NCBI GenBank assembly: GCA_046757485.1
Contig: JBHHYJ010000001.1
Coordinates: 48,319-112,318 of the forward strand
From: Gemmatimonadota bacterium
Lineage (GTDB): Bacteria > Gemmatimonadota > Gemmatimonadetes > Palauibacterales > Palauibacteraceae
DNA: 64,000 bases
Reading direction: 5' to 3'
This document shows, one piece after another, positions 1 through 64,000 of the stretch. Made by a program: the position numbers and the translations under genes. A model generated the notes under the pieces. That model was not told the origin of the DNA and did no database searches. It saw only the letters and a list, made by a program, of their open reading frames with translations. Positions within the stretch are counted from its first letter, which is position 1, and the number at the start of each line of letters is the position of its first letter.

Positions 1-19
1 TCGAATCCGGACGGCGCCT
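1..19 (+). tRNA. partial tRNA 3' end truncated by window edge: T-loop TTCGAAT, T-stem CCGGA, acceptor CGGCGCC, discriminator U (Cys-like)
   Basis: Window starts with TCGAATCCGGACGGCGCCT. This matches the T-loop/T-stem/acceptor layout, and a U73 discriminator is typical of tRNA-Cys. The 5' half is outside the window. Confidence 0.35.
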
Positions 20-27
20 CTCCTCAC

Positions 28-75
28 TCTAGAAGCCTGTTCCCCACCGTCTCCCGGGCCGCCGCCCCGGGTCCA
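28..75 (+). repeat. REP-like element copy (CTAGAAGCCTGTTCC...), follows the truncated tRNA
   Basis: Shares the CTAGAAGCCTGTT core with the other copies. Confidence 0.5.
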
Positions 76-225
76 CACCCGACGCCGGGAAATGCAACCT
101 TCCTTGCCCGCGGGCTGTCCTATTCATTGACGCTGGCGCCGACGGGGTTGCAAGAGGCCCCCGGCGGGCTCGAGACGGAGGTCGGACGAAGGCGATCCGC
201 GCGCGGTGCCGGGCAGGAAAGAGAA

Positions 226-289
226 AAAGAGAGACGGCCGGTGGGGGGCACCCTCCTGTGGCAAGGAACCGAACGGCATGACGCCGCCG
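226..289 (+). repeat. copy 1 of a ~65-nt duplicated motif A (AAAGAGAGACGGCCGGTGGGGGGCACCCTCCTGTGGCAAGGAACCGAACGGCATGACGCCGCC)
   Basis: Near-identical to 4683..4748. Contains two short conserved hairpins (GGTG..CACC and TCCTgtggcaAGGA). Confidence 0.6.
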
Positions 290-381
290 ATCTGCCCCGC
301 ACCGGCCGCTTCTGCTGCATGCCTCCGTTGAAGGAATAATAGGTCGATTCCGGGATCCGCGCCAGATCCTACGCCGAGGGG

Positions 382-879
382 CTACTCGCCGGGCTCAGTG
401 GTGGAGTCGGCCGGGACCTGGGCCGCGAGAGTCCAGCGCGTATCTTCCGCCCGGATAAGCAGGTAGTACTCCTCCCCTCCGCCGTCGTAGTACGCCGTGT
501 CCGTGCCCGCTCCCAAGCGGTTGACGGCGACCCACTGAAGCCTGCCGGTGGGGCTGTACACGAACACGCTCAGCACGCCCTCGTCGGGCGCGGCGTCGTT
601 CCTGGACTCCCAGGCGATCCGCCACTGGGGGGCCTCAACCCGGAACGTGTCGCTCAGCGTCTGACCGGCTCCCCCTGCCCACTGCTTCAGAGTCACCCAG
701 TGCCGGGGTCGAGTCCGGCGTCCCTCGTCCCCCTCGATGATCCGCAGCCCGGAAGTGGTCTCCGTGGTCGGGCGCTTCCGGGTCTCGTCCCCGCCCCGAC
801 AGGCCGTCGTCCAGGTGACCAGGAACAGCGCGGCCAGGCCGGCAAGTCCCCTCGGGTGTGGGATCGGCGATCCGATCAT
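382..879 (-). CDS. hypothetical lipoprotein
   Basis: 165-aa ORF with an N-terminal signal peptide ending in a Cys lipobox-like site (LVTWTTAC). No recognisable catalytic motif. Confidence 0.5.
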   Translation of the reverse strand: MIGSPIPHPRGLAGLAALFLVTWTTACRGGDETRKRPTTETTSGLRIIEGDEGRRTRPRHWVTLKQWAGGAGQTLSDTFRVEAPQWRIAWESRNDAAPDEGVLSVFVYSPTGRLQWVAVNRLGAGTDTAYYDGGGEEYYLLIRAEDTRWTLAAQVPADSTTEPGE

Positions 880-1111
880 TGCTCCAGCCTCCTCCTTTCT
901 CTCCAGGATCCCCGGCGGCTCGCTCAGCTCGCGCCCCTCGCGCTCCGGTGCGATCGGTGGGCACCGCGAGCTTATACCATCGACGAGGGGCCGAGCGTTC
1001 CACTCGCGCCGGGCGAACTTTCGTGGATCGTCTTGCAGGTACGGCCGTCATCGGCTGTCCTCGGAGAAGGCACCCGTCGCTCTTTCCGGAGCGGGCCGAT
1101 GGGCCTAGCCT

Positions 1112-2242
1112 GTGACCTCCGAGAGCCGGATCGGTCAGCCGTACGGGAGCCTGCGCGTGGGACGTCTCTTGCGGGTCGAGAACCTCTTGAACCTCCTGCT
1201 GGGGTTCGTGCCGGCGGCCCTGCTGCTGGAGTTCTTCTTCCACGTCGGCGGCGTGCCGGTCTTCGTGACCTCGGCCGTGGCGATCGTCCCTCTCGCCGGT
1301 CTGATGGGGAAGGCGACGGAAGCGCTGGCCGCCCGGGTGGGCGCGGGGATCGGAGGTTTTCTCAACGCCACCTTCGGCAACGCGGCGGAGCTGATCATCG
1401 CGATCTTCGCCCTGCGGGCGGGCCTGGTGGACCTGGTGAAGGCGTCCCTCACCGGCTCCATCATCGGCAACGTGCTGCTGATCTTCGGCCTCTCAGCCCT
1501 GGCGGGCGGTCTCCGGCATTCCCGCCAGACGTTCAACCGCACCGCGGCCAGCATGGGCACCACGTTGCTTCTCCTGAGCGTGGTGGCGCTCGTCGTGCCG
1601 GCGATCTTCCACGCGGTGAGCGCCCCGGGCGTGGCCGCGGAGCGGGCGCTGAGCGTGGAGATCTCCCTCGTGCTTCTCCTCACGTACGGACTGGGGCTCC
1701 TCTTCTCCCTCCGGACGCACCAGCACCTGTACGCGGGCCGGATGCACGAGGCGGGAGAGGAGGGAGGGGAAGCGGGTTGGTCGCGGCGCCGGGCGTTCGC
1801 CGTCCTTCTCCTCTCCGCCGCCCTCGTGGGGGTGATGAGCGAGATCCTCGTCGGAGCCGTCACCGAGGCGGCCGAGCGGCTGGGGATGACGGAGCTGTTC
1901 GTCGGGGTGATCGTGGTGGCCGTGGTGGGGAACGCCGCCGAGCACTCCACCGCCGTCCTCATGGCCTGGAAGGACAGGATGGACCTGGCGATCCACATCG
2001 CCGTGGGCTCCTCCGTCCAGATCGCGCTCTTCGTGGCCCCCCTCCTCGTGCTGCTCAGCTATCTGCTCGGCCCCACCCCGATGGACCTGCGGTTCACCAC
2101 GTTGGAGGTGTTGGCCGTGACCCTGGCGGCGCTCGTCATCGTGCAGATCGCCCACGACGGCGAGACGAACTGGATGGAGGGCGTCCAAATGCTGGCCGTG
2201 TACGCGATCCTGGGCCTGGCGTTCTTCTACCTTCCCGTCTGA
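1112..2242 (+). CDS. chaA: Ca2+/H+ antiporter, CaCA family (ChaA/YfkE-like)
   Basis: Polytopic membrane protein with the two alpha-repeat GNAAE motifs ([16 protein letters not shown] and [11 protein letters not shown]). The true start may be the internal GTG/TTG near 1157-1170. Confidence 0.8.
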
Positions 2243-2337
2243 GCGGGAGCCGGCGCGCACTCGAACGAACCGCGCGCCGGCACGGCGGCCGCTGTCTTCC
2301 CCCCTATTGCCGTCGGAAGGCCCTGCCCTCGAGCTGT

Positions 2338-2399
2338 CTACTAAGTAGTTAGTTGACAGCTCCGCAGCTCCGGCCTAGTTTCTACTAAACACGTAGTAG
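2338..2399 (+). promoter_or_regulatory. putative BlaI-type operator/promoter: dyads CTACTAAGTAG (2338-2348) and CTACTAaacacgTAGTAG (2382-2399) flanking a TTGACA -35 box (2353-2358) and a TAGTTT -10
   Basis: AT-rich island in a 70% GC background, 30 bp upstream of blaI. Two inverted repeats sit on either side of a sigma70-like promoter, as in blaI/mecI autoregulated operators. Confidence 0.5.
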
Positions 2400-2431
2400 G
2401 ACCAGGCCCCGGTGATCCTGCGGGAGGGCGA

Positions 2432-2869
2432 ATGGAGACGCGCTTTACGGAGAGGGAGCTGGACGTGATGGCGGTCCTGTGGGAGCACGGGCCCTCCACC
2501 GTCGCCGAGGTGCGGGACCGCCTCGGGGACCGACTCGCGTACACGACGGTGCTGACGGTCCTCCGAACGCTCGAGGAGAAGGGACAGGTGGAGCACACGC
2601 AGGAGGGGAAAGCGTACCGGTACCACCCGCTCGTGGGGCGCGAGGTGGCGGGTCGAGGGGCGCTCCGGCGCCTGATGCGGAAGCTCTTCCGGGGGTCCCC
2701 GGAGATGTTGCTGACGCAGCTCGTCTCGGACCCGATGTTGACCCGGGAAGAGCTCCGGGCTCTGCGGGCCCTCCTCGAGGAACGACTCGGGAAGGTCGCG
2801 AAGGAGGCCGACGCGGCGCAGAGGGAAGGCGAGTCCGGCGAGCTTCGAGCTCGGCGAGCATCACGATGA
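2432..2869 (+). CDS. blaI: BlaI/MecI/CopY family transcriptional repressor
   Basis: 145-aa ORF: N-terminal winged helix (LTERELDVMAVLWEHGPSTVAEVRDRL...YTTVLTVLRTLEEKGQV) plus a C-terminal dimerisation helix. ATGA start/stop overlap with the next gene. Confidence 0.85.
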   Translation: METRFTERELDVMAVLWEHGPSTVAEVRDRLGDRLAYTTVLTVLRTLEEKGQVEHTQEGKAYRYHPLVGREVAGRGALRRLMRKLFRGSPEMLLTQLVSDPMLTREELRALRALLEERLGKVAKEADAAQREGESGELRARRASR

Positions 2870-3258
2870 CGGCCCCGTGGATGGTGTACTGTTTGGTGAC
2901 GTCCCTGCTTCTCGGGGGGGCGGCCGTGTCAGCGGAGAGGGTGCTCCGCCTGTACTCACGGCCGGTGCGCTGGGCGTGGGCCGGGGCTCTGCTCGGCTCG
3001 ATAGGGATGCCGGCGCTCGCGTGGCTTCTCTCGGCGTGGGGGTCCCATCCGCACACGCTCGTAGGGTCGGCCCTTCTCCCGCCGATCGTGGAGCAGGTCG
3101 CCGGGGTCACGAGCCCGGGGTTCGGAAGCGTGACCGGTTCGGCGTGGATCTCTCGGTGGGACGGCCTCCTCCTGGGCGCTTGGGTTCTGTCGTCCGCGGG
3201 CGTCGCCGGCGCTCTGCTCCTCTCCTGGTGGACCCTCGGCCGTCTGCGGCAGGGGTAG
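2866..3258 (+). CDS. BlaR1-type (M56) signal-transducer peptidase, N-terminal fragment with three TM helices; ends at an in-frame TAG
   Basis: Hydrophobic N-terminus typical of BlaR1 TM1-TM3. Same reading frame as 3286..4503, separated only by TAG at 3256-3258. Confidence 0.6.
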   Translation: MTAPWMVYCLVTSLLLGGAAVSAERVLRLYSRPVRWAWAGALLGSIGMPALAWLLSAWGSHPHTLVGSALLPPIVEQVAGVTSPGFGSVTGSAWISRWDGLLLGAWVLSSAGVAGALLLSWWTLGRLRQG

Positions 3259-3285
3259 CCGCGAGCCTTCATCGGCGGCCTGCCC

Positions 3286-4503
3286 GTGCTCATCTCGCCC
3301 GAGCAGGGGCCGGCGGTGCTGGGGGTCTTTCGCGGCCAGGTCGTGCTGCCGGCGTGGCTGGACGAGCTGGGAGCCGAATTTCGCCATGCCGTTCTCCTGC
3401 ACGAGACGGAGCATCTCCGATCGGGGGATCATAGGCTACGGGCCGCCGGTCTGGCCGTGCTGGTCTCCCTCGCCTGGAACCCCGTCGTCTGGTGGCTGGT
3501 GCGGCGTCTCCGGCTAGCGATGGAATGCGACTGCGACGCGAGGGTCCTCGCCCGGCGTGTGCCCGTTGGGGCATACGGCGAGCTCCTCGTCACCGTGGGT
3601 TCCCGGCGCCGAGGGCGAATGCCGGGGCTCGCCGCGTTCGCCGAGCCCCGGGGGTTTCTGGAAAGGAGGATTCGCGTCATGACGCAGGGTGCGACGAGGA
3701 ACCGATCCGCGAAGGCGGCTGTCGCGGGGGCCCTGGCGGCCCTGGCCGTGGCCCTCTCTTGTGAAACCCCCGTGCCGACGGAGTCCGAAGGCCCGGCGGC
3801 CAGCGTGGTGCAGGCCACAGGCCAGGCCGAGCCGACGCGCGCGGGCGGAGCGGAGGTGGGGGAGAGGCCCCAGCCCACGCCGTACGACACGCCTCCGCAG
3901 TTGGTGGACGCCGACAGGGTTCGGGCGCTCCTGGCGACGGCGTATCCGCCCGACCTTCGCGCGGCAGGGGTGGGCGGGACGGTCGTCCTGTGGCTCCACC
4001 TCGCGTCGGACGGAACGGTGCTCGGGACGGTGATCAAGGAGGGAAGCGGCGAGCAGAGGCTCGACGAGGCGGCCGTGCGGGTCGCGGAGAAGATCCGGTT
4101 CACACCGGCGCGTTTCCAGGGAGAGCCCGTCCCCGTGTGGGTGATGCTGCCGCTCACCTTCCAGGTTTCATCCGTGGGCTCGATGGGCCCTGGCGCGCGT
4201 GGCGGAGAGACGCCGGGCCTTCGGGCCGGGCGGGCGAGCGCTCCGAGTTCCGGGTCCCGGATCCGGATCCAGGGCTCGGACGCGAACCCTCTTTCCAGCA
4301 ACCCGCTCGTCTACGTGGACGGCCGACTCGTGCCGACCCTCACCCTGGGCGACGGGAAGAGGCTGGCGTGGGGCGATGGGAGTGAGCTCCACCCGGAGGA
4401 GATCCGGACCATCGAGATCGTGAAGGGAGACGAGGCCGTGGCGCGCTTCGGGGCGGCGGGCCGGCGGGGCGCGATCCTGATCACGACGAAGATGGGCGGC
4501 TGA
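3286..4503 (+). CDS. M56 family metallopeptidase (BlaR1-like, HEXXH) fused to a TonB C-terminal domain and a TonB-dependent-receptor plug-like tail
   Basis: HETEH zinc motif (AVLLHETEHLRSGD) then TM4. TonB_C-like segment (YPPDLRAAGVGGTVVLWLHLASDGTVLGTVIKEGSG...IRFTPA). Plug-like end (IEIVKGDEAVARFGAAGRRGAILITTK). The frame is open upstream to the TAG at 3256. Confidence 0.7.
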   Translation: MLISPEQGPAVLGVFRGQVVLPAWLDELGAEFRHAVLLHETEHLRSGDHRLRAAGLAVLVSLAWNPVVWWLVRRLRLAMECDCDARVLARRVPVGAYGELLVTVGSRRRGRMPGLAAFAEPRGFLERRIRVMTQGATRNRSAKAAVAGALAALAVALSCETPVPTESEGPAASVVQATGQAEPTRAGGAEVGERPQPTPYDTPPQLVDADRVRALLATAYPPDLRAAGVGGTVVLWLHLASDGTVLGTVIKEGSGEQRLDEAAVRVAEKIRFTPARFQGEPVPVWVMLPLTFQVSSVGSMGPGARGGETPGLRAGRASAPSSGSRIRIQGSDANPLSSNPLVYVDGRLVPTLTLGDGKRLAWGDGSELHPEEIRTIEIVKGDEAVARFGAAGRRGAILITTKMGG

Positions 4504-4682
4504 GCGGGAAGCCCGACTGGCCGGAAGCAGGATCCAGCCGGGGCGGGAAGTGCGATCCGGCCGCAGCGGGAGGCGGGCCGCGGGGAGGGCGGAAATGGGT
4601 TCCGGCGCCTGGAATGAGGCGTCGAGTGGGGCCGGAGGGGAACCCTGAAACCTTGACGCCCCGGAATCCGTTAAGGGTTCAC

Positions 4683-4748
4683 AAAGGGAGACGGCAGGTG
4701 CGGCGGCACCCTCCTGTGGCAAGGAACCGAAACGGCTTGACGCCGACC
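4683..4748 (+). repeat. copy 2 of duplicated motif A
   Basis: AAAGGGAGACGGCAGGTGCGGCGGCACCCTCCTGTGGCAAGGAACCGAAACGGCTTGACGCCGACC; matches 226..289. Confidence 0.6.
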
Positions 4749-4782
4749 CAACGCCCCGCGCCCGCCCCTCCTTTTTTTCCGA

Positions 4783-4821
4783 CCTCCGCTTCGCTCCGGT
4801 TACGGCGGCGTGGAGCCATCT
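4783..4821 (+). repeat. copy 1 of duplicated motif B (CCTCCGCTTCGCTCCGGTTACGGCGGCGTGGAGCCATCT)
   Basis: Near-identical to 5475..5512; same orientation. Confidence 0.55.
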
Positions 4822-4942
4822 CCTGGGTGGATTCGCCTTCGCCTCAAGGTCTCGCGCGTGGCGCTCGACCGGCCGCTCCTTCGAAATGGCTCACGACATC
4901 GCGTCGTCGCCCCGCCCGACCCGCCTCCGGCGGGTGCCCGCT

Positions 4943-4995
4943 GGCCCCACGGCGCTCGTAACGCGGCCCGCCGTGGCTCTTCAACAGGCTTCTAG
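4943..4995 (-). repeat. REP-like element copy, inverted orientation (GGCCCCACGGCGCTCGTAACGCGGCCCGCCGTGGCTCTTCAACAGGCTTCTAG)
   Basis: Reverse complement matches the 38749..38799 copy almost base for base. Internal hairpin CCACGGCG / CGCCGTGG. Confidence 0.7.
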
Positions 4996-5098
4996 CTGCA
5001 AGAAGAGTGCGCGGCGCCTGGTTCCCGGTACCGGGGGCCGCTAGAATCTCCGCGGAAGCGTGATCGCCCTTCCGGCTTCGAAACCAAGGGAGGGAGAG

Positions 5099-5422
5099 AT
5101 GCCCCATTCGTTCGAAGAGCTGAAGGGGAAGACGGTCGCCCAGCTCCGGGAGATCGCCGAGGGGATCGAGCACGACGCGCTGCACGGCTTCAGCACGATG
5201 CACAAGGAGCACCTGATCCCGGCTCTCTGCGAAGCCCTCGGGATCGAGGCGCACGAGCATCACGAGGTCGTGGGAATCGACAAGTCGAAGGTGAAGGCCA
5301 GGATCCGGGAGTTGAAGACCGAGCGCGACACGGCCCTCGAGGCACGGGATCTGGAGGCCGCCCGTACGGCCCGCCGGGAGATCAAGAAGCTAAAGCGGAA
5401 GCTGCGCCGGGCGATCGTCTAG
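5099..5422 (+). CDS. small Rho_N (Rho termination factor N-terminal) domain-containing protein
   Basis: Strong RBS (AAGGGAGGGAGAG) before ATG 5099. FEELKGKTVAQLREIAEGIE resembles the Rho N-terminal helix bundle. Basic C-terminus. Confidence 0.6.
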   Translation: MPHSFEELKGKTVAQLREIAEGIEHDALHGFSTMHKEHLIPALCEALGIEAHEHHEVVGIDKSKVKARIRELKTERDTALEARDLEAARTARREIKKLKRKLRRAIV

Positions 5423-5450
5423 CAGCCTGTTGAAGAAACCCCCACGCGCC
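5419..5450 (+). repeat. REP-like element, partial copy (CTAGCAGCCTGTTGAAGAAACCCCCACGCGCC); its TAG is the stop codon of the Rho_N gene
   Basis: Shares the CTAG-AGCCTGTTGAAGA core. Confidence 0.5.
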
Positions 5451-5474
5451 CTGAGGGTGGGTGCAAGCACAGAT

Positions 5475-5512
5475 CTCCGCCTCGCTCCGGTTGCGGCGGC
5501 GTGGGGCCATCT
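5475..5512 (+). repeat. copy 2 of duplicated motif B
   Basis: CTCCGCCTCGCTCCGGTTGCGGCGGCGTGGGGCCATCT; about 120 bp upstream of tRNA-Leu. Confidence 0.55.
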
Positions 5513-5630
5513 GTTTCCGCAGCCACGGTGGGCGCCGGACGCTCGGGGAAACGCGCGCGCTTGGTGACGGATCTCGGCCTCGCCGTTGCGAGGCCCGTCC
5601 TTCTGCCTAACTTCAGGGGCCCCTCGGGGC

Positions 5631-5714
5631 GCCGGAGTGGCGGAACTGGCAGACGCGCCGGACTCAAAATCCGGTGGGAGCAATCCCTTGTGGGTTCGAG
5701 TCCCACCTCCGGCA
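5631..5714 (+). tRNA. tRNA-Leu (anticodon CAA)
   Basis: Manual fold. Acceptor GCCGGAG/CTCCGGC with discriminator A. Anticodon stem CCGGA/TCCGG with loop CTCAAAA. Long variable arm. T-arm GTGGG-TTCGAGT-CCCAC. 84 nt; no CCA encoded. Confidence 0.9.
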
Positions 5715-5797
5715 TGGAGCGGACCGGTGGGTGAGCCGGCAGGAGGGGCGGGAGGGGGCACCCCGGATCCCGAAACCTCCCGCCGTCCCGCTCGTTT

Positions 5798-6268
5798 CTA
5801 CGGCTCCAGGAACTTCACCTCGCGAACCAGCTTGCTGCTGAGGATCGTGCGGATCTCGGGGTAGACGGTCGACGTGATCCGGTTGGTTTCGTCCTCGCTG
5901 ATCATCGCCTGCACCCGCTCGCCGATGCGCTGGACCTTCTCCCGCCACGCCGCCGTGGCGTCGAAGGACGCCAGGTTCGGATGCTCCGTGACGAGGATCA
6001 GGTTGTACCCCTGGTCGTTGGGCGTGATGCTCGTGTAGAGGCTGTAGTCCGTCGTGAGGCCTTCCGCCATCGCCTCCTTCACGCCCGTCACCCACGTCCG
6101 CTTCAGGTTGTTCAGGTATCGCTCGTCCATGTTGGGATGAATCCGGATGAGCGTGACGTTGTACACGATCTCCTGGGTTTCCCAGGTTTCGCCTTCCTGT
6201 GCCAGGCTGCCGTGCGTCGCCAGGGGGACGAGGCCCAGCGCGATGAGGGCGAGGGACAGTCTTCGCAT
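5798..6268 (-). CDS. secreted hypothetical protein (about 157 aa), lower GC than its surroundings
   Basis: Signal peptide MRRLSLALIALGLVPLATHGSLA. No recognisable motif. About 60% GC against a ~70% background. Confidence 0.55.
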   Translation of the reverse strand: MRRLSLALIALGLVPLATHGSLAQEGETWETQEIVYNVTLIRIHPNMDERYLNNLKRTWVTGVKEAMAEGLTTDYSLYTSITPNDQGYNLILVTEHPNLASFDATAAWREKVQRIGERVQAMISEDETNRITSTVYPEIRTILSSKLVREVKFLEP

Positions 6269-6593
6269 GATGCGTTCTCCTGGTCTGAACGGAATGGGAG
6301 GACCGATACGGATGATCGACCCGGGTGCAGCCAGCATAGAGGACGTTGTTGCGGGGCGCCAGGCTCCCGGGATGCCGCGAGAACGCCCCGCCACCCGCCC
6401 CGGAGGGCGCGCGGCCGCTCCGACGGTGGAACCGGCGTTCCCCGCGGCGGCGTTTTAATGCGCAATGATCGGGCATCGTCGCCGGCCGCCGCTCCGCCCC
6501 GGAGCGAGGCCCGGGTACCTTGCGCGCTTCAGCCGCCGTCCCCCATGCTTCCGTCGAGGGCGGTGGCCTGAGGTTCCTCGGACTGGAGGTGAG

Positions 6594-6977
6594 ATGCGTC
6601 AGAACGTCGTCGGAATGCTGGCTCTCCTTCTGGTTCCGGCTTGCGCCACGGCACCTCGGAGCCACGACACGGTGCCGTCGACCCCGGCCACGGGCTCCGT
6701 CGCCTGGAGTCTCGAGGAGGCGTTCGATCGGATCCCGGGCGTCCTGAAGGAAGCCGGTTGGGACGTCACGGAGGTGAACTTCCGGACGGGCGTGATCCAG
6801 GGCAATCGGTCGGAGGGTGGGTATCCGGAGTGGGTCGGGGTCACGCTCCTCCCGAAGGTCGAGGGAGGCAGCGACTTCCGGATCTCGGTCCGCTCCTCGC
6901 GCGGGGGGCGGGAGGGCTCCCAGGCCGCCAAGGTGGTTCGCGTCGCGATCCTGGCAGCGGCGGAGGGAGGCTCTTAG
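6594..6977 (+). CDS. hypothetical lipoprotein
   Basis: RBS GGAGGTGAG then ATG. Signal peptide with lipobox (LLLVPAC). Confidence 0.5.
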   Translation: MRQNVVGMLALLLVPACATAPRSHDTVPSTPATGSVAWSLEEAFDRIPGVLKEAGWDVTEVNFRTGVIQGNRSEGGYPEWVGVTLLPKVEGGSDFRISVRSSRGGREGSQAAKVVRVAILAAAEGGS

Positions 6978-7732
6978 GAACGGCCGAGGGTGGCTTCGAC
7001 ATAGGCCCGGATCGCCCGGTGGGTGGCGGGATCCATCCATACGCTCTCCCCATCGGCCGCGGTTTCCCCGGCGCCGCCTGCGGCTCTCTCGAGAACGGGC
7101 CCGTGCATCTGGCGCTTCGTGAGGGCGAAGGCGGCGGGCGGAACGCTTGCCAGCTCCCGGGCCGCTTCGAGGGCTCGCTCCACGAGTCGATCCGCGTCGA
7201 CGAGCTCGTCGATGAGACCCCGGCGCAGTGCCTCGGGCCCCGAGTACGTCTCTCCCCGGTACACCAATTCTCGCAGGAAGCGCCGAGGCACGGCCCCGCG
7301 CACGATCTCCAGAGCGAGTGGGGGAAATGGCACGCCTACCCGGAGCTCCGGCACGCCGATCCTTCCGGACCCTTCGCTCATGAGGCGGAGGTCACAGGCG
7401 CAGGCTACCACACATCCCCCCGCGATCGCGTGACCGTTTAACGCCGCGATGACGGGCTTCGGGAACGTGTACAGATGGACCAGCAAGCTTCGCAGGACGG
7501 GGAGGAACTCCTGGACGTATCGGCTCCCCCCCTCCAGGAGGCGGAAGAGATCCACGCCGGCGGAGAAGATCGGCCCGGCAGCCGTGAGGACCAGCGCCCG
7601 CACACCGTCCTCGGCCCGCGCCTCCTCCAGCTCCCGGACGAGCTCGGAGGCCATCTCCACATCGATGGCGTTCGCCTTCCCGTGTTCGAGCCACACAAGG
7701 TCGGCGGCGTCTCGGTTCTCGCGTCGGATCAT
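6974..7732 (-). CDS. enoyl-CoA hydratase/isomerase (crotonase) family protein
   Basis: Crotonase-fold motifs (LVLTAAGPIFSAGVDL..., ALNGHAIAGG). Start chosen at the internal Met (MIRRENRDAADLVWLE) to give the typical ~250-aa length. Confidence 0.8.
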   Translation of the reverse strand: MIRRENRDAADLVWLEHGKANAIDVEMASELVRELEEARAEDGVRALVLTAAGPIFSAGVDLFRLLEGGSRYVQEFLPVLRSLLVHLYTFPKPVIAALNGHAIAGGCVVACACDLRLMSEGSGRIGVPELRVGVPFPPLALEIVRGAVPRRFLRELVYRGETYSGPEALRRGLIDELVDADRLVERALEAARELASVPPAAFALTKRQMHGPVLERAAGGAGETAADGESVWMDPATHRAIRAYVEATLGRS

Positions 7733-8088
7733 CGTCTCCGACTCACGGAGGGGTCCCGCGCGCGCCCGGCGCCGGGCGCGGTGATCGGTGATCTCAGCAT
7801 ACCGTACCCGGGGAGCCGGCGCACGCGGGGGCCGCGGCACAGGGGGGAAGCAGGCTGCCATGGGCGGTCGAGGGGTCCCGTGGCCCGAGAGGGGATCTCG
7901 ACGCAACCCGAACCCGTTACTTTGCATGGGGATTCGGTTTTGAGAGCCGGCGAGCGGATTGAGGGATCACGGGCGCTCACGCGCCGTGCAACCCTGTGTG
8001 TGCGGTTCCGGGTCGAACCTGGCGAGCCGAGGGAGGCACGGATGGCTCCGGCGTAGGACGACCACGGAGGAAGAGGAGTCGGTACGCG

Positions 8089-9288
8089 ATGAGAGCTCGG
8101 CACTGGACGACCCTGGGCGTGTTCCTCGTGGCCCTGGCCCTCCTCTCGGGCATCTATCTCCGTCTGCGGAGCGCGGAGGGAGAAGGCGAGGGGGCGGCGA
8201 CGGGAGATGCGGCGGCGGACTCCGTGCGCCGCGCCGTACAGTCCACCGCCGCCCAGACGGCGTTCGCCACGGAGATGGCGGTGCCGGTCGAGGGGGCGCT
8301 CGTCCGCCGGGACACGTTCGTCATCTGGGTGAACGCCTCGGGGGAGGCCGCTGCGCTGAGGTCCGCCCCCCTCCAGGCGGAGGTGGCGGGCCCGGTGCTT
8401 CAGGTCCCCGTCCGCGAGGGACAGGCAGTGTCGAAGAACCATGTCCTGGTCCGCATCGATCCCATGGAGTTCGAGCTCAAGGTGAAGGAGGAGCAGGCCC
8501 GGGTCGACGAGGCCCAGGCGCGGTTCGAGGAGCTGGGCCTGGGGGACGAGCGGATCGAGGACCCGGAGCTCCGGCGCGAGCGCCGGCGTTTGGCCCGGGT
8601 ACGGAGCCAGCTGCCGGCCGCTGAGGCGGCGCTGGAGCGAGCCAAGTACGATCTTTCGAAAGCGACGATCCGGGCCCCGTTCGCCGGCCGGGTCGCGAAC
8701 CTGACGGTCGTGCAGGGGAGCCGCCTGAGGGAAGGTGACTCCGTGGCCGTCGTCCTGGACCTCTCGCGCGTCGACGTGGACGTGGAGGTGCAGGAGACGG
8801 ATCTCCCGTACGTGGAAGTGGGACGTGAGGCGCGGGCCACCTTCCCCGCGCTGCCCGGCGAGGAGTTCACCGGCCGGGTGGTGACGGTGAACCCGCTGGT
8901 GAGCCGGGAGAGCCGGACGGCCCGGGTCACCGTGCGGCTGGTGAACCCGGAGGCCCGGATGCACTCCGGAATGTACGCGAACGTGCGGATCGCCGGCCGA
9001 CTCCTGGCGGACCGGACGTTCGTTCCGAAGTCGGCGATCGTGGAGAGGGACCGCCGGGACGTGGTCTTCGTCTTCGCGCCCGATGAGGCGGGCTCGAAAA
9101 CGGGCCGGGCGAAGTGGACGTACGTGACCCGGGGGCTGGAGAACGATCGCTTCGTGGAGATCGTCCCGGGGGAGCAGACGGAGGTGCCGGAGGCGAACGC
9201 CGTGGTCTTGGTGGACGGGCACGCGACGCTCGTTCACGACGCCCGGGTGGAGATCGAGAATCTGAGTGAGCTCGAGGGGCACCGGTGA
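8089..9288 (+). CDS. efflux RND transporter periplasmic adaptor subunit (HlyD/MFP family)
   Basis: N-terminal TM anchor, coiled-coil and lipoyl/beta-barrel segments typical of MFPs. RBS GGAGGAAGAGGAG. 4-bp overlap with the next gene. Confidence 0.85.
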   Translation: MRARHWTTLGVFLVALALLSGIYLRLRSAEGEGEGAATGDAAADSVRRAVQSTAAQTAFATEMAVPVEGALVRRDTFVIWVNASGEAAALRSAPLQAEVAGPVLQVPVREGQAVSKNHVLVRIDPMEFELKVKEEQARVDEAQARFEELGLGDERIEDPELRRERRRLARVRSQLPAAEAALERAKYDLSKATIRAPFAGRVANLTVVQGSRLREGDSVAVVLDLSRVDVDVEVQETDLPYVEVGREARATFPALPGEEFTGRVVTVNPLVSRESRTARVTVRLVNPEARMHSGMYANVRIAGRLLADRTFVPKSAIVERDRRDVVFVFAPDEAGSKTGRAKWTYVTRGLENDRFVEIVPGEQTEVPEANAVVLVDGHATLVHDARVEIENLSELEGHR

Positions 9289-10637
9289 TGGGCGCCTCCG
9301 GCATCTGGCTCCTGCTGGTGGGACTCCCGATCCACTCGAGCCCGCCGCTCCCGCCGTCTCAGGACACCCTCACGCTGGATCGAGCGATCTCCGTAGCCCT
9401 GCGGGAGAACCCCGAGGTGAGGCAGGCGGCTGCCGCCCAGTCCCGGGCCCACGCGGACCGCCGGGCGAACCTGGGCGCGTTTCTCCCCAGCGTGGACGGG
9501 AGCCTCGGATTCAGCCGAACCTCGTTTCGCACAATCACCTTCCCGGCTCCGGAGGGCTCGGCGGAGCGCCTGGATCAGCCACTGGACGGGGTCACGAAAT
9601 CCTCCAGCCAGGGGCTCAACTTCGGGTGGGACCTCCTCCGGGGAGGGAGCCGCTTCGCCGAGCTGGCGCGAAGCGGAGCCGAGACGACGGCGGCGGACCG
9701 GAGGGTGACGGCCGCCGAGCGAAGGGTCGTCGCCGAGGTGAAGCGGCGGTACTACGAGGCCCTCAAGCAGCAGCGGCTGGTGGAGGTGGCGGAGCGGCAG
9801 CTCGCCGCCCGGCGGCAGGATCTGGAGGAGACTCGGCGGCGGTACGAGTTGGCGGCCCTGACGCGGGCGGATCTGCTGGGAGCGGAGATCCAGCTCGGGG
9901 ACGCGGAGCTCGCGCTCCTGGACGCCCGGGATCTGTACCGACAGGCGATCCGCGATCTGCGTGCCCAGATGGGCGTGGAAGAGGAGGCGGCCACCGAAGA
10001 GGTCGTGCTGGGAGACGTGGGGAGCCTGCCGTCCTCGGGCGGGCTGGAGGTGGGCGCCCTCGTGCGCCGCGCGTTCGCCTCGGAGCCCGAGCTGGCGGCC
10101 ATCCAGGCGGACCTGGCCGCCGCCTCGGCCTCCTTGTGGATGGGTCGAGCGGGGTATCTTCCGAACATCCGCCTCGGATACGGAATCCGGCGCTCGGAGT
10201 CGCTCGGCCCGGAGGGCTCCTTCTTCGTCTTCGATCCGTCCAACCGGAGCTACTCCTTCAGCGTGAGCGTCTCCTGGAACCTGTTCGACGGCTTCCAGCG
10301 GGAGCAGCAGACGGCTCAGGCCTCGGCGGCGCGGCGCGACGCCCAGGCACGGCTCCTCCAGCGCCGGCTGGAGGTGGAGTCGGACGTCCGAAACTTCACG
10401 GACGAGATCCGGCGGCGGGCGGAGCGCCTTGCGGTCCAGGACAGGAACCTCGAGCTGGCGCGGGAGCGGCTCGCCGTCGCCCGGGAGCAGTACCGCCTGG
10501 GCGCCATCACCTTCTTTCAGCTCCAGACGGCGATCGGGGAGGTGACGACCAAGGAGTCGCAGGTGATCCAGGAACGCTACGAGTACCTGAAGGCGTGGGC
10601 GAGCCTGGAGGAGCGGGTGGGGGAGGCCGCGCGGTGA
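9285..10637 (+). CDS. TolC-family outer membrane efflux protein (OMF)
   Basis: Two-repeat TolC-like helical/beta architecture. Signal peptide. Confidence 0.8.
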   Translation: MMGASGIWLLLVGLPIHSSPPLPPSQDTLTLDRAISVALRENPEVRQAAAAQSRAHADRRANLGAFLPSVDGSLGFSRTSFRTITFPAPEGSAERLDQPLDGVTKSSSQGLNFGWDLLRGGSRFAELARSGAETTAADRRVTAAERRVVAEVKRRYYEALKQQRLVEVAERQLAARRQDLEETRRRYELAALTRADLLGAEIQLGDAELALLDARDLYRQAIRDLRAQMGVEEEAATEEVVLGDVGSLPSSGGLEVGALVRRAFASEPELAAIQADLAAASASLWMGRAGYLPNIRLGYGIRRSESLGPEGSFFVFDPSNRSYSFSVSVSWNLFDGFQREQQTAQASAARRDAQARLLQRRLEVESDVRNFTDEIRRRAERLAVQDRNLELARERLAVAREQYRLGAITFFQLQTAIGEVTTKESQVIQERYEYLKAWASLEERVGEAAR

Positions 10638-10722
10638 TCCGCGGCCTCGCGTGGTGGCGGATCACGGCTCGGACCGCGCCTCCGGCCCCCGTGAGAACGG
10701 CGGGGAGGACCGCGGTGCAGGC

Positions 10723-13700
10723 GTGACGCTCCCCGACCTCTCCCTCCGGCGTCCCGTCGCCATCTCCATGCTCTTCGTGGCGGTCGGCGTCCTAGGCGTC
10801 GTCTCCTTCACACGGCTCCCGATCGATCTCCTTCCCGACGTGGCGTTTCCCACCCTCTCCGTGTGGACGACCTACAGCGACGCCGGCCCGGCCGAGGTGG
10901 AGCGCTTCGTGACTGAAGGGGTCGAGGGGGAGATGAGCCAGGTGCCGGGGGTTCGGAAGGTCACGTCCCGCTCGCGGGAGGGACAGTCCCTCGTCCAGCT
11001 CCGGTTCGACTGGGGAACGGACATGGAGTTCGCCACCCTCCACGTGCGGGAGCGATTGGACAACATCCGGGAGAACCTCCCGGAGGGTGCCGACCGACCC
11101 GTGATCCTTCGCTCGGATCCGACGAGCGATCCGATCCTGACGCTGGCGGTGAGCGGGGCGGACCTGCGGGAGCTCCGGAACCTGTCGGAAGCCGTCTTCA
11201 AGCGCCGCCTGGAACAGTTGGACGGGGTGGCCCTGGCGGCCGTCACCGGCGGACCCGAGCGAGAGCTTCAGGTCCTCGTGGACCCGGGCCGCCTCTCCGT
11301 CCACGGGCTCACGATCGAGCGGATCGCCGAGGCGCTGGACCGGGCGAACTGGAACGCCGGAGGGGGGATGATCCGGCGCGGGCGCTTCTACTACAGCCTC
11401 CGTACCCTGGGGCAGTTCACCGATGTGGACCAGCTCCGGGAGGTGGTGGTCAAGCGACCGGAGGAAGCGCCGGGGGCCGCTCCGGGCGCGGCGGGCGGCA
11501 GCCCCGTGCTCCTGCGTGATGTGGCGGAGGTAAAGGACACGATCGCCGAGCTGGAGACGTTGGCCCGCTACAACGGCGCCCCGGCCGTCGGGCTCCAGGT
11601 CTACAAGGAAGCGGGCTCCAACACCGTCCGAGTGGCGGATCGAGTGGACGAGGTGGTCACCCAGCTCCGGGAGGAGTTCCCCGAGGTCCGCCTGGAGCTG
11701 GCGGCCAGTCAGGCGACGTTCATCCGGGACGCGATCACGAACGTGATCCAGGCTCTGCTCGTGGGCGGTTTTCTGGCCTTCCTGGTTCTCTTCCTCTTCC
11801 TGCGCGACCCCCGCTATCCCCTCGCCGTGGGGCTGGCGATCCCGATCTCGGTCATGGCCGCCTTCGCCCTGTGCTACCTGTTCGACGTCAGCCTGAACAT
11901 CATGTCGCTGGGTGGGCTGGCCCTCGGGGTGGGCCTCCTGGTGGACAACTCCATCGTGGTGCTCGAGAACATCTTTCGACACCGTGAGGAGGAGGGCCGA
12001 GAGCCGAGGGAAGCCGCGTCGGCCGGGGCGCGCGAGGTGGCGGCGGCGATCACCGCCTCCACGCTGACCACGATCGCCGTCTTCGGCCCCGTGCTGTACG
12101 TGAAGGGTGTGGCGGGGGCCCTGTTCGCGGACCTCTCGCTGGCCGTGACCTTCTCGCTGCTCGCCTCCCTGCTCGTGGCGCTCACCCTGCTTCCCGTTCT
12201 GGCGGCTCGGGCGGCCCGGCGGCGAGCGACGGGTTCCGACGAAGGCGGGCGGGGGCTCGAGCCCGGGGGGATCCCGGCTCCCGGCCGCGCGGACCGGGAA
12301 GCCCGCCCCCGCGCCTCGGCGATCGTGTGGGCGGCCGGTCGGGCGGGAGCTCGGTCCATGTGCGCCTTCTTCTCCGGGTGGTTGCTCTGGCTGGCGAGCC
12401 TGCTGCGGTTCGGCGTGCGCTTGCTGGGGAGAGGGCTTTCCGTCCTCCTCTCCTACGTGGGGCGCTCCGTGCGGCTCACTCTCGGGGAGCTGGCACGCGG
12501 GCTCGCCACGGGAGTGGCCCGTCTCTTCCGCCCGGTTCTGGATGGCTTCGATCGAGGGTTCCGCCGTTTGGCGGCACGCTACGAGCGAGGTCTCCGATGG
12601 GCGCTGGATCACCGGCCGACCGTGCTGGGGCTGGCCGCCGCGGGCCTGCTGGCGGCCGTCCTCGTGGGGAGCCGGCTCCCCCGGGGGCTCATGCCCCGGG
12701 TGGACGAGGGCGAGTTCCGGGTGGAGCTCGAGCTGCCGGTGGGCACGCCTCTGGCCGTCACGGAGGAGGCGGCGGAGCGGCTGGAGAGAACGCTGCTGGA
12801 GCTCGACGAGGTGGACGGCGTCTTCGCACGGGTCGGACGGGCCCGGGGCTCCGAGCTCGTGGCCCGCGAGCTCACCGGCCTGAACAGCGCGGCGCTCGAG
12901 GTTCGGTTGAAGCCGGGGGAGCGCTCGACGCCGCGGGTGGTGGAGGCGTTTCGGCGGGAGCTCGACGCGACCGGCGTCGACCCACGCTTCCTGGCGATCG
13001 AGACGGGGCGGGCCACCTCCCTCGGCCGGGTGCTCGCCCTGGGCGAAGCCGATCTGGCCGTCAAGGTCCAGGGGAGCGATCTGGAGGCTCTCGTCCCGGT
13101 GGCGGAGTCGGTCAGCGTACGGCTCCGGGAGCTGGGAGAGATCTCCGACGTCCGCATCGACCTCCAGCGGACGCAGCCCGAGGTGGAGGTTCGGGTGGAC
13201 CAGGAGGCGGTGGCCCGGCACGGCCTGGCCGTGCGCGACGTGGCGGATGCGGTGGAGGCGTTTCTGCGGGGCCGGGAGACGGAGCAGCCGTACGCGGAGT
13301 TCTCGGACAAGATCACCATCCGGGTCGAGCTCCCGGAAGCCGCGCGCCGGGAGCTGGCGGACGTGCTCGATCTGAAGGTCGAGGGCGTGCCGATCGGTGA
13401 GCTCGTGAGCGTCCGCCAGGGATACGGACCCGTGGAGATCCGCCGGGAGGACCAGAATCGCACCGTGCAGGTGCTGGCGGACGTCCGGCGGGGAGGCCTG
13501 GGTGGAGCCGTACGGAAAGTGGAGGACGCGTTGGCCGAGGTACGGCGCCCGCCGCTGACGAGCGTGCGGGTCGGCGGGGAGAACGAGGAGATGCTGGCGA
13601 GCTTCCGCTCCCTCCTCTTCGCCTTCGGCCTCGCGCTCTTCCTCGTCTTCCTCATCATGGCCGCCGAGTTCGAGTCCCTCATCCAACCACTCGTCGTCCT

Positions 13701-14307
13701 CACCTCGGTTCCGCTGGCGGCGCTCGGTGCCGTGCTGGCGCTGGCCTTGACGGGAGGGGGCCTGAACGCGATGAGCGGCATAGGCCTCGTGATCCTGGTC
13801 GGGATCGTGGTGAACGACGCGATCATCAAGGTGGACTTCATCAACCAGCGCAGGCGGGCGGGGCTGGCGAAACGGGCCGCGATCCTCGAGGCGGGCCGGC
13901 TGAGGCTGCGGCCGATCATCATGACGACGGTGACCACCGTGGTGGGTCTCCTGCCGCTGGCGCTGGGATGGGGTGCGGGTGCGGATCTGCGGGCTCCCCT
14001 CGCGGTGGCGGTCATCGGGGGACTGATCTCGGCCACCGTCCTGACGCTGCTCGTCGTGCCCGTCGTCTACTCGCTCGTGGTGGAACCGGGGGTCGCGGTG
14101 GGCGCCGGCAGCGGGCCGGGTGGAGAGGCGGGGCTCACGGGGCGGGAGTCGGCGGCGGGGACGAGCTCGGGACCGTCGAGCATCGGTCGGGAGACGGCGC
14201 CGGCGCTCGGGCCGGGTGCGGTCGGAGACCGGGTAGGGGGGACCGCGAGCGGAGCCGCGCTCCGCTTCGAGCCTCCGCCGCCGGGCCGAACGGAGAAGGA
14301 CGGATGA
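10723..14307 (+). CDS. efflux RND transporter permease subunit (AcrB/MdtB-like), with a low-complexity C-terminal tail
   Basis: Canonical RND N-terminus (LSLRRPVAISMLFVAV), 12 TM segments and two large periplasmic loops. The frame is open from GTG 10651, but the RND consensus start is GTG 10723. Confidence 0.9.
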   Translation: MTLPDLSLRRPVAISMLFVAVGVLGVVSFTRLPIDLLPDVAFPTLSVWTTYSDAGPAEVERFVTEGVEGEMSQVPGVRKVTSRSREGQSLVQLRFDWGTDMEFATLHVRERLDNIRENLPEGADRPVILRSDPTSDPILTLAVSGADLRELRNLSEAVFKRRLEQLDGVALAAVTGGPERELQVLVDPGRLSVHGLTIERIAEALDRANWNAGGGMIRRGRFYYSLRTLGQFTDVDQLREVVVKRPEEAPGAAPGAAGGSPVLLRDVAEVKDTIAELETLARYNGAPAVGLQVYKEAGSNTVRVADRVDEVVTQLREEFPEVRLELAASQATFIRDAITNVIQALLVGGFLAFLVLFLFLRDPRYPLAVGLAIPISVMAAFALCYLFDVSLNIMSLGGLALGVGLLVDNSIVVLENIFRHREEEGREPREAASAGAREVAAAITASTLTTIAVFGPVLYVKGVAGALFADLSLAVTFSLLASLLVALTLLPVLAARAARRRATGSDEGGRGLEPGGIPAPGRADREARPRASAIVWAAGRAGARSMCAFFSGWLLWLASLLRFGVRLLGRGLSVLLSYVGRSVRLTLGELARGLATGVARLFRPVLDGFDRGFRRLAARYERGLRWALDHRPTVLGLAAAGLLAAVLVGSRLPRGLMPRVDEGEFRVELELPVGTPLAVTEEAAERLERTLLELDEVDGVFARVGRARGSELVARELTGLNSAALEVRLKPGERSTPRVVEAFRRELDATGVDPRFLAIETGRATSLGRVLALGEADLAVKVQGSDLEALVPVAESVSVRLRELGEISDVRIDLQRTQPEVEVRVDQEAVARHGLAVRDVADAVEAFLRGRETEQPYAEFSDKITIRVELPEAARRELADVLDLKVEGVPIGELVSVRQGYGPVEIRREDQNRTVQVLADVRRGGLGGAVRKVEDALAEVRRPPLTSVRVGGENEEMLASFRSLLFAFGLALFLVFLIMAAEFESLIQPLVVLTSVPLAALGAVLALALTGGGLNAMSGIGLVILVGIVVNDAIIKVDFINQRRRAGLAKRAAILEAGRLRLRPIIMTTVTTVVGLLPLALGWGAGADLRAPLAVAVIGGLISATVLTLLVVPVVYSLVVEPGVAVGAGSGPGGEAGLTGRESAAGTSSGPSSIGRETAPALGPGAVGDRVGGTASGAALRFEPPPPGRTEKDG

Positions 14308-17300
14308 TCGATCTCTCCATCCGGCGGCCCGTCGCCACGGCCTGTCTGTACATCGCGCTGCTCGCCCTGGGGGCGTACAGCTTCCGCCTCATCCCCCTGG
14401 AGCTCCTGCCGGAGGTGAGCTACCCCCGCCTCACGGTGACCGCATCGTGGCGGGGAGCGTCGCCCGAGGCGATGGAAGCGTTCGTCACCGCGCCCCTCGA
14501 GGCGGCCGTGGAGCAGGTGGGCGGCGTGCGGAAGGTGAGCTCCGTCTCCCGGGCGGACCGGAGGGGGGCCAGCTCACGGTCGGAAATCGACGTGGAGTTC
14601 GCCCGGGCCACCCGCATGGAGTTCGCTCGACTCGAGCTGGGGGAACGCCTCGCGGCGCTCCAGGATGAGCTTCCGGTCGGCGTTCGTCCCTCGGTCTCCC
14701 GGTACGTACCCCCCGAGTTCGCCGAGGAGAACCGGCCGTTTCTCAGCTACCAGCTCAGCGGGCCGTACACGTTCGAGCACCTGGGCGAGCTGGCCGACAG
14801 GGAGGTGAGGCCGCTGCTGCTCGCGGTGGACGGCGTCTCCCAGGTGCGGGTGTACGGCGGCGAGGAGCGGGAGATCGAGGTGCTGCTGGACCGGGGGAAG
14901 CTCGAGGCGCTGGGGCTCCGGCCGGAGGAGGTGGCCCAGCGGATCCTGGACGTTTCGCTTCCTCGGGCGCCGGGCGCCGTGGAGCTCGCCGGACAACGGA
15001 TGGCGCTGGCGGTCCGGACCCGGGTGTGGACCGTGCCGGAGCTCAGCGAGCTGGTCGTGGCGGGCGGAGAGGACGGGCCGCCGGTGCGGGTGGGGGAGAT
15101 CGGCCGGGTGAGGGAGCGGACGGCGGAGCCGAGCGCCTACCACCGGATCGACGGACAGCCGACGGTGTCGCTCATCATCTACCGGCAGGCGGGCACGAAC
15201 GCGGTCCGCCTCGCCGACGCGATCAAGGGCCGGATCGTCGCGGTGGGTGCGGAGCTCCCGGCGGGCGCGCGCCTGGAACTGGACGAGGACGAGAGCCGGG
15301 AGATCCGCACCCAGCTAACGGATCTCCGGCTACGGGCCGCCGCGGCGGCGGTGGTCATCTTCCTCGTGCTGATGCTTTTTCTCCAGTCCCTGGGAGCCGT
15401 GCTCGTCGTCTTCGCGACGATCGCCTTCAGCGTGCTGATCGCGGTGAACTTCCTCTACCTGGGCGGCTTCTCCCTCAACGTCCTGACCCTGGCCGGGCTG
15501 GCCTGGGGGTTCGGCCTGGTGGTGGACAACGGGATCGTCGTGCTGGAGAACGTGGAGCGGCACCGGCGGGGTGGGAAGCCGCGCCGGGCGGCGGCGCGAG
15601 AGGGTGCCCGCCAGGTCGTCCTCCCGGTGCTCGCGGCCACTTTCACGACGGCGATCGTCCTCGTGCCGTTCCTGTTTCTCCAGGGGGAGCTGCGGCTCTA
15701 CTACCTGCCGCTGGCGTACGCGGTGGGCTTCTCCATCCTGGCCAGCCTGTTCGTCGCTTTCACCTTCGTGCCCGCCCTGGCGGCGCGCCTCGCCCCGGGC
15801 CCTGCCGGCCGGACGGATTCGGGGGCGGGCTCGGGATCCGCGGAGGGTCGGGCGACGGGAGCCTGGGGCGAGCGGACGCCTGGGACTCGTTCCGGCCCGC
15901 GATCCGATCCCCTGTATCTTCGCGCCTATCGCGCGTTGCTGAGTGGAGCCCTGAACCACCCGCTGCTCGTGGCGTTCGTGTGCTTCGGGAGCCTGGGGGG
16001 AAGCTGGATGCTGTTCGACGACCACGTGAACCGCGGCGTGAGGTGGTCGGACTTCTGGGGTCAGCGGACCTACATCGACATCCTCATCAGCTTTCCCCGT
16101 GGGGCCGGTCTGGAGCGCACCGACGAGCTCGCCCGCTCCTTCGAGGCGAAGCTCGCCACGCTGCCCGAGGTGGCGCGCTACGAGTCGAACGTTCTGCCGC
16201 AGTTCGCCCGCATCCGGGTCACCTTCCCCGAGGAGCTCGAGACGACGCAGGTCCCGGTGGCGATCAAGGAGCAGATGGTCGCCTACAGCTACGGATTCTC
16301 GGGGGTGCAGGTCCGAGTGTACGGCTACGGTCCGAGCTTCTATGGGGGAGGGGGGAGCCCACCGAACTATCGACTTAAGGTGTATGGTTATAACTATCTC
16401 ACAGTTCGAGATATAGCGGAGGAGATCGCCTCCCGCCTGGAGCGGTTCAGCCGGATTCGCGACGTGGACCCGAACGCCAGCGGATGGTACGAGCCGGAGA
16501 AGGAGTTCGAGTACTACGTGGCTCCCGATCGGGCGGCGCTGGGCGACTACGGCCTCACCGTCCAACAGCTACTGGCCTACGTCGCCTCCAACGTGCGGGG
16601 GGCGGAGACGGGGCAGCGCTTTCGTCTGGGGCCGGAGGAGATGCCCCTCTCCGTGAAGGTGGCCGGCTACCGGGAGTTCGACCTGCGGGCGCTGGAACGG
16701 CTCCAGGTACCCGTGGCGCCGGGGCGCGACGTGCGGCTGGCCAGCGTGGCGGATGTCGGGGTGCGCAACGTGCTGGCCAGCATCCGCCGGGAGGATCAGC
16801 AGTACGAACGGACCGTGGCGTGGGAGTTTCGGGGCCCGCGGAAGCTCGGGGACCTGGTGCGGGACGCGGTGGTGGATGCCATGGAGCTTCCGCCCGGCTA
16901 CCGGGTCGAGGAGGAGGAGCGGTGGCGGTGGTCCGAGGAAGAACAGGCCCAGGTGTATCTGGCGCTGGGCTTCTCCATCCTCCTCGTATACATGGTAACG
17001 GCGGCGCTCTTCGAGTCTCTGGCGGCGCCGTTCGTCGTTCTCCTCACCCTGCCCCTGGCCCTCATCGGGGTGTTCCTCATCTTCTTCTACACGAACGCCA
17101 CCTTCACCGACACCGCGTACATCGGAACGATCATGATGGGGGGGATCGTGGTGAACAACGCGATCCTCATCGTATATCACATCGGCGAGCTCCGGCGGAG
17201 AATGGAGACGCGGGCGGCGATCCTCCAGGGGACTCTGGAGCGGGTCCGACCCATCATGATGACGAGTCTCACGACCGTCCTCGGTCTTCTCCCTCTCGTG

Positions 17301-17435
17301 CTCCTCTCCGGCTCGGACGACACCATCTGGAACGCCCTCGCCCTGGCGACGATCGGGGGACTCCTGTCGAGCACCCTCTTCGTGCTCGTCGCCATTCCCG
17401 TCGCCTACCGGTGGCTGGTGGCGCGGCGTACGTGA
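14304..17435 (+). CDS. efflux RND transporter permease subunit, second paralog (MdtC/MuxC-like)
   Basis: ATGA overlap with the upstream RND gene. N-terminus MIDLSIRRPVATACLYIALLALG. Conserved TM4 (GLVVDNGIVVLEN) and TM10 regions. Confidence 0.9.
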   Translation: MIDLSIRRPVATACLYIALLALGAYSFRLIPLELLPEVSYPRLTVTASWRGASPEAMEAFVTAPLEAAVEQVGGVRKVSSVSRADRRGASSRSEIDVEFARATRMEFARLELGERLAALQDELPVGVRPSVSRYVPPEFAEENRPFLSYQLSGPYTFEHLGELADREVRPLLLAVDGVSQVRVYGGEEREIEVLLDRGKLEALGLRPEEVAQRILDVSLPRAPGAVELAGQRMALAVRTRVWTVPELSELVVAGGEDGPPVRVGEIGRVRERTAEPSAYHRIDGQPTVSLIIYRQAGTNAVRLADAIKGRIVAVGAELPAGARLELDEDESREIRTQLTDLRLRAAAAAVVIFLVLMLFLQSLGAVLVVFATIAFSVLIAVNFLYLGGFSLNVLTLAGLAWGFGLVVDNGIVVLENVERHRRGGKPRRAAAREGARQVVLPVLAATFTTAIVLVPFLFLQGELRLYYLPLAYAVGFSILASLFVAFTFVPALAARLAPGPAGRTDSGAGSGSAEGRATGAWGERTPGTRSGPRSDPLYLRAYRALLSGALNHPLLVAFVCFGSLGGSWMLFDDHVNRGVRWSDFWGQRTYIDILISFPRGAGLERTDELARSFEAKLATLPEVARYESNVLPQFARIRVTFPEELETTQVPVAIKEQMVAYSYGFSGVQVRVYGYGPSFYGGGGSPPNYRLKVYGYNYLTVRDIAEEIASRLERFSRIRDVDPNASGWYEPEKEFEYYVAPDRAALGDYGLTVQQLLAYVASNVRGAETGQRFRLGPEEMPLSVKVAGYREFDLRALERLQVPVAPGRDVRLASVADVGVRNVLASIRREDQQYERTVAWEFRGPRKLGDLVRDAVVDAMELPPGYRVEEEERWRWSEEEQAQVYLALGFSILLVYMVTAALFESLAAPFVVLLTLPLALIGVFLIFFYTNATFTDTAYIGTIMMGGIVVNNAILIVYHIGELRRRMETRAAILQGTLERVRPIMMTSLTTVLGLLPLVLLSGSDDTIWNALALATIGGLLSSTLFVLVAIPVAYRWLVARRT

Positions 17436-17571
17436 GCGGCCGTCCGGGACCGGCGAGCCGCCGGAAGCCGGCCGGCCCGCAGCGTCCCCCGCCGCCGCCT
17501 CTGGCCGCGCGCGCCCCGGAAGCCCATCCTCCCCGGCGGACGGAGGTGGAGGTCGCGACACGGGAGGGAGC

Positions 17572-18333
17572 ATGAGAGGAAGGATGAGGCGGATTGCGCC
17601 GCGGTGGACCCTGGCGCTGGCCGCGACGCTGACCGCCTGCGGAGGAGCGGCCGAGCGGCCGCGGAGCGAGTCGAGCCCCGACGGGGAGGAAGCCGTGCGA
17701 ACCGATCAGGAGACCGCGGAACCGAATCCGGCGCATGGCGGCGAGGGGGTGGACCTTCTCCTCGACCCCGCCGCCCCGGCCATGAATGAGACGGCCCCGG
17801 ACGAGTTCCAGGTGCGCTTCGAAACGTCGGAGGGGGAGTTCGTCGTCGCCGTGCACCGCGCCTGGTCTCCCCACGGGGTCGACCGCTTTTTCAACCTCGT
17901 CCAGGGCGGGTTCTACGACGGCGTGCGATTCTTCCGGGTCCTGCCCGGCTTCGTGGCGCAGTTCGGGATCAGCGGAGATCCCCGACGCTCCGCCGCCTGG
18001 CGCTCGGCCACGATCCCCGATGACCCGGTGGCCCACGGCAACGTGCGGGGGACCCTGAGCTTCGCGACGGCGGGCCCGGGAACGCGCACGACCCAGGTCT
18101 TCATCAACTTCGGCGACAACTCGCGCCTGGACGGGAGCGGGTTCTCTCCGTTCGGCGAGGTCGTGGAGGGGATGGAGGTCGTGGACCGGCTGTACGGCGG
18201 ATACGGGGAAGGCGCCCCTTCCGGCCGGGGTCCGAATCAGGCCCGCATCCAGAGCGAAGGCAACGCGTACCTGGAGAGCGAGTTCCCCGAGCTGGACTTC
18301 GTTCGCCGCGCCTATGTGGTGGAGCGGCCGTAG
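17572..18333 (+). CDS. peptidyl-prolyl cis-trans isomerase, cyclophilin type (lipoprotein)
   Basis: Lipoprotein signal (LAATLTACGG). Cyclophilin motifs (HRAWSPHGVDRFFNLVQGGFYDGVRFFRVLPGFVAQFG). Confidence 0.85.
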   Translation: MRGRMRRIAPRWTLALAATLTACGGAAERPRSESSPDGEEAVRTDQETAEPNPAHGGEGVDLLLDPAAPAMNETAPDEFQVRFETSEGEFVVAVHRAWSPHGVDRFFNLVQGGFYDGVRFFRVLPGFVAQFGISGDPRRSAAWRSATIPDDPVAHGNVRGTLSFATAGPGTRTTQVFINFGDNSRLDGSGFSPFGEVVEGMEVVDRLYGGYGEGAPSGRGPNQARIQSEGNAYLESEFPELDFVRRAYVVERP

Positions 18334-18375
18334 GAAGGAAAGAGCCCTGTTGCGGAGGCGCGACGGAATCCCCCT
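18330..18375 (+). repeat. REP-like element, diverged copy (TAGGAAGGAAAGAGCCCTGTTGCGGAGGCGCGACGG); its TAG is the PPIase stop codon
   Basis: Shares the AGCC(C)TGTTGC-GAG core. Confidence 0.35.
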
Positions 18376-18555
18376 CGCGCGCGGCCGGGGGCCACCTGCC
18401 GGAATCTCAACCGTTTCACACAGTTGGCGGCTGCCGTACCCGGGACGGACGCGCGCCCGCTTCTTGCAGACCGTACGGCTTCTCGACGGCCGGCATCTGA
18501 GGCCTCCGAACGGGCGGAAGGGAGACGGTAGGCGCACCGGGATCCGCGACTTCCT

Positions 18556-19680
18556 ATGAAGGACGAAACGCTCCGACACGCTCGTGTCCTCATCGTGGAC
18601 GACGAGCCGCAGAACGTTCGGTATCTCGCGGACGTGCTCCGCTGGGCGGGGTGCGGCCACGTCGAGGGCGTGACGGACCCCCGGCAGGCGCTTCCCCTCT
18701 TTCGGCGGTTTCAGCCCGATCTCGTGATCCTGGACCTGATCATGCCGGAGATGGACGGCTTCGCCGTGCTTCGGGGGATCCGGGAGCAGGTGGGAGAGAC
18801 GGAGGTTCTCCCGATCTTGATTCTCACCTCGGATGAGACCCGGGAAGCCCGCCGCCGGGCCCTGGGCGAGGGGGCCCGAGACTTCCTGACGAAGCCGATG
18901 AGTCCCACGGAAGTGGGGTTCCGGGTGCGAAACCTCATCGAAGCCCGGTTTCTCCATCTCCGCTGCCGGGGACTGGAGGAGGAGCTGCGCCGGGAAGGAA
19001 GGATCGCCGGGGGCCGGCCGCTCGACTTGGCGCTCGACCGTTGGGCCGCCTGCCTCGAGGCAGGTCCTCCGGAGGAGGCAGCCGTCCGGCGCTCCCGCCG
19101 GGTGGGGGCCACGGTCCGAGAGCTGGCGAGGGCGCTCGGGGCCACCGAGGAGGGTGCGGTCGAGCTGGCACGGGCGGCGCTGGTGGAGATGCTGACCCGT
19201 CCAACGGGAGAGGATGCGATCCCGGCGAGCTCGGTGAAGGAGCCCGCGCCCCCTGACGACGGGCTTCGAAACGGCGTCGCGGCTCGAGGGGTGAGGGTCC
19301 CGAGCCTCGGGGCCGGCTCTCAGAACGGAGGAGGTGCCCCCGACCGGGGCGGATCCTCGGACGGGAGGCCGGACGCCGGGCGGAGCCGGACGCCGCTCCT
19401 GGACCGGATCACGGAGATCGCGGAGGCGCGGGGGGAGCGCTGGGACGGAACGGGCGGGCCGCTGGGGCTGGCGGGGCGGGAGATCCCCCTCGCGGCGCGC
19501 CTGGCGGCCGTGGCGGAGTGCTTCGTTCAGGGAAGCGCGCCGGCGGAGCGGGCGGATGCCGCGGCGAGGCCGAACGCCGCGGCGGACGTCCTGCGGAGCA
19601 TCGAGGCGGAGGCCGGCAAGCGCTTCGACCCGGAGGTGGTGGGCGCTCTTCTGAGCGTCTCCGCGACGCCGACGGCCTGA
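18556..19680 (+). CDS. response regulator with a C-terminal degenerate HD-GYP-like module (RpfG-like architecture)
   Basis: Receiver domain (VLIVDDEP...LVILDLIMPEMDG...LTKP). The C-terminus keeps a GYP-like RWDGTGGPLGLAGREIPLAARLAAVAECF, but the HD metal-binding residues appear lost. Confidence 0.75.
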   Translation: MKDETLRHARVLIVDDEPQNVRYLADVLRWAGCGHVEGVTDPRQALPLFRRFQPDLVILDLIMPEMDGFAVLRGIREQVGETEVLPILILTSDETREARRRALGEGARDFLTKPMSPTEVGFRVRNLIEARFLHLRCRGLEEELRREGRIAGGRPLDLALDRWAACLEAGPPEEAAVRRSRRVGATVRELARALGATEEGAVELARAALVEMLTRPTGEDAIPASSVKEPAPPDDGLRNGVAARGVRVPSLGAGSQNGGGAPDRGGSSDGRPDAGRSRTPLLDRITEIAEARGERWDGTGGPLGLAGREIPLAARLAAVAECFVQGSAPAERADAAARPNAAADVLRSIEAEAGKRFDPEVVGALLSVSATPTA

Positions 19681-19715
19681 ACCGACGCGGGGGGCGCGGC
19701 GAGGGAGTGCGGACG

Positions 19716-21296
19716 GTGAGACGGAGCGGGAGCGCGGGAGTCCGGGGGCTCCAGGCCCGTCTCTACCTGGCCGGGGCGGCCATCATCCTCATCCTTCTGA
19801 TCCCGACCGTCTACGGGTGGATCCGGCTGTCGGAGCTCCGGTCCATCGCGTTCGACCTGCGGGCCCGGCACGCGTCCGCTTTCCTGGCCGTGGGTGAGCT
19901 GCAATCCTCCATCTCGAGGTTAGAACAGCTGCAGCGGCACTATGTCGCCGAGCCGGTCGACGGGGCGCGCAGCGCCATGTTCGAGGAGCTGGACGAGGTC
20001 TCCTTTCACCTCGCGCACCTGGCCCGCACGGGCTACGCGGAGGAGGCGGCCGGCCAGGCGGCGATGGTCGATACGCTCCGTCTCGTAACGAGTCGGATCG
20101 ACTCTCTCGTCAGGTTCGGGTCCCGGGAGCAGGCGGAGCGCGAGCTCCAGGCGCTGTCCGCCCTCGCCGCGACGGCTCGGAGCTCGCTCGAGGAGGTGGC
20201 ACGGGCGATCGACCGCCAGAGCGCGGCCCAGGCGACGCGGGCCCAGGCGATCGCGGATACATCGGGCGAGACGATCCTTGTGGCGTTCGGGGTGGCACTC
20301 GCGGTGGCGGTGCTCGTCGGAGGCCTGTCGGTAGCTACCCGGATTCTGCCGCTCTTCCGGCTGAGGGCGGCGATGGCGGCGGTCGCCTCGGGCCGCTTCG
20401 AGCCGCCGGAAGGACTCCCGTACGGCCGGCGGGACGAGATCGGCGACCTGTGTCGATCCTTCCGCTCCATGACCGAGCAGCTGGCGGAGCTGGATCGGCT
20501 GAAGGCGGAGTTCGTCGGAATCGCGAGTCACGAGCTGAAGTCGCCGGTGAGCGTGATCCAGGGGTACGTGGAAATGCTCGAGGATCGAGTGTACGGCCCC
20601 CTGACCGATGAACAGGTGGAACGGCTCGCCTACGTTCGGGAACAGACGCGGGTGCTGGCCCAGCGCGTGAACCACCTGCTTTCCCTGAGCCGCATGCAGG
20701 CTCGCGGACTGGAGCTGTCCCTCAGAGACGTAGGGGTGGCGGAGTTCCTGGAGGAGCTCCACGTGGCGTTCTCGCCACGGGCCCGCCAGGAGGGGATCGA
20801 GTTCGCGGTGCAGCTCCATGCATCCGCCCCGGAGGTCGTGCGGATCGACCCGGAGCGAGTGGGCCAGGAGCTGCTCGGGAACCTCATCTCCAACGCGTTC
20901 AAGTTCACCTCCGAGGGGGGCAGAATCGACCTCCGGGCGTTCGCCCGGGGCGAACGGATCGTGTTCGAGGTCAGGGACACGGGGGCGGGGATCTCGAACT
21001 CCGACCTCCCGTACATCTTCGAGAAGTACTACCGGGCGGGGCGGCAAACGCAGAAGGTGGGGTCGGGCCTGGGGCTTGCGATCGCCCGCGAGGTCACCGA
21101 AGCGCACGGCGGGAAGATCGAAGTTTGGAGCCGGTCGGGAGAGGGATCGACGTTCCAGATCTCCCTGCCCGTACACGCGTCAGCGCCGTCCGCCGGGGCG
21201 CGCGCCGGGCCGGCCGAAGAGAAGAAGGTCGAGGCGGATGGGACCGCTTCGGCACGACCCGCCCAGCTTCCCTCCACCGTCCGTCTAGGCTTGTAG
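19716..21296 (+). CDS. sensor histidine kinase (TM-HAMP-HisKA-HATPase_c)
   Basis: H-box FVGIASHELKSP. N, G1 and G2 boxes (LLGNLISNAFKFT, DTGAGI, GSGLGLAIA). Start chosen at GTG 19716 after RBS GAGGGA. Confidence 0.8.
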   Translation: MRRSGSAGVRGLQARLYLAGAAIILILLIPTVYGWIRLSELRSIAFDLRARHASAFLAVGELQSSISRLEQLQRHYVAEPVDGARSAMFEELDEVSFHLAHLARTGYAEEAAGQAAMVDTLRLVTSRIDSLVRFGSREQAERELQALSALAATARSSLEEVARAIDRQSAAQATRAQAIADTSGETILVAFGVALAVAVLVGGLSVATRILPLFRLRAAMAAVASGRFEPPEGLPYGRRDEIGDLCRSFRSMTEQLAELDRLKAEFVGIASHELKSPVSVIQGYVEMLEDRVYGPLTDEQVERLAYVREQTRVLAQRVNHLLSLSRMQARGLELSLRDVGVAEFLEELHVAFSPRARQEGIEFAVQLHASAPEVVRIDPERVGQELLGNLISNAFKFTSEGGRIDLRAFARGERIVFEVRDTGAGISNSDLPYIFEKYYRAGRQTQKVGSGLGLAIAREVTEAHGGKIEVWSRSGEGSTFQISLPVHASAPSAGARAGPAEEKKVEADGTASARPAQLPSTVRLGL

Positions 21297-21413
21297 TCGC
21301 GGGCCGCTGAGAACCCTGGCCGGCCCCGTGGGTCGGCCGGGATCGCGGACCCCTTCTGCAACCTGCCCCTCCGTCTCATCTTCCGATCCGAAACGGAGAG
21401 GAGGTCCGACCGG

Positions 21414-22634
21414 ATGGGCCGGCACACGCAGCGACACGGCACGCCTCGACGGGCAGCGAGGAGGAGAAGCACGACCGGCACGGGAGCCAACACCGGTTCC
21501 GGCCGGCAAACGGTCGGCACGCTACCGCTCGCCCTGAGCGCCCTCCTGGTCACGGCGGGGGCCGGAGCGGGCGCGCTCCGTGCCCAGACGCCCGAGCGCC
21601 CCCGGGCGAGGGAGCTCGGCATCCGGATCGGCCGGCTCCCGTCCGGCCCGTTGGACGCGATCACCGACGTGGCGGGCGTTCGGGTGGGCCACGCCACGCT
21701 GGTGGCCGGAGACTCCATCCGCACGGGCGTGACCGCGATCCTCCCGCGCTCCGGCAACCTGTTTCGGAACAGGGTGCGGGCCGCGATCGCGGTGGGCAAC
21801 GGGTTCGGCAAGCTCGTCGGCCTGAGCCAGGTGAACGAGCTCGGAGAGCTGGAGACTCCGATTCTGCTGACCGGCACCTTGAGCGTCTTCCGGGCGGCGG
21901 ACGCGCTGCTCGATACCCTGCTCGCGGAGCCGGCGAATCGCGAGGTGCGCTCCATGAACCCGGTCGTCGGGGAGACGAACGATGGCTTCCTCAGCGACAT
22001 CCGGGTGCGGCCGATCCGTCCCGAGCACGTCCGAGCCGCCCTGCGCGACGCCTCCGGGGGGCCGGTCGAGGAGGGAAGCGTGGGAGCCGGAACGGGCACC
22101 GTGGCCCTCGGGTGGAAGGGCGGCATAGGGACCGCTTCCCGGCGGGTGGCCGCGAGCGCCGGTGGGTTCACGGTCGGCGTGCTGGTGCAGACGAACTACG
22201 GGGGAGATCTGCGGATCGCCGGCGTTCCGGCGGGCCGCGAGCTGGGAACGGGGATTCGCGGTACGGGGCCGGACGGTGGGTCGGTGATGATCGTCGTGGC
22301 GACGGACGCTCCCCTCGCGCACCGCGAGCTCCAGCGCCTGGCCTACCGCGCCTTCCTCGGCATCGCGCGCACGGGCTCCTTCATGTCCCACGGATCGGGA
22401 GATTACGCGATCGCCTTCTCCACCTCGAGCGCCCCTTCGCGGCGGGATCCACGGCTCCTTTCGAGCCTCTTCGAGGCGGTCGTGGAGGCGACGGAGGAGG
22501 CCGTGTTGAACTCTCTGCTTCGGGCGACGACGGTCAAGGGCTTTCGCGGGCACGAGGCGCAAGCGCTCCCGGTCGAGCGGGTGCTGGAGCTCCTCCGTCG
22601 AGCCGGCCGGAGACACGGGGCGCCGGAGCGATGA
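21414..22634 (+). CDS. P1/S58 family peptidase (DmpA-like L-aminopeptidase/D-esterase), secreted
   Basis: Signal peptide. DmpA/ArgJ-like glycine-rich motifs (GTGTVALGWKGGIGTAS). Confidence 0.75.
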   Translation: MGRHTQRHGTPRRAARRRSTTGTGANTGSGRQTVGTLPLALSALLVTAGAGAGALRAQTPERPRARELGIRIGRLPSGPLDAITDVAGVRVGHATLVAGDSIRTGVTAILPRSGNLFRNRVRAAIAVGNGFGKLVGLSQVNELGELETPILLTGTLSVFRAADALLDTLLAEPANREVRSMNPVVGETNDGFLSDIRVRPIRPEHVRAALRDASGGPVEEGSVGAGTGTVALGWKGGIGTASRRVAASAGGFTVGVLVQTNYGGDLRIAGVPAGRELGTGIRGTGPDGGSVMIVVATDAPLAHRELQRLAYRAFLGIARTGSFMSHGSGDYAIAFSTSSAPSRRDPRLLSSLFEAVVEATEEAVLNSLLRATTVKGFRGHEAQALPVERVLELLRRAGRRHGAPER

Positions 22635-24322
22635 GAGGCGGGAACAAGATCACCGCGAGCCAGCGGAAGGAGGAGATCGTACCGGAGGAGCACCGGCCGG
22701 ATCTCCCGGTGGAACGATTCCTTCTCGGCGAGGCTCCGAGCGACGAGGCCGTGCCGCTGGACGTGCTCATCGTCGGGGCCGGGCCCGCGGGCCTCGCGTG
22801 CGCGATCGAGCTCGCCCGCCTCTCGCGGAAGGAAGCCGCGGCGGACGATGCGGCCGCCTCGCTGGAGATCGGGGTGCTGGAGAAGGCCGCGGAGATCGGG
22901 GAGCACTGTCTCTCGGGAGCCGTGGTGAACCCCGAGCCGTTCCTGGAGCTGTTTCCCGAGCGATCGGTGGAGGAGCTGCCGTTCCGGGGTCCGGTCCCCC
23001 GCGATCGGGTGTATCTGCTGACGAAGAGGGGACGGGTGCGCCTCCCGACACCTCCGAGCATGCGCAACCATGGCAACCAGGTGGCGTCCATCTGCGAGGT
23101 CGCGCGCTGGATGGGCGAGCGGGCCGAGGCGCTCGGGGTGAACCTGTTCACGGGCTTTCCGGCCGATGCGCTGCTCGTGCCGGGTGGGAAGGTCGCCGGA
23201 GTGCGGACGACTCCGGCCGGCCTTCAGCGGGACGGGAGCCCGGGGAGCGGCTACCTGCCGCCCACGGACCTGACGGCCCGAGTCGTGGTCCTGGCGGAGG
23301 GCACGCGAGGCTCCCTGACGCAGGCCTGGTTGGCAAGCGAACGGGTCGCTTCTCCGAACCCTCAGATCTACGCCCTGGGCGTGAAGGAGCTGTGGCGGGT
23401 GAGGCGTCCCCCCACCGCCGTGATCCACACCCTGGGCTGGCCTCTCCCCCGAGACGCCTTCGGTGGAAGCTGGATGTACCCGATGGGCAAGGATCTCGTC
23501 TCCCTGGGACTGGTCGTCGGCCTCGACTACCCCGAGCAGTCCCTGGACGTGCACGAGCTGCTACAGCGGCTGAAGGAGCACCCGCTGTTCGCCGCCTGCC
23601 TGGAGGGAGGAGAGCTGGAGGAGTGGGGGGCGAAGACGATCCCCGAGGGGGGGTACCACGCCCTCCCGGAGAGGCTGCACGGCGAGGGCCTCCTGGTGGT
23701 GGGGGATGCGGCGGGTCTCGTGGACGTCGCGTCGCTGAAGGGGATCCACCACGCGGTGCGGTCGGGCATGCTGGCCGCGCGGGCCGCGTTCGAAGCCCTG
23801 CAGGCGGACGATCCCTCGGCCGCCCGGCTTTCGCGGTACGATGGGTGGCTGCGCGGCGGCCCCGTAGGCCGGGAGCTGTACCGGACGCGGAACATGCGTC
23901 TCGCGTTCCGGAGCGGCTTCTGGAAGGGCGGCGTGCGGGCCGCGCTGATGCAGCTCACGCGAGGAGCGTTTCCGGGCCGCCGCATCGCGGGAGAAGCGGA
24001 CGCGATGGTTCCCCGGAGGGTCCGGTCGTCCCCGCCTTTCGCTCCGGACGGGAAGCGGTCGTTCGGCAAGCTCGAGGCGGTGTACCGCTCGGGCAACGCC
24101 ACCCGGGACGACATCCCCTCCCATCTCATCGCGAAAGAGGAGGTTGCAGCGGAGATGGCGGAGTTCTACGCCCACATGTGTCCGGCGGGGGTGTACGAGC
24201 GGGGCCCCGCCGGCCTCGTCGTGAACGCCCCGAACTGCGTGGACTGCAAGGCGACGGACGTCCTCGGCCCTCGGTGGACTCCGCGGGAGGGAGGAAGCGG
24301 GCCCGCGTACAAGCGGATGTAG
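22631..24322 (+). CDS. electron-transfer flavoprotein-ubiquinone oxidoreductase (ETF-QO)
   Basis: FAD Rossmann motif (VLIVGAGPAGLACAIELA). C-terminal 4Fe-4S cysteine cluster (CPAGVYE...NCVDCKATD). ATGA overlap with the upstream gene. Confidence 0.85.
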   Translation: MRGGNKITASQRKEEIVPEEHRPDLPVERFLLGEAPSDEAVPLDVLIVGAGPAGLACAIELARLSRKEAAADDAAASLEIGVLEKAAEIGEHCLSGAVVNPEPFLELFPERSVEELPFRGPVPRDRVYLLTKRGRVRLPTPPSMRNHGNQVASICEVARWMGERAEALGVNLFTGFPADALLVPGGKVAGVRTTPAGLQRDGSPGSGYLPPTDLTARVVVLAEGTRGSLTQAWLASERVASPNPQIYALGVKELWRVRRPPTAVIHTLGWPLPRDAFGGSWMYPMGKDLVSLGLVVGLDYPEQSLDVHELLQRLKEHPLFAACLEGGELEEWGAKTIPEGGYHALPERLHGEGLLVVGDAAGLVDVASLKGIHHAVRSGMLAARAAFEALQADDPSAARLSRYDGWLRGGPVGRELYRTRNMRLAFRSGFWKGGVRAALMQLTRGAFPGRRIAGEADAMVPRRVRSSPPFAPDGKRSFGKLEAVYRSGNATRDDIPSHLIAKEEVAAEMAEFYAHMCPAGVYERGPAGLVVNAPNCVDCKATDVLGPRWTPREGGSGPAYKRM

Positions 24323-24339
24323 AGGGCCGGCGGGGGGCT

Positions 24340-26718
24340 CTACGGCGCGGAACCGGGCGGAGCCGCGCCGCCGCTTCCTGCCAGAAGTTCGGAGAGCAGC
24401 TCCCTGGCCCCGTAGGCGTTGCGGAGGGCCTCGAGGATCCCGGCGGAGTGCACCCCGACGGACCGGGCCGCCCGGGTCCGGAACAGGAACTCGTTCGGCA
24501 GTTGCTCGATGTTCCCGTCGAACGCCACCCCCACGATGCGGGCCTCCCGGTCGATGACCGGACTTCCGCTGTTCCCACCCGTGATGTCGTTGGTGGCCAC
24601 GAAATTCAACGGTGTCGAGAGGTCGATCTCCGCCCGCTTCGCCTCGAAGGCGGCCGACAGCTTCCAGGGCATCTCGTTGCCGAACTCCGCCGCCCGGGCG
24701 TACAGCCCGTAGAAGGTCGTGTAGGGCGGCGCGAACGTACCGTTGTACGGATAGCGACGGATCACGCCGTCGCTGATGCGAAGGGTGAAGGTCGCGTCGG
24801 GCGGCACGTCGGTCCCGAACGTGGCGAAGAGGGCGTCGGCCAGGCGCTCCTCCTGCACTTGCTCCGCCGAGGTGGTTGCCTCCCAGCGTGAGGCGAGCTC
24901 CGGGTAGACGCCCGCCATATGGGTGGCGAGCCCGAGCAGTGCGTCGCCGGTTCCCTCCAGGGAGCCGGGACCGCCCTCGAGAAGTCGCTGGCGATACCCG
25001 ACCTCCATGAGGCGCGAGCCGGAGATGAGCCGCCTGGCGGCCTCGGCGGGCGTCTCGCCCGCCCGGAACGCCAGCGACCGGAACGGATCGTCGGCCGGGA
25101 GGAACCGCTCGGCGATCTCCAGTCGGAGGGCGAGCAGGCTCTCGGCCACCTCGGGATCCGGACGCTGGGGTTGGCGCAGCAGAGCCTCCCTCTTGGCCAG
25201 CTCCTCTCCCCGGAACTCGGCGGAGCGCTCCGTCTCCGGCTTCGCCATCTCGTGCAGGTAGGTGACGAGCGTCCCCGCCACCGACTCGTACGGCCCTCCC
25301 AGGAAGTCCGGGTTGTTCACGTTGAGCGGCGGTGCGAGGCGGAACTTGTCGCGCTGGATCGCCTCCATCCGCTCCCACGCGTCCCCGTACTCGGCCGCCA
25401 AGCGCGGGTCTCCCTCTACGCGCCGCCGGAACTCTCTTTCCCACAGCATCTTTCGCCCGATGAGCGTGGTGTCTCTGAGACCGCCCAGCTGTCCACGAAA
25501 CGCCTTGAGGCTGTTCTCCACGCTGAACAGGTTGTCCCGTACGGCCCGAGCCGCCTGCGGGCCGCGCGAGGCGATGGACTGGAGCAGGGTCCGCTGGCCC
25601 TCGAGGATGGTGAGGATGAACGGGTGGCGGAACCGCTGTTCGTACATCAGCTCCGAGACGGTGGCCAGACGGCTCGTGGTTCCCGGGTTGCCCGTGATGA
25701 AGACAAGCTCGCCCTCCGCCGCGCCTTCCGGGTTCCATCGGAAGTAGTGAGGCGTGGCGGCTGCCGTCGTGCTGTCCGCCTCGTACGCCCGCACGAACGC
25801 CACGTCCAGATCGTACCGCGGATACGTGAAGTTGTCCGGATCGCCCCCGAAGTAGGCCGCCTGCAGCTCGGGGAGGAAGACGAGCTTCACGGGCGCGTAC
25901 CGCCGGTATTCGTATAGCTGATACTGGCCCCCGTGGTACAGCGTGACGACCTGGCAGGTGTGCCCGGAGTCCGCCTCGCACTCCGCCTCGGCGGCTCGCG
26001 CGGCCGAGTCCTGTGCGGCCACGGCGGCCTCGTCGGCCATGCCCGCCCGCGCCGCGCCCTTGATACGGTCGGTCACGTCGCTGATGCGGACGAGCTGGTC
26101 CAGGTAAAGGCCGGGGCACAGGATCTCCCGCTGGCGTGAGTCGGCGTAGAACCCGGCCTGCACGTGATCGTGCGTGGCGTCCGAGACCGCCTCGGCGCAC
26201 TCTCGCGCACAGTGGTGGTTCGTCATCACCAGGCCGTTCGGGGAGACGAAAGAGGCGGAGCAGATCTCTCCGAAGCGCACGGAGGAGAGTCGGACGTGCT
26301 CCAGCCACTCCGACGTGGGGCGGAATCCGTACGTGGAATCCCAGTAGCTGAGCGGGGGGTTCTCGAACGTCCACATCGTTCCTGTCTCGAGTCCCTCCAG
26401 CCGGGTCTGCTGGGACGCCCGCCGCGCGGCCGGAGACGGAAGAAGCGCTCCGGGGGCCCACGCCCCGACGTCGGCCTCACCGGGGCCGCCGGTGGTCTCC
26501 CGGGCCCGGCCGGCCGATCCTCGGGGAGCTTCCGGCGCCGCCGGCTCGCTCGGGGATGCGAGACCCACCCGTTGGGTCACCGAGCTCCGGGCCGCCGGAT
26601 CGGCCGCGGAGGTCCGGATGCCGCCCGATGCGCATCCTGCCACGGGAAGGAGCGCGGCGAGCGGGACCACGAAAGCCAGAACACCGGGCGGCTGTTTCTT
26701 CCACGTCAGGATCTTCAC
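24340..26718 (-). CDS. S46 family dipeptidyl-peptidase (DPP7/DPP11-like), lipoprotein
   Basis: Catalytic triad contexts: MTNHHC (His), TGGNSGSP (Ser), and the chymotrypsin-fold Asp region. Lipoprotein signal LLPVAGC. Confidence 0.85.
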   Translation of the reverse strand: MKILTWKKQPPGVLAFVVPLAALLPVAGCASGGIRTSAADPAARSSVTQRVGLASPSEPAAPEAPRGSAGRARETTGGPGEADVGAWAPGALLPSPAARRASQQTRLEGLETGTMWTFENPPLSYWDSTYGFRPTSEWLEHVRLSSVRFGEICSASFVSPNGLVMTNHHCARECAEAVSDATHDHVQAGFYADSRQREILCPGLYLDQLVRISDVTDRIKGAARAGMADEAAVAAQDSAARAAEAECEADSGHTCQVVTLYHGGQYQLYEYRRYAPVKLVFLPELQAAYFGGDPDNFTYPRYDLDVAFVRAYEADSTTAAATPHYFRWNPEGAAEGELVFITGNPGTTSRLATVSELMYEQRFRHPFILTILEGQRTLLQSIASRGPQAARAVRDNLFSVENSLKAFRGQLGGLRDTTLIGRKMLWEREFRRRVEGDPRLAAEYGDAWERMEAIQRDKFRLAPPLNVNNPDFLGGPYESVAGTLVTYLHEMAKPETERSAEFRGEELAKREALLRQPQRPDPEVAESLLALRLEIAERFLPADDPFRSLAFRAGETPAEAARRLISGSRLMEVGYRQRLLEGGPGSLEGTGDALLGLATHMAGVYPELASRWEATTSAEQVQEERLADALFATFGTDVPPDATFTLRISDGVIRRYPYNGTFAPPYTTFYGLYARAAEFGNEMPWKLSAAFEAKRAEIDLSTPLNFVATNDITGGNSGSPVIDREARIVGVAFDGNIEQLPNEFLFRTRAARSVGVHSAGILEALRNAYGARELLSELLAGSGGAAPPGSAP

Positions 26719-26835
26719 GCGTTTCTCCTCTCCCGTGTCGCAGGAACCGGGAGTCGAGAGCGGCGAAACGGTAGTCCGGGGCGCTCGCCTCCCGTGGGAC
26801 CGTGCGGCTATTCTAGACCCTCGGCATCAGATATC

Positions 26836-26880
26836 CTAGAAGCCCGTGGACGAACCGCGGTGGGCCGGGCGCGTGGGTCT
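26836..26880 (+). repeat. REP-like element copy in a divergent promoter region (CTAGAAGCCCGTGGACGAACCGCGGTGGGCCGGGCGCGTGGG)
   Basis: Shares the CTAGAAGCC head and the GC-rich hairpin body. Confidence 0.45.
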
Positions 26881-26957
26881 TGCCGAGGGCAGACCCGGAA
26901 CGAGGAGGAAGGCGATGCCGGAGCGGCTCACCCTCCCTCACCCGCAGCGGGGAAAGC

Positions 26958-27728
26958 GTGGCGAAACGGTACGTGGCGGAGCATCGCGGAAAGCTGTTCA
27001 ACCTGCTGTGGCCGTTGACCCGCTACCTGATCACGAACCTCTCCGTGGCGGTGGCGTTCGTCCTCTTTTTCCTCTTCAATCGGACCACCGTCCTGCGGAG
27101 GAGAAACGTTCCGCGTCGCAGGAACACCCTGCTCCTCTCCAACCATCAGTCGATGATCGACAGCTTTCTGGTCGGCATGTGCGCCTACTACCCGTGGTCG
27201 TGGCTGAAGCCGTCGCTCATTCCTTGGAACCCGGCCGCACAGGAGAACTTTTACGGCCAACCGCTGCTCGCCTGGTTCTCCGACCAGTGGAAGTGCATTC
27301 CCGTCCGGGAGGGCCGCCGGGACCTCAGGGCGCTGTACCGCATGATGACCGCGCTGCGTGGGGGCACGATGACGTTATTCCCCGAGGGCACACGGAGTCG
27401 GGACGGAAGCGTCGGCCCGGGACGCCCCGGGGCGGGTCTCCTGGTGCTCGGGAACCATCCCACCGTGATTCCGGTAGCGATCGACGGAATGGGAGACCTG
27501 CTTCCCGTGGGGTCCAGGTGGCCACGGCTGGGGAAGAGGGTGTACGTCTACTTCGGGCGGCCGTTCGACACCTCCGAGTTCCTGACCAGGCCGCGCTCCA
27601 AGGAGACCGCGCAGGAGCTGGTGGACCGGGTTCTCGTGACGATACGTCGCCAACAGCGGGCCGTGAGGCGTCTGCGCAGGTTCAGGGCCCGGTACGGTCG
27701 CGCCGCGAGTACCCCACGGCGCTCGTGA
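26958..27728 (+). CDS. 1-acyl-sn-glycerol-3-phosphate acyltransferase (PlsC/LPLAT family)
   Basis: HX4D motif (NHQSMIDSF) and FPEGTRS motif. The frame is open from TTG 26880; GTG 26958 is preferred (RBS GGGGAAAGC). Confidence 0.8.
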   Translation: MAKRYVAEHRGKLFNLLWPLTRYLITNLSVAVAFVLFFLFNRTTVLRRRNVPRRRNTLLLSNHQSMIDSFLVGMCAYYPWSWLKPSLIPWNPAAQENFYGQPLLAWFSDQWKCIPVREGRRDLRALYRMMTALRGGTMTLFPEGTRSRDGSVGPGRPGAGLLVLGNHPTVIPVAIDGMGDLLPVGSRWPRLGKRVYVYFGRPFDTSEFLTRPRSKETAQELVDRVLVTIRRQQRAVRRLRRFRARYGRAASTPRRS

Positions 27729-27765
27729 CGCGACCCGCCGTGGTTTTTCCACGGGCTTCGAGGAG
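27712..27765 (-). repeat. REP-like element copy, inverted orientation, overlapping the last codons and stop of plsC (CCCCACGGCGCTCGTGACGCGACCCGCCGTGGTTTTTCCACGGGCTTCGAGGAG)
   Basis: Perfect 8-bp stem CCACGGCG/CGCCGTGG with a 14-nt loop; same architecture as the 4943 and 38749 copies. Confidence 0.6.
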
Positions 27766-28282
27766 CTCTCCGGAGTAACGGAGGAGCCTCCCCCCGCCGC
27801 GACGCATCGGCCCCGGGCGGGGTGGACAAGGCGCCCGGCGCCCGCCATCCTGTGCGCATGTTCTATATCCTGGTCACCTTGCTCCTCGCCCTTCTGATCG
27901 CGGGGTACGGCGTCGGCTTCGCCCTCGGATGTCGCCTCCCCCCCCGACCCGAGGGCGAGCGCTCCGCTCCTCCGTCCACGGAGTAAGGGAGGGTGTGGCC
28001 CCAGCGGAGGAGCGACTCGCTTCACCGCAGGCCCCGACCTCATCCGTCGCCGATCGCCGTTTCTTCGGCGGATCACCGGCAGCCCGTCCGCGAGCCGCCC
28101 ACCGGGCCCCGCGCCTCCCCGTTCCCTCGGCGGGCGGCCAGCCGTTCCGGGTTCGAGTCGATGGACGTTAAGTATAAGTGTTTGTTTACACTACATCTGT
28201 GGACATCCGGAAGTTGAGCATGTAACTTGAGCGACGGCCCGAATCGTTCGGGATCCGCGAAACGACGGCTGACGAGGGGGAT

Positions 28283-28534
28283 ATGACAAGAACCTTCCGC
28301 GACGAGAACGGGAGACGCTGGAAGGCCTGGTTGGCCTCCAGGGAGGTGTTCTGGCCGGATCCGGATGGGCAGGACCCGGACCCGGGATGTGACTCTGTGC
28401 TGTTCGTCTGTTTTTCCGACCCGAGGGAGCCGCAGCGACGGGCTCGCGTGCCCGCGGGCTCCTTCGAGTCCCTGACGATGGAGGACCTGAAGGACGAGTT
28501 CCTGAACGCGGCGGCGGATCCCGCGATCCGGTGA
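28283..28534 (+). CDS. hypothetical small protein (83 aa)
   Basis: Good RBS (GAGGGGGA) before the ATG. Sits 45 bp upstream of citrate synthase. No recognisable motif. Confidence 0.4.
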   Translation: MTRTFRDENGRRWKAWLASREVFWPDPDGQDPDPGCDSVLFVCFSDPREPQRRARVPAGSFESLTMEDLKDEFLNAAADPAIR

Positions 28535-28579
28535 CCGGGTCCTTGCGTCCGGATCGCTGAGGGAATAGAGAGGCGTGAG

Positions 28580-29719
28580 ATGGCAGGTGCGGTAACGGAG
28601 AGCGCGATCGCCCGGGGTCTGGAGGGGGTGATCGCCACTCGGAGCTCCTTGAGCGCGATCGACGGCCTCGCCGGTCGCCTCATGTATCGGGGCTACGACA
28701 TTCACGACCTGGCGCGCGAGGCGACGTACGCGGAGGCGGTGTACCTCCTGTGGAACGACGAGCTGCCGGACCGGACCCAGCTCCAGGCGTTCGAGCTGGA
28801 GCTCTCGGCGCACCGGGCCCTGGACGAGGCGACCCTGGATATCCTGGCCCGCCTGCCGACCGACGCGTCTCCGATGGCGGCCCTGCGCACCGGCGTCTCG
28901 GCCCTCGGGGCGTTCGATGCGGAGCCGGAGGACGACTCGCCGGACGCGAACCGTCGGCGGGCGGTGCGTCTGGTGGCGGCGCTCCCCACCATCATCGCCG
29001 CTTTCCAACGCCGGCGGAGCGGCCGTGAACCGATGGCGCCGGACGGGGAGCTCTCGCACGCGGCGAACTTCCTGTACATGGTGAGCGGGGAGCGGCCCGA
29101 GGAGGAAGTCGCCGGCGCGCTCGACAAGACGCTCCTCCTGTACCTGGACCACGGTCTCAACGCCTCGACCTTCACCTGCCGCATCATCGCCTCCACGCTC
29201 TCCGACATGTACTCCGCGATCACCGGGGGGATCGGCGCCCTCAAGGGCCCGTTGCACGGAGGGGCGAACGCCAAGGCGATGGAGATGCTGCTGGAGATCG
29301 GGGAGCCCGCGCGGGTGGGAGCCTACGTGGACGAGGCCCTGGGTCGAAAGAAGAAGATCATGGGCTTCGGACACCGCGTGTACAAAGTGGAGGATCCACG
29401 GGCCACGCACCTGCGCGAGATGTCGCGCGAGCTCTGCGAGCGAGCGGGAGAGAGAAAGTGGTACGAGATTTCCCGTCAGCTCGAGGAGCTGATGCGGGAG
29501 CGCAAGGATTTGTACCCGAACGTGGACTTCTACTGTGGCTCGGTGTACTACGCCCTGGGTCTGCCCACGGACCTGTACACGCCGCTCTTCGCGATGGGCC
29601 GGGTGGGAGGCTGGACGGCCCACGTGATGGAACAGTTCTCCGACAATCGGCTGATCCGCCCACGGGCCGAGTACGTGGGAGAGACGGACCGGCAGTGGGT
29701 CTCGCTCGACGATCGGTGA
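28580..29719 (+). CDS. gltA: citrate synthase
   Basis: Citrate synthase signature GFGHRVYKVEDPR and overall CS fold; 379 aa. Confidence 0.9.
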   Translation: MAGAVTESAIARGLEGVIATRSSLSAIDGLAGRLMYRGYDIHDLAREATYAEAVYLLWNDELPDRTQLQAFELELSAHRALDEATLDILARLPTDASPMAALRTGVSALGAFDAEPEDDSPDANRRRAVRLVAALPTIIAAFQRRRSGREPMAPDGELSHAANFLYMVSGERPEEEVAGALDKTLLLYLDHGLNASTFTCRIIASTLSDMYSAITGGIGALKGPLHGGANAKAMEMLLEIGEPARVGAYVDEALGRKKKIMGFGHRVYKVEDPRATHLREMSRELCERAGERKWYEISRQLEELMRERKDLYPNVDFYCGSVYYALGLPTDLYTPLFAMGRVGGWTAHVMEQFSDNRLIRPRAEYVGETDRQWVSLDDR

Positions 29720-29780
29720 CCGGCCGCCGGAGCGAGCCGGCCGGGAGGCGACGCGGGGCGGGTCGAACGGCCCGCCCTTC

Positions 29781-31307
29781 GTGCTTGTGCGTTCGGAGGA
29801 GGAACGGGAGCGGCGGGCGATGAACGGGATCGAGGTGAACCCCGGTCCTCCGCGGAGTCTCGGCGTCGACTTCGTGGCGCTGCCTGTCTGGGAGCCGGCG
29901 GCGCCGGAGGTGGACGGTGCTCCCCGGACGCTTCAGGAGTGGAGTGGAGGAGCTTTCTCCCGGCTCGTGGCCCGGGGAGCGTTCCGGGGGAAGCGCGGGG
30001 AGGTACAGCCGCTGCTATCCGCGTCCCCGGACCGGCCGGACCTCCTGGCGGTGGGCCTAGGGACCGCGGGCGAGCCGCAAAACGCGATCCGGGACGCGGC
30101 CGGCGTGGCGAGCCGGTGTGCCCGAGGGTTACGGGCGCGCTCGCTGGCGTTCGTGGTGCCACGTGCGGGGGGCTCGGGAGCCGAGGGTTGGCAGGAGGCG
30201 GCGGAGGGGATCCTCCTGGGGGATTGGGAGTGCGATGAGCTGCGACGGCCGGAGGACCGGTGCCCCGAGGCGCTGGAGCGCCGGGTCCTGCTCGCCGATG
30301 GAGAGCAAGCTCCGGGTTCCGAGGAGCGGGCGGCCGCGGCTCGCGGGGCCGTGCTGGCGGAGGCCCAGAACCGGGCGCGGGATCTGGTCGCCCTGCCGGG
30401 CAACGTCGTGACCCCCCGCTACCTGGCCGGCGTGGCCGAGGAGCTGGGCGACCGGCACGGCCTTCGGGTGGAGTCGTGGGGACCGGAGCAGCTGCGAAGG
30501 GAACGGTTCGGGGCGCTCCTGGCTGTCGCCCGCGGATCGGCGGAGGAGCCCCGCTTCATCCTCGTGGAGCATGCGGGCGGTGGAGGAGCGCCGTACTGCG
30601 TCGTCGGCAAGGGGGTGACGTTCGACAGCGGAGGCATCTCGATCAAGCCGGCCAGCGGGATGGAAGCGATGAAGTACGATATGGCCGGGGCAGCGGCTGT
30701 CTTCGGGTTGCTGGAGGCGGCCGCCCGCCTGGAGCTTCCGCAGCGGATCATCGGACTCGTGCCGGCCACCGAGAACCTTCCATCGGGGTCCGCCCTCAAG
30801 CCGGCGGACGTCATTCGGGGCGTCTCCGGCACCTCGATCGAGGTGATCAACACGGATGCGGAAGGGCGTCTGATCCTCTCCGACGCCCTGAGCTACGCGG
30901 CTCGCCTGTCGCCGCGGGCGATCGTGGACCTCGCCACCCTGACGGGAGGGTGTGTCGTCGCGCTGGGCAGGCACGCCGTGGGGCTGATGACCCCGGACGA
31001 CGGCCTGGCGCGGGAGCTGGAGACGGCCGGGGCCCGGACGGGGGAGAGGCTGTGGCGGCTCCCCCTGTGGGAAGCGTACGGGAAGCAGCTGAAGAGCGAC
31101 GTGGCCGATTTGAAGAACTCGGGGGGTCGCGAGGGGAGCCCGATCACCGCGGGTTTCTTCCTCAAGCGATTCGTGGGCGAGGTACCGTGGGCCCATCTGG
31201 ACATCGCGGGAACCGCGTGGGTGGACGAAGCGTCGGGCTGCCAGCCGAAAGGGGCGACGGGAATCGGAGTGCGTCTGTTGGTCGAGTGGCTGCGGAGCAC
31301 CGCCTGA
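29781..31307 (+). CDS. pepA: leucyl aminopeptidase (M17)
   Basis: M17 signature NTDAEGRL. GKGVTFDSGG metal-binding region. The start may be ATG 29820 (MNGIEV). Confidence 0.85.
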   Translation: MLVRSEEERERRAMNGIEVNPGPPRSLGVDFVALPVWEPAAPEVDGAPRTLQEWSGGAFSRLVARGAFRGKRGEVQPLLSASPDRPDLLAVGLGTAGEPQNAIRDAAGVASRCARGLRARSLAFVVPRAGGSGAEGWQEAAEGILLGDWECDELRRPEDRCPEALERRVLLADGEQAPGSEERAAAARGAVLAEAQNRARDLVALPGNVVTPRYLAGVAEELGDRHGLRVESWGPEQLRRERFGALLAVARGSAEEPRFILVEHAGGGGAPYCVVGKGVTFDSGGISIKPASGMEAMKYDMAGAAAVFGLLEAAARLELPQRIIGLVPATENLPSGSALKPADVIRGVSGTSIEVINTDAEGRLILSDALSYAARLSPRAIVDLATLTGGCVVALGRHAVGLMTPDDGLARELETAGARTGERLWRLPLWEAYGKQLKSDVADLKNSGGREGSPITAGFFLKRFVGEVPWAHLDIAGTAWVDEASGCQPKGATGIGVRLLVEWLRSTA

Positions 31308-31347
31308 GGGGGTCCGCGAATCGCAAGGGACGTCGGGGAGTGATGAG

Positions 31348-33225
31348 GTGGTGAGGTGGAGAGCAGCGGTCCTGCGACCGCCCGGGATCGGAGCGGCTCT
31401 CCTGACGTTCGGTGGGCTGCTCCTCGTCCATTCGGCCGCCGGCGGTCAGGAGCGTCAGCCTCCCCGCGACACTCTGCGGGCGGACACCCTCGAGATCGGT
31501 CCCCGACAGGCGCCGCGGAAGAGACGAGTCCAGGCATTCCCGAAGCGGCTCGTCGAGGGGCAGGGCCGAGCGTACCCGGTGCAGGAGTGCGACCGAGAGT
31601 GCCTCATCTCCGCACCCGTTCTCAGCCTCGTCGAGCTCCTGGAGCGAATGGCGCCCGGGCTCACGGTTTTCCGAGCCGAGTACTTCGGCGGTCCCCACCA
31701 CCTGTTGAGCGGCCCGTCCGGTGCCGGGTTCGTGCGCGTCGTGCTCGATGGACGGGAGCTGCTCCCGCTCGAGAGCGGCCAGGTCGACCTGACGCGGATC
31801 TCCCTGGTACAGCTCGATCGCGTCCGCGTCGTGCGACGCAGCGGGGACGTCGTGGTGGACCTCACCTCGCGCCGCCAGGATGAGCCGGTGGCGTACTCGC
31901 GCATCACCGGAGGCACGGGAGCTCCGGACGCGCAGGTGCTGCGCGGCACGTTCAGCAACGGGCTCGGGCGCGATCTGGTGATGGAGGGGTTCTTCGACCT
32001 GCTGGACGTGAACGACGGCGGCCGGGAGAACGACCTCTTCGAGTTCCAGGGAAGGGTGGGGTGGATGCCGGGCAACAACCGCTTCGGAGTGGAGCTCGAG
32101 TACAGCAACCAGGATGTGCTGCGTACCTCGGCCGACTCCGTGGAGTTCGATCGCCGCGAGCTGTTCCTGAGGGGACGGGCGAACCTCACGCGCCACGTGC
32201 AGACCGAGCTGAGGCTGGGGTCCTCGCAGTGGCGGGAAGAGGGAGAGGCGCTGCGCGATGTGGATGAGGCGGCGCTCGTGGTGGCCGCCGCGAGCGGACG
32301 CACCTCGGCGCTCGCCGAGGTGCGCCTGCTGGATGGCGCCGCGTACCCCTCTCTCACCGGACGCGTGGAGGGAAGCTTTCAGCCGCTGCCGCAGGTGTCC
32401 TTCGATGCGGGCTTCGAGGCGGCGTCGTGGGACGATTTCGGCACCTCCGAAGCACGCTTCGGCGCCTCCCTGAACGACCCGCTGCACCTGCCGCTCACCT
32501 TGCGGGTGGATGCGGGCACCGGCACCCGGGGCATCTCCCGCCCCCAGGAGCTGGCGGCGATGGAGGAGGGCGTCTCCCCGGCGGACCCCACCTCCCCGCC
32601 GGATTCCGCCTCCCCGGTGGAGTTCCTCCCGGCGGACAGCGTCTCCTTCGACGCGGTCGCCTTCCGGGCGGAGACCCAGGTCGGGGCCTACCGACTCTTG
32701 GGTCGGTACTCGTTCCAACGGTTGAGCCGCCTGCTGCCGTTCGGAGACCGGTTCGATCGATTGCTGCCGCCGGGGGCCGAAGCGAAGGTCAACGGTCTGG
32801 AAGCGGGACTCTCGGGCCCCATCCTCCCGTTGGGGGCCCTCGTCGAGGGTTTGGAGCCGATCCGGCTGGAGGGCTACTGGCGACACCAGGACCCGGAGAC
32901 GGAAGGGGTCCTCTACCTGCCGGATCAGCTCCTCTACGGACGGCTGACGTGGCACGGTAAGCTGTTCGACGAGAATCTGGAGTTCTGGCTGTCCGGAGAC
33001 TTCTCCCGCCGGGCGGAGATGCTCGCCGCTCGGCCGGGGGAGCCGGAGCCGGTGCTCCTGCCCGCCCGCAAGTGGGCCGGCGGGCATCTCTCCTTTCGGG
33101 TGGCCGGCTTCCGCTTCTGGTGGAGGCTCGGTGCTCCCTCCGGCTCGGACGAAGGAGACGTGTCGGGAATCCTCTTTCCGAACCGGGTGAACGTGGTGGG
33201 GATCAAGTGGGAGTTTCTGAACTGA
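31348..33225 (+). CDS. putative outer-membrane beta-barrel protein with a TonB-dependent-receptor plug-like N-terminus
   Basis: Signal peptide. Plug-like segment (VELLERMAPGLTVFRAEYFGG). Alternating beta-strand pattern. C-terminal aromatic residue (KWEFLN). Confidence 0.55.
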   Translation: MVRWRAAVLRPPGIGAALLTFGGLLLVHSAAGGQERQPPRDTLRADTLEIGPRQAPRKRRVQAFPKRLVEGQGRAYPVQECDRECLISAPVLSLVELLERMAPGLTVFRAEYFGGPHHLLSGPSGAGFVRVVLDGRELLPLESGQVDLTRISLVQLDRVRVVRRSGDVVVDLTSRRQDEPVAYSRITGGTGAPDAQVLRGTFSNGLGRDLVMEGFFDLLDVNDGGRENDLFEFQGRVGWMPGNNRFGVELEYSNQDVLRTSADSVEFDRRELFLRGRANLTRHVQTELRLGSSQWREEGEALRDVDEAALVVAAASGRTSALAEVRLLDGAAYPSLTGRVEGSFQPLPQVSFDAGFEAASWDDFGTSEARFGASLNDPLHLPLTLRVDAGTGTRGISRPQELAAMEEGVSPADPTSPPDSASPVEFLPADSVSFDAVAFRAETQVGAYRLLGRYSFQRLSRLLPFGDRFDRLLPPGAEAKVNGLEAGLSGPILPLGALVEGLEPIRLEGYWRHQDPETEGVLYLPDQLLYGRLTWHGKLFDENLEFWLSGDFSRRAEMLAARPGEPEPVLLPARKWAGGHLSFRVAGFRFWWRLGAPSGSDEGDVSGILFPNRVNVVGIKWEFLN

Positions 33226-33274
33226 GCTCGATTGACGGCCCGGACCGAGCCGCTCTATCCTGGCGCGGGCGCCC

Positions 33275-34159
33275 ATGATTCGAAGCATGACGGGGTTCGG
33301 AGCCGCGAGGGTCGAGCTCGACGAGGGTTCGGTCGTGGTAGAGGCCCGCTCCGTGAACTCGCGGCACTTGAAGCTCTCCTTCCGGTTGCCCGAGGAGCTG
33401 GAAGGGGGAGAAGCGGTCCTGCGTGAGCTGGCCGCGCGGTACGTCAGCCGCGGGCACGTGGAGATCCGTGTGGGGTGGGAAGCCGACCGGGAGCGCCGCT
33501 CGGCTCTCGAGCTGGACGAAGAGCGCGTGGAGGCGTACCTGGGGGCGCTGGAGACGCTGCGGCGGAAGTATGCGCTGAGCGCCGAGCCGGATGTTTCCCT
33601 GCTGCTTCGCTTCGGGGACGTGCTCCGGGAGCCCTCCCGGCGCGCCGCGTCCGGGCTGGATCCGGCCCGGCTGGTCGAAGTGACCGAACGGGCCCTCGCC
33701 GAGCTGGTGGAGATGCGGGAGCGGGAGGGGGTCAGGGTGGAGGCGGAGCTACGTGAACGGACGGCGGAGATTCGACGCCGTGTGGAAGCGGTCGCCACGC
33801 GCGCTCCGGAGCGGCTGATTCGGGAACGGGACCGTCTCCGGGCCGCCGTGGAAGAGCTGGCTGAAGGGCTGGCGCTGGATGACGACCGGCTGCTTCGGGA
33901 GATCGCGGTTCTGGCGGAGCGATGGGACATTCAGGAGGAGCTGGTGCGGACGGGCGCCCACCTGGAGGCGTTCGAGGAGTACCTGGACGCGCCGGCCGCG
34001 GAGCCGGTGGGCAAGCGTCTGGCGTTCCTGGTGCAGGAGCTGCTTCGAGAGATCAATACGATGGGATCCAAGGGAAACGACACGGCGATTACCCGCCACG
34101 TCGTGGAGATGAAGAACGAGGTGGAACGAATCCGGGAGCAGGTGGAGAACGTCGAATGA
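33275..34159 (+). CDS. yicC: YicC/YloC family endoribonuclease
   Basis: N-terminus MIRSMTGFG and conserved YicC N- and C-terminal domains. Confidence 0.85.
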   Translation: MIRSMTGFGAARVELDEGSVVVEARSVNSRHLKLSFRLPEELEGGEAVLRELAARYVSRGHVEIRVGWEADRERRSALELDEERVEAYLGALETLRRKYALSAEPDVSLLLRFGDVLREPSRRAASGLDPARLVEVTERALAELVEMREREGVRVEAELRERTAEIRRRVEAVATRAPERLIRERDRLRAAVEELAEGLALDDDRLLREIAVLAERWDIQEELVRTGAHLEAFEEYLDAPAAEPVGKRLAFLVQELLREINTMGSKGNDTAITRHVVEMKNEVERIREQVENVE

Positions 34160-34184
34160 TCGGGCGGGAGCGGGGCCGTGTCGG

Positions 34185-34850
34185 GTGGGGAGGCTCCGGT
34201 CGGTGAGCTCCCTCGTGGCCGCCCCGTTCCCCGTCGTCGTCGCGGGTCCGTCGGGCGCCGGGAAGACGACCGTGTGCCGTGGCCTCCTGGCGGTGCGAGC
34301 CGACCTCTCCTTCTCCGTCTCTCTTACCACGCGGACGGCCCGCCCGGAAGAGACCCCGGACCGTGACTATCGGTTCGTGGACCGCGAGATGTTCGAGCGG
34401 TTGCGGAGCGAAGGGCAGCTCCTGGAGTGGGCGGAGGTGCACGGAGAGCTGTACGGAACTCCCCTGTCGAACCTGGTCGAGGCCAGTCGGGAGGGAAAGC
34501 ACCTCCTCCTGGACATCGACGTGCAGGGAGCCCGCTCCGTGCGCGCGGCGAGAAGCGACGCGGTCCTCGTATTCCTGATACCGCCGAGCGGCGAGCGGAT
34601 CGTCGCCCGTCTTCGAAAGCGTGGAAGCGAGGAGGAGAAAGCGGTGCGGCGGCGGCTGACGCGCGCTCGAGAGGAGCTCCAGGCCCTCGAGGAGTTCGAC
34701 TATCTGGTCGTGAACGACGATCTGGAGCATGCGGTGGCGATCCTGGGGGCGATCCTGGACGGCGAGAGCCATCGAGTGTTACGCCTCGCGGGCCGGGGCC
34801 AACGCCGGGCTCTCGAGCTGGCAGATGAAATCGAGGGCGCGTTGACATAG
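34185..34850 (+). CDS. gmk: guanylate kinase
   Basis: P-loop GPSGAGKTT; guanylate kinase signature region. Confidence 0.85.
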   Translation: MGRLRSVSSLVAAPFPVVVAGPSGAGKTTVCRGLLAVRADLSFSVSLTTRTARPEETPDRDYRFVDREMFERLRSEGQLLEWAEVHGELYGTPLSNLVEASREGKHLLLDIDVQGARSVRAARSDAVLVFLIPPSGERIVARLRKRGSEEEKAVRRRLTRAREELQALEEFDYLVVNDDLEHAVAILGAILDGESHRVLRLAGRGQRRALELADEIEGALT

Positions 34851-34997
34851 ATTGCATAGCTTCGCCATCGGCACCACATGGTCCGACGGCGTCGGTCCGG
34901 GACGACTCGGCACGTCGTCGAGGAGCGCGAGGAAGGGTGCCCCGCGAGGATCCGGCGACCCGCTCGCCTGAGCCCATACACAGTGAGGGATGAGAGG

Positions 34998-35222
34998 ATG
35001 AAGGTCTTCACCCCCGAGGAAGTGGCGAGCGCAGCCAGCAACAAGTATCTGGGCGTGCTGGTCTCGGCGAAGTACGCTCGCGAGCTGAACGCTCTGCCCC
35101 TGGAGAGGTCCCCTTACGGTCCCGTCAAGTTCACCACCATCGCCCTGGAGGCGCTCACGGATCCGGAGCGCAACCTGGAGTTCCGACTGGTGAAGAAGCG
35201 GGCCGCCGGCGCCCGGCTGTAG
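34998..35222 (+). CDS. rpoZ: DNA-directed RNA polymerase subunit omega
   Basis: SNKYLGVLVSAKYARELN matches the omega core. Canonical gmk-rpoZ-coaBC synteny. RBS GGGATGAGAGG before ATG 34998. Confidence 0.7.
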   Translation: MKVFTPEEVASAASNKYLGVLVSAKYARELNALPLERSPYGPVKFTTIALEALTDPERNLEFRLVKKRAAGARL

Positions 35223-35339
35223 GCCCTGTAGAGAGGTTCCTCCTCCGTGAGCCTGGCCTCCGGTGATTGGGGCGCCGGCTCCGGATGCCCGGCATGGCGG
35301 CCGGGACCGCCGCCGGTGCTTCCCTCGCGCGGTGCGTAG

Positions 35340-36539
35340 ATGCGTCCGTACGACGATCGCCGCGTCCTCGTCGTGGTGGCCGGGAGCATCGCGGCCTACA
35401 AGAGCGCCTACCTCGTCCGTCGGCTCGCGGAAGCGGGGGCGAAAGTTGACGTTCTGCTGACGCGGAGCGCGCAGAGATTCATCGGCAAGACGACGTTCGA
35501 GGGTCTCACCGGCCGCCCGGCGCACGACGACCTCTGGGAGCGTCCGATGCTCCACCTGGAGTTGGGGCGACGGGCGGAAGCGGCGGTCGTGGCGCCGGCG
35601 ACGGCGGAGCTTCTCTCACGCCTGGCGCGCGGAGCGGCCGACGAGCTGGCCAGCGCAACGCTGCTCGCCGCCGCCTGTCCCGTGTTGGTGTGTCCGGCGA
35701 TGAACGTCCGCATGTGGGCGAACCCGGCCACGCAGCACAACGTGGCCCTCTTGCGCCAGTTCGGGCACGGGGTCCTCGGCCCGGTCCACGGGGAGCTGGC
35801 GGAAGGGGAGATCGGCCTGGGCCGGATGGTAGAGCCCGAGGAGATCCTGGCGGCCGTGGGCCGGCTGTTGGAGCCGGTCGGGCTCCTGCGGGGACGGAAG
35901 GTCGTGGTCACGGCGGGTCCCACGCGAGCCGCCGTGGACCCGATTCGGTACCTCGGCAACCGCTCTTCCGGGCGGATGGGCTTCGCCCTGGCGGACTCCG
36001 CCTGGCGCCGGGGCGCCGAGGTCACCGTCATCGCGGGGCCGGGGAGCGCACCGGCACCTTATGGGCCGCGGGTGCGCCGCGTCGAGAGTTCGGAGGAGAT
36101 GCTCGGCGCCCTGCGAGAGGAGCTGGAAGGAGCCGCCGTGCTGCTCATGGCCGCGGCGGTGGGAGACTACGTTCCGGAGAAGGTCGAAGAGGAGAAGATC
36201 AAGAAGGAGAGGGCGGAGAGCCTCGTTCTCGCTCTCCGGCAGGGCCCCGACCTCCTGCGGGAGACGCTGGATCTGCGCAGGCGCTCCGGCATCCTGACGC
36301 TCGCCTTCGCCCTCGAGACGGAGGATGCGCTCGAGAACGGTCGACGGAAGCTGGAATCGAAAGGGGTGGATTTCCTGGCCGTGAACGAGGCCCGCCCTCC
36401 GGAGTCGGGCTTCGAGACCGCTACGAATCGCGTGACGCTGCTGGACCGATGGGGAGCAGTGGAAGAGCTTCCCCTCCTGTCGAAGGCGGAGGTGGCCGAC
36501 CGCCTCCTCGATCGCCTGGAGGAGCACCTGGCGGAATGA
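35340..36539 (+). CDS. coaBC: bifunctional phosphopantothenoylcysteine decarboxylase / phosphopantothenate-cysteine ligase
   Basis: N-terminal flavoprotein domain (VLVVVAGSIAAYKS). C-terminal CoaB domain (GPTRAAVDPIRYLGNRSSGRMG). Confidence 0.9.
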   Translation: MRPYDDRRVLVVVAGSIAAYKSAYLVRRLAEAGAKVDVLLTRSAQRFIGKTTFEGLTGRPAHDDLWERPMLHLELGRRAEAAVVAPATAELLSRLARGAADELASATLLAAACPVLVCPAMNVRMWANPATQHNVALLRQFGHGVLGPVHGELAEGEIGLGRMVEPEEILAAVGRLLEPVGLLRGRKVVVTAGPTRAAVDPIRYLGNRSSGRMGFALADSAWRRGAEVTVIAGPGSAPAPYGPRVRRVESSEEMLGALREELEGAAVLLMAAAVGDYVPEKVEEEKIKKERAESLVLALRQGPDLLRETLDLRRRSGILTLAFALETEDALENGRRKLESKGVDFLAVNEARPPESGFETATNRVTLLDRWGAVEELPLLSKAEVADRLLDRLEEHLAE

Positions 36540-36540
36540 C

Positions 36541-37374
36541 GTGAAGGATCGGCTGCGGAGGTACATCGAAGGGCGTCTCTCTCTCGGGGAGCCGGAGATC
36601 ATCTTCTCCCACCTCTCGCGATCGGAGGCGCTGGCGCGGGTACGAGGGTGCGGCGCCGGGAGAGAGGACGCTCCGAACCGCGCGCCGACTCCCCGTCCCG
36701 CTCCCCCGAGGCCGGGCGATCGGGAGATCGAGAGCCTGGCCGCCAACGGCAGGGCGGAGCAGCTTCGACAGCTACCGGACCTCCCCACGCTCGGCGAGGT
36801 CGCCGCCCTCTGCACGCGGTGTGGTCTCCACGGGAGCCGGCAACACGTCGTCTTCGGCGAAGGTGACCCGCATGCCCGGATCGTGTGCGTCGGCGAGGCC
36901 CCGGGGGTGGTGGAGGACGACACCGGGCGCCCGTTCGTGGGCCGCGCGGGACAGCTTCTGGATCGCCTCCTTCTCTCCGTCGGCCTGCGCCGGGGGGAGG
37001 TGTACATCTGCAACGTCTTGAAGTGTCGGCCGCCGGGGAACCGGGATCCCCGACCCGAAGAGGTGGAAGCCTGTTCCCCGTTTCTCCTCAGGCAGCTCGA
37101 GCTGATCGACCCCGAAGTCATCGTGGCGTTCGGCGCGTTCGCGGCCCGAACGCTGCTCGGCACGCGGGAGTCGCTCGGACGGCTGCGGGGGAGGACGCAC
37201 CTGTATGAAGGGTATCCGGTCGTGGTGACGTACCACCCGGCCGCCCTCCTCAGAAACCCGTGGTGGACGCGCCCCACCTGGGAGGATCTGCAGCGCGTAC
37301 GCGAGGTTGCCGCCCGGGGAAGGGAGCGGGAGGTGGCCCGGTCGGGACCGGCGCAGGGAGGACTCTTTGGCTGA
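36541..37374 (+). CDS. uracil-DNA glycosylase, family 4
   Basis: Family-4 UDG motifs (GEAPGVVEDDTGRPFVGRAGQLLD; HPAALLRNP) and the Cys cluster. Confidence 0.8.
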   Translation: MKDRLRRYIEGRLSLGEPEIIFSHLSRSEALARVRGCGAGREDAPNRAPTPRPAPPRPGDREIESLAANGRAEQLRQLPDLPTLGEVAALCTRCGLHGSRQHVVFGEGDPHARIVCVGEAPGVVEDDTGRPFVGRAGQLLDRLLLSVGLRRGEVYICNVLKCRPPGNRDPRPEEVEACSPFLLRQLELIDPEVIVAFGAFAARTLLGTRESLGRLRGRTHLYEGYPVVVTYHPAALLRNPWWTRPTWEDLQRVREVAARGREREVARSGPAQGGLFG

Positions 37375-38752
37375 CCCCGTTCTTTCGGTGAGCGACGCGG
37401 GCACGATCGGTCGCCAGCTGCCCTGGTCCGAGGAGGCCGAGATCTCCGTGCTCGGTGGCATGCTCATCGACGGAGACGCGGTCGCCCGGGCGGTGGAGCT
37501 GATCAACGACGGCGCGTTCCTCCGGGAGGCGAACCGCCGTGTGTTCCGGGCGATGGCGCGTCTGTACAACCGGGGCGAGGTGATCGACGTCGTGACCCTG
37601 GCCGACGACCTCAAGTCCGCGGGGGAGCTGGAGACGGCGGGCGGGATGGCGTATCTGGCGCAGCTCGTGGACGCCGTGCCCACCGCCGCGAACATCGAGT
37701 ACCACTGCCGGATCCTGCGGGAGAAGGCGGTCCTTCGGCGACTCATCGAGTCGGCCTCCGAGATCATCCGGGACGCCTACGAGGCCCCGGCGGGCGAGGT
37801 GGATGAGACGCTGGACCGGGCGGAGCAACGAGTGTTCGAGATCGCCCAGGCCAGCCAGCGCTCCGGCTTCGTGTGGATCAAGGAGATCCTGTGGCCGACG
37901 TTCGAGCGGATCGAGGAGCTCCAGCGAAGTCCGGGGGCGGTCACCGGCATTCCGACCGGCTTTCCGGATCTGGACCACCTGACGGCCGGGCTGCAGCCGG
38001 CCGACCTGGTGATCCTCGCCGGCCGTCCGTCCATGGGCAAGACGGCGCTGGCGCTGAACCTTGCCCAACACGCCGCCATCGAGGCGGAGGTGCCGGTGGC
38101 CGTCTTTTCCCTGGAGATGGCCAAGGAGCAGCTCGTGCAGCGCCTGCTGTGTGCGGAGGGCCGCGTCGACTCGAGCCGCCTGCGACGCGGCTCGCTCGCC
38201 GACGACGAGTACGCCAGGCTGGCCACGGCGGCCGGTCACCTGAACACGGCCCCGATCTGGATCGATGACACGCCGGCGATCTCCGCTCTGGAGCTGCGAG
38301 CCAAGGCCCGGCGTCTGAAGGCGGAGGTGGATCTGGGCCTGATCATCGTGGACTACCTGCAGCTGATGGCGGGGCCTCGAAACGTGGAGAATCGACAACA
38401 GGAGATTAGCTCCATCTCCCGATCACTGAAGGCGGTAGCGAAGGAGCTCAACGTCCCGATCCTCGCCCTCTCCCAGCTCTCCCGGGCCCCGGAACAGCGC
38501 ACCGACCATCGTCCGGTCCTGGCGGATCTGAGGGAGTCGGGGGCGATCGAGCAGGACGCGGACCTCGTGCTCTTCGTGTACCGCGAGGAGGTGTACAAGA
38601 GCCGGGAGGACATCCTTCAGGACCCCGCGTTGGAGGGCAAGGCCGAGCTCATCGTCGGCAAGCAGAGAAACGGTCCCACCGGAGAAATCTCCCTCTTCTT
38701 TCACAAGGCGTACACCCTGTTCGACTCCGTTTCCAGGCGAGAGGAGGGCTAG
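37307..38752 (+). CDS. dnaB: replicative DNA helicase DnaB
   Basis: Walker A GRPSMGKTALALN. DnaB N-terminal domain (EAEISVLGGMLID). The start may be TTG 37367 (RBS GGAGGA). Confidence 0.9.
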   Translation: MPPGEGSGRWPGRDRRREDSLADPVLSVSDAGTIGRQLPWSEEAEISVLGGMLIDGDAVARAVELINDGAFLREANRRVFRAMARLYNRGEVIDVVTLADDLKSAGELETAGGMAYLAQLVDAVPTAANIEYHCRILREKAVLRRLIESASEIIRDAYEAPAGEVDETLDRAEQRVFEIAQASQRSGFVWIKEILWPTFERIEELQRSPGAVTGIPTGFPDLDHLTAGLQPADLVILAGRPSMGKTALALNLAQHAAIEAEVPVAVFSLEMAKEQLVQRLLCAEGRVDSSRLRRGSLADDEYARLATAAGHLNTAPIWIDDTPAISALELRAKARRLKAEVDLGLIIVDYLQLMAGPRNVENRQQEISSISRSLKAVAKELNVPILALSQLSRAPEQRTDHRPVLADLRESGAIEQDADLVLFVYREEVYKSREDILQDPALEGKAELIVGKQRNGPTGEISLFFHKAYTLFDSVSRREEG

Positions 38753-38799
38753 AAGCCTGTTGCAGAACCACGGCGGGTCGCGTTACGAGCGCCGGGGGG
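38749..38799 (+). repeat. REP-like element, best forward copy (CTAGAAGCCTGTTGCAGAACCACGGCGGGTCGCGTTACGAGCGCCGGGGGG); its TAG is the dnaB stop codon
   Basis: Matches the inverted copies at 4943..4995 and 27712..27765 almost base for base. Confidence 0.7.
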
Positions 38800-38881
38800 C
38801 CAGAGCGGAGGGCGACTCGCCCGGGGTCAGATCGAAGGCGGCGTGACACCGCGGTTTTCGGCAGATCTCGGGGCAGCGTAG

Positions 38882-39529
38882 GTGCGCTTCTCGGAGCTTC
38901 GGGTGGGGGGGGCGGATCCATCGACGGCACGGCGGGGGATCTTGGAGGCGGCAGCCCACCTGCGTGCGGGCGGGCTCCTGGTCCACCCGACCTCGACGCT
39001 GTACGGCATCGGGGGACGCTGCACCGCCGAGATCGACGGGCTCCTGGCGGCGATCAAGGGTCGGCCCGCCGGTGGGCGGTTCGTGCGCCTGGCAGCCGAC
39101 GTGGCCGCCGCGAAGGCGCTGCTGCCCGCGGGGTCGTGGGACGGGCGGGCGGAGAGCTTGAGCCGTGCCTTCTGGCCCGGGAGCCTGACGCTCGTGCTGG
39201 AGGACGGATCGCCGACCGGCGTCGCCGTGAGGGTCGACCCGGAGCCGTTCGTGCGCGCGGTCGTGACCGCTTTCGGAGAGCCGATCAGCTCGACGAGCGT
39301 GAATCGGACGGGGGAGCCGCCGGCCGTGGAGGTGGCGGCGGTGCGACGGTGGCTCGACGCCCTGGAAGACCCCGGCTGCCCGGTGACGTTCTTGAACGCG
39401 GGGCGCCGGCTGGCGGGCGTCCCCTCCACCATCCTCTCTCTCCGGGAGAGGCCGGCTCGGCTCGTCCGCGCGGGCGCCGTGCCCCGGGCCTCGCTGGCGG
39501 AGTGCCTGGAGGAGGAGGTGGTCTCCTGA
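38882..39529 (+). CDS. tsaC: L-threonylcarbamoyladenylate synthase (YrdC/TsaC type)
   Basis: YrdC-fold motifs (LVHPTSTLYGIGG; SSTSVNRTGEPP); 215 aa without the Sua5 C-domain. Confidence 0.8.
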   Translation: MRFSELRVGGADPSTARRGILEAAAHLRAGGLLVHPTSTLYGIGGRCTAEIDGLLAAIKGRPAGGRFVRLAADVAAAKALLPAGSWDGRAESLSRAFWPGSLTLVLEDGSPTGVAVRVDPEPFVRAVVTAFGEPISSTSVNRTGEPPAVEVAAVRRWLDALEDPGCPVTFLNAGRRLAGVPSTILSLRERPARLVRAGAVPRASLAECLEEEVVS

Positions 39530-40029
39530 GCACGTCCCGTGAGGCCGGCGGGCGGCCGTTCCGTCTCCTCTTCGTGTGTACGGGCAACACGTGCCGGAGC
39601 CCGATCGCCGAGGTGCTCGCTCGGCGGGAGCAGGAACGACGCGGCTGGGAGTGGATGGAGGTCGTCTCCGCGGGGACGTTCGCCCCCCGCGACGAGCCGG
39701 CCTCGGAGCTCGCCGAGATCGTGGCCCGGCGCTCGGGGCTCGATCTGACCTCGCATCGGACGCGGCCTCTCGTTCCCGACCTCGTGGAGAGCGCCGAGCT
39801 GGTCGTCGGGATGGGGCCCTCACACGTGGAGATCGCCCGTCAGCTCTGTCCACGCGCGGACCCGGTCCTCATCACTCGATTCCTGTCGGTGGGGCATCCG
39901 GCTCGCGAGCTGGCGGTCCCGGACCCCGCGGGCGGAAGCCTGCACGAGTATGAGCGCACCTTCGAGCTGCTGGCGGCGGCCGTCCAGGGGCTTTTCGGGC
40001 ACCTGGAGGAGCGCTTCGGGGTTCCGTGA
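39502..40029 (+). CDS. low-molecular-weight protein-tyrosine phosphatase / ArsC-like
   Basis: CX5R P-loop LLFVCTGNTCRSPIAE and DPY-like motif region. Start inferred at GTG 39502, overlapping tsaC. Confidence 0.75.
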   Translation: MPGGGGGLLSTSREAGGRPFRLLFVCTGNTCRSPIAEVLARREQERRGWEWMEVVSAGTFAPRDEPASELAEIVARRSGLDLTSHRTRPLVPDLVESAELVVGMGPSHVEIARQLCPRADPVLITRFLSVGHPARELAVPDPAGGSLHEYERTFELLAAAVQGLFGHLEERFGVP

Positions 40030-40963
40030 GCCCCTCGCGGGACGAGCGCTGCTTCGCGCTTCTGGGCCACCCGGTGGGGCACAGCCTCTCTCCTGCCATC
40101 CACGCGGCGGCGTTTCGGGCCCTGAAGGTTTCGGCCTGCTACGTGGCGGTGGATGTGTCGGGGCGGGAGATGCCGGCGGCGATGCGGCGGTACGCCCATC
40201 TCGGGGGCGGAAACGTCACCCTGCCTCACAAGAGGTTGGCTGCCGAGCTCCTCGAACTCCGGGCCGCGCGCGTGGAGGCCACGGGCGCTTCCAACTGCTT
40301 TTGGCTGGACGCTGCCGGACGGCTGGCCGGCGACAACACGGATGTCGAGGGCTTTCGAGCCGCTTCGAGCGCGTTGCTCGGGTCCGGGGCGGCGCTGCGG
40401 GAAGCTCGCTTGCTTCTCCTGGGGGCCGGGGGGGCGGCTCGCGCCGTGCTGGCCGCCTGCCTCGAAGCGGGCGCCGCCCGAGTCGAGATTCTGAACCGAA
40501 CGCCCCGAACGGCCCGCCGGCTGGCGGAGGAGGTCGGTCGCGGCAGCCCGGCGGTCAAGGTCCTGGAACGGGACGCCGTTCCGTCCGGGCCCTATGACCT
40601 GGTCGTCAACGCCACCCGGCTCGGCCTGAGGGAGGAGGACGCCCTGCCGATCGAGCCCGAGGCCTGCGAGGCGGGAGCGGTGCTCGATCTCGTGTACGCC
40701 CCCGGTGGGACGCCTTGGGTGCGGGCCGCGGAAGCGGCGGGGATCCCGGCCGTGGACGGGGTCGAGATGCTGGTTCAACAGGCCGCCGGGTCGCTGCGGT
40801 GCTGGTTCCCGGAGATGGAGCCTCCCCTGGCCGAGATGCGGGCGGCCGCCCGCCGTGCCCTGGCCGGTCGGCCCCGCGAGATCGGCGGGGTGGATCCGGC
40901 GTGCGGGACCGGTCCGGGGCAGGACGCCGGCGCGGACGCCGGGCGCGCGTCGGGGAAGCGGGG

Positions 40964-40967
<4 letters not shown>
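40026..40967 (+). CDS. aroE: shikimate dehydrogenase
   Basis: SxS motif (GHSLSPAIH). NADP-binding GAGGAARAV. Catalytic Lys/Asp contexts (NVTLPHK; NTD). Confidence 0.8.
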
Positions 40968-42849
<1,882 letters not shown>

Positions 42850-42869
42850 CGGCGGGGAGCTCGGCGCGG

Positions 42870-44153
42870 ATGAAACGCTCGGTACGAGACCTCGCGCCGG
42901 AGGAGCTCAGGGGCCGGCGGGCGCTCGTCCGGGTGGATTACAACGTTCCGCTGCAGGAGGGCCGCGTGGCGGATGCGACGCGGATCGAGGCCAGCTGTCC
43001 CACCCTCCGGTACCTTCTGGAGCGGGACGCGCGGCCCGTCCTCCTCTCTCACCTCGGGCGGCCGGGTGGACGGCCGGACCCGCACCACTCCCTGGCTCCC
43101 GTGGCGGACGAGCTGGAAAGGAAGATCGGCGCACGCGTGCACTTCGTGGCTCCGGCGGATTCCCGGGAAGCGGTCGAGGCGAGTCGCGCCATGGGGGGGG
43201 ATGCCGTCCTCCTGTTGGAGAACGTCCGCTTCCTTCCGGGCGAAGCCGGAAACGACGATGCGCTCGCCGCCCGGCTGGCGTCCCTGGGGGAGTTGTACGT
43301 GAACGATGCGTTCGGCTGCCTGCATCGCGCACACGCCTCCACCGTGGGCGTGGCTCGCCTGCTTCGACCCGCCGTCACCGGGCTCCGGGTGGAGGAGGAG
43401 CTGCGCGTTCTGGGCGCTCTCCTCTCGAGTCCCGCTCGGCCGTTCGTCGCCGCGCTCGGCGGAGCCAAGATCGCCGACAAGATCTCCCTTCTCCGGAGCC
43501 TGCTCGAACGATGCGATCGCGTCCTCGTCGGAGGAGTGATGGCCAACACCCTTCTCCGCGCCTCCGGGCTGTCGTTGGGCGCCTCGCGGGTGGAGCAGCA
43601 AGCGCTTCCCGTGGCCTCCGAGCTGCTCGGTCCGGGCGGGGAGCGGCTTCTCCTGCCCACCGACCTCGTGCTCGCCGACGACCTGGAAGCGGAGAGCCCG
43701 GAGATCCTCGAACGTCCGGTAGGCCAGGTGCCGGACGGGTACGCCGCGCTGGACATCGGAGAGCAGAGCCGCTTGGCGTACGGCCGGGAGATTCGTGAAG
43801 CCCGCACCTTCTTCTGGAACGGACCGATGGGGCGCTTCGAGAACCCTCCGTTCGCCGCGGGCACCTTCGCCGTGGCTCGGGCCGCCGTGGAAGCGACGCA
43901 GAGAGGCGCGTTCACGGTCGTCGGCGGAGGAGATTCGGCCCGCGCGCTGCGCGAGGCGGAGGCCGCCGACCGGGTCTCGTTCGTCTCCACGGGCGGTGGG
44001 GCCTCGCTGGAGTTCCTCGCCGGAAAGACCTTGCCCGGGTTGGCGGTCCTGGAGAGCGGTCGGCTGACCGAGAAGGGCCGCACCTCCGAGGGCGGAGAGA
44101 GGGGAGGCGGGCGCGGACTCCTCACGGCTCTGGATGAGGGGAGGCGGTCGTGA
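42870..44153 (+). CDS. pgk: phosphoglycerate kinase, with a ~30-aa C-terminal extension
   Basis: PGK signature RVDYNVP. GGGAS...LEFLAGK C-terminal motif. GTGA overlap with tpiA. Confidence 0.9.
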   Translation: MKRSVRDLAPEELRGRRALVRVDYNVPLQEGRVADATRIEASCPTLRYLLERDARPVLLSHLGRPGGRPDPHHSLAPVADELERKIGARVHFVAPADSREAVEASRAMGGDAVLLLENVRFLPGEAGNDDALAARLASLGELYVNDAFGCLHRAHASTVGVARLLRPAVTGLRVEEELRVLGALLSSPARPFVAALGGAKIADKISLLRSLLERCDRVLVGGVMANTLLRASGLSLGASRVEQQALPVASELLGPGGERLLLPTDLVLADDLEAESPEILERPVGQVPDGYAALDIGEQSRLAYGREIREARTFFWNGPMGRFENPPFAAGTFAVARAAVEATQRGAFTVVGGGDSARALREAEAADRVSFVSTGGGASLEFLAGKTLPGLAVLESGRLTEKGRTSEGGERGGGRGLLTALDEGRRS

Positions 44154-44917
44154 GGCCGACCGGACGTCCGTTCTTCGCGGCGAACTGGAAGATGCACAAG
44201 GGACCGAGGCAGACGGAGGCGTTCGTGGCCCGCTTTGCCCAGCTCCACCCGCCCCGGTCCGAGGCGACGGTGGCGTTTTTCCCGCCGGCCATCAGCCTGT
44301 GCGCGTTCCTGACCGCCTCGGAACGGCGCCCGGACCTGGAAGTGGGAGTGCAGGACGTCCACTCGGAGCCGGCAGGTGCCCACACCGGGGAGATCTCGGC
44401 GCCGATGGCGGCCGAGGCGGGCGCCGTCTGGGGCCTGGCGGGCCATTCGGAGCGCCGTACGGAGTTCGGGGAGACGGACGAGACGGTGGCCCGCAAGGTG
44501 CTAAAGCTGCTGGAGGCCGGGTTGGGTCCGATCCTGTGCGTGGGCGAGAGGCTGGAGGAGAGGGAGAAGGGCCGGCTGGAAGAGGTGCTGAACCGGCAGG
44601 TAGACTCGGTCCTCCGGCGTCTGGCGCTGGAGGACCGCCGAAAGCTGACGTTCGCCTACGAGCCGGTGTGGGCGATCGGGACGGGCCGCACGGCCCGCCC
44701 GGGGGACGCCGCGGAGGCACATGCCGTTCTCCGTTCTCGGGTCGCGACGTACACGGACGAGGAGCACGCGGCCGCCGCGCCGATCCTGTACGGGGGGAGC
44801 GTCAAGCCGTCCAACATCGAGGAGCTCCTGGGAGCCGACGGGGTAGACGGGGTGCTGGTGGGGGGGGCGAGCCTGGACCCGGAGAGCTTCGCGGAGATCT
44901 GCGGGGCGGGTCGGTGA
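44150..44917 (+). CDS. tpiA: triose-phosphate isomerase
   Basis: AANWKMH N-terminus. Active site AYEPVWAIGTG. Confidence 0.9.
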   Translation: MRPTGRPFFAANWKMHKGPRQTEAFVARFAQLHPPRSEATVAFFPPAISLCAFLTASERRPDLEVGVQDVHSEPAGAHTGEISAPMAAEAGAVWGLAGHSERRTEFGETDETVARKVLKLLEAGLGPILCVGERLEEREKGRLEEVLNRQVDSVLRRLALEDRRKLTFAYEPVWAIGTGRTARPGDAAEAHAVLRSRVATYTDEEHAAAAPILYGGSVKPSNIEELLGADGVDGVLVGGASLDPESFAEICGAGR

Positions 44918-45021
44918 GACGCGCCGGCCGGGAGCGGCCGACGGCTTGAATCCTTCGCCGTGTCGATCGTAAGCTGTCGGCCTCGGCTCGGTGATCCTGA
45001 GAATCTATGGAAGAGGTGTCG

Positions 45022-45432
45022 ATGTTCACATTCTTGATCGTTCTGATGAGCCTTCTGGCGTTGCTGCTGATCGTCACCATTCTGCTCCAGTCGGGGAAGG
45101 GAGGGGGCCTGGCGGCCACGTTCGGCGGCGCTTCCTCCTCCACGGAATCCTTCATGGGAGGCCGCCAGGCGGCCACGGTGCTGACGAAGATGACCTGGAC
45201 GGGCGGGGGGTTGTTTCTCTTTCTCGCGCTCGTGCTGGCGATTCTCTCCTCCCGGAGCTCGGGTCCCCCCGAGTCGATCCTCCGCCAGGGGACGAGCCCG
45301 CAGCCGCTGGAGGCGCCCACCTCGGTCCTGCAAAGCGAGGCGGCTCCGGCGGAGACGACAGGGTCGCAGGAGGAGACGCCGGGCGAAGCTTCCGGGAGCG
45401 GAGAGCAGGAGCCTCGGCCGCCTGGGGGCTAG
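45022..45432 (+). CDS. secG: preprotein translocase subunit SecG
   Basis: LIVTILLQSGKGGGL SecG motif; follows gap-pgk-tpiA as in many bacteria. Confidence 0.8.
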   Translation: MFTFLIVLMSLLALLLIVTILLQSGKGGGLAATFGGASSSTESFMGGRQAATVLTKMTWTGGGLFLFLALVLAILSSRSSGPPESILRQGTSPQPLEAPTSVLQSEAAPAETTGSQEETPGEASGSGEQEPRPPGG

Positions 45433-45491
45433 AAGCCGCCAAGCCCCCACGCGCGCGGCCCACCGTGGTTCTTCAACAGGCTCCTAGCTAG
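45429..45491. repeat. back-to-back pair of REP-like elements forming a 63-bp palindromic unit between convergent secG and rnhA
   Basis: Plus-strand CTAGAAGCCGCC... starts at the secG stop. Minus-strand CTAGCTAGGAGCCTGTTGAAGAACCACGGTGGGCCGCGCGCGTGG starts at the rnhA stop. Confidence 0.6.
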
Positions 45492-46117
45492 GTTCCCTCG
45501 CCGCTCGCCGGGTCCGGCGCGGTTGGGTCCGGTCGGAACGGCTCATCGGGCGGCAGGTCCAGAAAGCCGGCGAAGCGTCCGGCGTCGATCTGGCTCTCGA
45601 TCCATTCCGGGAAGGCGGATGCGATGAGGCCGCCGGAGCGGCGCCGCTCACGGGCCGCCTTCACGGCCAGGTGGTTCACGTACTCGTTCTTCGGATGCTC
45701 CGCATGTCCCCGGACCCATCGCCACTCCACCCGGTGCCGACGGGCCACGCCGGCCAGCCTCTTCCACAGGGCCAGGTTCTCGACTCTCCCGCCCTTGCGG
45801 CGCCAGCCCCGCCGCGCCCACCCGTGGATCCAGTCTTTCATTCCGTTCACCAGGTACCCGCTGTCGCTGGTGAGGACCACGTCCGAGGGCCGGCGTAGGG
45901 CCGAGAGACCGAGGATGGCGGAGACGATCGCCATCCGGTTGTTCGTCGTGTCCGCCTCGAAGCGGAAGTAGTCTCGCCGGTGCCAGCCCCGCCTGTCATC
46001 GAAGCGCTCCAGCATCCCCGCGGCCGCGCCCGGGTTGGCGCGCTCCCGGAATTGGTTGCCGAGACAGGATTCGTCGGCGTAGATGTAGATGAGCGAGTCG
46101 GCCACATGCGTATTCAA
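45488..46117 (-). CDS. rnhA: ribonuclease HI with a Pro-rich C-terminal extension
   Basis: IYADESCLGN...GAGA RNase H catalytic motifs. The start may be GTG 46105 rather than TTG 46117. Confidence 0.8.
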   Translation of the reverse strand: MNTHVADSLIYIYADESCLGNQFRERANPGAAAGMLERFDDRRGWHRRDYFRFEADTTNNRMAIVSAILGLSALRRPSDVVLTSDSGYLVNGMKDWIHGWARRGWRRKGGRVENLALWKRLAGVARRHRVEWRWVRGHAEHPKNEYVNHLAVKAARERRRSGGLIASAFPEWIESQIDAGRFAGFLDLPPDEPFRPDPTAPDPASGEGT

Positions 46118-46119
46118 CG

Positions 46120-47256
46120 GTGAGGCAAGCCCCTTTGCAAGGACGAGCCGGATACCTGCTTCTGGAGGACGGGCGCCGGTTCGACGGAATCTACTTGGGC
46201 CCCCTCGAGGGCTCTTGCGGGGAGGCCGTGTTCACGACCGTGCACGCCGGGTACGAGGAGGTGCTTACGGATCCTTCCTTCGCCGGCCAGGTCGTGGTGA
46301 TGACCGCCCCGGAGATCGGGGTGTACGGCATGCGGGCGGGTGATGCCCAATCCCGCCGTCCCTGGGTGGCGGGGTTCGTGGTACGGCACCTCTCCCGTGG
46401 GTCGGGGAGCCGGCCGGGAGAGGGGACTCTGGCAGGATACCTGGAGCGGCACGCCATCCCCACCCTCATGGAAGCGGACACGCGGGCGATCACGCGACAC
46501 ATCCGGGAAGCGGGAGCCATGCGCGCGCTGGTGGCTCCCGCCTCGGTCGGGGAGGCGGAGGCGCGGGAGAGCCTCCAGGGGACGCCCGAGATGTCCGGGC
46601 GGGACCTGGCCTCGACGGTCACCTGTCGTGAGTCGTACGAGATCCGGCCCGCAGCGGGCGAGCGAGGACAGGTGCTGTGTCTCGACTACGGGGTGAAGCG
46701 ACGCAGCCTGGAGCTCCTCCAGCGCGAAGGGTTTCGCGTGCGCGTGCTGCCGGCCACCACGCCGATCGAGGAGCTGAGGTCGGTGGAAGCGGCGGGTCTG
46801 TTCGTCTCCAACGGACCGGGTGACCCCGAAGCGGTGCCCGGAGCGGTCGAGCGAATCCGCGCCCTCAGCGATGCGGGGCTGCCGGTTTTCGGGATCTGTC
46901 TCGGACACCAGCTCGTCGCCCGGGCGTTCGGGGGACACAACTTCAAGCTCCCGTACGGCCATCGGGGCGGGAACCATCCGGTGAAAAACCTGGAGACGGA
47001 CAGGGTGGAGATCACCTCCCAGAACCACGGGTTCGCCGTCGCCGAGGAGGAGGGCCGGGTAGCCGGCGCGCCGGAGCTCGTGATCACCCACCGAAACCTG
47101 AACGACGGGACGATCGAAGGGTTGCGGCACCGGCGCCGTCCCGTTTTCGCCGTTCAATACCACCCGGAGTCTGCCCCCGGTCCCCACGACAGTCGGTATC
47201 TCTTTCGGCACTTCGTCTCCGCGATCGACGGAACTGACGCAACGGCAAGAGGTTGA
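46120..47256 (+). CDS. carA: carbamoyl-phosphate synthase small (glutamine amidotransferase) subunit
   Basis: CarA N-domain (LLLEDGRRFDG...VFTTVHAGYEEVLTDPSFAGQ). GATase triad (GICLGHQ; HGF). Confidence 0.9.
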   Translation: MRQAPLQGRAGYLLLEDGRRFDGIYLGPLEGSCGEAVFTTVHAGYEEVLTDPSFAGQVVVMTAPEIGVYGMRAGDAQSRRPWVAGFVVRHLSRGSGSRPGEGTLAGYLERHAIPTLMEADTRAITRHIREAGAMRALVAPASVGEAEARESLQGTPEMSGRDLASTVTCRESYEIRPAAGERGQVLCLDYGVKRRSLELLQREGFRVRVLPATTPIEELRSVEAAGLFVSNGPGDPEAVPGAVERIRALSDAGLPVFGICLGHQLVARAFGGHNFKLPYGHRGGNHPVKNLETDRVEITSQNHGFAVAEEEGRVAGAPELVITHRNLNDGTIEGLRHRRRPVFAVQYHPESAPGPHDSRYLFRHFVSAIDGTDATARG

Positions 47257-47401
47257 CAGTTCTCCACCTCCGGGTTTAGGTTGAGCTGGGTGGGGACCCC
47301 GCGTTCGTTGGTGTTGCCTCCCGGCCTGCGGGGATCCGGACTCGGACGCCCCGCCACGACCGTGTTATCCCGGGGCTCGTTCCAAGGACCGGTTCGATCG
47401 G

Positions 47402-48304
47402 GTGGCTGACAGACAGCGCGTTACAGTTCTGTGGATCGTTCTCCTTCTCCTGTTCTTCGGGGGAGGGCTGTACGTTTCCGCCCGGCTTCTTACAGGCGGC
47501 GGTGTGGCGTTCCTCGAGGGGCGGAAGATCGCGATCCTGCCCCTGGAGGGGGTGCTCGTCAACGAGCGTTCGTTCCTCTCCCACCTCGACCGCTTCCGCC
47601 GCAACGGTTCGGTGCGAGGCTTCGTGGTGGAGATCCGCTCTCCGGGCGGTACGGTCGGGGCGGCGCAGAGCCTGTACCGGACCCTGCGGACGCTGCGGGA
47701 GGAGGACGACCGACCGATCATCGCTTGGATCGGCGATGTCGGTGCGTCGGGAGGGTACTACGTGGCCCTGGCAGCGGACAGCATCTTCGCTCTGCCAGGT
47801 TCCATCACCGGCTCCATAGGGGTGATCATGGAGTTCCCCAACGCCCAGGAGCTGCTGCGGAAGGTGGGGGTGGGAGTGGATGTCGTGAAGAGCGGTGAGC
47901 ACAAGGATATGGGATCTCCTGCACATCCCCTGACCGACAAGGACCGGGAGATTCTCGAGCGGGTGGTCGGGGATGTGTACGAACAGTTCGTGGATGTGGT
48001 CGTCGCCAACCGGCAGGTGCCCCGGGACAGCGTCCTCCGGCTGGCCGACGGCCGTATCTTCAGCGGTGAACGAGCGTCCGAGCTGGGGCTGATCGACGGC
48101 ATCGGGACGCTCGACGAAGCCGTAGCCGTGGCCGGCCGCATGGCCGGACTCGGGGACCGTCCGGCTACGGTGCGGCCCGGGGAACGGCGTCTAAGCCTCC
48201 TCGATCTGGTTCGAGGGATTCCGGAGGGGGACCTCCGCGGTCTGGCGGGTGTCGTGCGCGGCATGACCGGTGCCGGACCGCGGCTCCTGTACGAGTGGCG
48301 TTGA
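47402..48304 (+). CDS. sppA: signal peptide peptidase SppA, 36K type
   Basis: S49 motifs (IDSPGG-like RSPGGTV; GASGGYY). Single N-terminal TM. Confidence 0.8.
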   Translation: MADRQRVTVLWIVLLLLFFGGGLYVSARLLTGGGVAFLEGRKIAILPLEGVLVNERSFLSHLDRFRRNGSVRGFVVEIRSPGGTVGAAQSLYRTLRTLREEDDRPIIAWIGDVGASGGYYVALAADSIFALPGSITGSIGVIMEFPNAQELLRKVGVGVDVVKSGEHKDMGSPAHPLTDKDREILERVVGDVYEQFVDVVVANRQVPRDSVLRLADGRIFSGERASELGLIDGIGTLDEAVAVAGRMAGLGDRPATVRPGERRLSLLDLVRGIPEGDLRGLAGVVRGMTGAGPRLLYEWR

Positions 48305-48350
48305 AGACCGCTCGATCGATCGGTTTGCCGTCTTCAGAGGGAGAGAAGCC

Positions 48351-48653
48351 ATGACGAAAGCGGATCTGGTGGAGCAGGTCTACGAGGCGATCGGACCGGG
48401 GATCACCAAGAAGGACTGCGGAGCGGTGGTCGATGCCTTCTTGAACGCCGTCAAGCAGGCGCTGGCGAACGAACAGCACATCGAGATCCGGGGCTTCGGC
48501 ACGTTCAAGGTGCGGCGGCGAAAGTCCCGCATGGCTCGCAATCCGAGAACCGGGGAACCGGTACGGGTGCCCGCCCGGACCGTGCCCGTCTTCAAGCCGT
48601 CGCGGCTCTTCAAGGATCACGTAGCGGAGAGAACGCGGTACTTCGAGTTCTGA
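48351..48653 (+). CDS. hup: HU/IHF family DNA-binding protein
   Basis: MTKADLVEQV...RGFGTFKVRRRKSRMARNPRTGEPV signature; RBS GAGGGAGAG. Confidence 0.85.
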   Translation: MTKADLVEQVYEAIGPGITKKDCGAVVDAFLNAVKQALANEQHIEIRGFGTFKVRRRKSRMARNPRTGEPVRVPARTVPVFKPSRLFKDHVAERTRYFEF

Positions 48654-48658
48654 GGAGG

Positions 48659-48678
48659 GCCGCCCGCTCCCCGGGCGG
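48659..48678. terminator. GC hairpin (CCGCCCG-ctccc-CGGGCGG) between convergent hup and the aminotransferase; no U tract
   Basis: 7-bp all-GC stem immediately after the hup stop codon. Confidence 0.35.
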
Positions 48679-48744
48679 TACACGGCGTTCCGCATCCGGA
48701 GCGTCGGGAGTATGGACGGGGTCCTCGAGTCCTTCGGCGACGCG

Positions 48745-49917
48745 TCAGGCTCGGAAGAAGGACCTCACCCTCTCCATCCCCTGCACGAGGGTCTCCTCGT
48801 GCACGGCGAAGCTGAAGCGCAGATGGCCGGGTGAGCCGAACGGCTCACCCGGAATCGCCGCGACGCCGCCTTCCATGAGCAGGCGTTCCGCCGTGTCGAG
48901 AGACGGCGAGCCGTCCCGGAGACGCGCGTAGAAGTAGATCGCTCCCGCAGGTTCCCGCACGGCGAGCTGCTCCACCTCGGAAAGCGACTCCATCCCGATC
49001 TGCCGGCAGCGCGCGAGGCGAGCCAGGAGATCCCGAATGGCGGTCTCCCGTTCGACGGAGCGTCCGAGGGCCGCCGCGGCGGCGTGCTGGGACGGAGTGA
49101 CGGCGCCGGAGGTCGTCTGGCTCTGATAGTCGGTCGCCCGATCGATGAGCCCGCGGGGTCCCGCGGCGAAACCGATCCTCCAGCCCGTCATACAGAGCGC
49201 CTTGGAGACCCCGTCCAGAAGAACGACGTGGTCGGGACGATCCTCCACATCCCACACGGAGGGGGCCGCGCCTCGGGCGTAGTGGAGTCGGCGATAGATC
49301 TCGTCCGACAGGAGCCACAGGCGATGCTCGCCGCACCAGGCGATGATCTCACCCAACCTCCGACGGTCGTACACGGCGCCGGTCGGGTTGCACGGGCTGT
49401 TGAGCAGCAGGCCCCTGGTCTTCTCCGTCCGGTGGGTCTCGAGAAGCTCCACGTCGGCCAGGAACCCGTCATCCCAGCGAGTCTCCACGACGACCGGTCG
49501 CGCTCCCGCCAGCTCCACCAGGCTCGGGTACGTCGGCCAGTACGGGGCCGGTACGAGCACCTCGTCGCCGGGTCCGAAGAGGCAGGTGATGCAGTTGTGG
49601 AGTGCCTGCTTCACGCCGGCGCTCACCAGCACGCTTCCGATGTCCGCGCTTGGATGAGCGGTCGTCTGGTCCAGATAGTCGACGATCGCCTGGCGGAGCT
49701 CCGGAATCCCGCGGGTCGGCGGATAGCCCGTGTGGCCGGATTCGATCGCCTCGATTCCTCCCCGCGCGGCGAACGCCGGGGTACCGAACGCGGGCTCGCC
49801 CGCGGACAGATCGATGACGGAACGCCCCGCCGCCTCGAGCTCCCGGGCGCGCGCCGCGAGGGCCAGCGTGGGTGAGGGCGTGAGAGACGCGACGTTCGGC
49901 GAGAAGCGCACGGCCAC
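48745..49917 (-). CDS. pyridoxal phosphate-dependent aminotransferase (class I, aspartate aminotransferase-like)
   Basis: PLP lysine context SKALCMTGWRIGF and the class-I fold motifs. Confidence 0.85.
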   Translation of the reverse strand: MAVRFSPNVASLTPSPTLALAARARELEAAGRSVIDLSAGEPAFGTPAFAARGGIEAIESGHTGYPPTRGIPELRQAIVDYLDQTTAHPSADIGSVLVSAGVKQALHNCITCLFGPGDEVLVPAPYWPTYPSLVELAGARPVVVETRWDDGFLADVELLETHRTEKTRGLLLNSPCNPTGAVYDRRRLGEIIAWCGEHRLWLLSDEIYRRLHYARGAAPSVWDVEDRPDHVVLLDGVSKALCMTGWRIGFAAGPRGLIDRATDYQSQTTSGAVTPSQHAAAAALGRSVERETAIRDLLARLARCRQIGMESLSEVEQLAVREPAGAIYFYARLRDGSPSLDTAERLLMEGGVAAIPGEPFGSPGHLRFSFAVHEETLVQGMERVRSFFRA

Positions 49918-50068
49918 CCGTTTCGTTGAAGGAAGATGGGGTTGCCCATATCTTCGGGACGAGGCGCCCGGCCGCGTCCGCGCGCGCTCGACCCGGGCGA
50001 CATTACGGGCGAAGCGTTCGGGACGTCAAGCAGGGGTTCGGCGGCGCCGCGCACGGGATTCTGAATCG

Positions 50069-50344
50069 ATGCAGCTGGAGACGACGACGACGCGGTCGCC
50101 TCGGGAGGTGATCCGGGCGGCGAAGGAGTTCCTCCTCGGCGAGGCCTCCGACCGCTCCGTTTGGCTGGAGCGGGAGAGCGACACGCACCTGAGTCTCGCG
50201 ACGTTTCGAGGAAACCTGGTCGTGGCCGCGTTTCCCGATCCGGAGGCTGCCGGGACCACCCGCGTGCGCGTCTCGACGCTCCGTCGGGAGCGGGTGGCGC
50301 CGCGCCTGCTCACGTTCCTGGGGACGCTGGACTCCCGTGGTTGA
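50069..50344 (+). CDS. hypothetical small protein (91 aa)
   Basis: ATG 50069. Its stop overlaps the moaD start. No recognisable motif. Confidence 0.3.
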   Translation: MQLETTTTRSPREVIRAAKEFLLGEASDRSVWLERESDTHLSLATFRGNLVVAAFPDPEAAGTTRVRVSTLRRERVAPRLLTFLGTLDSRG

Positions 50345-50618
50345 AGAAGGCGGCGCGAGGGTGACCGAAGCGCGGATTCGGGTGCGCGTTCGACTTTTCG
50401 GAATCTTCCGAGAGCTGGCCGGTGCGGAGGAACGGGAGGTGAGCCTGGCGCCGCGGAGCACCGTGCAGGAGCTGGTCGGCCGGCTCCGACAGGAGGCCGG
50501 ATGGGAGTTTCTGCCGCCCTCGCCCGCCGTGGCCGTGAACCGGGAGTACGCCGCCTCCGAACGTCGCCTGGCTGGAGGCGATGAGGTGGCGCTCATCCCG
50601 CCGGTCGCCGGAGGGTAG
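50337..50618 (+). CDS. moaD: molybdopterin synthase sulfur-carrier subunit MoaD
   Basis: Ubiquitin-like fold ending in the invariant C-terminal GG (PPVAGG*). The start may be an internal GTG. Confidence 0.7.
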   Translation: MVEEGGARVTEARIRVRVRLFGIFRELAGAEEREVSLAPRSTVQELVGRLRQEAGWEFLPPSPAVAVNREYAASERRLAGGDEVALIPPVAGG

Positions 50619-50621
50619 AGG

Positions 50622-51101
50622 ATGGCCAGCTCCTCAGGGGTGGGCGCGGCCGAGGTCCGGACGTGGATCACCGAGCGGCGACTGGAGCCGGAGGAGCTTG
50701 TCACGAAGCTCGGCACTCGGTCCGACGGGGCTGTTCTCCTCTTCGTGGGTCGCGTACGGGAGATGAACGCGGGTCGGCGCGTGACCCGTGTGGGATACGA
50801 GGCGTACCGCGAGATGGCGGAGGCCGAGCTGGCGGCCATCGTGCGGGAGGTGGCGGAGGAGTCTCCGGTCGGCGCGATCGCCGCCGTCCATCGCGTGGGC
50901 GTGCTGACTCTGGGGGAAGTGAGCGTGGCGGTCGCAGTGGCGGCGCCACACAGGGACGCCTGCTACGCGGCATCGCGGGCCGTCATCGAGGCGGTGAAGA
51001 AGCGTCTCCCGATCTGGAAGCGAGAAGAGTACGCCGACGGATCCGTCGCCTGGGTGGGGTCGGAGGGGATCCGGCAGGAATCGTCCGGGGTCTCGGGGTG
51101 A
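50622..51101 (+). CDS. moaE: molybdopterin synthase catalytic subunit MoaE
   Basis: MoaE conserved core (LLFVGRVRE...VGYEAY...VAVAAPHR). Confidence 0.8.
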   Translation: MASSSGVGAAEVRTWITERRLEPEELVTKLGTRSDGAVLLFVGRVREMNAGRRVTRVGYEAYREMAEAELAAIVREVAEESPVGAIAAVHRVGVLTLGEVSVAVAVAAPHRDACYAASRAVIEAVKKRLPIWKREEYADGSVAWVGSEGIRQESSGVSG

Positions 51102-51123
51102 GCGGCGTGGGGGAAGGCGAGAG

Positions 51124-52104
51124 ATGAGAGACGCCTTCGGCCGCCGGATCAGCTACCTGCGGATCTCCGTTACGGACAAGTGCAACCTCCGGTGCAGCTA
51201 CTGTATGCCGGTGGAAGGGCTGGAATGGATTCCCAGGCCCGCCCTTCTCTCCTACGAAGAGATCGTCCGCATCGTGGAGCAGATGGCCGAGATGGGGCTG
51301 GAGCGGGTGCGGATAACCGGCGGGGAACCGCTCGTCCGGCGGGATCTTCCCGTACTCGCCCGCATGCTCGCCGATGTTCCGGGGATTCGGGACATCGCGC
51401 TGTCCACGAACGCCGTGCTCCTCCCCCGGTTCGCCGCCGAGCTCCGTCGAGCGGGCGTCCGGCGCGTGAACATCAGCCTCGACACCCTGCGCCGGGAGCG
51501 CTTCGAGTCGCTGGCGCGGCGCCCGGCGCGTTTCTTCGACGCCACCCTGGAAGGAATCGCGGCGGCGGAGCGGGTCGGCTTCGACCCGATCAAGATCAAC
51601 TGCGTCATGCTCCGGGGCCTGAACGAGGACGAGTTCCCCGAGTTCGCCGCGATGACCAAGGTGCGGCCGTGGCACGTGCGCTTTATCGAGCTGATGCCGG
51701 TGGCCGAGAACCTGCACCTGTCGGATCGCTTCATCTCCGCGACGGAGATGCTCGAGAGGATCCGGCGACGGGAGGACGTGAAGCCGGTGCCGGGCCCGCC
51801 GGGCAACGGACCGGCACGCTATTTCCGGTTAGACGGAGCGCCCGGCACCCTGGGGGTCATCACCCCGCTGTCGCACAACTATTGCCAGAGGTGCAATCGG
51901 ATGCGGCTCACGGCGGACGGGCGGCTGCGCACGTGCCTGTTCGGGGATCACGAGGTGGACCTGAAGGGACCCCTTCGCCGAACGGGAGATGTGCGGGCCG
52001 CGGTCCGCGAGGCCCTGGCGGGGAAGCCGCGCCGGCACTACCTGCAGCTCGGAACCTCGCGCGGAAGCGGTGGGCTGTCCGCGCTGAGCCAGGTCGGAGG
52101 TTGA
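51124..52104 (+). CDS. moaA: GTP 3',8-cyclase MoaA (radical SAM)
   Basis: CNLRCSYC radical-SAM cluster. C-terminal CQRCNRMRLTADG auxiliary cluster motif. Confidence 0.9.
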   Translation: MRDAFGRRISYLRISVTDKCNLRCSYCMPVEGLEWIPRPALLSYEEIVRIVEQMAEMGLERVRITGGEPLVRRDLPVLARMLADVPGIRDIALSTNAVLLPRFAAELRRAGVRRVNISLDTLRRERFESLARRPARFFDATLEGIAAAERVGFDPIKINCVMLRGLNEDEFPEFAAMTKVRPWHVRFIELMPVAENLHLSDRFISATEMLERIRRREDVKPVPGPPGNGPARYFRLDGAPGTLGVITPLSHNYCQRCNRMRLTADGRLRTCLFGDHEVDLKGPLRRTGDVRAAVREALAGKPRRHYLQLGTSRGSGGLSALSQVGG

Positions 52105-52108
52105 GAGC

Positions 52109-52351
52109 GTGACGTACGAGGAGCGGCAGCGCTATCGAGAGCTGAAGGAGCGGCTGGAGCTCCTGGTGGCCGACCTGGCCGAGGGCGAGACGGACGTTCC
52201 GGTCACGCGGGGCGAGGCCAGGGAGATCCTGGAGATCCTCGAGGAGATCGTAATGGGTCTGAGTCCGGAGCGCTGGGACCGGGCCATGGACGCGATCGCG
52301 GAAGAGGCGGCGAGACGGGCCGGAGCCCTGGCTCTCGCGCGCCAGCCCTGA
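52109..52351 (+). CDS. hypothetical small acidic protein (80 aa)
   Basis: GTG start 4 bp after the moaA stop. Helical, charged. No recognisable motif. Confidence 0.3.
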   Translation: MTYEERQRYRELKERLELLVADLAEGETDVPVTRGEAREILEILEEIVMGLSPERWDRAMDAIAEEAARRAGALALARQP

Positions 52352-52460
52352 GGCCCGCTCGGCGGAGCCGCCACGGATCGGGGCGCATTCCGGGGCCCGT
52401 GGTACCCCCGAGGGGTGCCACGGGCCCGGATGCATACATGCGACAGGCAAGGGGAAAGGG

Positions 52461-53393
52461 ATGGAGAAGATCACGGTCGTAGGGGCGGGACACGTGGGCG
52501 CGACCACGGCCCAGCGCATCGCTGAACGGGAGCTGGCCCGGGAGGTCGTGCTCGTCGACATCGTCGAGGGCCTGCCGCAAGGCAAGGCGCTGGATCAGTG
52601 GGAGTCGGCCCCCGTCCAGGGCTTCGACACGCGGGTGCGGGGCAGCGAGTCGTACGAGGAAACGGCAGGCTCCGGGCTCTACGTGGTCACGGCAGGGCTG
52701 GCCAGAAAGCCGGGCATGAGCCGCGACGACCTGGTGACCAAGAACGCCTCCATCATCCGGGGGATCAGCGAGCAGATTCGCGTTCACAGCCCCGGCGCGA
52801 TCCTCGTCATGGTCACCAACCCCCTGGACGTCATGGCGTACGTGGCGAAGGAGGTCACGGGCTTTCCTCGGCGGCGGGTCGTGGGGATGGCCGGGGTGCT
52901 GGACACCGCGCGCTTCCGGAGCTTCATCGCGATGGAGCTCCAGGTGAGCGTGGAGGACGTCCAGGCGCTCGTCCTGGGAGGCCACGGCGACAGCATGGTT
53001 CCCGTCGTCAGCACCGTGTCGGTCGGGGGGATCCCGTTGACGCAGCTTCTCCCCGCCGAGCGGATCGAACGGCTGGTGGACCGGACGAGGAAGGGGGGCG
53101 GGGAGATCGTGGGGCTGCTGAAGACGGGCAGTGCATACTATGCCCCGTCGGCCGCCGCGGCCCAGATGGTGGAGTCCATCGTCCGAGACAAGAAACGCGT
53201 GCTCCCCTGCGCGGCGTGGCTGGAGGGGGAGTATGGCCTCGAGGGCCTCTTTCTGGGCGTTCCGTGCAAGCTGGGGCGAGGCGGCGTGGAGGCGATTCTA
53301 CAGGTCGGGCTGAACGCGGAGGAGCGGGCGGCTCTGAAGCGCTCCGCGGATGCCGTCCGTGCCACGATGGAACTCCTCGGGACCGGCTTCTAG
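52461..53393 (+). CDS. mdh: malate dehydrogenase (LDH-like type)
   Basis: NAD motif ITVVGAGHVGATTA. Substrate Arg contexts. 310 aa. Confidence 0.9.
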   Translation: MEKITVVGAGHVGATTAQRIAERELAREVVLVDIVEGLPQGKALDQWESAPVQGFDTRVRGSESYEETAGSGLYVVTAGLARKPGMSRDDLVTKNASIIRGISEQIRVHSPGAILVMVTNPLDVMAYVAKEVTGFPRRRVVGMAGVLDTARFRSFIAMELQVSVEDVQALVLGGHGDSMVPVVSTVSVGGIPLTQLLPAERIERLVDRTRKGGGEIVGLLKTGSAYYAPSAAAAQMVESIVRDKKRVLPCAAWLEGEYGLEGLFLGVPCKLGRGGVEAILQVGLNAEERAALKRSADAVRATMELLGTGF

Positions 53394-53420
53394 AAGCCTT
53401 TTAACGTTTCGGAGTCGGGG
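53390..53420 (+). repeat. REP-like element, partial copy (CTAGAAGCCTTTTAACGTTTCGG...); its TAG is the mdh stop codon
   Basis: Shares the CTAGAAGCCT head. Confidence 0.4.
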
Positions 53421-53509
53421 CGCGTCACCACAGCAGGTCGCCGGCGTACTCGAGCGACCGAGGGAAGGCACGCAGGAGAGGAACTCCGGGGGAGGGACCA
53501 GGAGCGAGC

Positions 53510-54517
53510 ATGATGAAAACGTGGAAGTTGGGAGCGATCGCTTTGCTGGCCGCCGGCGCCGCGGCGTGCGGAGAAGGAGTGACGGAGGCGCCCGAGGCTC
53601 CCGCCCCCGGGAGCGACGTGGAGCTCCAGGTGGCGGCGGATCCGGCGCTGGCCGGGGCCACGATGAGCGAGGCGGAGACCTCCACCGATCCGCTTCCCGA
53701 AGAGGTCCGGGCGAAGCTCGAGACGTGCCGCGCGATCTTCGCCGAGGCGCGGGACGCGTTTCACGCCGGCAAACCCGAGCAAGCGCGAGAGCTGGCTCGC
53801 CAGGGGAGGCGCTGCGTGGCCGAGGCGATTCTGATGGCGAGGGGGGAGGCGGGGATCGCCCACCTTTTCGAGCGGGTCGCCGAGCTGCTCGAGCGCCTCG
53901 TCGATGCGTCCGATGAGTTCGATCGGGCCGGTGAGCTGGCGAGCCGGATCGGCGGCTTGCTGCGGGAGGCGAAGGCGGCCGCCGATGAGGGTGACCTGGT
54001 CACCGCGGGGGAACGTCTCCTGTTCGCCCTCCAGATCGCGGATCACTTCCGGGTGCGGCACCCCGACAACCGGGCGACTCCGGAAGCGGCTCGCTTTTAC
54101 GTGGCCCGTGCCAGGGCGGCCCTCGCGCTGGCGGAACGCTGCATCGGAGACGGGCCTACGGAGAGCCAGATCGTGCTACTGAGGCGCGCCGCCGGCCTGA
54201 CCCGCGCCGCCCAGGAGGCGGCCGAGGCAGGGCTGAACGCGCGAGCCGTCCACCTGGCGGCACGAGCCGAGGGAGTGGCCCTGATCGCCGTCTTCGACGG
54301 CGAGCCGAGCGAGGTCGAAGTCGGCCAGATCGTCGAGAAGACGCAGGCGCTGCTGCGCGAGGCGGCGGAGCGCGACCTGGGGCCGGAGCAGCAGAAGCTG
54401 TTGCAGCTGTCCGTGCGGCTGTTCGAGCGAGGCCTGTCGGAGCTTCGAGCGGGGAACCTGCGGGGGATCGCGCTCGTGTGGAAGGCGGGCGTGAGCGCCG
54501 TGCTTCTGCTTTCGTAG
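53510..54517 (+). CDS. hypothetical alpha-helical lipoprotein
   Basis: Lipoprotein signal (LLAAGAAAC). Ala/Glu/Arg-rich helical repeats. Confidence 0.55.
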   Translation: MMKTWKLGAIALLAAGAAACGEGVTEAPEAPAPGSDVELQVAADPALAGATMSEAETSTDPLPEEVRAKLETCRAIFAEARDAFHAGKPEQARELARQGRRCVAEAILMARGEAGIAHLFERVAELLERLVDASDEFDRAGELASRIGGLLREAKAAADEGDLVTAGERLLFALQIADHFRVRHPDNRATPEAARFYVARARAALALAERCIGDGPTESQIVLLRRAAGLTRAAQEAAEAGLNARAVHLAARAEGVALIAVFDGEPSEVEVGQIVEKTQALLREAAERDLGPEQQKLLQLSVRLFERGLSELRAGNLRGIALVWKAGVSAVLLLS

Positions 54518-54610
54518 GTAGCGTCGCGGGCGGGAGCGGGCCGCGGCCTCAGCGCTGGGGCGGCTCGGTGCGTTGGGACGGGGCCGGTGCTCGTTGGCGC
54601 CGGCCCCGCG

Positions 54611-55966
54611 CTACGTGATCGGCACCTCCGCCTCGTGGAGCGGGCGGACGATGGATAGCTCCCCGCGCTCCGCCAGGTCCACTCGCCGGGCTTCGCCGAG
54701 CGGGTTCCAGTCCGCGTCCCACAACACCTCGAGGGTCGGGCGCATGAGATTCTGGGAGTTGGCGGCCACGACGCGGCCGATCTCGCCCGTGCTGAGCTGC
54801 ACGTAGCTGTCGATGGGGAAGACGGAAATCTCGCTCGCCAGGGCGTCCACCAGCTCGGCGGCGAAGTAGTCGCCACGCATGGCGCTCACCTTCTCGAGGG
54901 CGTCGTACAGGGTGAACGGGGAGCGGAAGCTCCGTACCTGGGTGAGGGCCTCGAAGACGTCCGCTACGCCGAGCACCCGGGCAATCCCGTCGATCTCCCC
55001 TCCCGCCAGGCCCTCCGGATACCCCTGGCCGCGGTGTCGCTCGTGCTCCTGGCGCACGGCCGTCCGCAGCCAGCTCCACTCCTCGCCGAACGCCTCGAGG
55101 ATCTCGGCCCCGTACACGGGGTGGCGCTGCATCTCCTCGCGCTCGGCCGAGGAAAGGGGCCCCTCCTTGTGGAGGATCCGCTCCGGAATCCGCATCATCC
55201 CGAGGTCGTGGATGAGACCCGCCTGGATGACCCGGAGCGTTTCCCCCAGCGACAGGCCGAGGGCGATCGCGACCTTGCCGGCGATCGTCGCGACGTTCAC
55301 GCAGTGGTGGGCCAGATCGAACCGCGCATACGGCTCGAGTGCCTGCAGAAAGAGCAGATTGGACTGGAGCAGAGCGGTGTGCGTCCGCTCGGCAAGGGTG
55401 GCCAGCGGCGCCAGGTTCAGCGCCTCGCCCCGAGCCACCGCATCCAGCGTCTCGCGCACGTAGCCCACGGTGCGAGCGTACATCGGTCGGGTGCTGAAGC
55501 GGGTCGGTCGCCGGACCCTGACGGGCGGGGTCGCGCCCTCTCGCGGTCGGGTGTCGACGGTCTCCGTACCGGGAGCCACAAAGGCCCGACACAGCGTGGC
55601 CAGGGTGGCCGCACCGATGGGCCGTGAGAGGAAGCACTCGGTTCCCCAGCCGGGACCGAGCACCTCGGCGGGCGACTGCCCTTCGCCGAGAAGCGCGATC
55701 ACGGGCGGGGCGGAACCGCCTTCCCGCAGGGAGGCCAGGAAACGCTCGGCGGCGAGCCCCGGATGCTCCGCGTCGATGAGGAGGAGTCGCGTGTCCGGTC
55801 GCCTGGCGGCGGTTAGGGCGGCGTCGGGATCGCGGCAGAGACGGACCCCGAGCCGGGCCTGCCGGAGCCCCTCTTCGGTGGCACGGTCCCGGTCGCTCGC
55901 GCCCGAGAGCAGGACCACGACCCGCGGAGTGCGCCCCTCGGCCGTCTCCTCGCCCGGCTTCCGCAT
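54611..55966 (-). CDS. HD-GYP domain phosphodiesterase with a degenerate N-terminal receiver-like domain
   Basis: HD motif (LAHHCVNVA...LIHDLG) and GYP motif (HERHRGQGYPEGL). Start chosen at Met 55966 (RBS GGAGGTGAG). Confidence 0.8.
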   Translation of the reverse strand: MRKPGEETAEGRTPRVVVLLSGASDRDRATEEGLRQARLGVRLCRDPDAALTAARRPDTRLLLIDAEHPGLAAERFLASLREGGSAPPVIALLGEGQSPAEVLGPGWGTECFLSRPIGAATLATLCRAFVAPGTETVDTRPREGATPPVRVRRPTRFSTRPMYARTVGYVRETLDAVARGEALNLAPLATLAERTHTALLQSNLLFLQALEPYARFDLAHHCVNVATIAGKVAIALGLSLGETLRVIQAGLIHDLGMMRIPERILHKEGPLSSAEREEMQRHPVYGAEILEAFGEEWSWLRTAVRQEHERHRGQGYPEGLAGGEIDGIARVLGVADVFEALTQVRSFRSPFTLYDALEKVSAMRGDYFAAELVDALASEISVFPIDSYVQLSTGEIGRVVAANSQNLMRPTLEVLWDADWNPLGEARRVDLAERGELSIVRPLHEAEVPIT

Positions 55967-56104
55967 CTCACCTCCCCTCCATACAGGGCGACCGAGGCGA
56001 TCCTGCCCCGGCACGGACCCACGGGACCTGGCCGGCGAACGGCTAAAGATAATCGAGCTGGCGGATTCTCGCCCACCCGATTCGGGTCCCCGGGTCGGGG
56101 CGCC

Positions 56105-56659
56105 TCACAGGCGCGGCGGCGTCACTCCGGTCTGCTTCTGATACTTGCCTCGCCGCTCCGCGTAGCTCACCTCACACTCCTCGTCGGACTCGAAGAAGAG
56201 GACCTGGGCGATTCCCTCCTCGGCGTAGATGCGGGCGGGCAGGGGGGTCGTGTTGCTGATCTCCAGCGTCACGTGGCCCTCCCACTGAGGCTCGAACGGG
56301 GTCACGTTCGTGATGATCCCGCATCGGGCGTACGTGGACTTGCCGACGCACACGGTGAGGACGTTGCGCGGGATGCGGAAGTACTCCACGGAGCGGGCGA
56401 GAGCGAAGGAGTTGGGCGGAATCACGCACGACGCGCCCTGCACCTCGATGAACGACCGCTCGTCGAACGCCTTCGGGTCCACGAGCTGCGCGATCGCGTT
56501 GTGGAAGATCCGGAACTCGTCCGCCACCCGCATGTCGTACCCGTAGCTGCTCAGGCCGTACGAGATGACGCCCGCTCGGACCTGGCGGTCCTCGAACGGC
56601 TCGATCATCCCGTGCTCCAGCGCCATCCGGCGGATCCAGCGGTCGCTCTTGATCGTCAT
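56105..56659 (-). CDS. dcd: dCTP deaminase
   Basis: 184-aa dUTPase-fold protein (GYDMRV...[13 protein letters not shown]); RBS GGAGAGGA. Confidence 0.9.
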
Positions 56660-57501
56660 CCTGTCGTCCTCTCCCGTCTCCCCTCCAGGATCTCCCGGTA
56701 CGTCTCCTCCACCGCTCGGGCGATCGCCTCCGGACGCTCCTGCGGGATCACGTGGCCGGCCCCGCGCAGCACCTCGAAGCGCAGGCCGAGTCGGGCCGCC
56801 AGGCGCCCGGGCGCCTCGACCCCGATGCGTCGGTCCCGGTCGCCGGCCAGCACCCGGCCCGCCAGGGACCGGGTGGGAAGGCGACCCGCGAGCTCGGCGG
56901 GATGCCACTCCGCCAGGGCGCGAAGGAGGGTCGTAGCTCGCCGCGGGCTCCGGTACGGCCCGGCGAAGCGTTCGACCGTGACTCGAGTCGGCCTCGTGCC
57001 GGGGCCGTACGCCCGGCGAAGCAGATGGCGGGCGAGGGGCCTCCGCGCGGGCACGAGGAGGCCCGCCAGGACCCGGCGCGTGGCCGGCCGCCCGAGGATC
57101 CGCAGCAGCCTCGGGCGATGCGTCCAGGGCGTAACCGGATTCGCGAGCACGAGGCCGGCGACGCCGTGCTCCTCTGCGGCCAACGCGGCGGCCAAGGCCG
57201 CGCCCTGTGAGTGACCCACAAGAATCAGAGGGGCGAGCTCGCAACGCGCGAGCAGCTCCCTGATCCGCTCCAGCTCCCGGCTCAGCCGATAGCTCGCCTC
57301 CGGTCTGGCCTCCGACTCCCCGCGGCTCAACAGGTCCGGCAGGCAGAGGGTGAAGCGGGCCCGGAGCGGCCTTAGGACCGGCGCCCAGACCTGCCGGTGA
57401 GCGCTGAGGCCGTGCAGCAGCAGCACGGAGGGCCCGGATCCGAGCAGCTCTACCGGGACCGTGCCGTCGCGAAGCGTGACGTACCGGGGCGGCTTCTCCA
57501 T
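56656..57501 (-). CDS. alpha/beta hydrolase
   Basis: HG oxyanion motif LLLHGLS. Nucleophile elbow GHSQG. ATGA overlap with dcd. Confidence 0.75.
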
Positions 57502-57668
57502 CGGCCTCCTGTCCGGCCCGCAGAATCGCCGCGGGAATATGACGGGCCTCTCCCGGGGCGGCAACCGGTCCCCGTGGCCCAGGCGGAAGCGCGGCGGAGC
57601 GACGGTGAGTCGAGCCGATTCGCTTCCTTGCTCGCCCGTCGCGGCCCCGCTATCTTCGCAACGTCTCA

Positions 57669-57684
57669 AGTGAATTCTTTCACA
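57669..57684 (+). promoter_or_regulatory. CRP/FNR-type palindrome AGTGA-N6-TCACA about 30 bp upstream of the nuoA start codon
   Basis: 15 of 16 positions match TGTGA-N6-TCACA. Lies in a locally AT-rich stretch of the nuo promoter region. Confidence 0.25.
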
Positions 57685-57710
57685 AGGGGATAGATCGGAA
57701 GCGGGCGGGC

Positions 57711-58067
57711 ATGCTCGACGGCTACGTGGGCATCCTATTCCTGGGAATCGTGGGTGTGGCCAACGGCGCCATGCTCATGGCCATGGCGCACATGGTCGGC
57801 TCTCGGCGGGCCACGGCGGTGAAGGGAAGTCCGTATGAGTCCGGCATCGTGCCGCTGGGCAGCACGCGCGAGCGGTACTCGGTGAACTTCTACATCGTCG
57901 CGATGTTGTTCATCGTGCTGGACATCGAGACGCTCTTCCTCATTCCGTGGGCCGTCGTCTTCCGTCGCCTGGGCCTCTTCGGGTTCCTCGAGATGCTTCT
58001 CTTCATCCTGGTGGTGGGCGTGGGCCTCGTGTATGCCTGGCGGAAAGGGGCGCTCGAATGGGACTGA
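57711..58067 (+). CDS. nuoA: NADH-quinone oxidoreductase subunit A
   Basis: Three-TM NuoA/ND3 pattern. Confidence 0.9.
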
Positions 58068-58089
58068 GGAGGCGTGCAGGACGGGGCGC

Positions 58090-58794
58090 ATGACGCGCAG
58101 GCTGACGGTCCTTCCGGAGACGCCCGGTTCGGGGCGCGAGGCTGTCGACACGGGCGTGCCCCGCAACTGGATGACGACCCGCCTGGACTACGTCATCAAT
58201 TGGGCCCGGCGCAACTCGTTGTGGCCGATGCCGTTCGGCACGGCGTGCTGTGCGATCGAGATGATGGCGGCGGCGGCCTCCAAGTACGACATCGGGCGCT
58301 TCGGCATGGAGCGCATGTCGTTCAGCCCGCGACAGGCGGACCTCATGATCGTCGCGGGACGGGTGAGCTACAAGCTGGCGCCGGTGCTGCGCACGATATG
58401 GGATCAGATGCCGCAACCGAAGTGGTGCGTCTCGATGGGGGCCTGCGCCAGCTCCGGCGGGATGTTCGACAACTACACGATCGTCCAGGGCATCGACCAG
58501 ATCATCCCGGTCGATGTGTACGTGCCCGGCTGCCCACCCCGGCCGGAAGGGCTCATCTACGGGCTTCTCATGATTCAGGAGAAGATCAAAGGCGAGTCTC
58601 TCGCCGACCCCGTCGCCCGTCAGGAAGAAGCGACCTCGGTCGGCCGGCCGAACCTCCCGCCGGAAGCGGTCGAGCTGGTGGCCCAACCGTTCGGCAACTC
58701 GACCCGCCAGAACCGCCCGAGCGGCCTCGCCCCGACTTCGGCGGTGAACAGGCCGGCCGATCGGCGGGAACGCCGTCTGGAGCACCGGGACTGA
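58090..58794 (+). CDS. nuoB: NADH-quinone oxidoreductase subunit B
   Basis: N2 cluster cysteines ([10 protein letters not shown]...[12 protein letters not shown]...CPP). Confidence 0.9.
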
Positions 58795-58828
58795 CGGTGT
58801 TGGCGGCCGCTTACCCCTCCCCGTCCGG

Positions 58829-60736
58829 ATGATCGCCATCCTCGCTCCCGAAGTCACCCGCCGGCTGATCGTGGGCGAGCCACGGGCGCATGGCCGGCCG
58901 GAGGAGGACCCGGCCGTCCGGGCGCTTCGCACCCGTCTGGGCGGCGGGGTGGAGCGGGTCGAGGCGGATGCGGTCGGCTACCCCGTGGTCTACGTGGACC
59001 CGGGCCGCAACCTGGAGGCGCTTCGCTTTCTGCGCGACGACCCCGAGCAATCCTACGAGATGTTGGTGGACGAGATGGGCGTGGATCCCGGCGGGGATCG
59101 GCCGCTCCAGGTCTGGTATCAGCTCTGGTCGCTACGTCATGGTCGGCAGCTGCGCGTCACCTGCGAGCTCCCACCGGGCGGGCCGACTCTTCAGAGCGCC
59201 ACGGGGCTGTGGAAGTCCGCAGATTGGCTGGAGCGGGAAGCGTACGACATGTTCGGGGTGACCTTCTCCGGCCACCCGGACCTTCGCCGGATCCTCATGC
59301 CGGAGAACTACGAGGAAGGCTTCCCGCTGCGGAAAGCGTTTCCCCTCCGCGGACGCTTCTCGCGGTCCGAGCAGGTACGTCGCAGCCTCAACCGGTCGCT
59401 GGAGGACGTCTACGCTCGGGAGGAGCTGGCCCTGGCAGGCTACAAGGACCGGGCGGGCACGTCCGTCCGGGCCCTGCAGGAGCTGGCTCCGGAGCAGCGT
59501 CCCGAGGAGATTCTTCGGAGTGCGGCCCGCAGAGCCGGGAGGCAGGAGACGAGCGTCGAGGACCACCTGGAGGGTCAGCCGATGCTCATCAACATCGGCC
59601 CCCAACATCCGGCGACCCACGGCGTTCTGCGTCTCGTCCTGCAGCTGGACGGGGAGCGCGTGCTCCGCTGCATCACCCACATCGGGTACCTGCACACGGG
59701 GTTCGAGAAGACGTGCGAGTACCGGGACTGGAACCAGGTGATCCCGTACACCGACAGGATGGACTACCTGGCCCCGATGATCTACAACGTCGGGTACGCG
59801 TGCGCCGTGGAGCGGCTTCTGGGCCTGGAGATCACCCCTCGGTGCCGGGTCGTGCGGGTCATTCTGACGGAGATGAACCGGATCCTCGCCCATCTCCTGT
59901 GGCTGGGCACCACGGCGATCGACCTGGGGGCGTTCAGCGTCTTCCTGTACACGTTTCAGGAGCGCGAGCGGATCTACAACCTCCACGAGGCGTACTGCGG
60001 TGCCCGGCTGACCACCTCGGTGACGCGGATCGGCGGGATGCTGGCGGAGCTACCCGTGGGCTGGACGGACGGGGTGCGGGAGTTCGCCGACACGTTCACT
60101 CGCACGCTGGACGAGTGTGAGCGGCTCCTCACGCGGAACGCCATCTGGGCGTCCCGGACCCGGGAGATCGGGGTGCTCGGTCCCGAGGAGGCGGTCAGCT
60201 TCGGGGTCACGGGCCCGAACCTGCGGGCGAGCGGCGTGCCGTACGACGTCCGCAAGGCACGACCGTACCTGGGGTACGAGGAGTACGACTTCGACGTGCC
60301 GGTCGGCGAGCGGGGCGACACGTACGACCGGTATCTCGTCCGGCTGGAAGAGATGCGCCAGAGCGTGCGGATCGTCCAGCAGGCCCTGGACCGTCTGCCG
60401 GACGGGCCGATGAACGTGGAGGACTGGCAGGTCATCCTCCCGCCGAAGAGCGCGGCGCTGAGCTCGATCGACGCGATGGTCGCCCACTTCAAGCTGGTGA
60501 TGGAGGGGCTGAACGTGCCGGCCGGCGAAACCTGGTTCTCCGTGGAGGCCGCCAAGGGGGAGCTCGGTTTCGGCCTCGTCTCCGACGGGGGAAGCAAGCC
60601 GGTGAGGTGCCGCTTCCGCGGCCCCTCCTTTCTCAACATGGGGGCGTTGGCTCACCTGGTCGAGGGCGAGCTGGTCGCCGACGTCATCGCGATCAACGCG
60701 AGCCTGGATGTCGTACTGGGCGAGATCGACCGGTGA
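58829..60736 (+). CDS. nuoC: NADH-quinone oxidoreductase subunits C and D, fused
   Basis: N-terminal 30-kDa NuoC domain and C-terminal 49-kDa NuoD domain (LINIGPQHPATHGVLRL...) joined by a ~60-aa charged linker in one 635-aa ORF. Confidence 0.9.
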   Translation: MIAILAPEVTRRLIVGEPRAHGRPEEDPAVRALRTRLGGGVERVEADAVGYPVVYVDPGRNLEALRFLRDDPEQSYEMLVDEMGVDPGGDRPLQVWYQLWSLRHGRQLRVTCELPPGGPTLQSATGLWKSADWLEREAYDMFGVTFSGHPDLRRILMPENYEEGFPLRKAFPLRGRFSRSEQVRRSLNRSLEDVYAREELALAGYKDRAGTSVRALQELAPEQRPEEILRSAARRAGRQETSVEDHLEGQPMLINIGPQHPATHGVLRLVLQLDGERVLRCITHIGYLHTGFEKTCEYRDWNQVIPYTDRMDYLAPMIYNVGYACAVERLLGLEITPRCRVVRVILTEMNRILAHLLWLGTTAIDLGAFSVFLYTFQERERIYNLHEAYCGARLTTSVTRIGGMLAELPVGWTDGVREFADTFTRTLDECERLLTRNAIWASRTREIGVLGPEEAVSFGVTGPNLRASGVPYDVRKARPYLGYEEYDFDVPVGERGDTYDRYLVRLEEMRQSVRIVQQALDRLPDGPMNVEDWQVILPPKSAALSSIDAMVAHFKLVMEGLNVPAGETWFSVEAAKGELGFGLVSDGGSKPVRCRFRGPSFLNMGALAHLVEGELVADVIAINASLDVVLGEIDR

Positions 60737-60749
60737 GCCGGGCGGCGAA

Positions 60750-61295
60750 GTGAAGCGGATCCATCCGGCCGTGGCGAGCGCCCAGCCCTACATGCTGGAG
60801 CGCCGGGAGGAGTCGGACGGGCCGCTCTTCGGCTCGGAGGAGGGACGGGAGCGGCTCGAGAAGGTACTGAGCCGGTATCCGGAGAAACGGGGCGCCCTGC
60901 TTCCGCTGCTGAACTATGCCCAGGAGCGCCGTGGCTGGGTCTCGCCGGAGGCGATGCAGGAGATCGCCGGCGTGCTGGAGCTTACGCCGGCCTACGTTCA
61001 CTCCGTGGCCACCTTCTACACGATGTACAACAAGCGTCCCGTCGGCCGGCACCTGATTCAGGTGTGCACGAACATCTCCTGCCTCTTGAACCGGGCGGAG
61101 GAGGTCCTCGAACGTTTCTTGGAAGTGACGGGCACCCGCTCGGGAGAGATCTCCAAGGACGGCCGCTACACCGTGATGGAGGTCGAGTGCCTCGGCGCCT
61201 GCGGGTTCGCCACCGCGGTCCAGGTGAACGACGAGTACTACGAGGGAGTGACTCCCGAGAAGGTTGCGGGGATCGTGGAGGGGCTGGGTTCCTGA
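60750..61295 (+). CDS. nuoE: NADH-quinone oxidoreductase subunit E (24 kDa)
   Basis: 2Fe-2S cysteines (CTNISC...CLGACGFA). The frame is open from 60708 overlapping nuoD; GTG 60750 or ATG 60792 is more likely. Confidence 0.85.
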   Translation: MKRIHPAVASAQPYMLERREESDGPLFGSEEGRERLEKVLSRYPEKRGALLPLLNYAQERRGWVSPEAMQEIAGVLELTPAYVHSVATFYTMYNKRPVGRHLIQVCTNISCLLNRAEEVLERFLEVTGTRSGEISKDGRYTVMEVECLGACGFATAVQVNDEYYEGVTPEKVAGIVEGLGS

Positions 61296-61296
61296 G

Positions 61297-62586
61297 ATGG
61301 CGTGGCCCGAGCGGCACGAGCGCGAGACGACGACCCTCCTCTCTCGATACATGGGGGATCCGGAGGCCCGCCACCTGGACGGCTGGCTGGAGCGCGGCGG
61401 GTACGAGGCGCTCCGGAAGGCCCTGAGCATGGAGCCGGAGGAGATCACCGAGGTGATCAAGGCCTCGGGCCTGCGGGGCCGTGGAGGCGCCGGCTTTCCC
61501 ACGGGCATGAAGTGGAGCTTCATGCCGGAGGGAAACGGCCGGCCCAGCTACCTGTGCTGCAACGCGGACGAGAGCGAGCCCGGCGCGTTCAAGGACCGGG
61601 AAGTCCTCCGGTGGACCCCGCACCTGCTCCTGGAGGGATGTCTCATCGCGGCGCGCGCGATCCGCGCGGATCACGTCTACCTCTATGTGCGCGGCGAGTA
61701 CTTCCCGGTGATGAAGGTCCTGAACGAGGCGGTCACGGAGGCGTACGAGGCGGGCTTCATAGGGGAGGAGATTCTGGAGAGCGGTTGGGGCTGCGAGCTG
61801 ACGGTCCACGCGGGAGCGGGGGCGTACATCGCGGGGGAGGAGACGGGCCTCATGGCCTCGCTGCAGGGAGGGCGCGCCGAGCCTTGGGTGAAGCCTCCGT
61901 TTCCCGCCCAGCGCGGTGTGTTTGGTATGCCGACCACGGTGAACAACGTGGAGACCCTCGCCGCGGTGCCGATGATCCTGACGCACGGCGCCGAATGGTA
62001 TCGGCAGTGGGGGAGCGAGAAGAGCCCCGGGACGAAGCTGTGGTCTTGCTCCGGCCACCTCGAGCGGCCGGGCACGTACGAGATGGAGCTGGGGCTGCCG
62101 CTGCGCGAGATCGTGTACGACGTGTGCGGCGGTCCCCCGGGTGGACGTCGCGTTCGAGCCGTGATCCCCGGTGGCTCCTCCACGGCCCTGCTCACCGCCG
62201 AGGAGCTGGACTGCGCGACCACCTACGAGGGGCTACAGGAGGCGGGGAGCTCCCTGGGGACCGCCTCTCCGATCGTCATGGACGAGGGAACGTGCCTGCT
62301 GAAGGCGATCCGCCGCATCGCCCACTTCTATGCTCATGAGTCGTGCGGCCAGTGCGTGCAGTGCCGAGAGGGAACGCTGTGGGTGACCAACATCCTGCGG
62401 CGGATCGAGGCGGGGGAAGGCCGCCTGGAGGATCTCGACACGCTGTACGATCTGTGTGAGCAGCTCACGGGCCGCACGATCTGTGTTCTGGCGGACAGCG
62501 TGGTGTTCCCGCTCAGATCCTCCCTGGACAAGTTCCGGGCCGAGTACGAGGCCCACATCCGACACGGCGGATGCACGGCCACATGA
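61297..62586 (+). CDS. nuoF: NADH-quinone oxidoreductase subunit F
   Basis: FMN/NADH motifs (GRGGAGFPTGMKW; ESEPGAFKD). N3 cluster (ESCGQCVQCREG). Confidence 0.9.
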   Translation: MAWPERHERETTTLLSRYMGDPEARHLDGWLERGGYEALRKALSMEPEEITEVIKASGLRGRGGAGFPTGMKWSFMPEGNGRPSYLCCNADESEPGAFKDREVLRWTPHLLLEGCLIAARAIRADHVYLYVRGEYFPVMKVLNEAVTEAYEAGFIGEEILESGWGCELTVHAGAGAYIAGEETGLMASLQGGRAEPWVKPPFPAQRGVFGMPTTVNNVETLAAVPMILTHGAEWYRQWGSEKSPGTKLWSCSGHLERPGTYEMELGLPLREIVYDVCGGPPGGRRVRAVIPGGSSTALLTAEELDCATTYEGLQEAGSSLGTASPIVMDEGTCLLKAIRRIAHFYAHESCGQCVQCREGTLWVTNILRRIEAGEGRLEDLDTLYDLCEQLTGRTICVLADSVVFPLRSSLDKFRAEYEAHIRHGGCTAT

Positions 62587-62622
62587 GCCGCCGGCCTCTC
62601 CACCGAGCCCCGAGGTGACCGG

Positions 62623-64000
62623 AATGTCGGACGGAAACGGTGCAGGCGGGTCCGTCGGCCTGACGGTCGACGGGGTGCCGGTGACGGTGCCCGCCGGGAC
62701 GCCCGTCATCGAGGCGGCGGAGAGAGCGGGGACCGTGGTGCCCCGGTATTGCTACCATCCCGGGATTCCGACCCGCCCGGCCCAGTGCCGCGTGTGTCTG
62801 GTCGAGGTCGAGGGGCAGCCGAAGCTCCAGCCGTCCTGCATCCTCGTGGCCCAGGACGGGATGGTCGTGCACACCGCCAGCGAACGGGCGCGGCTGGCCC
62901 GGAGGTCGGTGATCGAGCTGCTGCTCGTGAACCACCCGCTGGACTGCCCCATCTGTGACGCGGCCGGGCAGTGCATGCTTCAGGATTTCGCGCACGAGAC
63001 CGGCCAGCTACGAAGCCGTGTGAAGGAGCCCAAGCTCGTGCTGGGGCGCGATCGGATCGCCGACGACATCCTGTACTTCGCCGACCGGTGCATCATCTGC
63101 ACACGATGTGTGCGCTTCATGCGGGAGGTCGCCGGGGACGATGCCCTCGTCGTCGCGCAGCGTGGCCATCGGGCGTACATCGACACCTTTCCGGGGAGCA
63201 AGCTGGACAACCCGTTTCGAGGAAACATCGTGGACGTCTGTCCGGTGGGTGCCCTCGTCCACGAGGAGTTCCTCTTCAAGCCGCGCGCCTGGGACCTGGA
63301 CCGGACGCCGAGCGTCTGTCCGGGCTGCTCCACGGGCTGCAACGTGACGATCGACACGAAGGAGAACCAGATCGTCCGATTGAAACCGCGCCACAACGCG
63401 GAGGTGAACTCCTACTGGATGTGCGACTACGGGCGCACGCACCTGGTGATGTCGAACCGGGGTATCCGGGCGGAGGTGCCGCTCCTCCGTCAGGACGGAA
63501 GGCTCGTGCCGGTGGACTGGAAGCGGGCGCTGGAGGAGGTGGCCGGGCGGTTGCAGGAGCTAGGAGCGGAGGGTGACGACGGGTCGTCGAAGGGAGTGGC
63601 CCGGGTCTCGGCCCACGCCACGAACGAGGATCTCTTCTACTTCCGCCGATTGCTGGAGTGCCTGGGCATCCCGGGTGGGAGTTATGCGGTTCCCCGCGGA
63701 GAGACGGCGGTGCTGGGCGGGTTCCCCAAGCTCGCGCTCCGTGCGGAGCGGGCTCCGAACGCGACCGGAGCGGAGGCGCTCGGGTTCCGGGAGGCCGTGG
63801 AACCTCCGGTGCCGGCGGCGGGCGCCCCCCTCTTCGTCCTCGAAGATCCCCTGGAAGGGGAACCGGCGGAGTACGGAGCGGAGGCGTCCTTCTTCCTGTA
63901 CCTGGGCAGCCGCGTGCCGCCGGCGGCTCGAGGCGCGGACGCGATACTCCCGATCACGCGGTTCGTCGAGATGGACGGGACGTTCACGAACTTCGAGGGA
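62623..64000 (+). CDS. nuoG: NADH-quinone oxidoreductase subunit G (5' partial; continues beyond the window)
   Basis: Not in the ORF track because it has no stop inside the window. ATG 62623 with RBS GAGGTGA. 2Fe-2S/4Fe-4S cysteine clusters (CYHPGI...CRVCLVEV; HPLDCPICDAAGQCMLQD; CIICTRCVRF). Confidence 0.85.

Follow-up and report, generated by a model that had tools for sequence, protein, structure and literature searches.

A putative ECF sigma-dependent structured RNA and a CTAG-anchored REP-like repeat in a mosaic region of a Gemmatimonadota genome

Small RNAs that depend on the ECF-family factor sigma-E include MicA, RybB and MicL of E. coli as well as VrrA and MicV of Vibrio (PMC6694218), and FoxJ has been described as an ECF/sigma-E-dependent sRNA in Fusobacterium (PMC11005410). 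The consensus reported for ECF promoters is tgaAAC / CGTA-CGTC (PMC5758882). Literature searches turned up no study of regulatory RNAs from the phylum Gemmatimonadota.

The window analysed here, a stretch of 64,000 nucleotides from a Gemmatimonadota bacterium, contains a duplicated element, motif A, that resembles the sigma-E-dependent sRNAs in several respects. Motif A, known here from sequence alone, is short and intergenic, carries a short conserved block and lies behind an ECF-type promoter (−35 AAC, −10 CGT-like). One of its copies has a hairpin-plus-U end, and paralogous copies occur in one genome. Unlike the known sRNAs, with none of which it shares sequence or Rfam similarity, motif A belongs to the phylum Gemmatimonadota and holds its conserved block inside a closed three-way junction under a stem of 20–23 bp, with no free 5′ seed. 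Riboswitch and attenuator leaders offer a second comparison: they share a conserved multi-stem junction upstream of genes and, in one copy of motif A, a stem followed by a U-tract. They differ in that the class of gene downstream of motif A is inconsistent, the basal stem is very long and also very stable, a downstream gene is missing at one copy and no Rfam family matches. Direct repeats 4.4 kb apart near tRNA genes also recall tRNA-linked islands with attL and attR ends, but motif A is not tRNA-derived, an integrase is absent, and the conserved structured element is also found away from tRNAs.

A sequence-only reading of positions 4504–5720 had described one repeat-framed module, possibly mobile or recombinogenic. 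All the features it listed were found in place and are non-random, including the order motif B copy 1, inverted REP-like element, small gene, REP-like box, motif B copy 2 and tRNA. The region is nevertheless more probably a mosaic, in which three unrelated repeats surround a resident small gene (the mini-gene) and one of them, motif A, is a structured sRNA gene driven by an ECF sigma factor. Among the three repeats, sequence comparison detects conservation in related bacteria for motif A alone. The earlier suggestion of an unannotated structured RNA thus holds for motif A, which is conserved, has covarying stems and follows a specific type of promoter, and not for the region as one module.

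Both copies of motif A are on the plus strand, at 224–316 (copy 1) and 4683–4771 (copy 2, extending to 4778 with the T7 run discussed below). They have an exact 27-mer in common (247–273 and 4705–4731; chance expectation 0) and are 90% similar over 226–286 and 4683–4745; with the outer stem included, the similarity reaches approximately 224–316 and 4683–4778. The 15-mer of the core is also present in the related loci L008/L016, L012/L020, L026 and L031, which brings motif A to six distinct copies in five Gemmatimonadota genomes and three gene contexts. A first scan of a genome collection with the exact 27-mer gave no match, and a second with a gapped pattern returned two genomes already known plus 11 chance matches in other phyla; in viral contigs neither the motif A core nor the REP box was matched.

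Minimum free energy folding recovered the same architecture independently for each of the six sequences. An outer stem of 20–23 bp (P1) encloses two small hairpins (P2 and P3) arranged around the invariant 21-nt core ACCCUCCUGUGGCAAGGAACC, which is made up of the 4-bp hairpin P2 and the junctions on either side of it, J1/2 and J2/3. In copy 1, P2 is UCCU-GUGGCA-AGGA and P3 is CGGC-AUGAC-GCCG; the fold has a z-score of −2.9 and a covariance model score of 99.1 bits. Copy 2 folds into P1, P2 and P3 as copy 1 does and scores 88.6 bits. P1 and P3 are the two variable stems. In alignment A3, 95.3% of the cells are paired, compared with 40–50% when the partners are slid. P1 shows changes on both sides at four pairs, with a covariation score of 0.296 (0.136 when shuffled) that was reached by none of 500 shuffles, the counts being small and not phylogenetically independent, as the six sequences come from five closely related genomes. 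P3 reads CGGC/GCCG in four sequences and GCCAC/GUGGC in the other two, again through compensatory changes. The shared fold and the compensatory base changes in six related sequences indicate that motif A is a conserved structured RNA. Six G-U cells versus one A-C cell point to the plus strand, in agreement with the promoter direction and the T7 run.

No Rfam 15 family matched motif A, either in 1–6600 at E-values up to 1 or in the whole window at gathering thresholds; tRNA-Leu alone was recovered. The Infernal search that had been suggested for the 555-bp non-coding stretch upstream of the mini-gene, run on 1–6600, thus returned no known RNA family there. An sX4 match overlaps tRNA-Leu and was rejected as spurious. 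With the covariance model R1 and filters off, no further copy of motif A was found in the window, the sole extra match being weak (18.9 bits, 5735–5805).

The gene context of motif A differs among relatives. L026 and L031 have the same gene order as the window, namely BlaI, BlaR1-like, motif A and mini-gene, followed in L026 by tRNA-Leu. A three-way alignment of the spacer between BlaR1 and the mini-gene (window, L026 and L031) contains a single long invariant block, which is motif A. In L008 and L012, motif A is flanked by genes for a LOG-like protein and an APC permease. In about 10 other relatives the mini-gene has different neighbours and motif A is absent, and both motif A and the mini-gene are missing from L039, a BlaI-BlaR1 locus that is more distant.

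At the sequence level, an ECF-type promoter pattern, TGAAAC-N17-CGT(A/T) or GCAAC-N17-(T/C)GTC, precedes all six copies of motif A in the same orientation. Upstream of copy 2 it takes the form TGAAAC-N17-CGTT (4646–4672, plus strand). TGAAAC-N17-CGT occurs once on both strands of the 64 kb (0.07 expected) and, among the related loci, solely directly upstream of motif A. Copy 1 is preceded by the variant (T)GCAAC-N17-TGTC (94–119, plus strand), the sole match in the window (0.21 expected); GCAAC-N17-TGTC lies upstream of motif A in copy 1, L026 and L031 and at no other site in the related loci, and GCAAC-N17-CGTC is also present in L008 and L012. In the window and the related loci, both patterns are confined to motif A sites. 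They match the published ECF consensus, which was taken from distant phyla (PMC5758882). That the paralogues carry two promoter variants would point to two different controlling ECF sigma factors. Of the 48 predicted window proteins approximately 36 were scanned, with no ECF sigma factor among them, and scans for sigma-70 promoters and simple terminators returned nothing in 1–1200 or 4400–5900.

The T7 run (4772–4778, plus strand) follows directly on the 3′ arm of P1 in copy 2 and may be the U-tract of an intrinsic-terminator-like end. It had been singled out as exceptional, and it is the sole run of at least six A or T bases in the window. In L026, the syntenic copy has a weaker U-run, CUCUUUUCC, at its end. 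A canonical U-tract is found in copy 2 alone, and none follows P1 in L008 and L012. The simple terminator scan called no terminator at motif A, the T7 end included.

These features are consistent with a model in which an ECF-family sigma factor transcribes motif A from a −35 AAC / −10 CGT-type promoter. The RNA predicted from copy 2 would be about 100 nt long; at copies whose promoter sits further upstream, a length of about 200 nt or more would result. Its closing stem P1 would surround a three-way junction carrying the invariant core and the variable hairpin P3, and P1 together with the U7 tract would end the transcript of copy 2. The window would then encode two paralogues. By analogy with known sigma-E-dependent sRNAs, the RNA may act on targets in trans by means of its core, which is conserved, C-rich and anti-Shine-Dalgarno-like. 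Target prediction with the core against 48 translation start regions gave the best duplex at an S46 peptidase gene (−28.8 kcal/mol), a value equalled by 42 of 300 shuffled cores and not significant. In its fullest form, the proposal is that motif A represents an undescribed family of ECF sigma-controlled regulatory RNAs in an uncultured Gemmatimonadota clade, with an unusual architecture (an invariant C-rich core in a three-way junction and a stem of ∼20 bp doubling as terminator) and with two promoter variants among its paralogues, alongside a REP-like family placed specifically on CTAG/TAG stop sites; the chances that it is right are about even. If true, a conserved RNA linked to ECF promoters would provide a testable entry into envelope and stress regulation in the largely uncultured Gemmatimonadota, and a seed alignment for an RNA family.

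Motif A could alternatively be a cis-acting 5′ leader, attenuator- or riboswitch-like, of ECF-driven transcripts that reach the downstream gene, with P1 and the U-tract as a conditional terminator. In L008 and L012 the APC permease gene would be regulated in this way, and in the window, L026 and L031 the mini-gene. A same-strand gene indeed lies 40–320 nt downstream of five of the six copies; in L012 an ATG is found ∼40 nt past the end of P1, and read-through is likely in L008 and L012, where P1 has no U-tract after it. However, the distance to the start codon varies over that whole range, copy 1 faces a convergent gene (382–879, minus strand), and the genes that follow motif A are functionally unrelated (the mini-gene in three cases, the APC permease in two and the convergent gene for copy 1). 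The mini-gene retains a conserved −10 box and ribosome-binding site of its own; many of its orthologues in other relatives have no motif A upstream. The GC-rich P1 of 20–23 bp is also far more stable than would be expected of a ligand-gated P1. A leader function is unlikely, though more probable than the readings considered next.

That motif A works as DNA is considerably less probable. As a long imperfect palindrome it might bind a protein, serve as a site of recombination, terminate transcription in both directions or represent the inverted repeats of some small mobile element. P1 does form a long inverted repeat, and between the two copies, which are 4.4 kb apart, lie four genes (for a hypothetical protein, CaCA, BlaI and a BlaR1-like protein). 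The assembly of contig L038 breaks exactly at both copies, and the CaCA gene of this four-gene block is missing between the homologous genes in L031. But the arms of motif A vary while staying complementary and its centre is invariant, the opposite of transposon inverted repeats, and the six G-U pairings are tolerated on the plus strand only. Motif A is also strictly oriented relative to the promoter-like motif and is not polymorphic in L026 and L031, where it occupies the syntenic position; neither integrase nor transposase is found nearby.

The sequence-only reading had also proposed that the mini-gene, framed by REP-like copies and motif B, forms a mobile or recombinogenic cassette, or that the repeats are a duplicated tRNA leader or promoter; the flanking geometry is real, but this is a barely credible and largely refuted account, as in L026 and L031 the mini-gene likewise comes after a BlaR1-like gene and motif A but with neither REP nor motif B, the REP family is dispersed behind many housekeeping genes, motif B has no other copy in the sequence searched, a recombinase is absent, and motif A stands without a nearby tRNA at three other loci (L031, L008 and L012). 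Because L026 and L031 keep the gene order without either repeat, the REP copies and motif B appear to be later, genome-specific additions around a resident gene. For annotation, this means that the repeats framing the mini-gene are layered by coincidence and do not form a cassette.

The mini-gene itself (5086–5422 with its ribosome-binding site, plus strand) is an ordinary conserved gene that is not mobile. The ribosome-binding site AAGGGAGGGAGAG (5086–5098) precedes an ORF of 107 aa (5099–5422) with a GC3 of 0.91, encoding a conserved hypothetical protein; its homologues number more than 1200, and most of them are also 107 aa long. Its earlier description as a gene with a strong ribosome-binding site and a Rho_N domain is upheld for the former; for the domain, there is a weak Rho_N-like N-terminus, whose match to PF07498 (E 0.0016, 18.8 bits) falls below the cut-off of 24.9 bits. 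Some homologues carry PF07498 in a precomputed table, and the protein had no match in PDB or NCBIfam. The hexamer TAGAAT (5042–5047, plus strand) is the likely −10 box of its own promoter, with matching hexamers upstream in relatives (TAGATT in L026, TAGACT in L031); a consensus promoter scan did not call it. The 555-bp stretch upstream has no credible ORF, as had been noted: its candidates show flat GC1, GC2 and GC3, with GC3 of 0.66–0.79 versus 0.86–0.91 in real genes.

Motif B is a 41-nt imperfect hairpin, present on the plus strand at 4781–4821 (copy 1) and 5472–5512 (copy 2, 90% identical). No third copy was found in the window or any other sequence searched, and the motif is absent from all related loci, including L026 and L031. 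From these comparisons, motif B is a small hairpin that was duplicated locally into two copies and for which no conservation can be detected. On the minus strand both copies could begin an ORF reading MAPRRRNRSEAE, and three of the four differences are synonymous. A peptide start was rejected because the ORFs diverge after 12 residues, GC3 is flat, there is no conservation, and the pattern has a chance probability of ∼0.1.

The third repeat is a genome-specific dispersed family anchored on the rare tetranucleotide CTAG, whose TAG often is the stop codon of the upstream gene. About 10 copies were identified in the 64 kb by nhmmer and blastn; they are intergenic, occur in both orientations and have an internal palindrome, CCACGGCG..CGCCGTGG. 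The full-length element near the mini-gene (4938–4998, minus strand; nhmmer E 3.8e-18) consists of a CTAG box and this hairpin and is 93% identical to the copy at 38748–38803. A partial box, CTAGCAGCCTGTTGAAGA, lies at about 5418–5444 on the plus strand, its TAG being the stop codon of the mini-gene, and is followed by a different hairpin. Another box, CTAGAAGCCTGTT (29–41, plus strand), lies 10 nt past a tRNA end, next to an unrelated GC hairpin (CCCGGG..CCCGGG, 54–75). Only the copy at 45429–45490 has the box at both ends. The box sequence CTAGMAGCCTGTT occurs seven times in the window (0.03 expected). The box provides the stop codon for the mini-gene, for DnaB and SecG, and for the gene at 52461–53393. 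None of the related loci has the element, which is also missing at the orthologous positions of L026 and L031, and no box was found after the TAG stop of the mini-gene orthologues in these two.

With its length of ∼58 nt, its imperfect palindrome, its occurrence in both orientations mostly just after genes and its absence from orthologous sites in relatives, the element resembles REP/BIME sequences and small MITEs. Typical REPs have a GTAG head. The present element differs in being anchored on CTAG, often at a TAG stop codon, and no RAYT or transposase was found among the roughly 36 of 48 predicted window proteins scanned. It may either land on CTAG/TAG sites or persist there, the site typically being a gene's TAG stop codon. 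CTAG is depleted about tenfold in the window, with 19 sites versus 176 expected, and the box explains around half of them (9–10 of 19). The repeat illustrates one way in which the stop codons of housekeeping genes can come to be shared by a dispersed element.

ARAGORN and Rfam agree on tRNA-Leu(CAA) at 5631–5714 (plus strand), confirming the earlier call; its 5′ part is found in synteny where the L026 sequence ends. Positions 1–19 (plus strand) hold the T-loop, T-stem and acceptor strand of a second tRNA cut by the window edge. The Logan contig L041, identical to window positions 1–1400, adds 8 nt upstream (ACTCCGGT) that complete the T-arm TCCGG/TTCGAAT/CCGGA, so the remnant is genuine. The sequence-only reading had rejected an attL/attR island, and this stands: no integrase lies between the motif A copies, and the repeat is unrelated to either tRNA. 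Motif A as a tRNA-associated leader or promoter is not supported, in view of the three tRNA-free loci. Between tRNA-Leu and the convergent gene at 5798–6394 (minus strand), a GC-rich hairpin at 5741–5790 (plus strand; repeat D7, inverted repeat I10) is probably a terminator and underlies the weak 18.9-bit match given above. The 5′ arms of this hairpin and of motif A resemble each other.

Motif A occurs twice in the window, at ~224–316 (copy 1) and ~4683–4778 (copy 2), both on the plus strand. Its duplication is borne out by an exact 27-mer at 247–273 and 4705–4731, for which the chance expectation is none, within a similarity of 90% across 226–286 and 4683–4745. A metagenome scan with the 19-nt core yielded two true copies (loci L008 and L012) and three chance matches; a genome scan re-found these two sequences as L016 and L020. 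Two syntenic loci, L026 and L031, were reached through contigs encoding close homologues of the 107-aa mini-gene product (5099–5422, plus strand). L026 is ordered BlaI, BlaR1-like gene, 570-bp spacer, mini-gene and tRNA-Leu start; L031 begins with a gene homologous to the 165-aa minus-strand gene of the window, followed by BlaI, BlaR1-like gene, 384-bp spacer and mini-gene. Both carry motif A in the BlaR1-to-mini-gene spacer, where it is the only long invariant block in a three-way alignment. In total, six distinct sequences from five genomes occupy three contexts: copy 2 and those of L026 and L031 follow the BlaR1-like gene and precede the mini-gene, copy 1 has a tRNA on one side and a convergent gene on the other, and those of L008 and L012 are flanked by a LOG-like gene and an APC permease gene. 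Between tRNA-Leu and a convergent gene, a hairpin at 5735–5805 matches the motif A model with 18.9 bits, and its 5′ arm shares 81% identity with that of copy 1 (GGGGGCACCC). This hairpin may be a GC-rich terminator and nothing more, or else a third copy that has decayed and has neither P2 nor P3.

Folded separately, all six sequences reach the same architecture, containing an outer stem of 20–23 bp (P1), a 4-bp hairpin UCCU-GUGGCA-AGGA (P2) and a second hairpin (P3). ACCCUCCUGUGGCAAGGAACC is invariant across the copies, and P1 varies in sequence with its pairing kept. Standard pairs fill 95.3% of P1 cells in the six-sequence alignment A3, compared with 40–50% when the partners are slid by 1–3 columns. 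Four P1 pairs are altered on both sides, and the covariation score of 0.296 exceeds that in shuffles (0.136), none of 500 shuffles reaching it. P3 reads CGGC/GCCG in four of the sequences and GCCAC/GUGGC in the other two, so that two positions are altered on both sides. G-U cells outnumber A-C cells six to one, which favours the plus strand as the one that folds. These fold and covariation figures, drawn from six related sequences, are supportive, not conclusive. Motif A is a conserved, structured and oriented element.

The pattern TGAAAC-N17-CGT(A/T), with a spacer of exactly 17 nt throughout, precedes copy 2 and the copies in L026, L031, L008 and L012. TGAAAC-N17-CGT occurs a single time across both strands of the 64-kb window (0.07 expected) and, among 37 loci, is confined to sites upstream of motif A. 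Copy 1 is preceded by (T)GCAAC-N17-TGTC at 94–119, the sole match in the window (0.21 expected). GCAAC-N17-TGTC recurs as a second, further-upstream site in L026 and L031, and GCAAC-N17-CGTC lies between the first site and P1 in L008 and L012. ECF sigma promoters characteristically combine a −35 element that ends in AAC with CGTA or CGTC as the −10 element (PMC5758882). As judged from these motifs, one specific, ECF-like promoter type accompanies all copies of motif A; no other feature of the window has the pattern in front of it, so it is not the housekeeping promoter. No ECF sigma gene was found among the window proteins scanned. Every copy outside the window carries tandem TGAAAC-type and GCAAC-type motifs (L026 2140–2276; L031 2627–2727; L008 2048–2124; L012 1339–1422, minus strand), and each window paralogue keeps just one of the two, which hints that two different sigma factors might control motif A.

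We propose motif A as a putative gene for a small RNA that an ECF sigma factor would transcribe. The sequence-only reading had suggested an unannotated structured RNA, and this idea gains support from an element that is conserved, commonly folded in six sequences and located behind a specific promoter type. In copy 2 the −10 element would end at 4672, P1 would start at ~4686 and a U7 run would follow P1 at 4772–4778, positions that predict an RNA of ~100 nt. The corresponding T7 is, as had been remarked, exceptional, being the sole A or T homopolymer of at least 6 bases in the window. The leader from promoter to P1 would be longer in the other copies (~25–130 nt), which would place the conserved domain at the 3′ end of a longer transcript. 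Past P1, the tail is U-rich in the BlaR1-context copies but merely pyrimidine-rich in L008 and L012, where read-through to the permease gene is possible.

Several observations speak against a cis-acting leader: the gene that follows copy 1 is convergent with it, there is no relationship among the downstream genes, and the start codon lies at a variable distance of 40 to 320 nt. In addition, all three genomes provide the mini-gene with a ribosome-binding site and a −10 box of its own (TAGAAT, TAGATT or TAGACT). For a riboswitch, the 20-bp GC-rich P1 is unlike a ligand-gated stem. Action at the DNA level, as a MITE, att site or protein-binding palindrome, fits poorly with variable arms around a fixed centre, G-U pairs tolerated on one strand only and an identical syntenic position in L026 and L031.

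For the small RNA favoured here, transcription, targets and action in trans are what we infer. Its closest functional analogues would be the known sigma-E/ECF-dependent sRNAs (PMC6694218, PMC11005410). The kind, an ECF-dependent small RNA, is known; the motif A family is absent from Rfam (no match in Rfam 15), and literature searches found no paper on regulatory RNAs in Gemmatimonadota. Motif A is a solid candidate RNA in an uncultured phylum, on a narrow evidence base. A target search with the core against 48 genes was not significant, 42 of 300 shuffled cores equalling the best energy. The best of the 48 was the translation start region of the S46 peptidase gene (26699–26758, minus strand; −28.8 kcal/mol), which is complementary to the core through GGUUCCU..GACACGGGAGAGG; this predicted pairing is only a lead.

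All elements listed around the mini-gene in the sequence-only reading were found, in a window of 69.9% G+C whose neighbouring genes are ordinary chromosomal ones (RND efflux, DnaB, citrate synthase, PGK, TIM, SecG and RNase H). tRNA-Leu(CAA) was confirmed at 5631–5714. The truncated tRNA at 1–19 is indeed the 3′ end of another tRNA, its T-arm being completed by a Logan contig that is identical to window 1–1400 and reaches 8 nt further upstream. The 555-bp spacer holds no credible ORF: GC1/2/3 are flat, with GC3 at 0.66–0.79 compared with 0.86–0.91 in real genes. The mini-gene stands as a gene with a strong ribosome-binding site and a GC3 of 0.91. Its Rho_N match falls under the Pfam threshold; more than 1200 homologues, mostly of 107 aa, come from Gemmatimonadota and Acidobacteriota. 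GC3-based gene calling left gaps of at least 1 kb at 6978–7995, 15144–17571, 40968–42773, 47257–48269 and 61296–62386.

Four full REP-like copies of ~58 nt were located by nhmmer and blastn at 4938–4998 (−), 27704–27764 (−), 38748–38807 (+) and 45429–45490 (−); a partial copy or the box alone is present at 29, 5418, 26834, 41721 and 53390. The pair reported around the mini-gene was recovered as the inverted copy at 4938–4998 and a forward partial copy at 5418–5444, starting from the mini-gene stop codon. The consensus reads CTAGAAGCCTGTTGAAGA, and a hairpin CCACGGCG..CGCCGTGG comes after it. CTAG is depleted about ninefold in the window (19 sites against 176 expected from base composition), and REP-like boxes hold 9 or 10 of the 19, about half. 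The mini-gene, DnaB, SecG and the gene at 52461–53393 all use the TAG of a box as their stop codon; the RNase H gene has a TAG stop immediately 5′ of a box. No REP-like copy was found in any related locus, and the mini-gene orthologues of L026 and L031 keep the TAG stop without the box, which points to a recent, lineage-specific dispersed repeat. The element would be of the REP or MITE kind, preferring CTAG/TAG sites; the part of the window that was scanned yielded no transposase partner. The family is new and its kind common, the distinctive trait being the CTAG/stop-codon habit. The entire SecG/RNase H convergent gap is one element (45429–45490) with a CTAGRAGCC box at both ends, one forming the SecG stop codon and the other directly following that of RNase H. 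Within the gap 40968–42773, a gene evidently comes to its end at the box near 41722. Among 48 predicted window genes, 17 stop with TAG and 30 with TGA.

The two copies of motif B (4781–4821 and 5472–5512) are 90% identical, and no third copy was found in the window or the rest of the sequence searched. Its fold is not significant (z-scores −0.6 and −1.1); the four differences are either unpaired or give a G-U pair, and L026 resembles motif B only faintly in its orthologous regions. We regard motif B as a local duplication of a small hairpin. The L026 spacer holds its own short direct repeat, CCGCACCTCCTCCCCG, twice at 2438–2485, from which such small duplications seem common in these spacers.

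The proposal that 4504–5720 forms a single repeat-framed module is not supported, the gene order BlaI, BlaR1-like gene, motif A, mini-gene (then tRNA-Leu) being older than the REP-like element and motif B. The repeat frame is coincidental layering: a conserved sRNA-like gene would lie upstream of the mini-gene, two dispersed-repeat insertions, one on its stop codon, would have come to flank it, and the motif B duplication would have been added. In relatives further removed, the mini-gene stands next to different genes and motif A is missing; a more distant BlaI-BlaR1 locus, L039, has neither motif A nor the mini-gene.

The Logan contig L038, from the same strain, corresponds to window 248–4731, with both ends exactly inside the motif A 27-mers. 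The assembler broke the contig at this repeat, which shows independently that no long exact repeat other than these two copies lies around the 4.4-kb block. The block carries a Na/Ca exchanger (CaCA) gene at 1112–2242. In L031, BlaI lies ~250 nt from the 165-aa-gene homologue with CaCA missing in between; it is likewise missing in L039, where a 174-aa minus-strand gene directly precedes BlaI. CaCA thus appears to be a lineage-specific gain or loss. The BlaR1-like gene (2866–4503; M56 peptidase, TonB_C and Plug domains) has an in-frame TAG at 3256–3258, where the near-identical L038 has TGG (A in the window versus G at 3257) and encodes an intact 545-aa protein, P0121; the TAG reflects a nonsense polymorphism, a pseudogene or a MAG consensus error.

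Follow-up and report, generated by a model that had tools for sequence, protein, structure and literature searches.

What is a repeat of about 50 nt doing on the stop codon of dnaB (38749–38799), and why do similar repeats sit on the stop codons of other genes in the same 64 kb of Gemmatimonadota DNA? The first-pass annotation of this stretch (hereafter the window, meaning the whole 64 kb that was analysed) saw a family of REP-like or terminator-like elements anchored on stop codons. We propose a different reading, namely that the repeats in the window are very probably decayed copies (solo ends, relics and one mini-copy) of a family of non-autonomous transposons with terminal inverted repeats (MITEs) that belongs to the Gemmatimonadota.

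The repeat family in the window

The window has a GC content of about 70% and a positive GC skew throughout, its DnaB is identical to one annotated in a Gemmatimonadota MAG, and near-identical DNA (99.98–99.99%) is contained in the Logan assemblies of SRR29324609 and SRR29324611. A repeat family does exist at essentially the coordinates first noted. An nhmmer profile made from the copies gives seven matches with E-values between 3e-14 and 5e-10, at 4940–4997 (minus strand), 5417–5477 (plus), 26834–26890 (plus), 27706–27764 (minus), 38748–38805 (plus), 41720–41774 (plus) and 45429–45489 (minus), and no other significant match in the window. CTAGAAGCC occurs eight times as against 0.14 expected from shuffles, and because of this excess we also count the short relics at 29–41 and 53385–53398 as real. 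The 26-mer at 38752 recurs on the minus strand at 4967 and 45459, and comparison of the repeats in the window links 4941, 27712, 38749, 26836, 41722 and 45437–45487 with one another.

Short GC-rich inverted repeats are common in the window (947 inverted pairs), and one might suspect that the similarity is due to chance or is a compositional artefact of a high-GC genome. However, the 26-mer has three matches where 0.00 are expected, and this, together with the CTAGAAGCC count, the nhmmer E-values and the recurrence of a 31-mer terminus in dozens of contigs from other samples, refutes coincidence as the whole explanation, a possibility that the first-pass annotation had itself raised; we give it a negligible probability.

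The count of at least ten copies stands in part, as seven clear copies and two short relics. The copy placed at 18330–18375 (plus) is unsupported (nhmmer E=78) and was rejected, there being only a weak AGCCCTGTTG resemblance 9 nt past the stop codon of the PPIase gene, which is a GTAG stop. The near-identity reported for the copies at 4941 (given as 4943), 27712 and 38749 holds, as these are 86–93% alike across 51–56 nt. The sequence common to the copies of the family is (C)TA-GAAGCCTGTTG(A/C)AGA(A/G)C (hyphens here and below mark element boundaries), and the part downstream varies from copy to copy. What is conserved is a terminal inverted repeat of 17–31 nt beginning GAAGCCTGTTGAAGAAC, not the hairpin. 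The copies are one-ended fragments of about 20–77 nt, except for that at 45429–45491, which is an internally deleted mini-element with both termini. The window therefore holds remnants of unequal length and not copies of a fixed 50-nt unit.

Complete elements in other Gemmatimonadota

A scan of genome contigs with a loose 17-mer gave, among the matches listed, mostly chance similarities, together with six useful Gemmatimonadota loci that carry the 17-mer of the window copies. At L004 and L041 the 17-mer forms both arms of a TA-flanked palindrome of about 51 nt, and at L091 an element of 272 nt is enclosed by two inverted copies, a second copy of this element being present at L082. A metagenome scan with a 28-nt pattern that starts inside the repeat, so that the flanks were unselected, returned 25 contigs, and on most of these a fuzzy search placed the terminus in plus/minus pairs 212–395 nt apart.

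The intact members, 212–395 nt long, have terminal inverted repeats of about 31 nt (GAAGCCTGTTGAAGAACTACGG(C/T)GGG(T/C)CGCG) and two distinguishable subterminal regions, which we term End A and End B, and complete elements have near-identical interiors in different genomic contexts. About 20 complete copies have the 31-nt inverted termini (L115–L139, L091, L146 and L148), and mini-forms are represented by L004, L041 and the window element at 45429–45491. The terminus is preceded mostly by CTA and less often by TTA, the usual flanking arrangement being CTA-G...C-TAG. Nearly all the complete copies have TA next to at least one terminus (about 8 of 21 next to both, more than half next to one only), one copy has CA/CA, and the G that follows the TA is invariant even where the TA is mutated. 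Two further lineages that were reached through the spurious ORF of the element (L146/L147 and L148) have the same architecture, with CTA-G...C-TAG flanks.

The sole internal ORF is of 36–79 aa and has only short homologues, none of them a transposase. The idea that this ORF, with its Shine–Dalgarno sequence and ATG, encodes a real micro-protein was rejected: differences are spread evenly over the codon positions (688/599/576), and the C-terminal frame is not kept.

A REP or REPIN, or a derivative of an IS200/IS605 element, that a Y1 (HUH) transposase (a RAYT, for instance) mobilised in single-stranded form and inserted 3′ of CTAG without duplication, could give units that look much like those of the window. 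These are one-ended, stand directly 3′ of CTAG, all in one orientation and with a hairpin next, and have no second TA visible at their inner ends; the very short, fully palindromic forms at L004 and L041 are also REPIN-like, and short GC-rich extragenic repeats near gene ends, some with near-perfect palindromic mini-forms, are a likeness to REP/REPIN-RAYT systems. We nevertheless think this explanation quite improbable, as in the complete copies a single 31-nt sequence stands at either end in inverted orientation, with (C)TA outside each, whereas to our knowledge IS200/IS605 elements and REPs are without terminal inverted repeats and have the target on one side only. The conserved head is CTA-GAAGCC... 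(GAAGCCTGTTGAAGAAC) and not GTAG or GGAG, the terminal repeat is non-palindromic, and a REP head with a conserved imperfect palindrome of 20–40 nt is not what is found here, the palindrome differing between copies and between lineages. The statement that the window encodes no RAYT was correct, in that neither transposase nor RAYT domains turned up in those of its ORFs for which there was a scan or a precomputed Pfam result, and none of the annotated loci showed a RAYT or Y1 gene.

Integron attC sites were likewise considered and rejected, as the neighbours are housekeeping genes and the RYYYAAC/GTTRRRY cores are absent.

The window copies as parts of the element

The homology between window copies and the ends of the complete MITEs extends past the terminal repeat. 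The copy at 4913–4995 (minus) is a one-ended End-A fragment of about 77–83 nt, its outer terminus being the G at 4992 and its CTAG lying at 4992–4995; the segment 4913–4996 aligns with End A of a full MITE over about 85–95 nt (E 9e-13). It has a perfect 8-bp stem, CCACGGCG/CGCCGTGG, and is placed off any stop codon, in the 5′ intergenic DNA that precedes the Rho_N-like gene (5060–5422). That gene itself ends in a terminal-repeat relic of about 20 nt at 5419–5441 (plus), CTA-GCAGCCTGTTGAAGAAA, in which the TAG at 5420–5422 is the stop.

A private terminal variant, GAAGCCCGTGGA, is found in two copies. One is an End-B-type fragment of about 35 nt at 26836–26875 (plus), situated between two divergent genes, that of the S46 peptidase and plsC, and, like the copy at 4941 (minus), in 5′ intergenic DNA off any stop codon. 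The other, at 27706–27762 (minus), is an End-A-type fragment of about 52 nt with a perfect 8-bp stem and is preceded by CTCG rather than CTAG. This inverted copy does overlap the end of plsC, as first reported: it contains the last ~7 codons, and the plsC TGA (27726–27728) falls inside it.

The dnaB copy itself, at 38749–38811 (plus), is an End-A fragment whose alignment with End A spans 60 nt; it has an imperfect stem, CGCCGGGG, and its TAG at 38750–38752 is the dnaB stop. Beyond this copy radA is missing, while in relatives radA follows dnaB. A one-ended fragment of about 50 nt at 41722–41775 (plus) lies between comF and the gene gap, and its TAG at 41723–41725 is the comF stop.

The repeat at 45429–45491 is present as noted, but what had been taken for a back-to-back pair is a single small element with both termini, reading CTA-GAAGCC...(End-B repeat, reverse complement)...GGCTCC-TAG and then CTAG, with both flanking TA kept. 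Its left TAG (45430–45432) is the secG stop, the terminus at 45487 is of the End-B type, and the rnhA stop is the next minus-strand TAG (45490–45488), separate from the TAG of the element and 4 nt upstream of it (CTAGCTAGG). Excision of 45429–45491 in silico leaves GGCTAGCTAGG, in which two convergent stop codons are adjacent.

The two shortest relics, at 29 and 53390, retain 9–13 nt. The first (29–41, plus) consists of CTAG and the first 10 nt of the terminal repeat (GAAGCCTGTT; nhmmer E=0.37), and its TAG at 30–32 ends a gene that runs off the window. The second (53385–53398) is palindromic, GGCTTC-TA-GAAGCC, that is, a right terminus, a TA and a left terminus, and its TAG at 53391–53393 is the mdh stop. 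The claim that the TAG of the element is the actual stop of the upstream gene thus applies to five of the genes named (the Rho_N-like gene, dnaB, comF, secG and mdh) and fails for rnhA and the PPIase gene.

Association with CTAG and with stop codons

CTAG is scarce in the window, with 19 sites where trinucleotides predict 33 and base composition predicts 176, and 10 of the 19 are touched by an element. All seven in-frame CTAG stops carry an element, compared with none of the approximately 10 GTAG or ATAG stops and none of the 34 TGA stops (by our own Fisher-type count, p ~5e-5 for 7/7 versus 0/10). The association is therefore with CTAG and not with stop codons as such, and in this it matches the flanks recovered without bias elsewhere.

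Outside the window, about 7–12 of some 50 non-redundant ends in the phylum lie exactly on a coding-looking stop codon, and several more lie within 21 nt of one. The habit recurs in independent lineages: at L146/L147 the left end coincides with the stop codon of a sigma-54 activator gene, with CTA-G...C-TAG flanks, and at L148 it coincides with the XdhC stop. The anchoring on stop codons is explained by target choice together with selection, and a function need not be invoked.

Orthologous sites in syntenic relatives

Four relatives with the same gene order were compared with the window; their DnaB proteins are 86–91% identical and the other proteins 50–80%, which makes them close only at the genus level. 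No copy is present at any orthologous site, or anywhere else, in the four syntenic stretches (4 x 21 kb), whereas five insertions account for six termini in the corresponding 20 kb of the window. The ends of dnaB, comF, secG, rnhA and plsC in the relatives are ordinary TGA, TAG or TAA stops followed by unrelated sequence, and in dnaB and comF the stop falls at the same codon as that of the window gene. This absence points to recent insertions rather than to a conserved signal at gene ends. The copies are dispersed and polymorphic for presence, with nine insertion relics in the 64 kb window and none in the relatives.

Hairpins and the question of a 3′-end signal

The consensus stem quoted in the first-pass annotation, CGCCGTGG, is absent from the dnaB copy itself, which has CGCCGGGG at 38749. 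Of the proposed GC stem of 8–9 bp, a perfect 8-bp form with a 14-nt loop is found at 4941 and 27712, two of the seven copies; the others fold in unrelated ways, and the stem is not conserved in homologous ends elsewhere. Compared with shuffled sequence, the fold energies of the copies are not unusual for their composition (z -1.7 to +1.1). Inspection of the sequence bears out the lack of a U tract, there being no T run after any copy, so that, with a loop of 14 nt as well, the usual features of an intrinsic terminator (GC stem, short loop, U tract) are not combined here. None of the terminator-like sites in the window coincides with a copy. With the Rfam 15 covariance models the sole gathering-level match in the window is a tRNA-Leu, the region 38700–38900 is without a match at E<=1, and a full MITE has one chance miRNA match (E 0.17). 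The description of the repeat as REP-like or terminator-like is thus not sustained: the conserved module is a non-palindromic terminal inverted repeat and the hairpin is not family-wide.

These results also weigh against the idea that the module and its GC hairpin form a functional RNA element, which selection would have placed right after stop codons to substitute for a terminator, to stabilise mRNA 3′ ends or to bind a protein. Copies do lie directly after the stop codons of housekeeping genes, three of them have in common an 8-bp GC stem that is stronger than that in the homologous End A of other lineages, and co-transcribed MITE hairpins can alter the fate of RNA in other bacteria, as with the Correia elements. 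Yet such an element would have to be reconciled with its absence from all the orthologous gene ends in four relatives, with the variable folding and the missing U tract, and with homologues that are transposon-like and have repeats at both ends. The placement of the copies is a further difficulty, as two are in 5′ intergenic DNA, one is inside a coding end, and most are flanked by co-directional genes. A selected RNA signal is in our judgement highly improbable.

Transposase search and comparison with known elements

A partner for the element was sought in several ways. Searches of the window and of about 0.7 Mb of Gemmatimonadota loci brought up neither an autonomous element nor a transposase that has these termini, and the loci searched have no plus/minus pairs of termini at the spacing of an IS. 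The genes called in the relatives along the syntenic stretch gave no transposase domain either. Pfam searches of the ORFs beside solo ends gave MscS, a methyltransferase and an unrelated IS110 transposase, none of them a partner, the MITE ORF used as a query retrieved short ORFs only, and blastn of a full MITE against plasmids returned nothing.

The termini begin GA or GG and contain a ...TG..GAA.AA pattern, which we take to be reminiscent of IS5-family ends. ISY100 has a strong preference for TA. Among described elements, IS630 inserts at the TA in 5′-CTAG-3′ (Tenzen & Ohtsubo 1991, as it appears in the reference list of PMC2170065); IS1301, of the IS5 family, has the target AYTAG and duplicates TA (PMC2193550); and the IS5-derived MITEPsy1 inserts after CTAG or YTAA (PMC3189936). 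By analogy, the present family would work like IS630, IS1301 and MITEPsy1 in its targeting. With IS630/Tc1-mariner elements and bacterial MITEs it has in common terminal inverted repeats, TA on both sides, a preference for CTAG, small non-coding derivatives and many copies; it differs in that no IS630-type transposase with these termini was found and in that the TA duplication is here deduced, and its termini, starting GAAGCC..., were not matched to any described IS630 member. With IS5 elements (IS427/IS1301 and MITEPsy1) the likeness lies in the YTAG/CTAG target and in the known MITE derivatives of about 100 nt, and the difference in that no IS5-type transposase partner was identified for the present family. 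Its flanks fit IS630/Tc1-mariner targets and also those of the IS5/IS427 type. MITEPsy1, however, duplicates 4 nt, whereas the invariance of the G after the TA when the flank differs suggests that the G belongs to the element and that only TA is duplicated. Given that CTAG is palindromic, a 4-bp duplication of CTAG (IS5-like), or a CTAG belonging to the element, may be the alternative.

The Correia elements of Neisseria offer another comparison. These are short, with terminal inverted repeats and TA flanks, and occur in hundreds of copies beside genes; they are co-transcribed, form hairpins, and have length variants that arise through internal deletion. The present family is unrelated in sequence and in phylum, its coupling to CTAG stops is much stricter, and the promoter, IHF-site and RNase III functions are properties of Correia elements that are not evidenced in it.

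A model for accumulation at stop codons

The homology, the repeats at both ends, their flanks, the pattern of presence and absence and the association with CTAG only are direct observations, and a plausible history can be built upon them. In this model a DDE-type transposase supplied in trans, probably IS630/Tc1-mariner-like or IS5/IS427-IS1301-like, would take the TA of a CTAG-like site as the target for the element and would duplicate that TA, as we infer from the flanks, to give CTA-G...C-TAG. CTAG is rare in a genome of 70% GC, and an in-frame TAG inside a gene can only be its stop codon. Insertion into the TA of a stop codon would be tolerated because the first G of the element restores TAG after the TA, leaving the gene product unchanged; in a second frame the repeat provides a TGA within 15 nt, and insertions elsewhere in genes would be purged. 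Later deletions would strip the interior and the gene-distal end and, as they could not cross the gene, would leave a tag of terminal repeat on the stop codon, which would account for the one-ended copies.

Two observations sit less comfortably with a MITE. The occupancy of all seven CTAG stops is high for random transposition and counts against it, and the short unit of about 52 nt, with a strengthened stem, that is common to three window copies could itself have spread. A more elaborate variant is a "stop-codon-homing" MITE, in which the termini (G...C beside TA, and within 15 nt a TAG and a TGA that cover two of the three frames) would have become adapted to exploit amber CTAG stops as safe havens, and the retained gene-proximal ends, three of them with the strengthened 8-bp stem, would have been co-opted as 3′-UTR modules, for instance as stabilising hairpins or protein-binding sites. 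We consider this variant unlikely; if true, it would represent a phylum-wide system shaping the gene ends of the Gemmatimonadota.

Significance

We found no paper that describes a MITE of the Gemmatimonadota. The family is apparently undescribed, yet a MITE is a known kind of element, so that what is documented here, in a poorly studied phylum, is a new family and not a new kind of biology. It matters for the annotation of Gemmatimonadota MAGs, as the elements break assemblies, create spurious ORF calls of 60–90 aa (118 clusters at 50% identity), and alter C-termini by replacement or extension (plsC, an MscS gene and several longer proteins are examples). The elements may also lie at rearrangement breakpoints, for example beside dnaB where radA is missing. 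More generally, the family offers a mechanistic reason why a repeat that is no signal can nevertheless appear anchored on stop codons: a MITE that targets CTAG/TA and whose first base restores TAG will accumulate at stop codons in a high-GC genome.

In the four syntenic relatives that lack MITE copies (L140–L143, with DnaB 86–91% identical to that of the window), dnaB is always followed by radA and then sua5, and in two of the four ispD also lies between them. The dnaB-to-sua5 interval accordingly carries radA, with or without ispD, at L140 11420–12790, L141 11396–13464, L142 11394–13594 and L143 11400–12755. In the window (38752–38975), dnaB is separated from sua5 by the 60-nt MITE remnant and a further stretch of about 75 nt, and a tblastn search of the whole 64 kb did not find radA. 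From this comparison of gene order, the remnant after dnaB appears to coincide with the breakpoint of a deletion or relocation.

A short form is also seen at L148 1000–1057 (−), a mini-MITE whose length is about 58 nt and whose termini (GGAGGCTGCTGAAGAAC ... CTCTTCAGCAACCTGC) have diverged. It comes immediately after the TAG that closes an outer-membrane efflux gene, with the junction TAG-TA|G, and indicates that the short palindromic form of the MITE arises repeatedly. At another Gemmatimonadota locus, L128 (45–1463; also L129), a solo MITE terminus with the flank CTA|G lies about 270 nt beyond the end of a gene for an IS110-family (DEDD) transposase. This transposase may belong to an IS110/IS1111-type element inserted beside, or targeting, the MITE end.

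The stop codon of mdh (window 53385–53398) is situated within a perfect palindrome, GGCTTC-TA-GAAGCC, which corresponds to a right terminus, TA and a left terminus, and the element may have contributed the final two codons of mdh (Gly-Phe). Insertion of a MITE into CTAG would create a new CTAG at either end, so nested or tandem hits could be favoured; compare CTAGCTAG at 45484–45491.

At 26839–27759, an End-B fragment, 26839(+), and an End-A fragment, 27759(−), are in the mutual orientation that they have in one element. Both carry the same two private terminal substitutions (GAAGCCcGTgGA), and what they enclose is exactly plsC, a gene that in the relatives is syntenic and without the repeat. 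The two ends with plsC between them may be a nascent composite unit. Elsewhere in the window, a gene ending at 24322 (+) and the S46 peptidase gene (−) are convergent, with 17 nt between them; a short GC-rich inverted repeat (GTAGAG...CTCTAC; 24314–24348), unrelated to the MITE family, contains the TAG stops of both genes in its arms.

Full MITEs contain GGAGGAG followed by an ATG ORF (MDQPRDPPAP...; L132 9153–9389, with equivalents in L115–L136, L146 and L148) of 36–79 aa with in-frame length variants, which runs out across the End-A repeat and is closed by the flanking TA plus G. This ORF probably does not encode a real protein, because substitutions are even across codon positions (688/599/576); gene callers still report it, and at 50% identity these calls form 118 clusters. 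In some longer proteins only the C-terminal end matches the ORF profile, namely in P0157 (451 aa, match 392–451), P0186 (384 aa, match 328–383) and P0203, and an MscS gene (L123 7–1293) terminates within an inverted solo MITE end, as plsC does in the window. These cases suggest that the MITE repeatedly rewrites C-termini.
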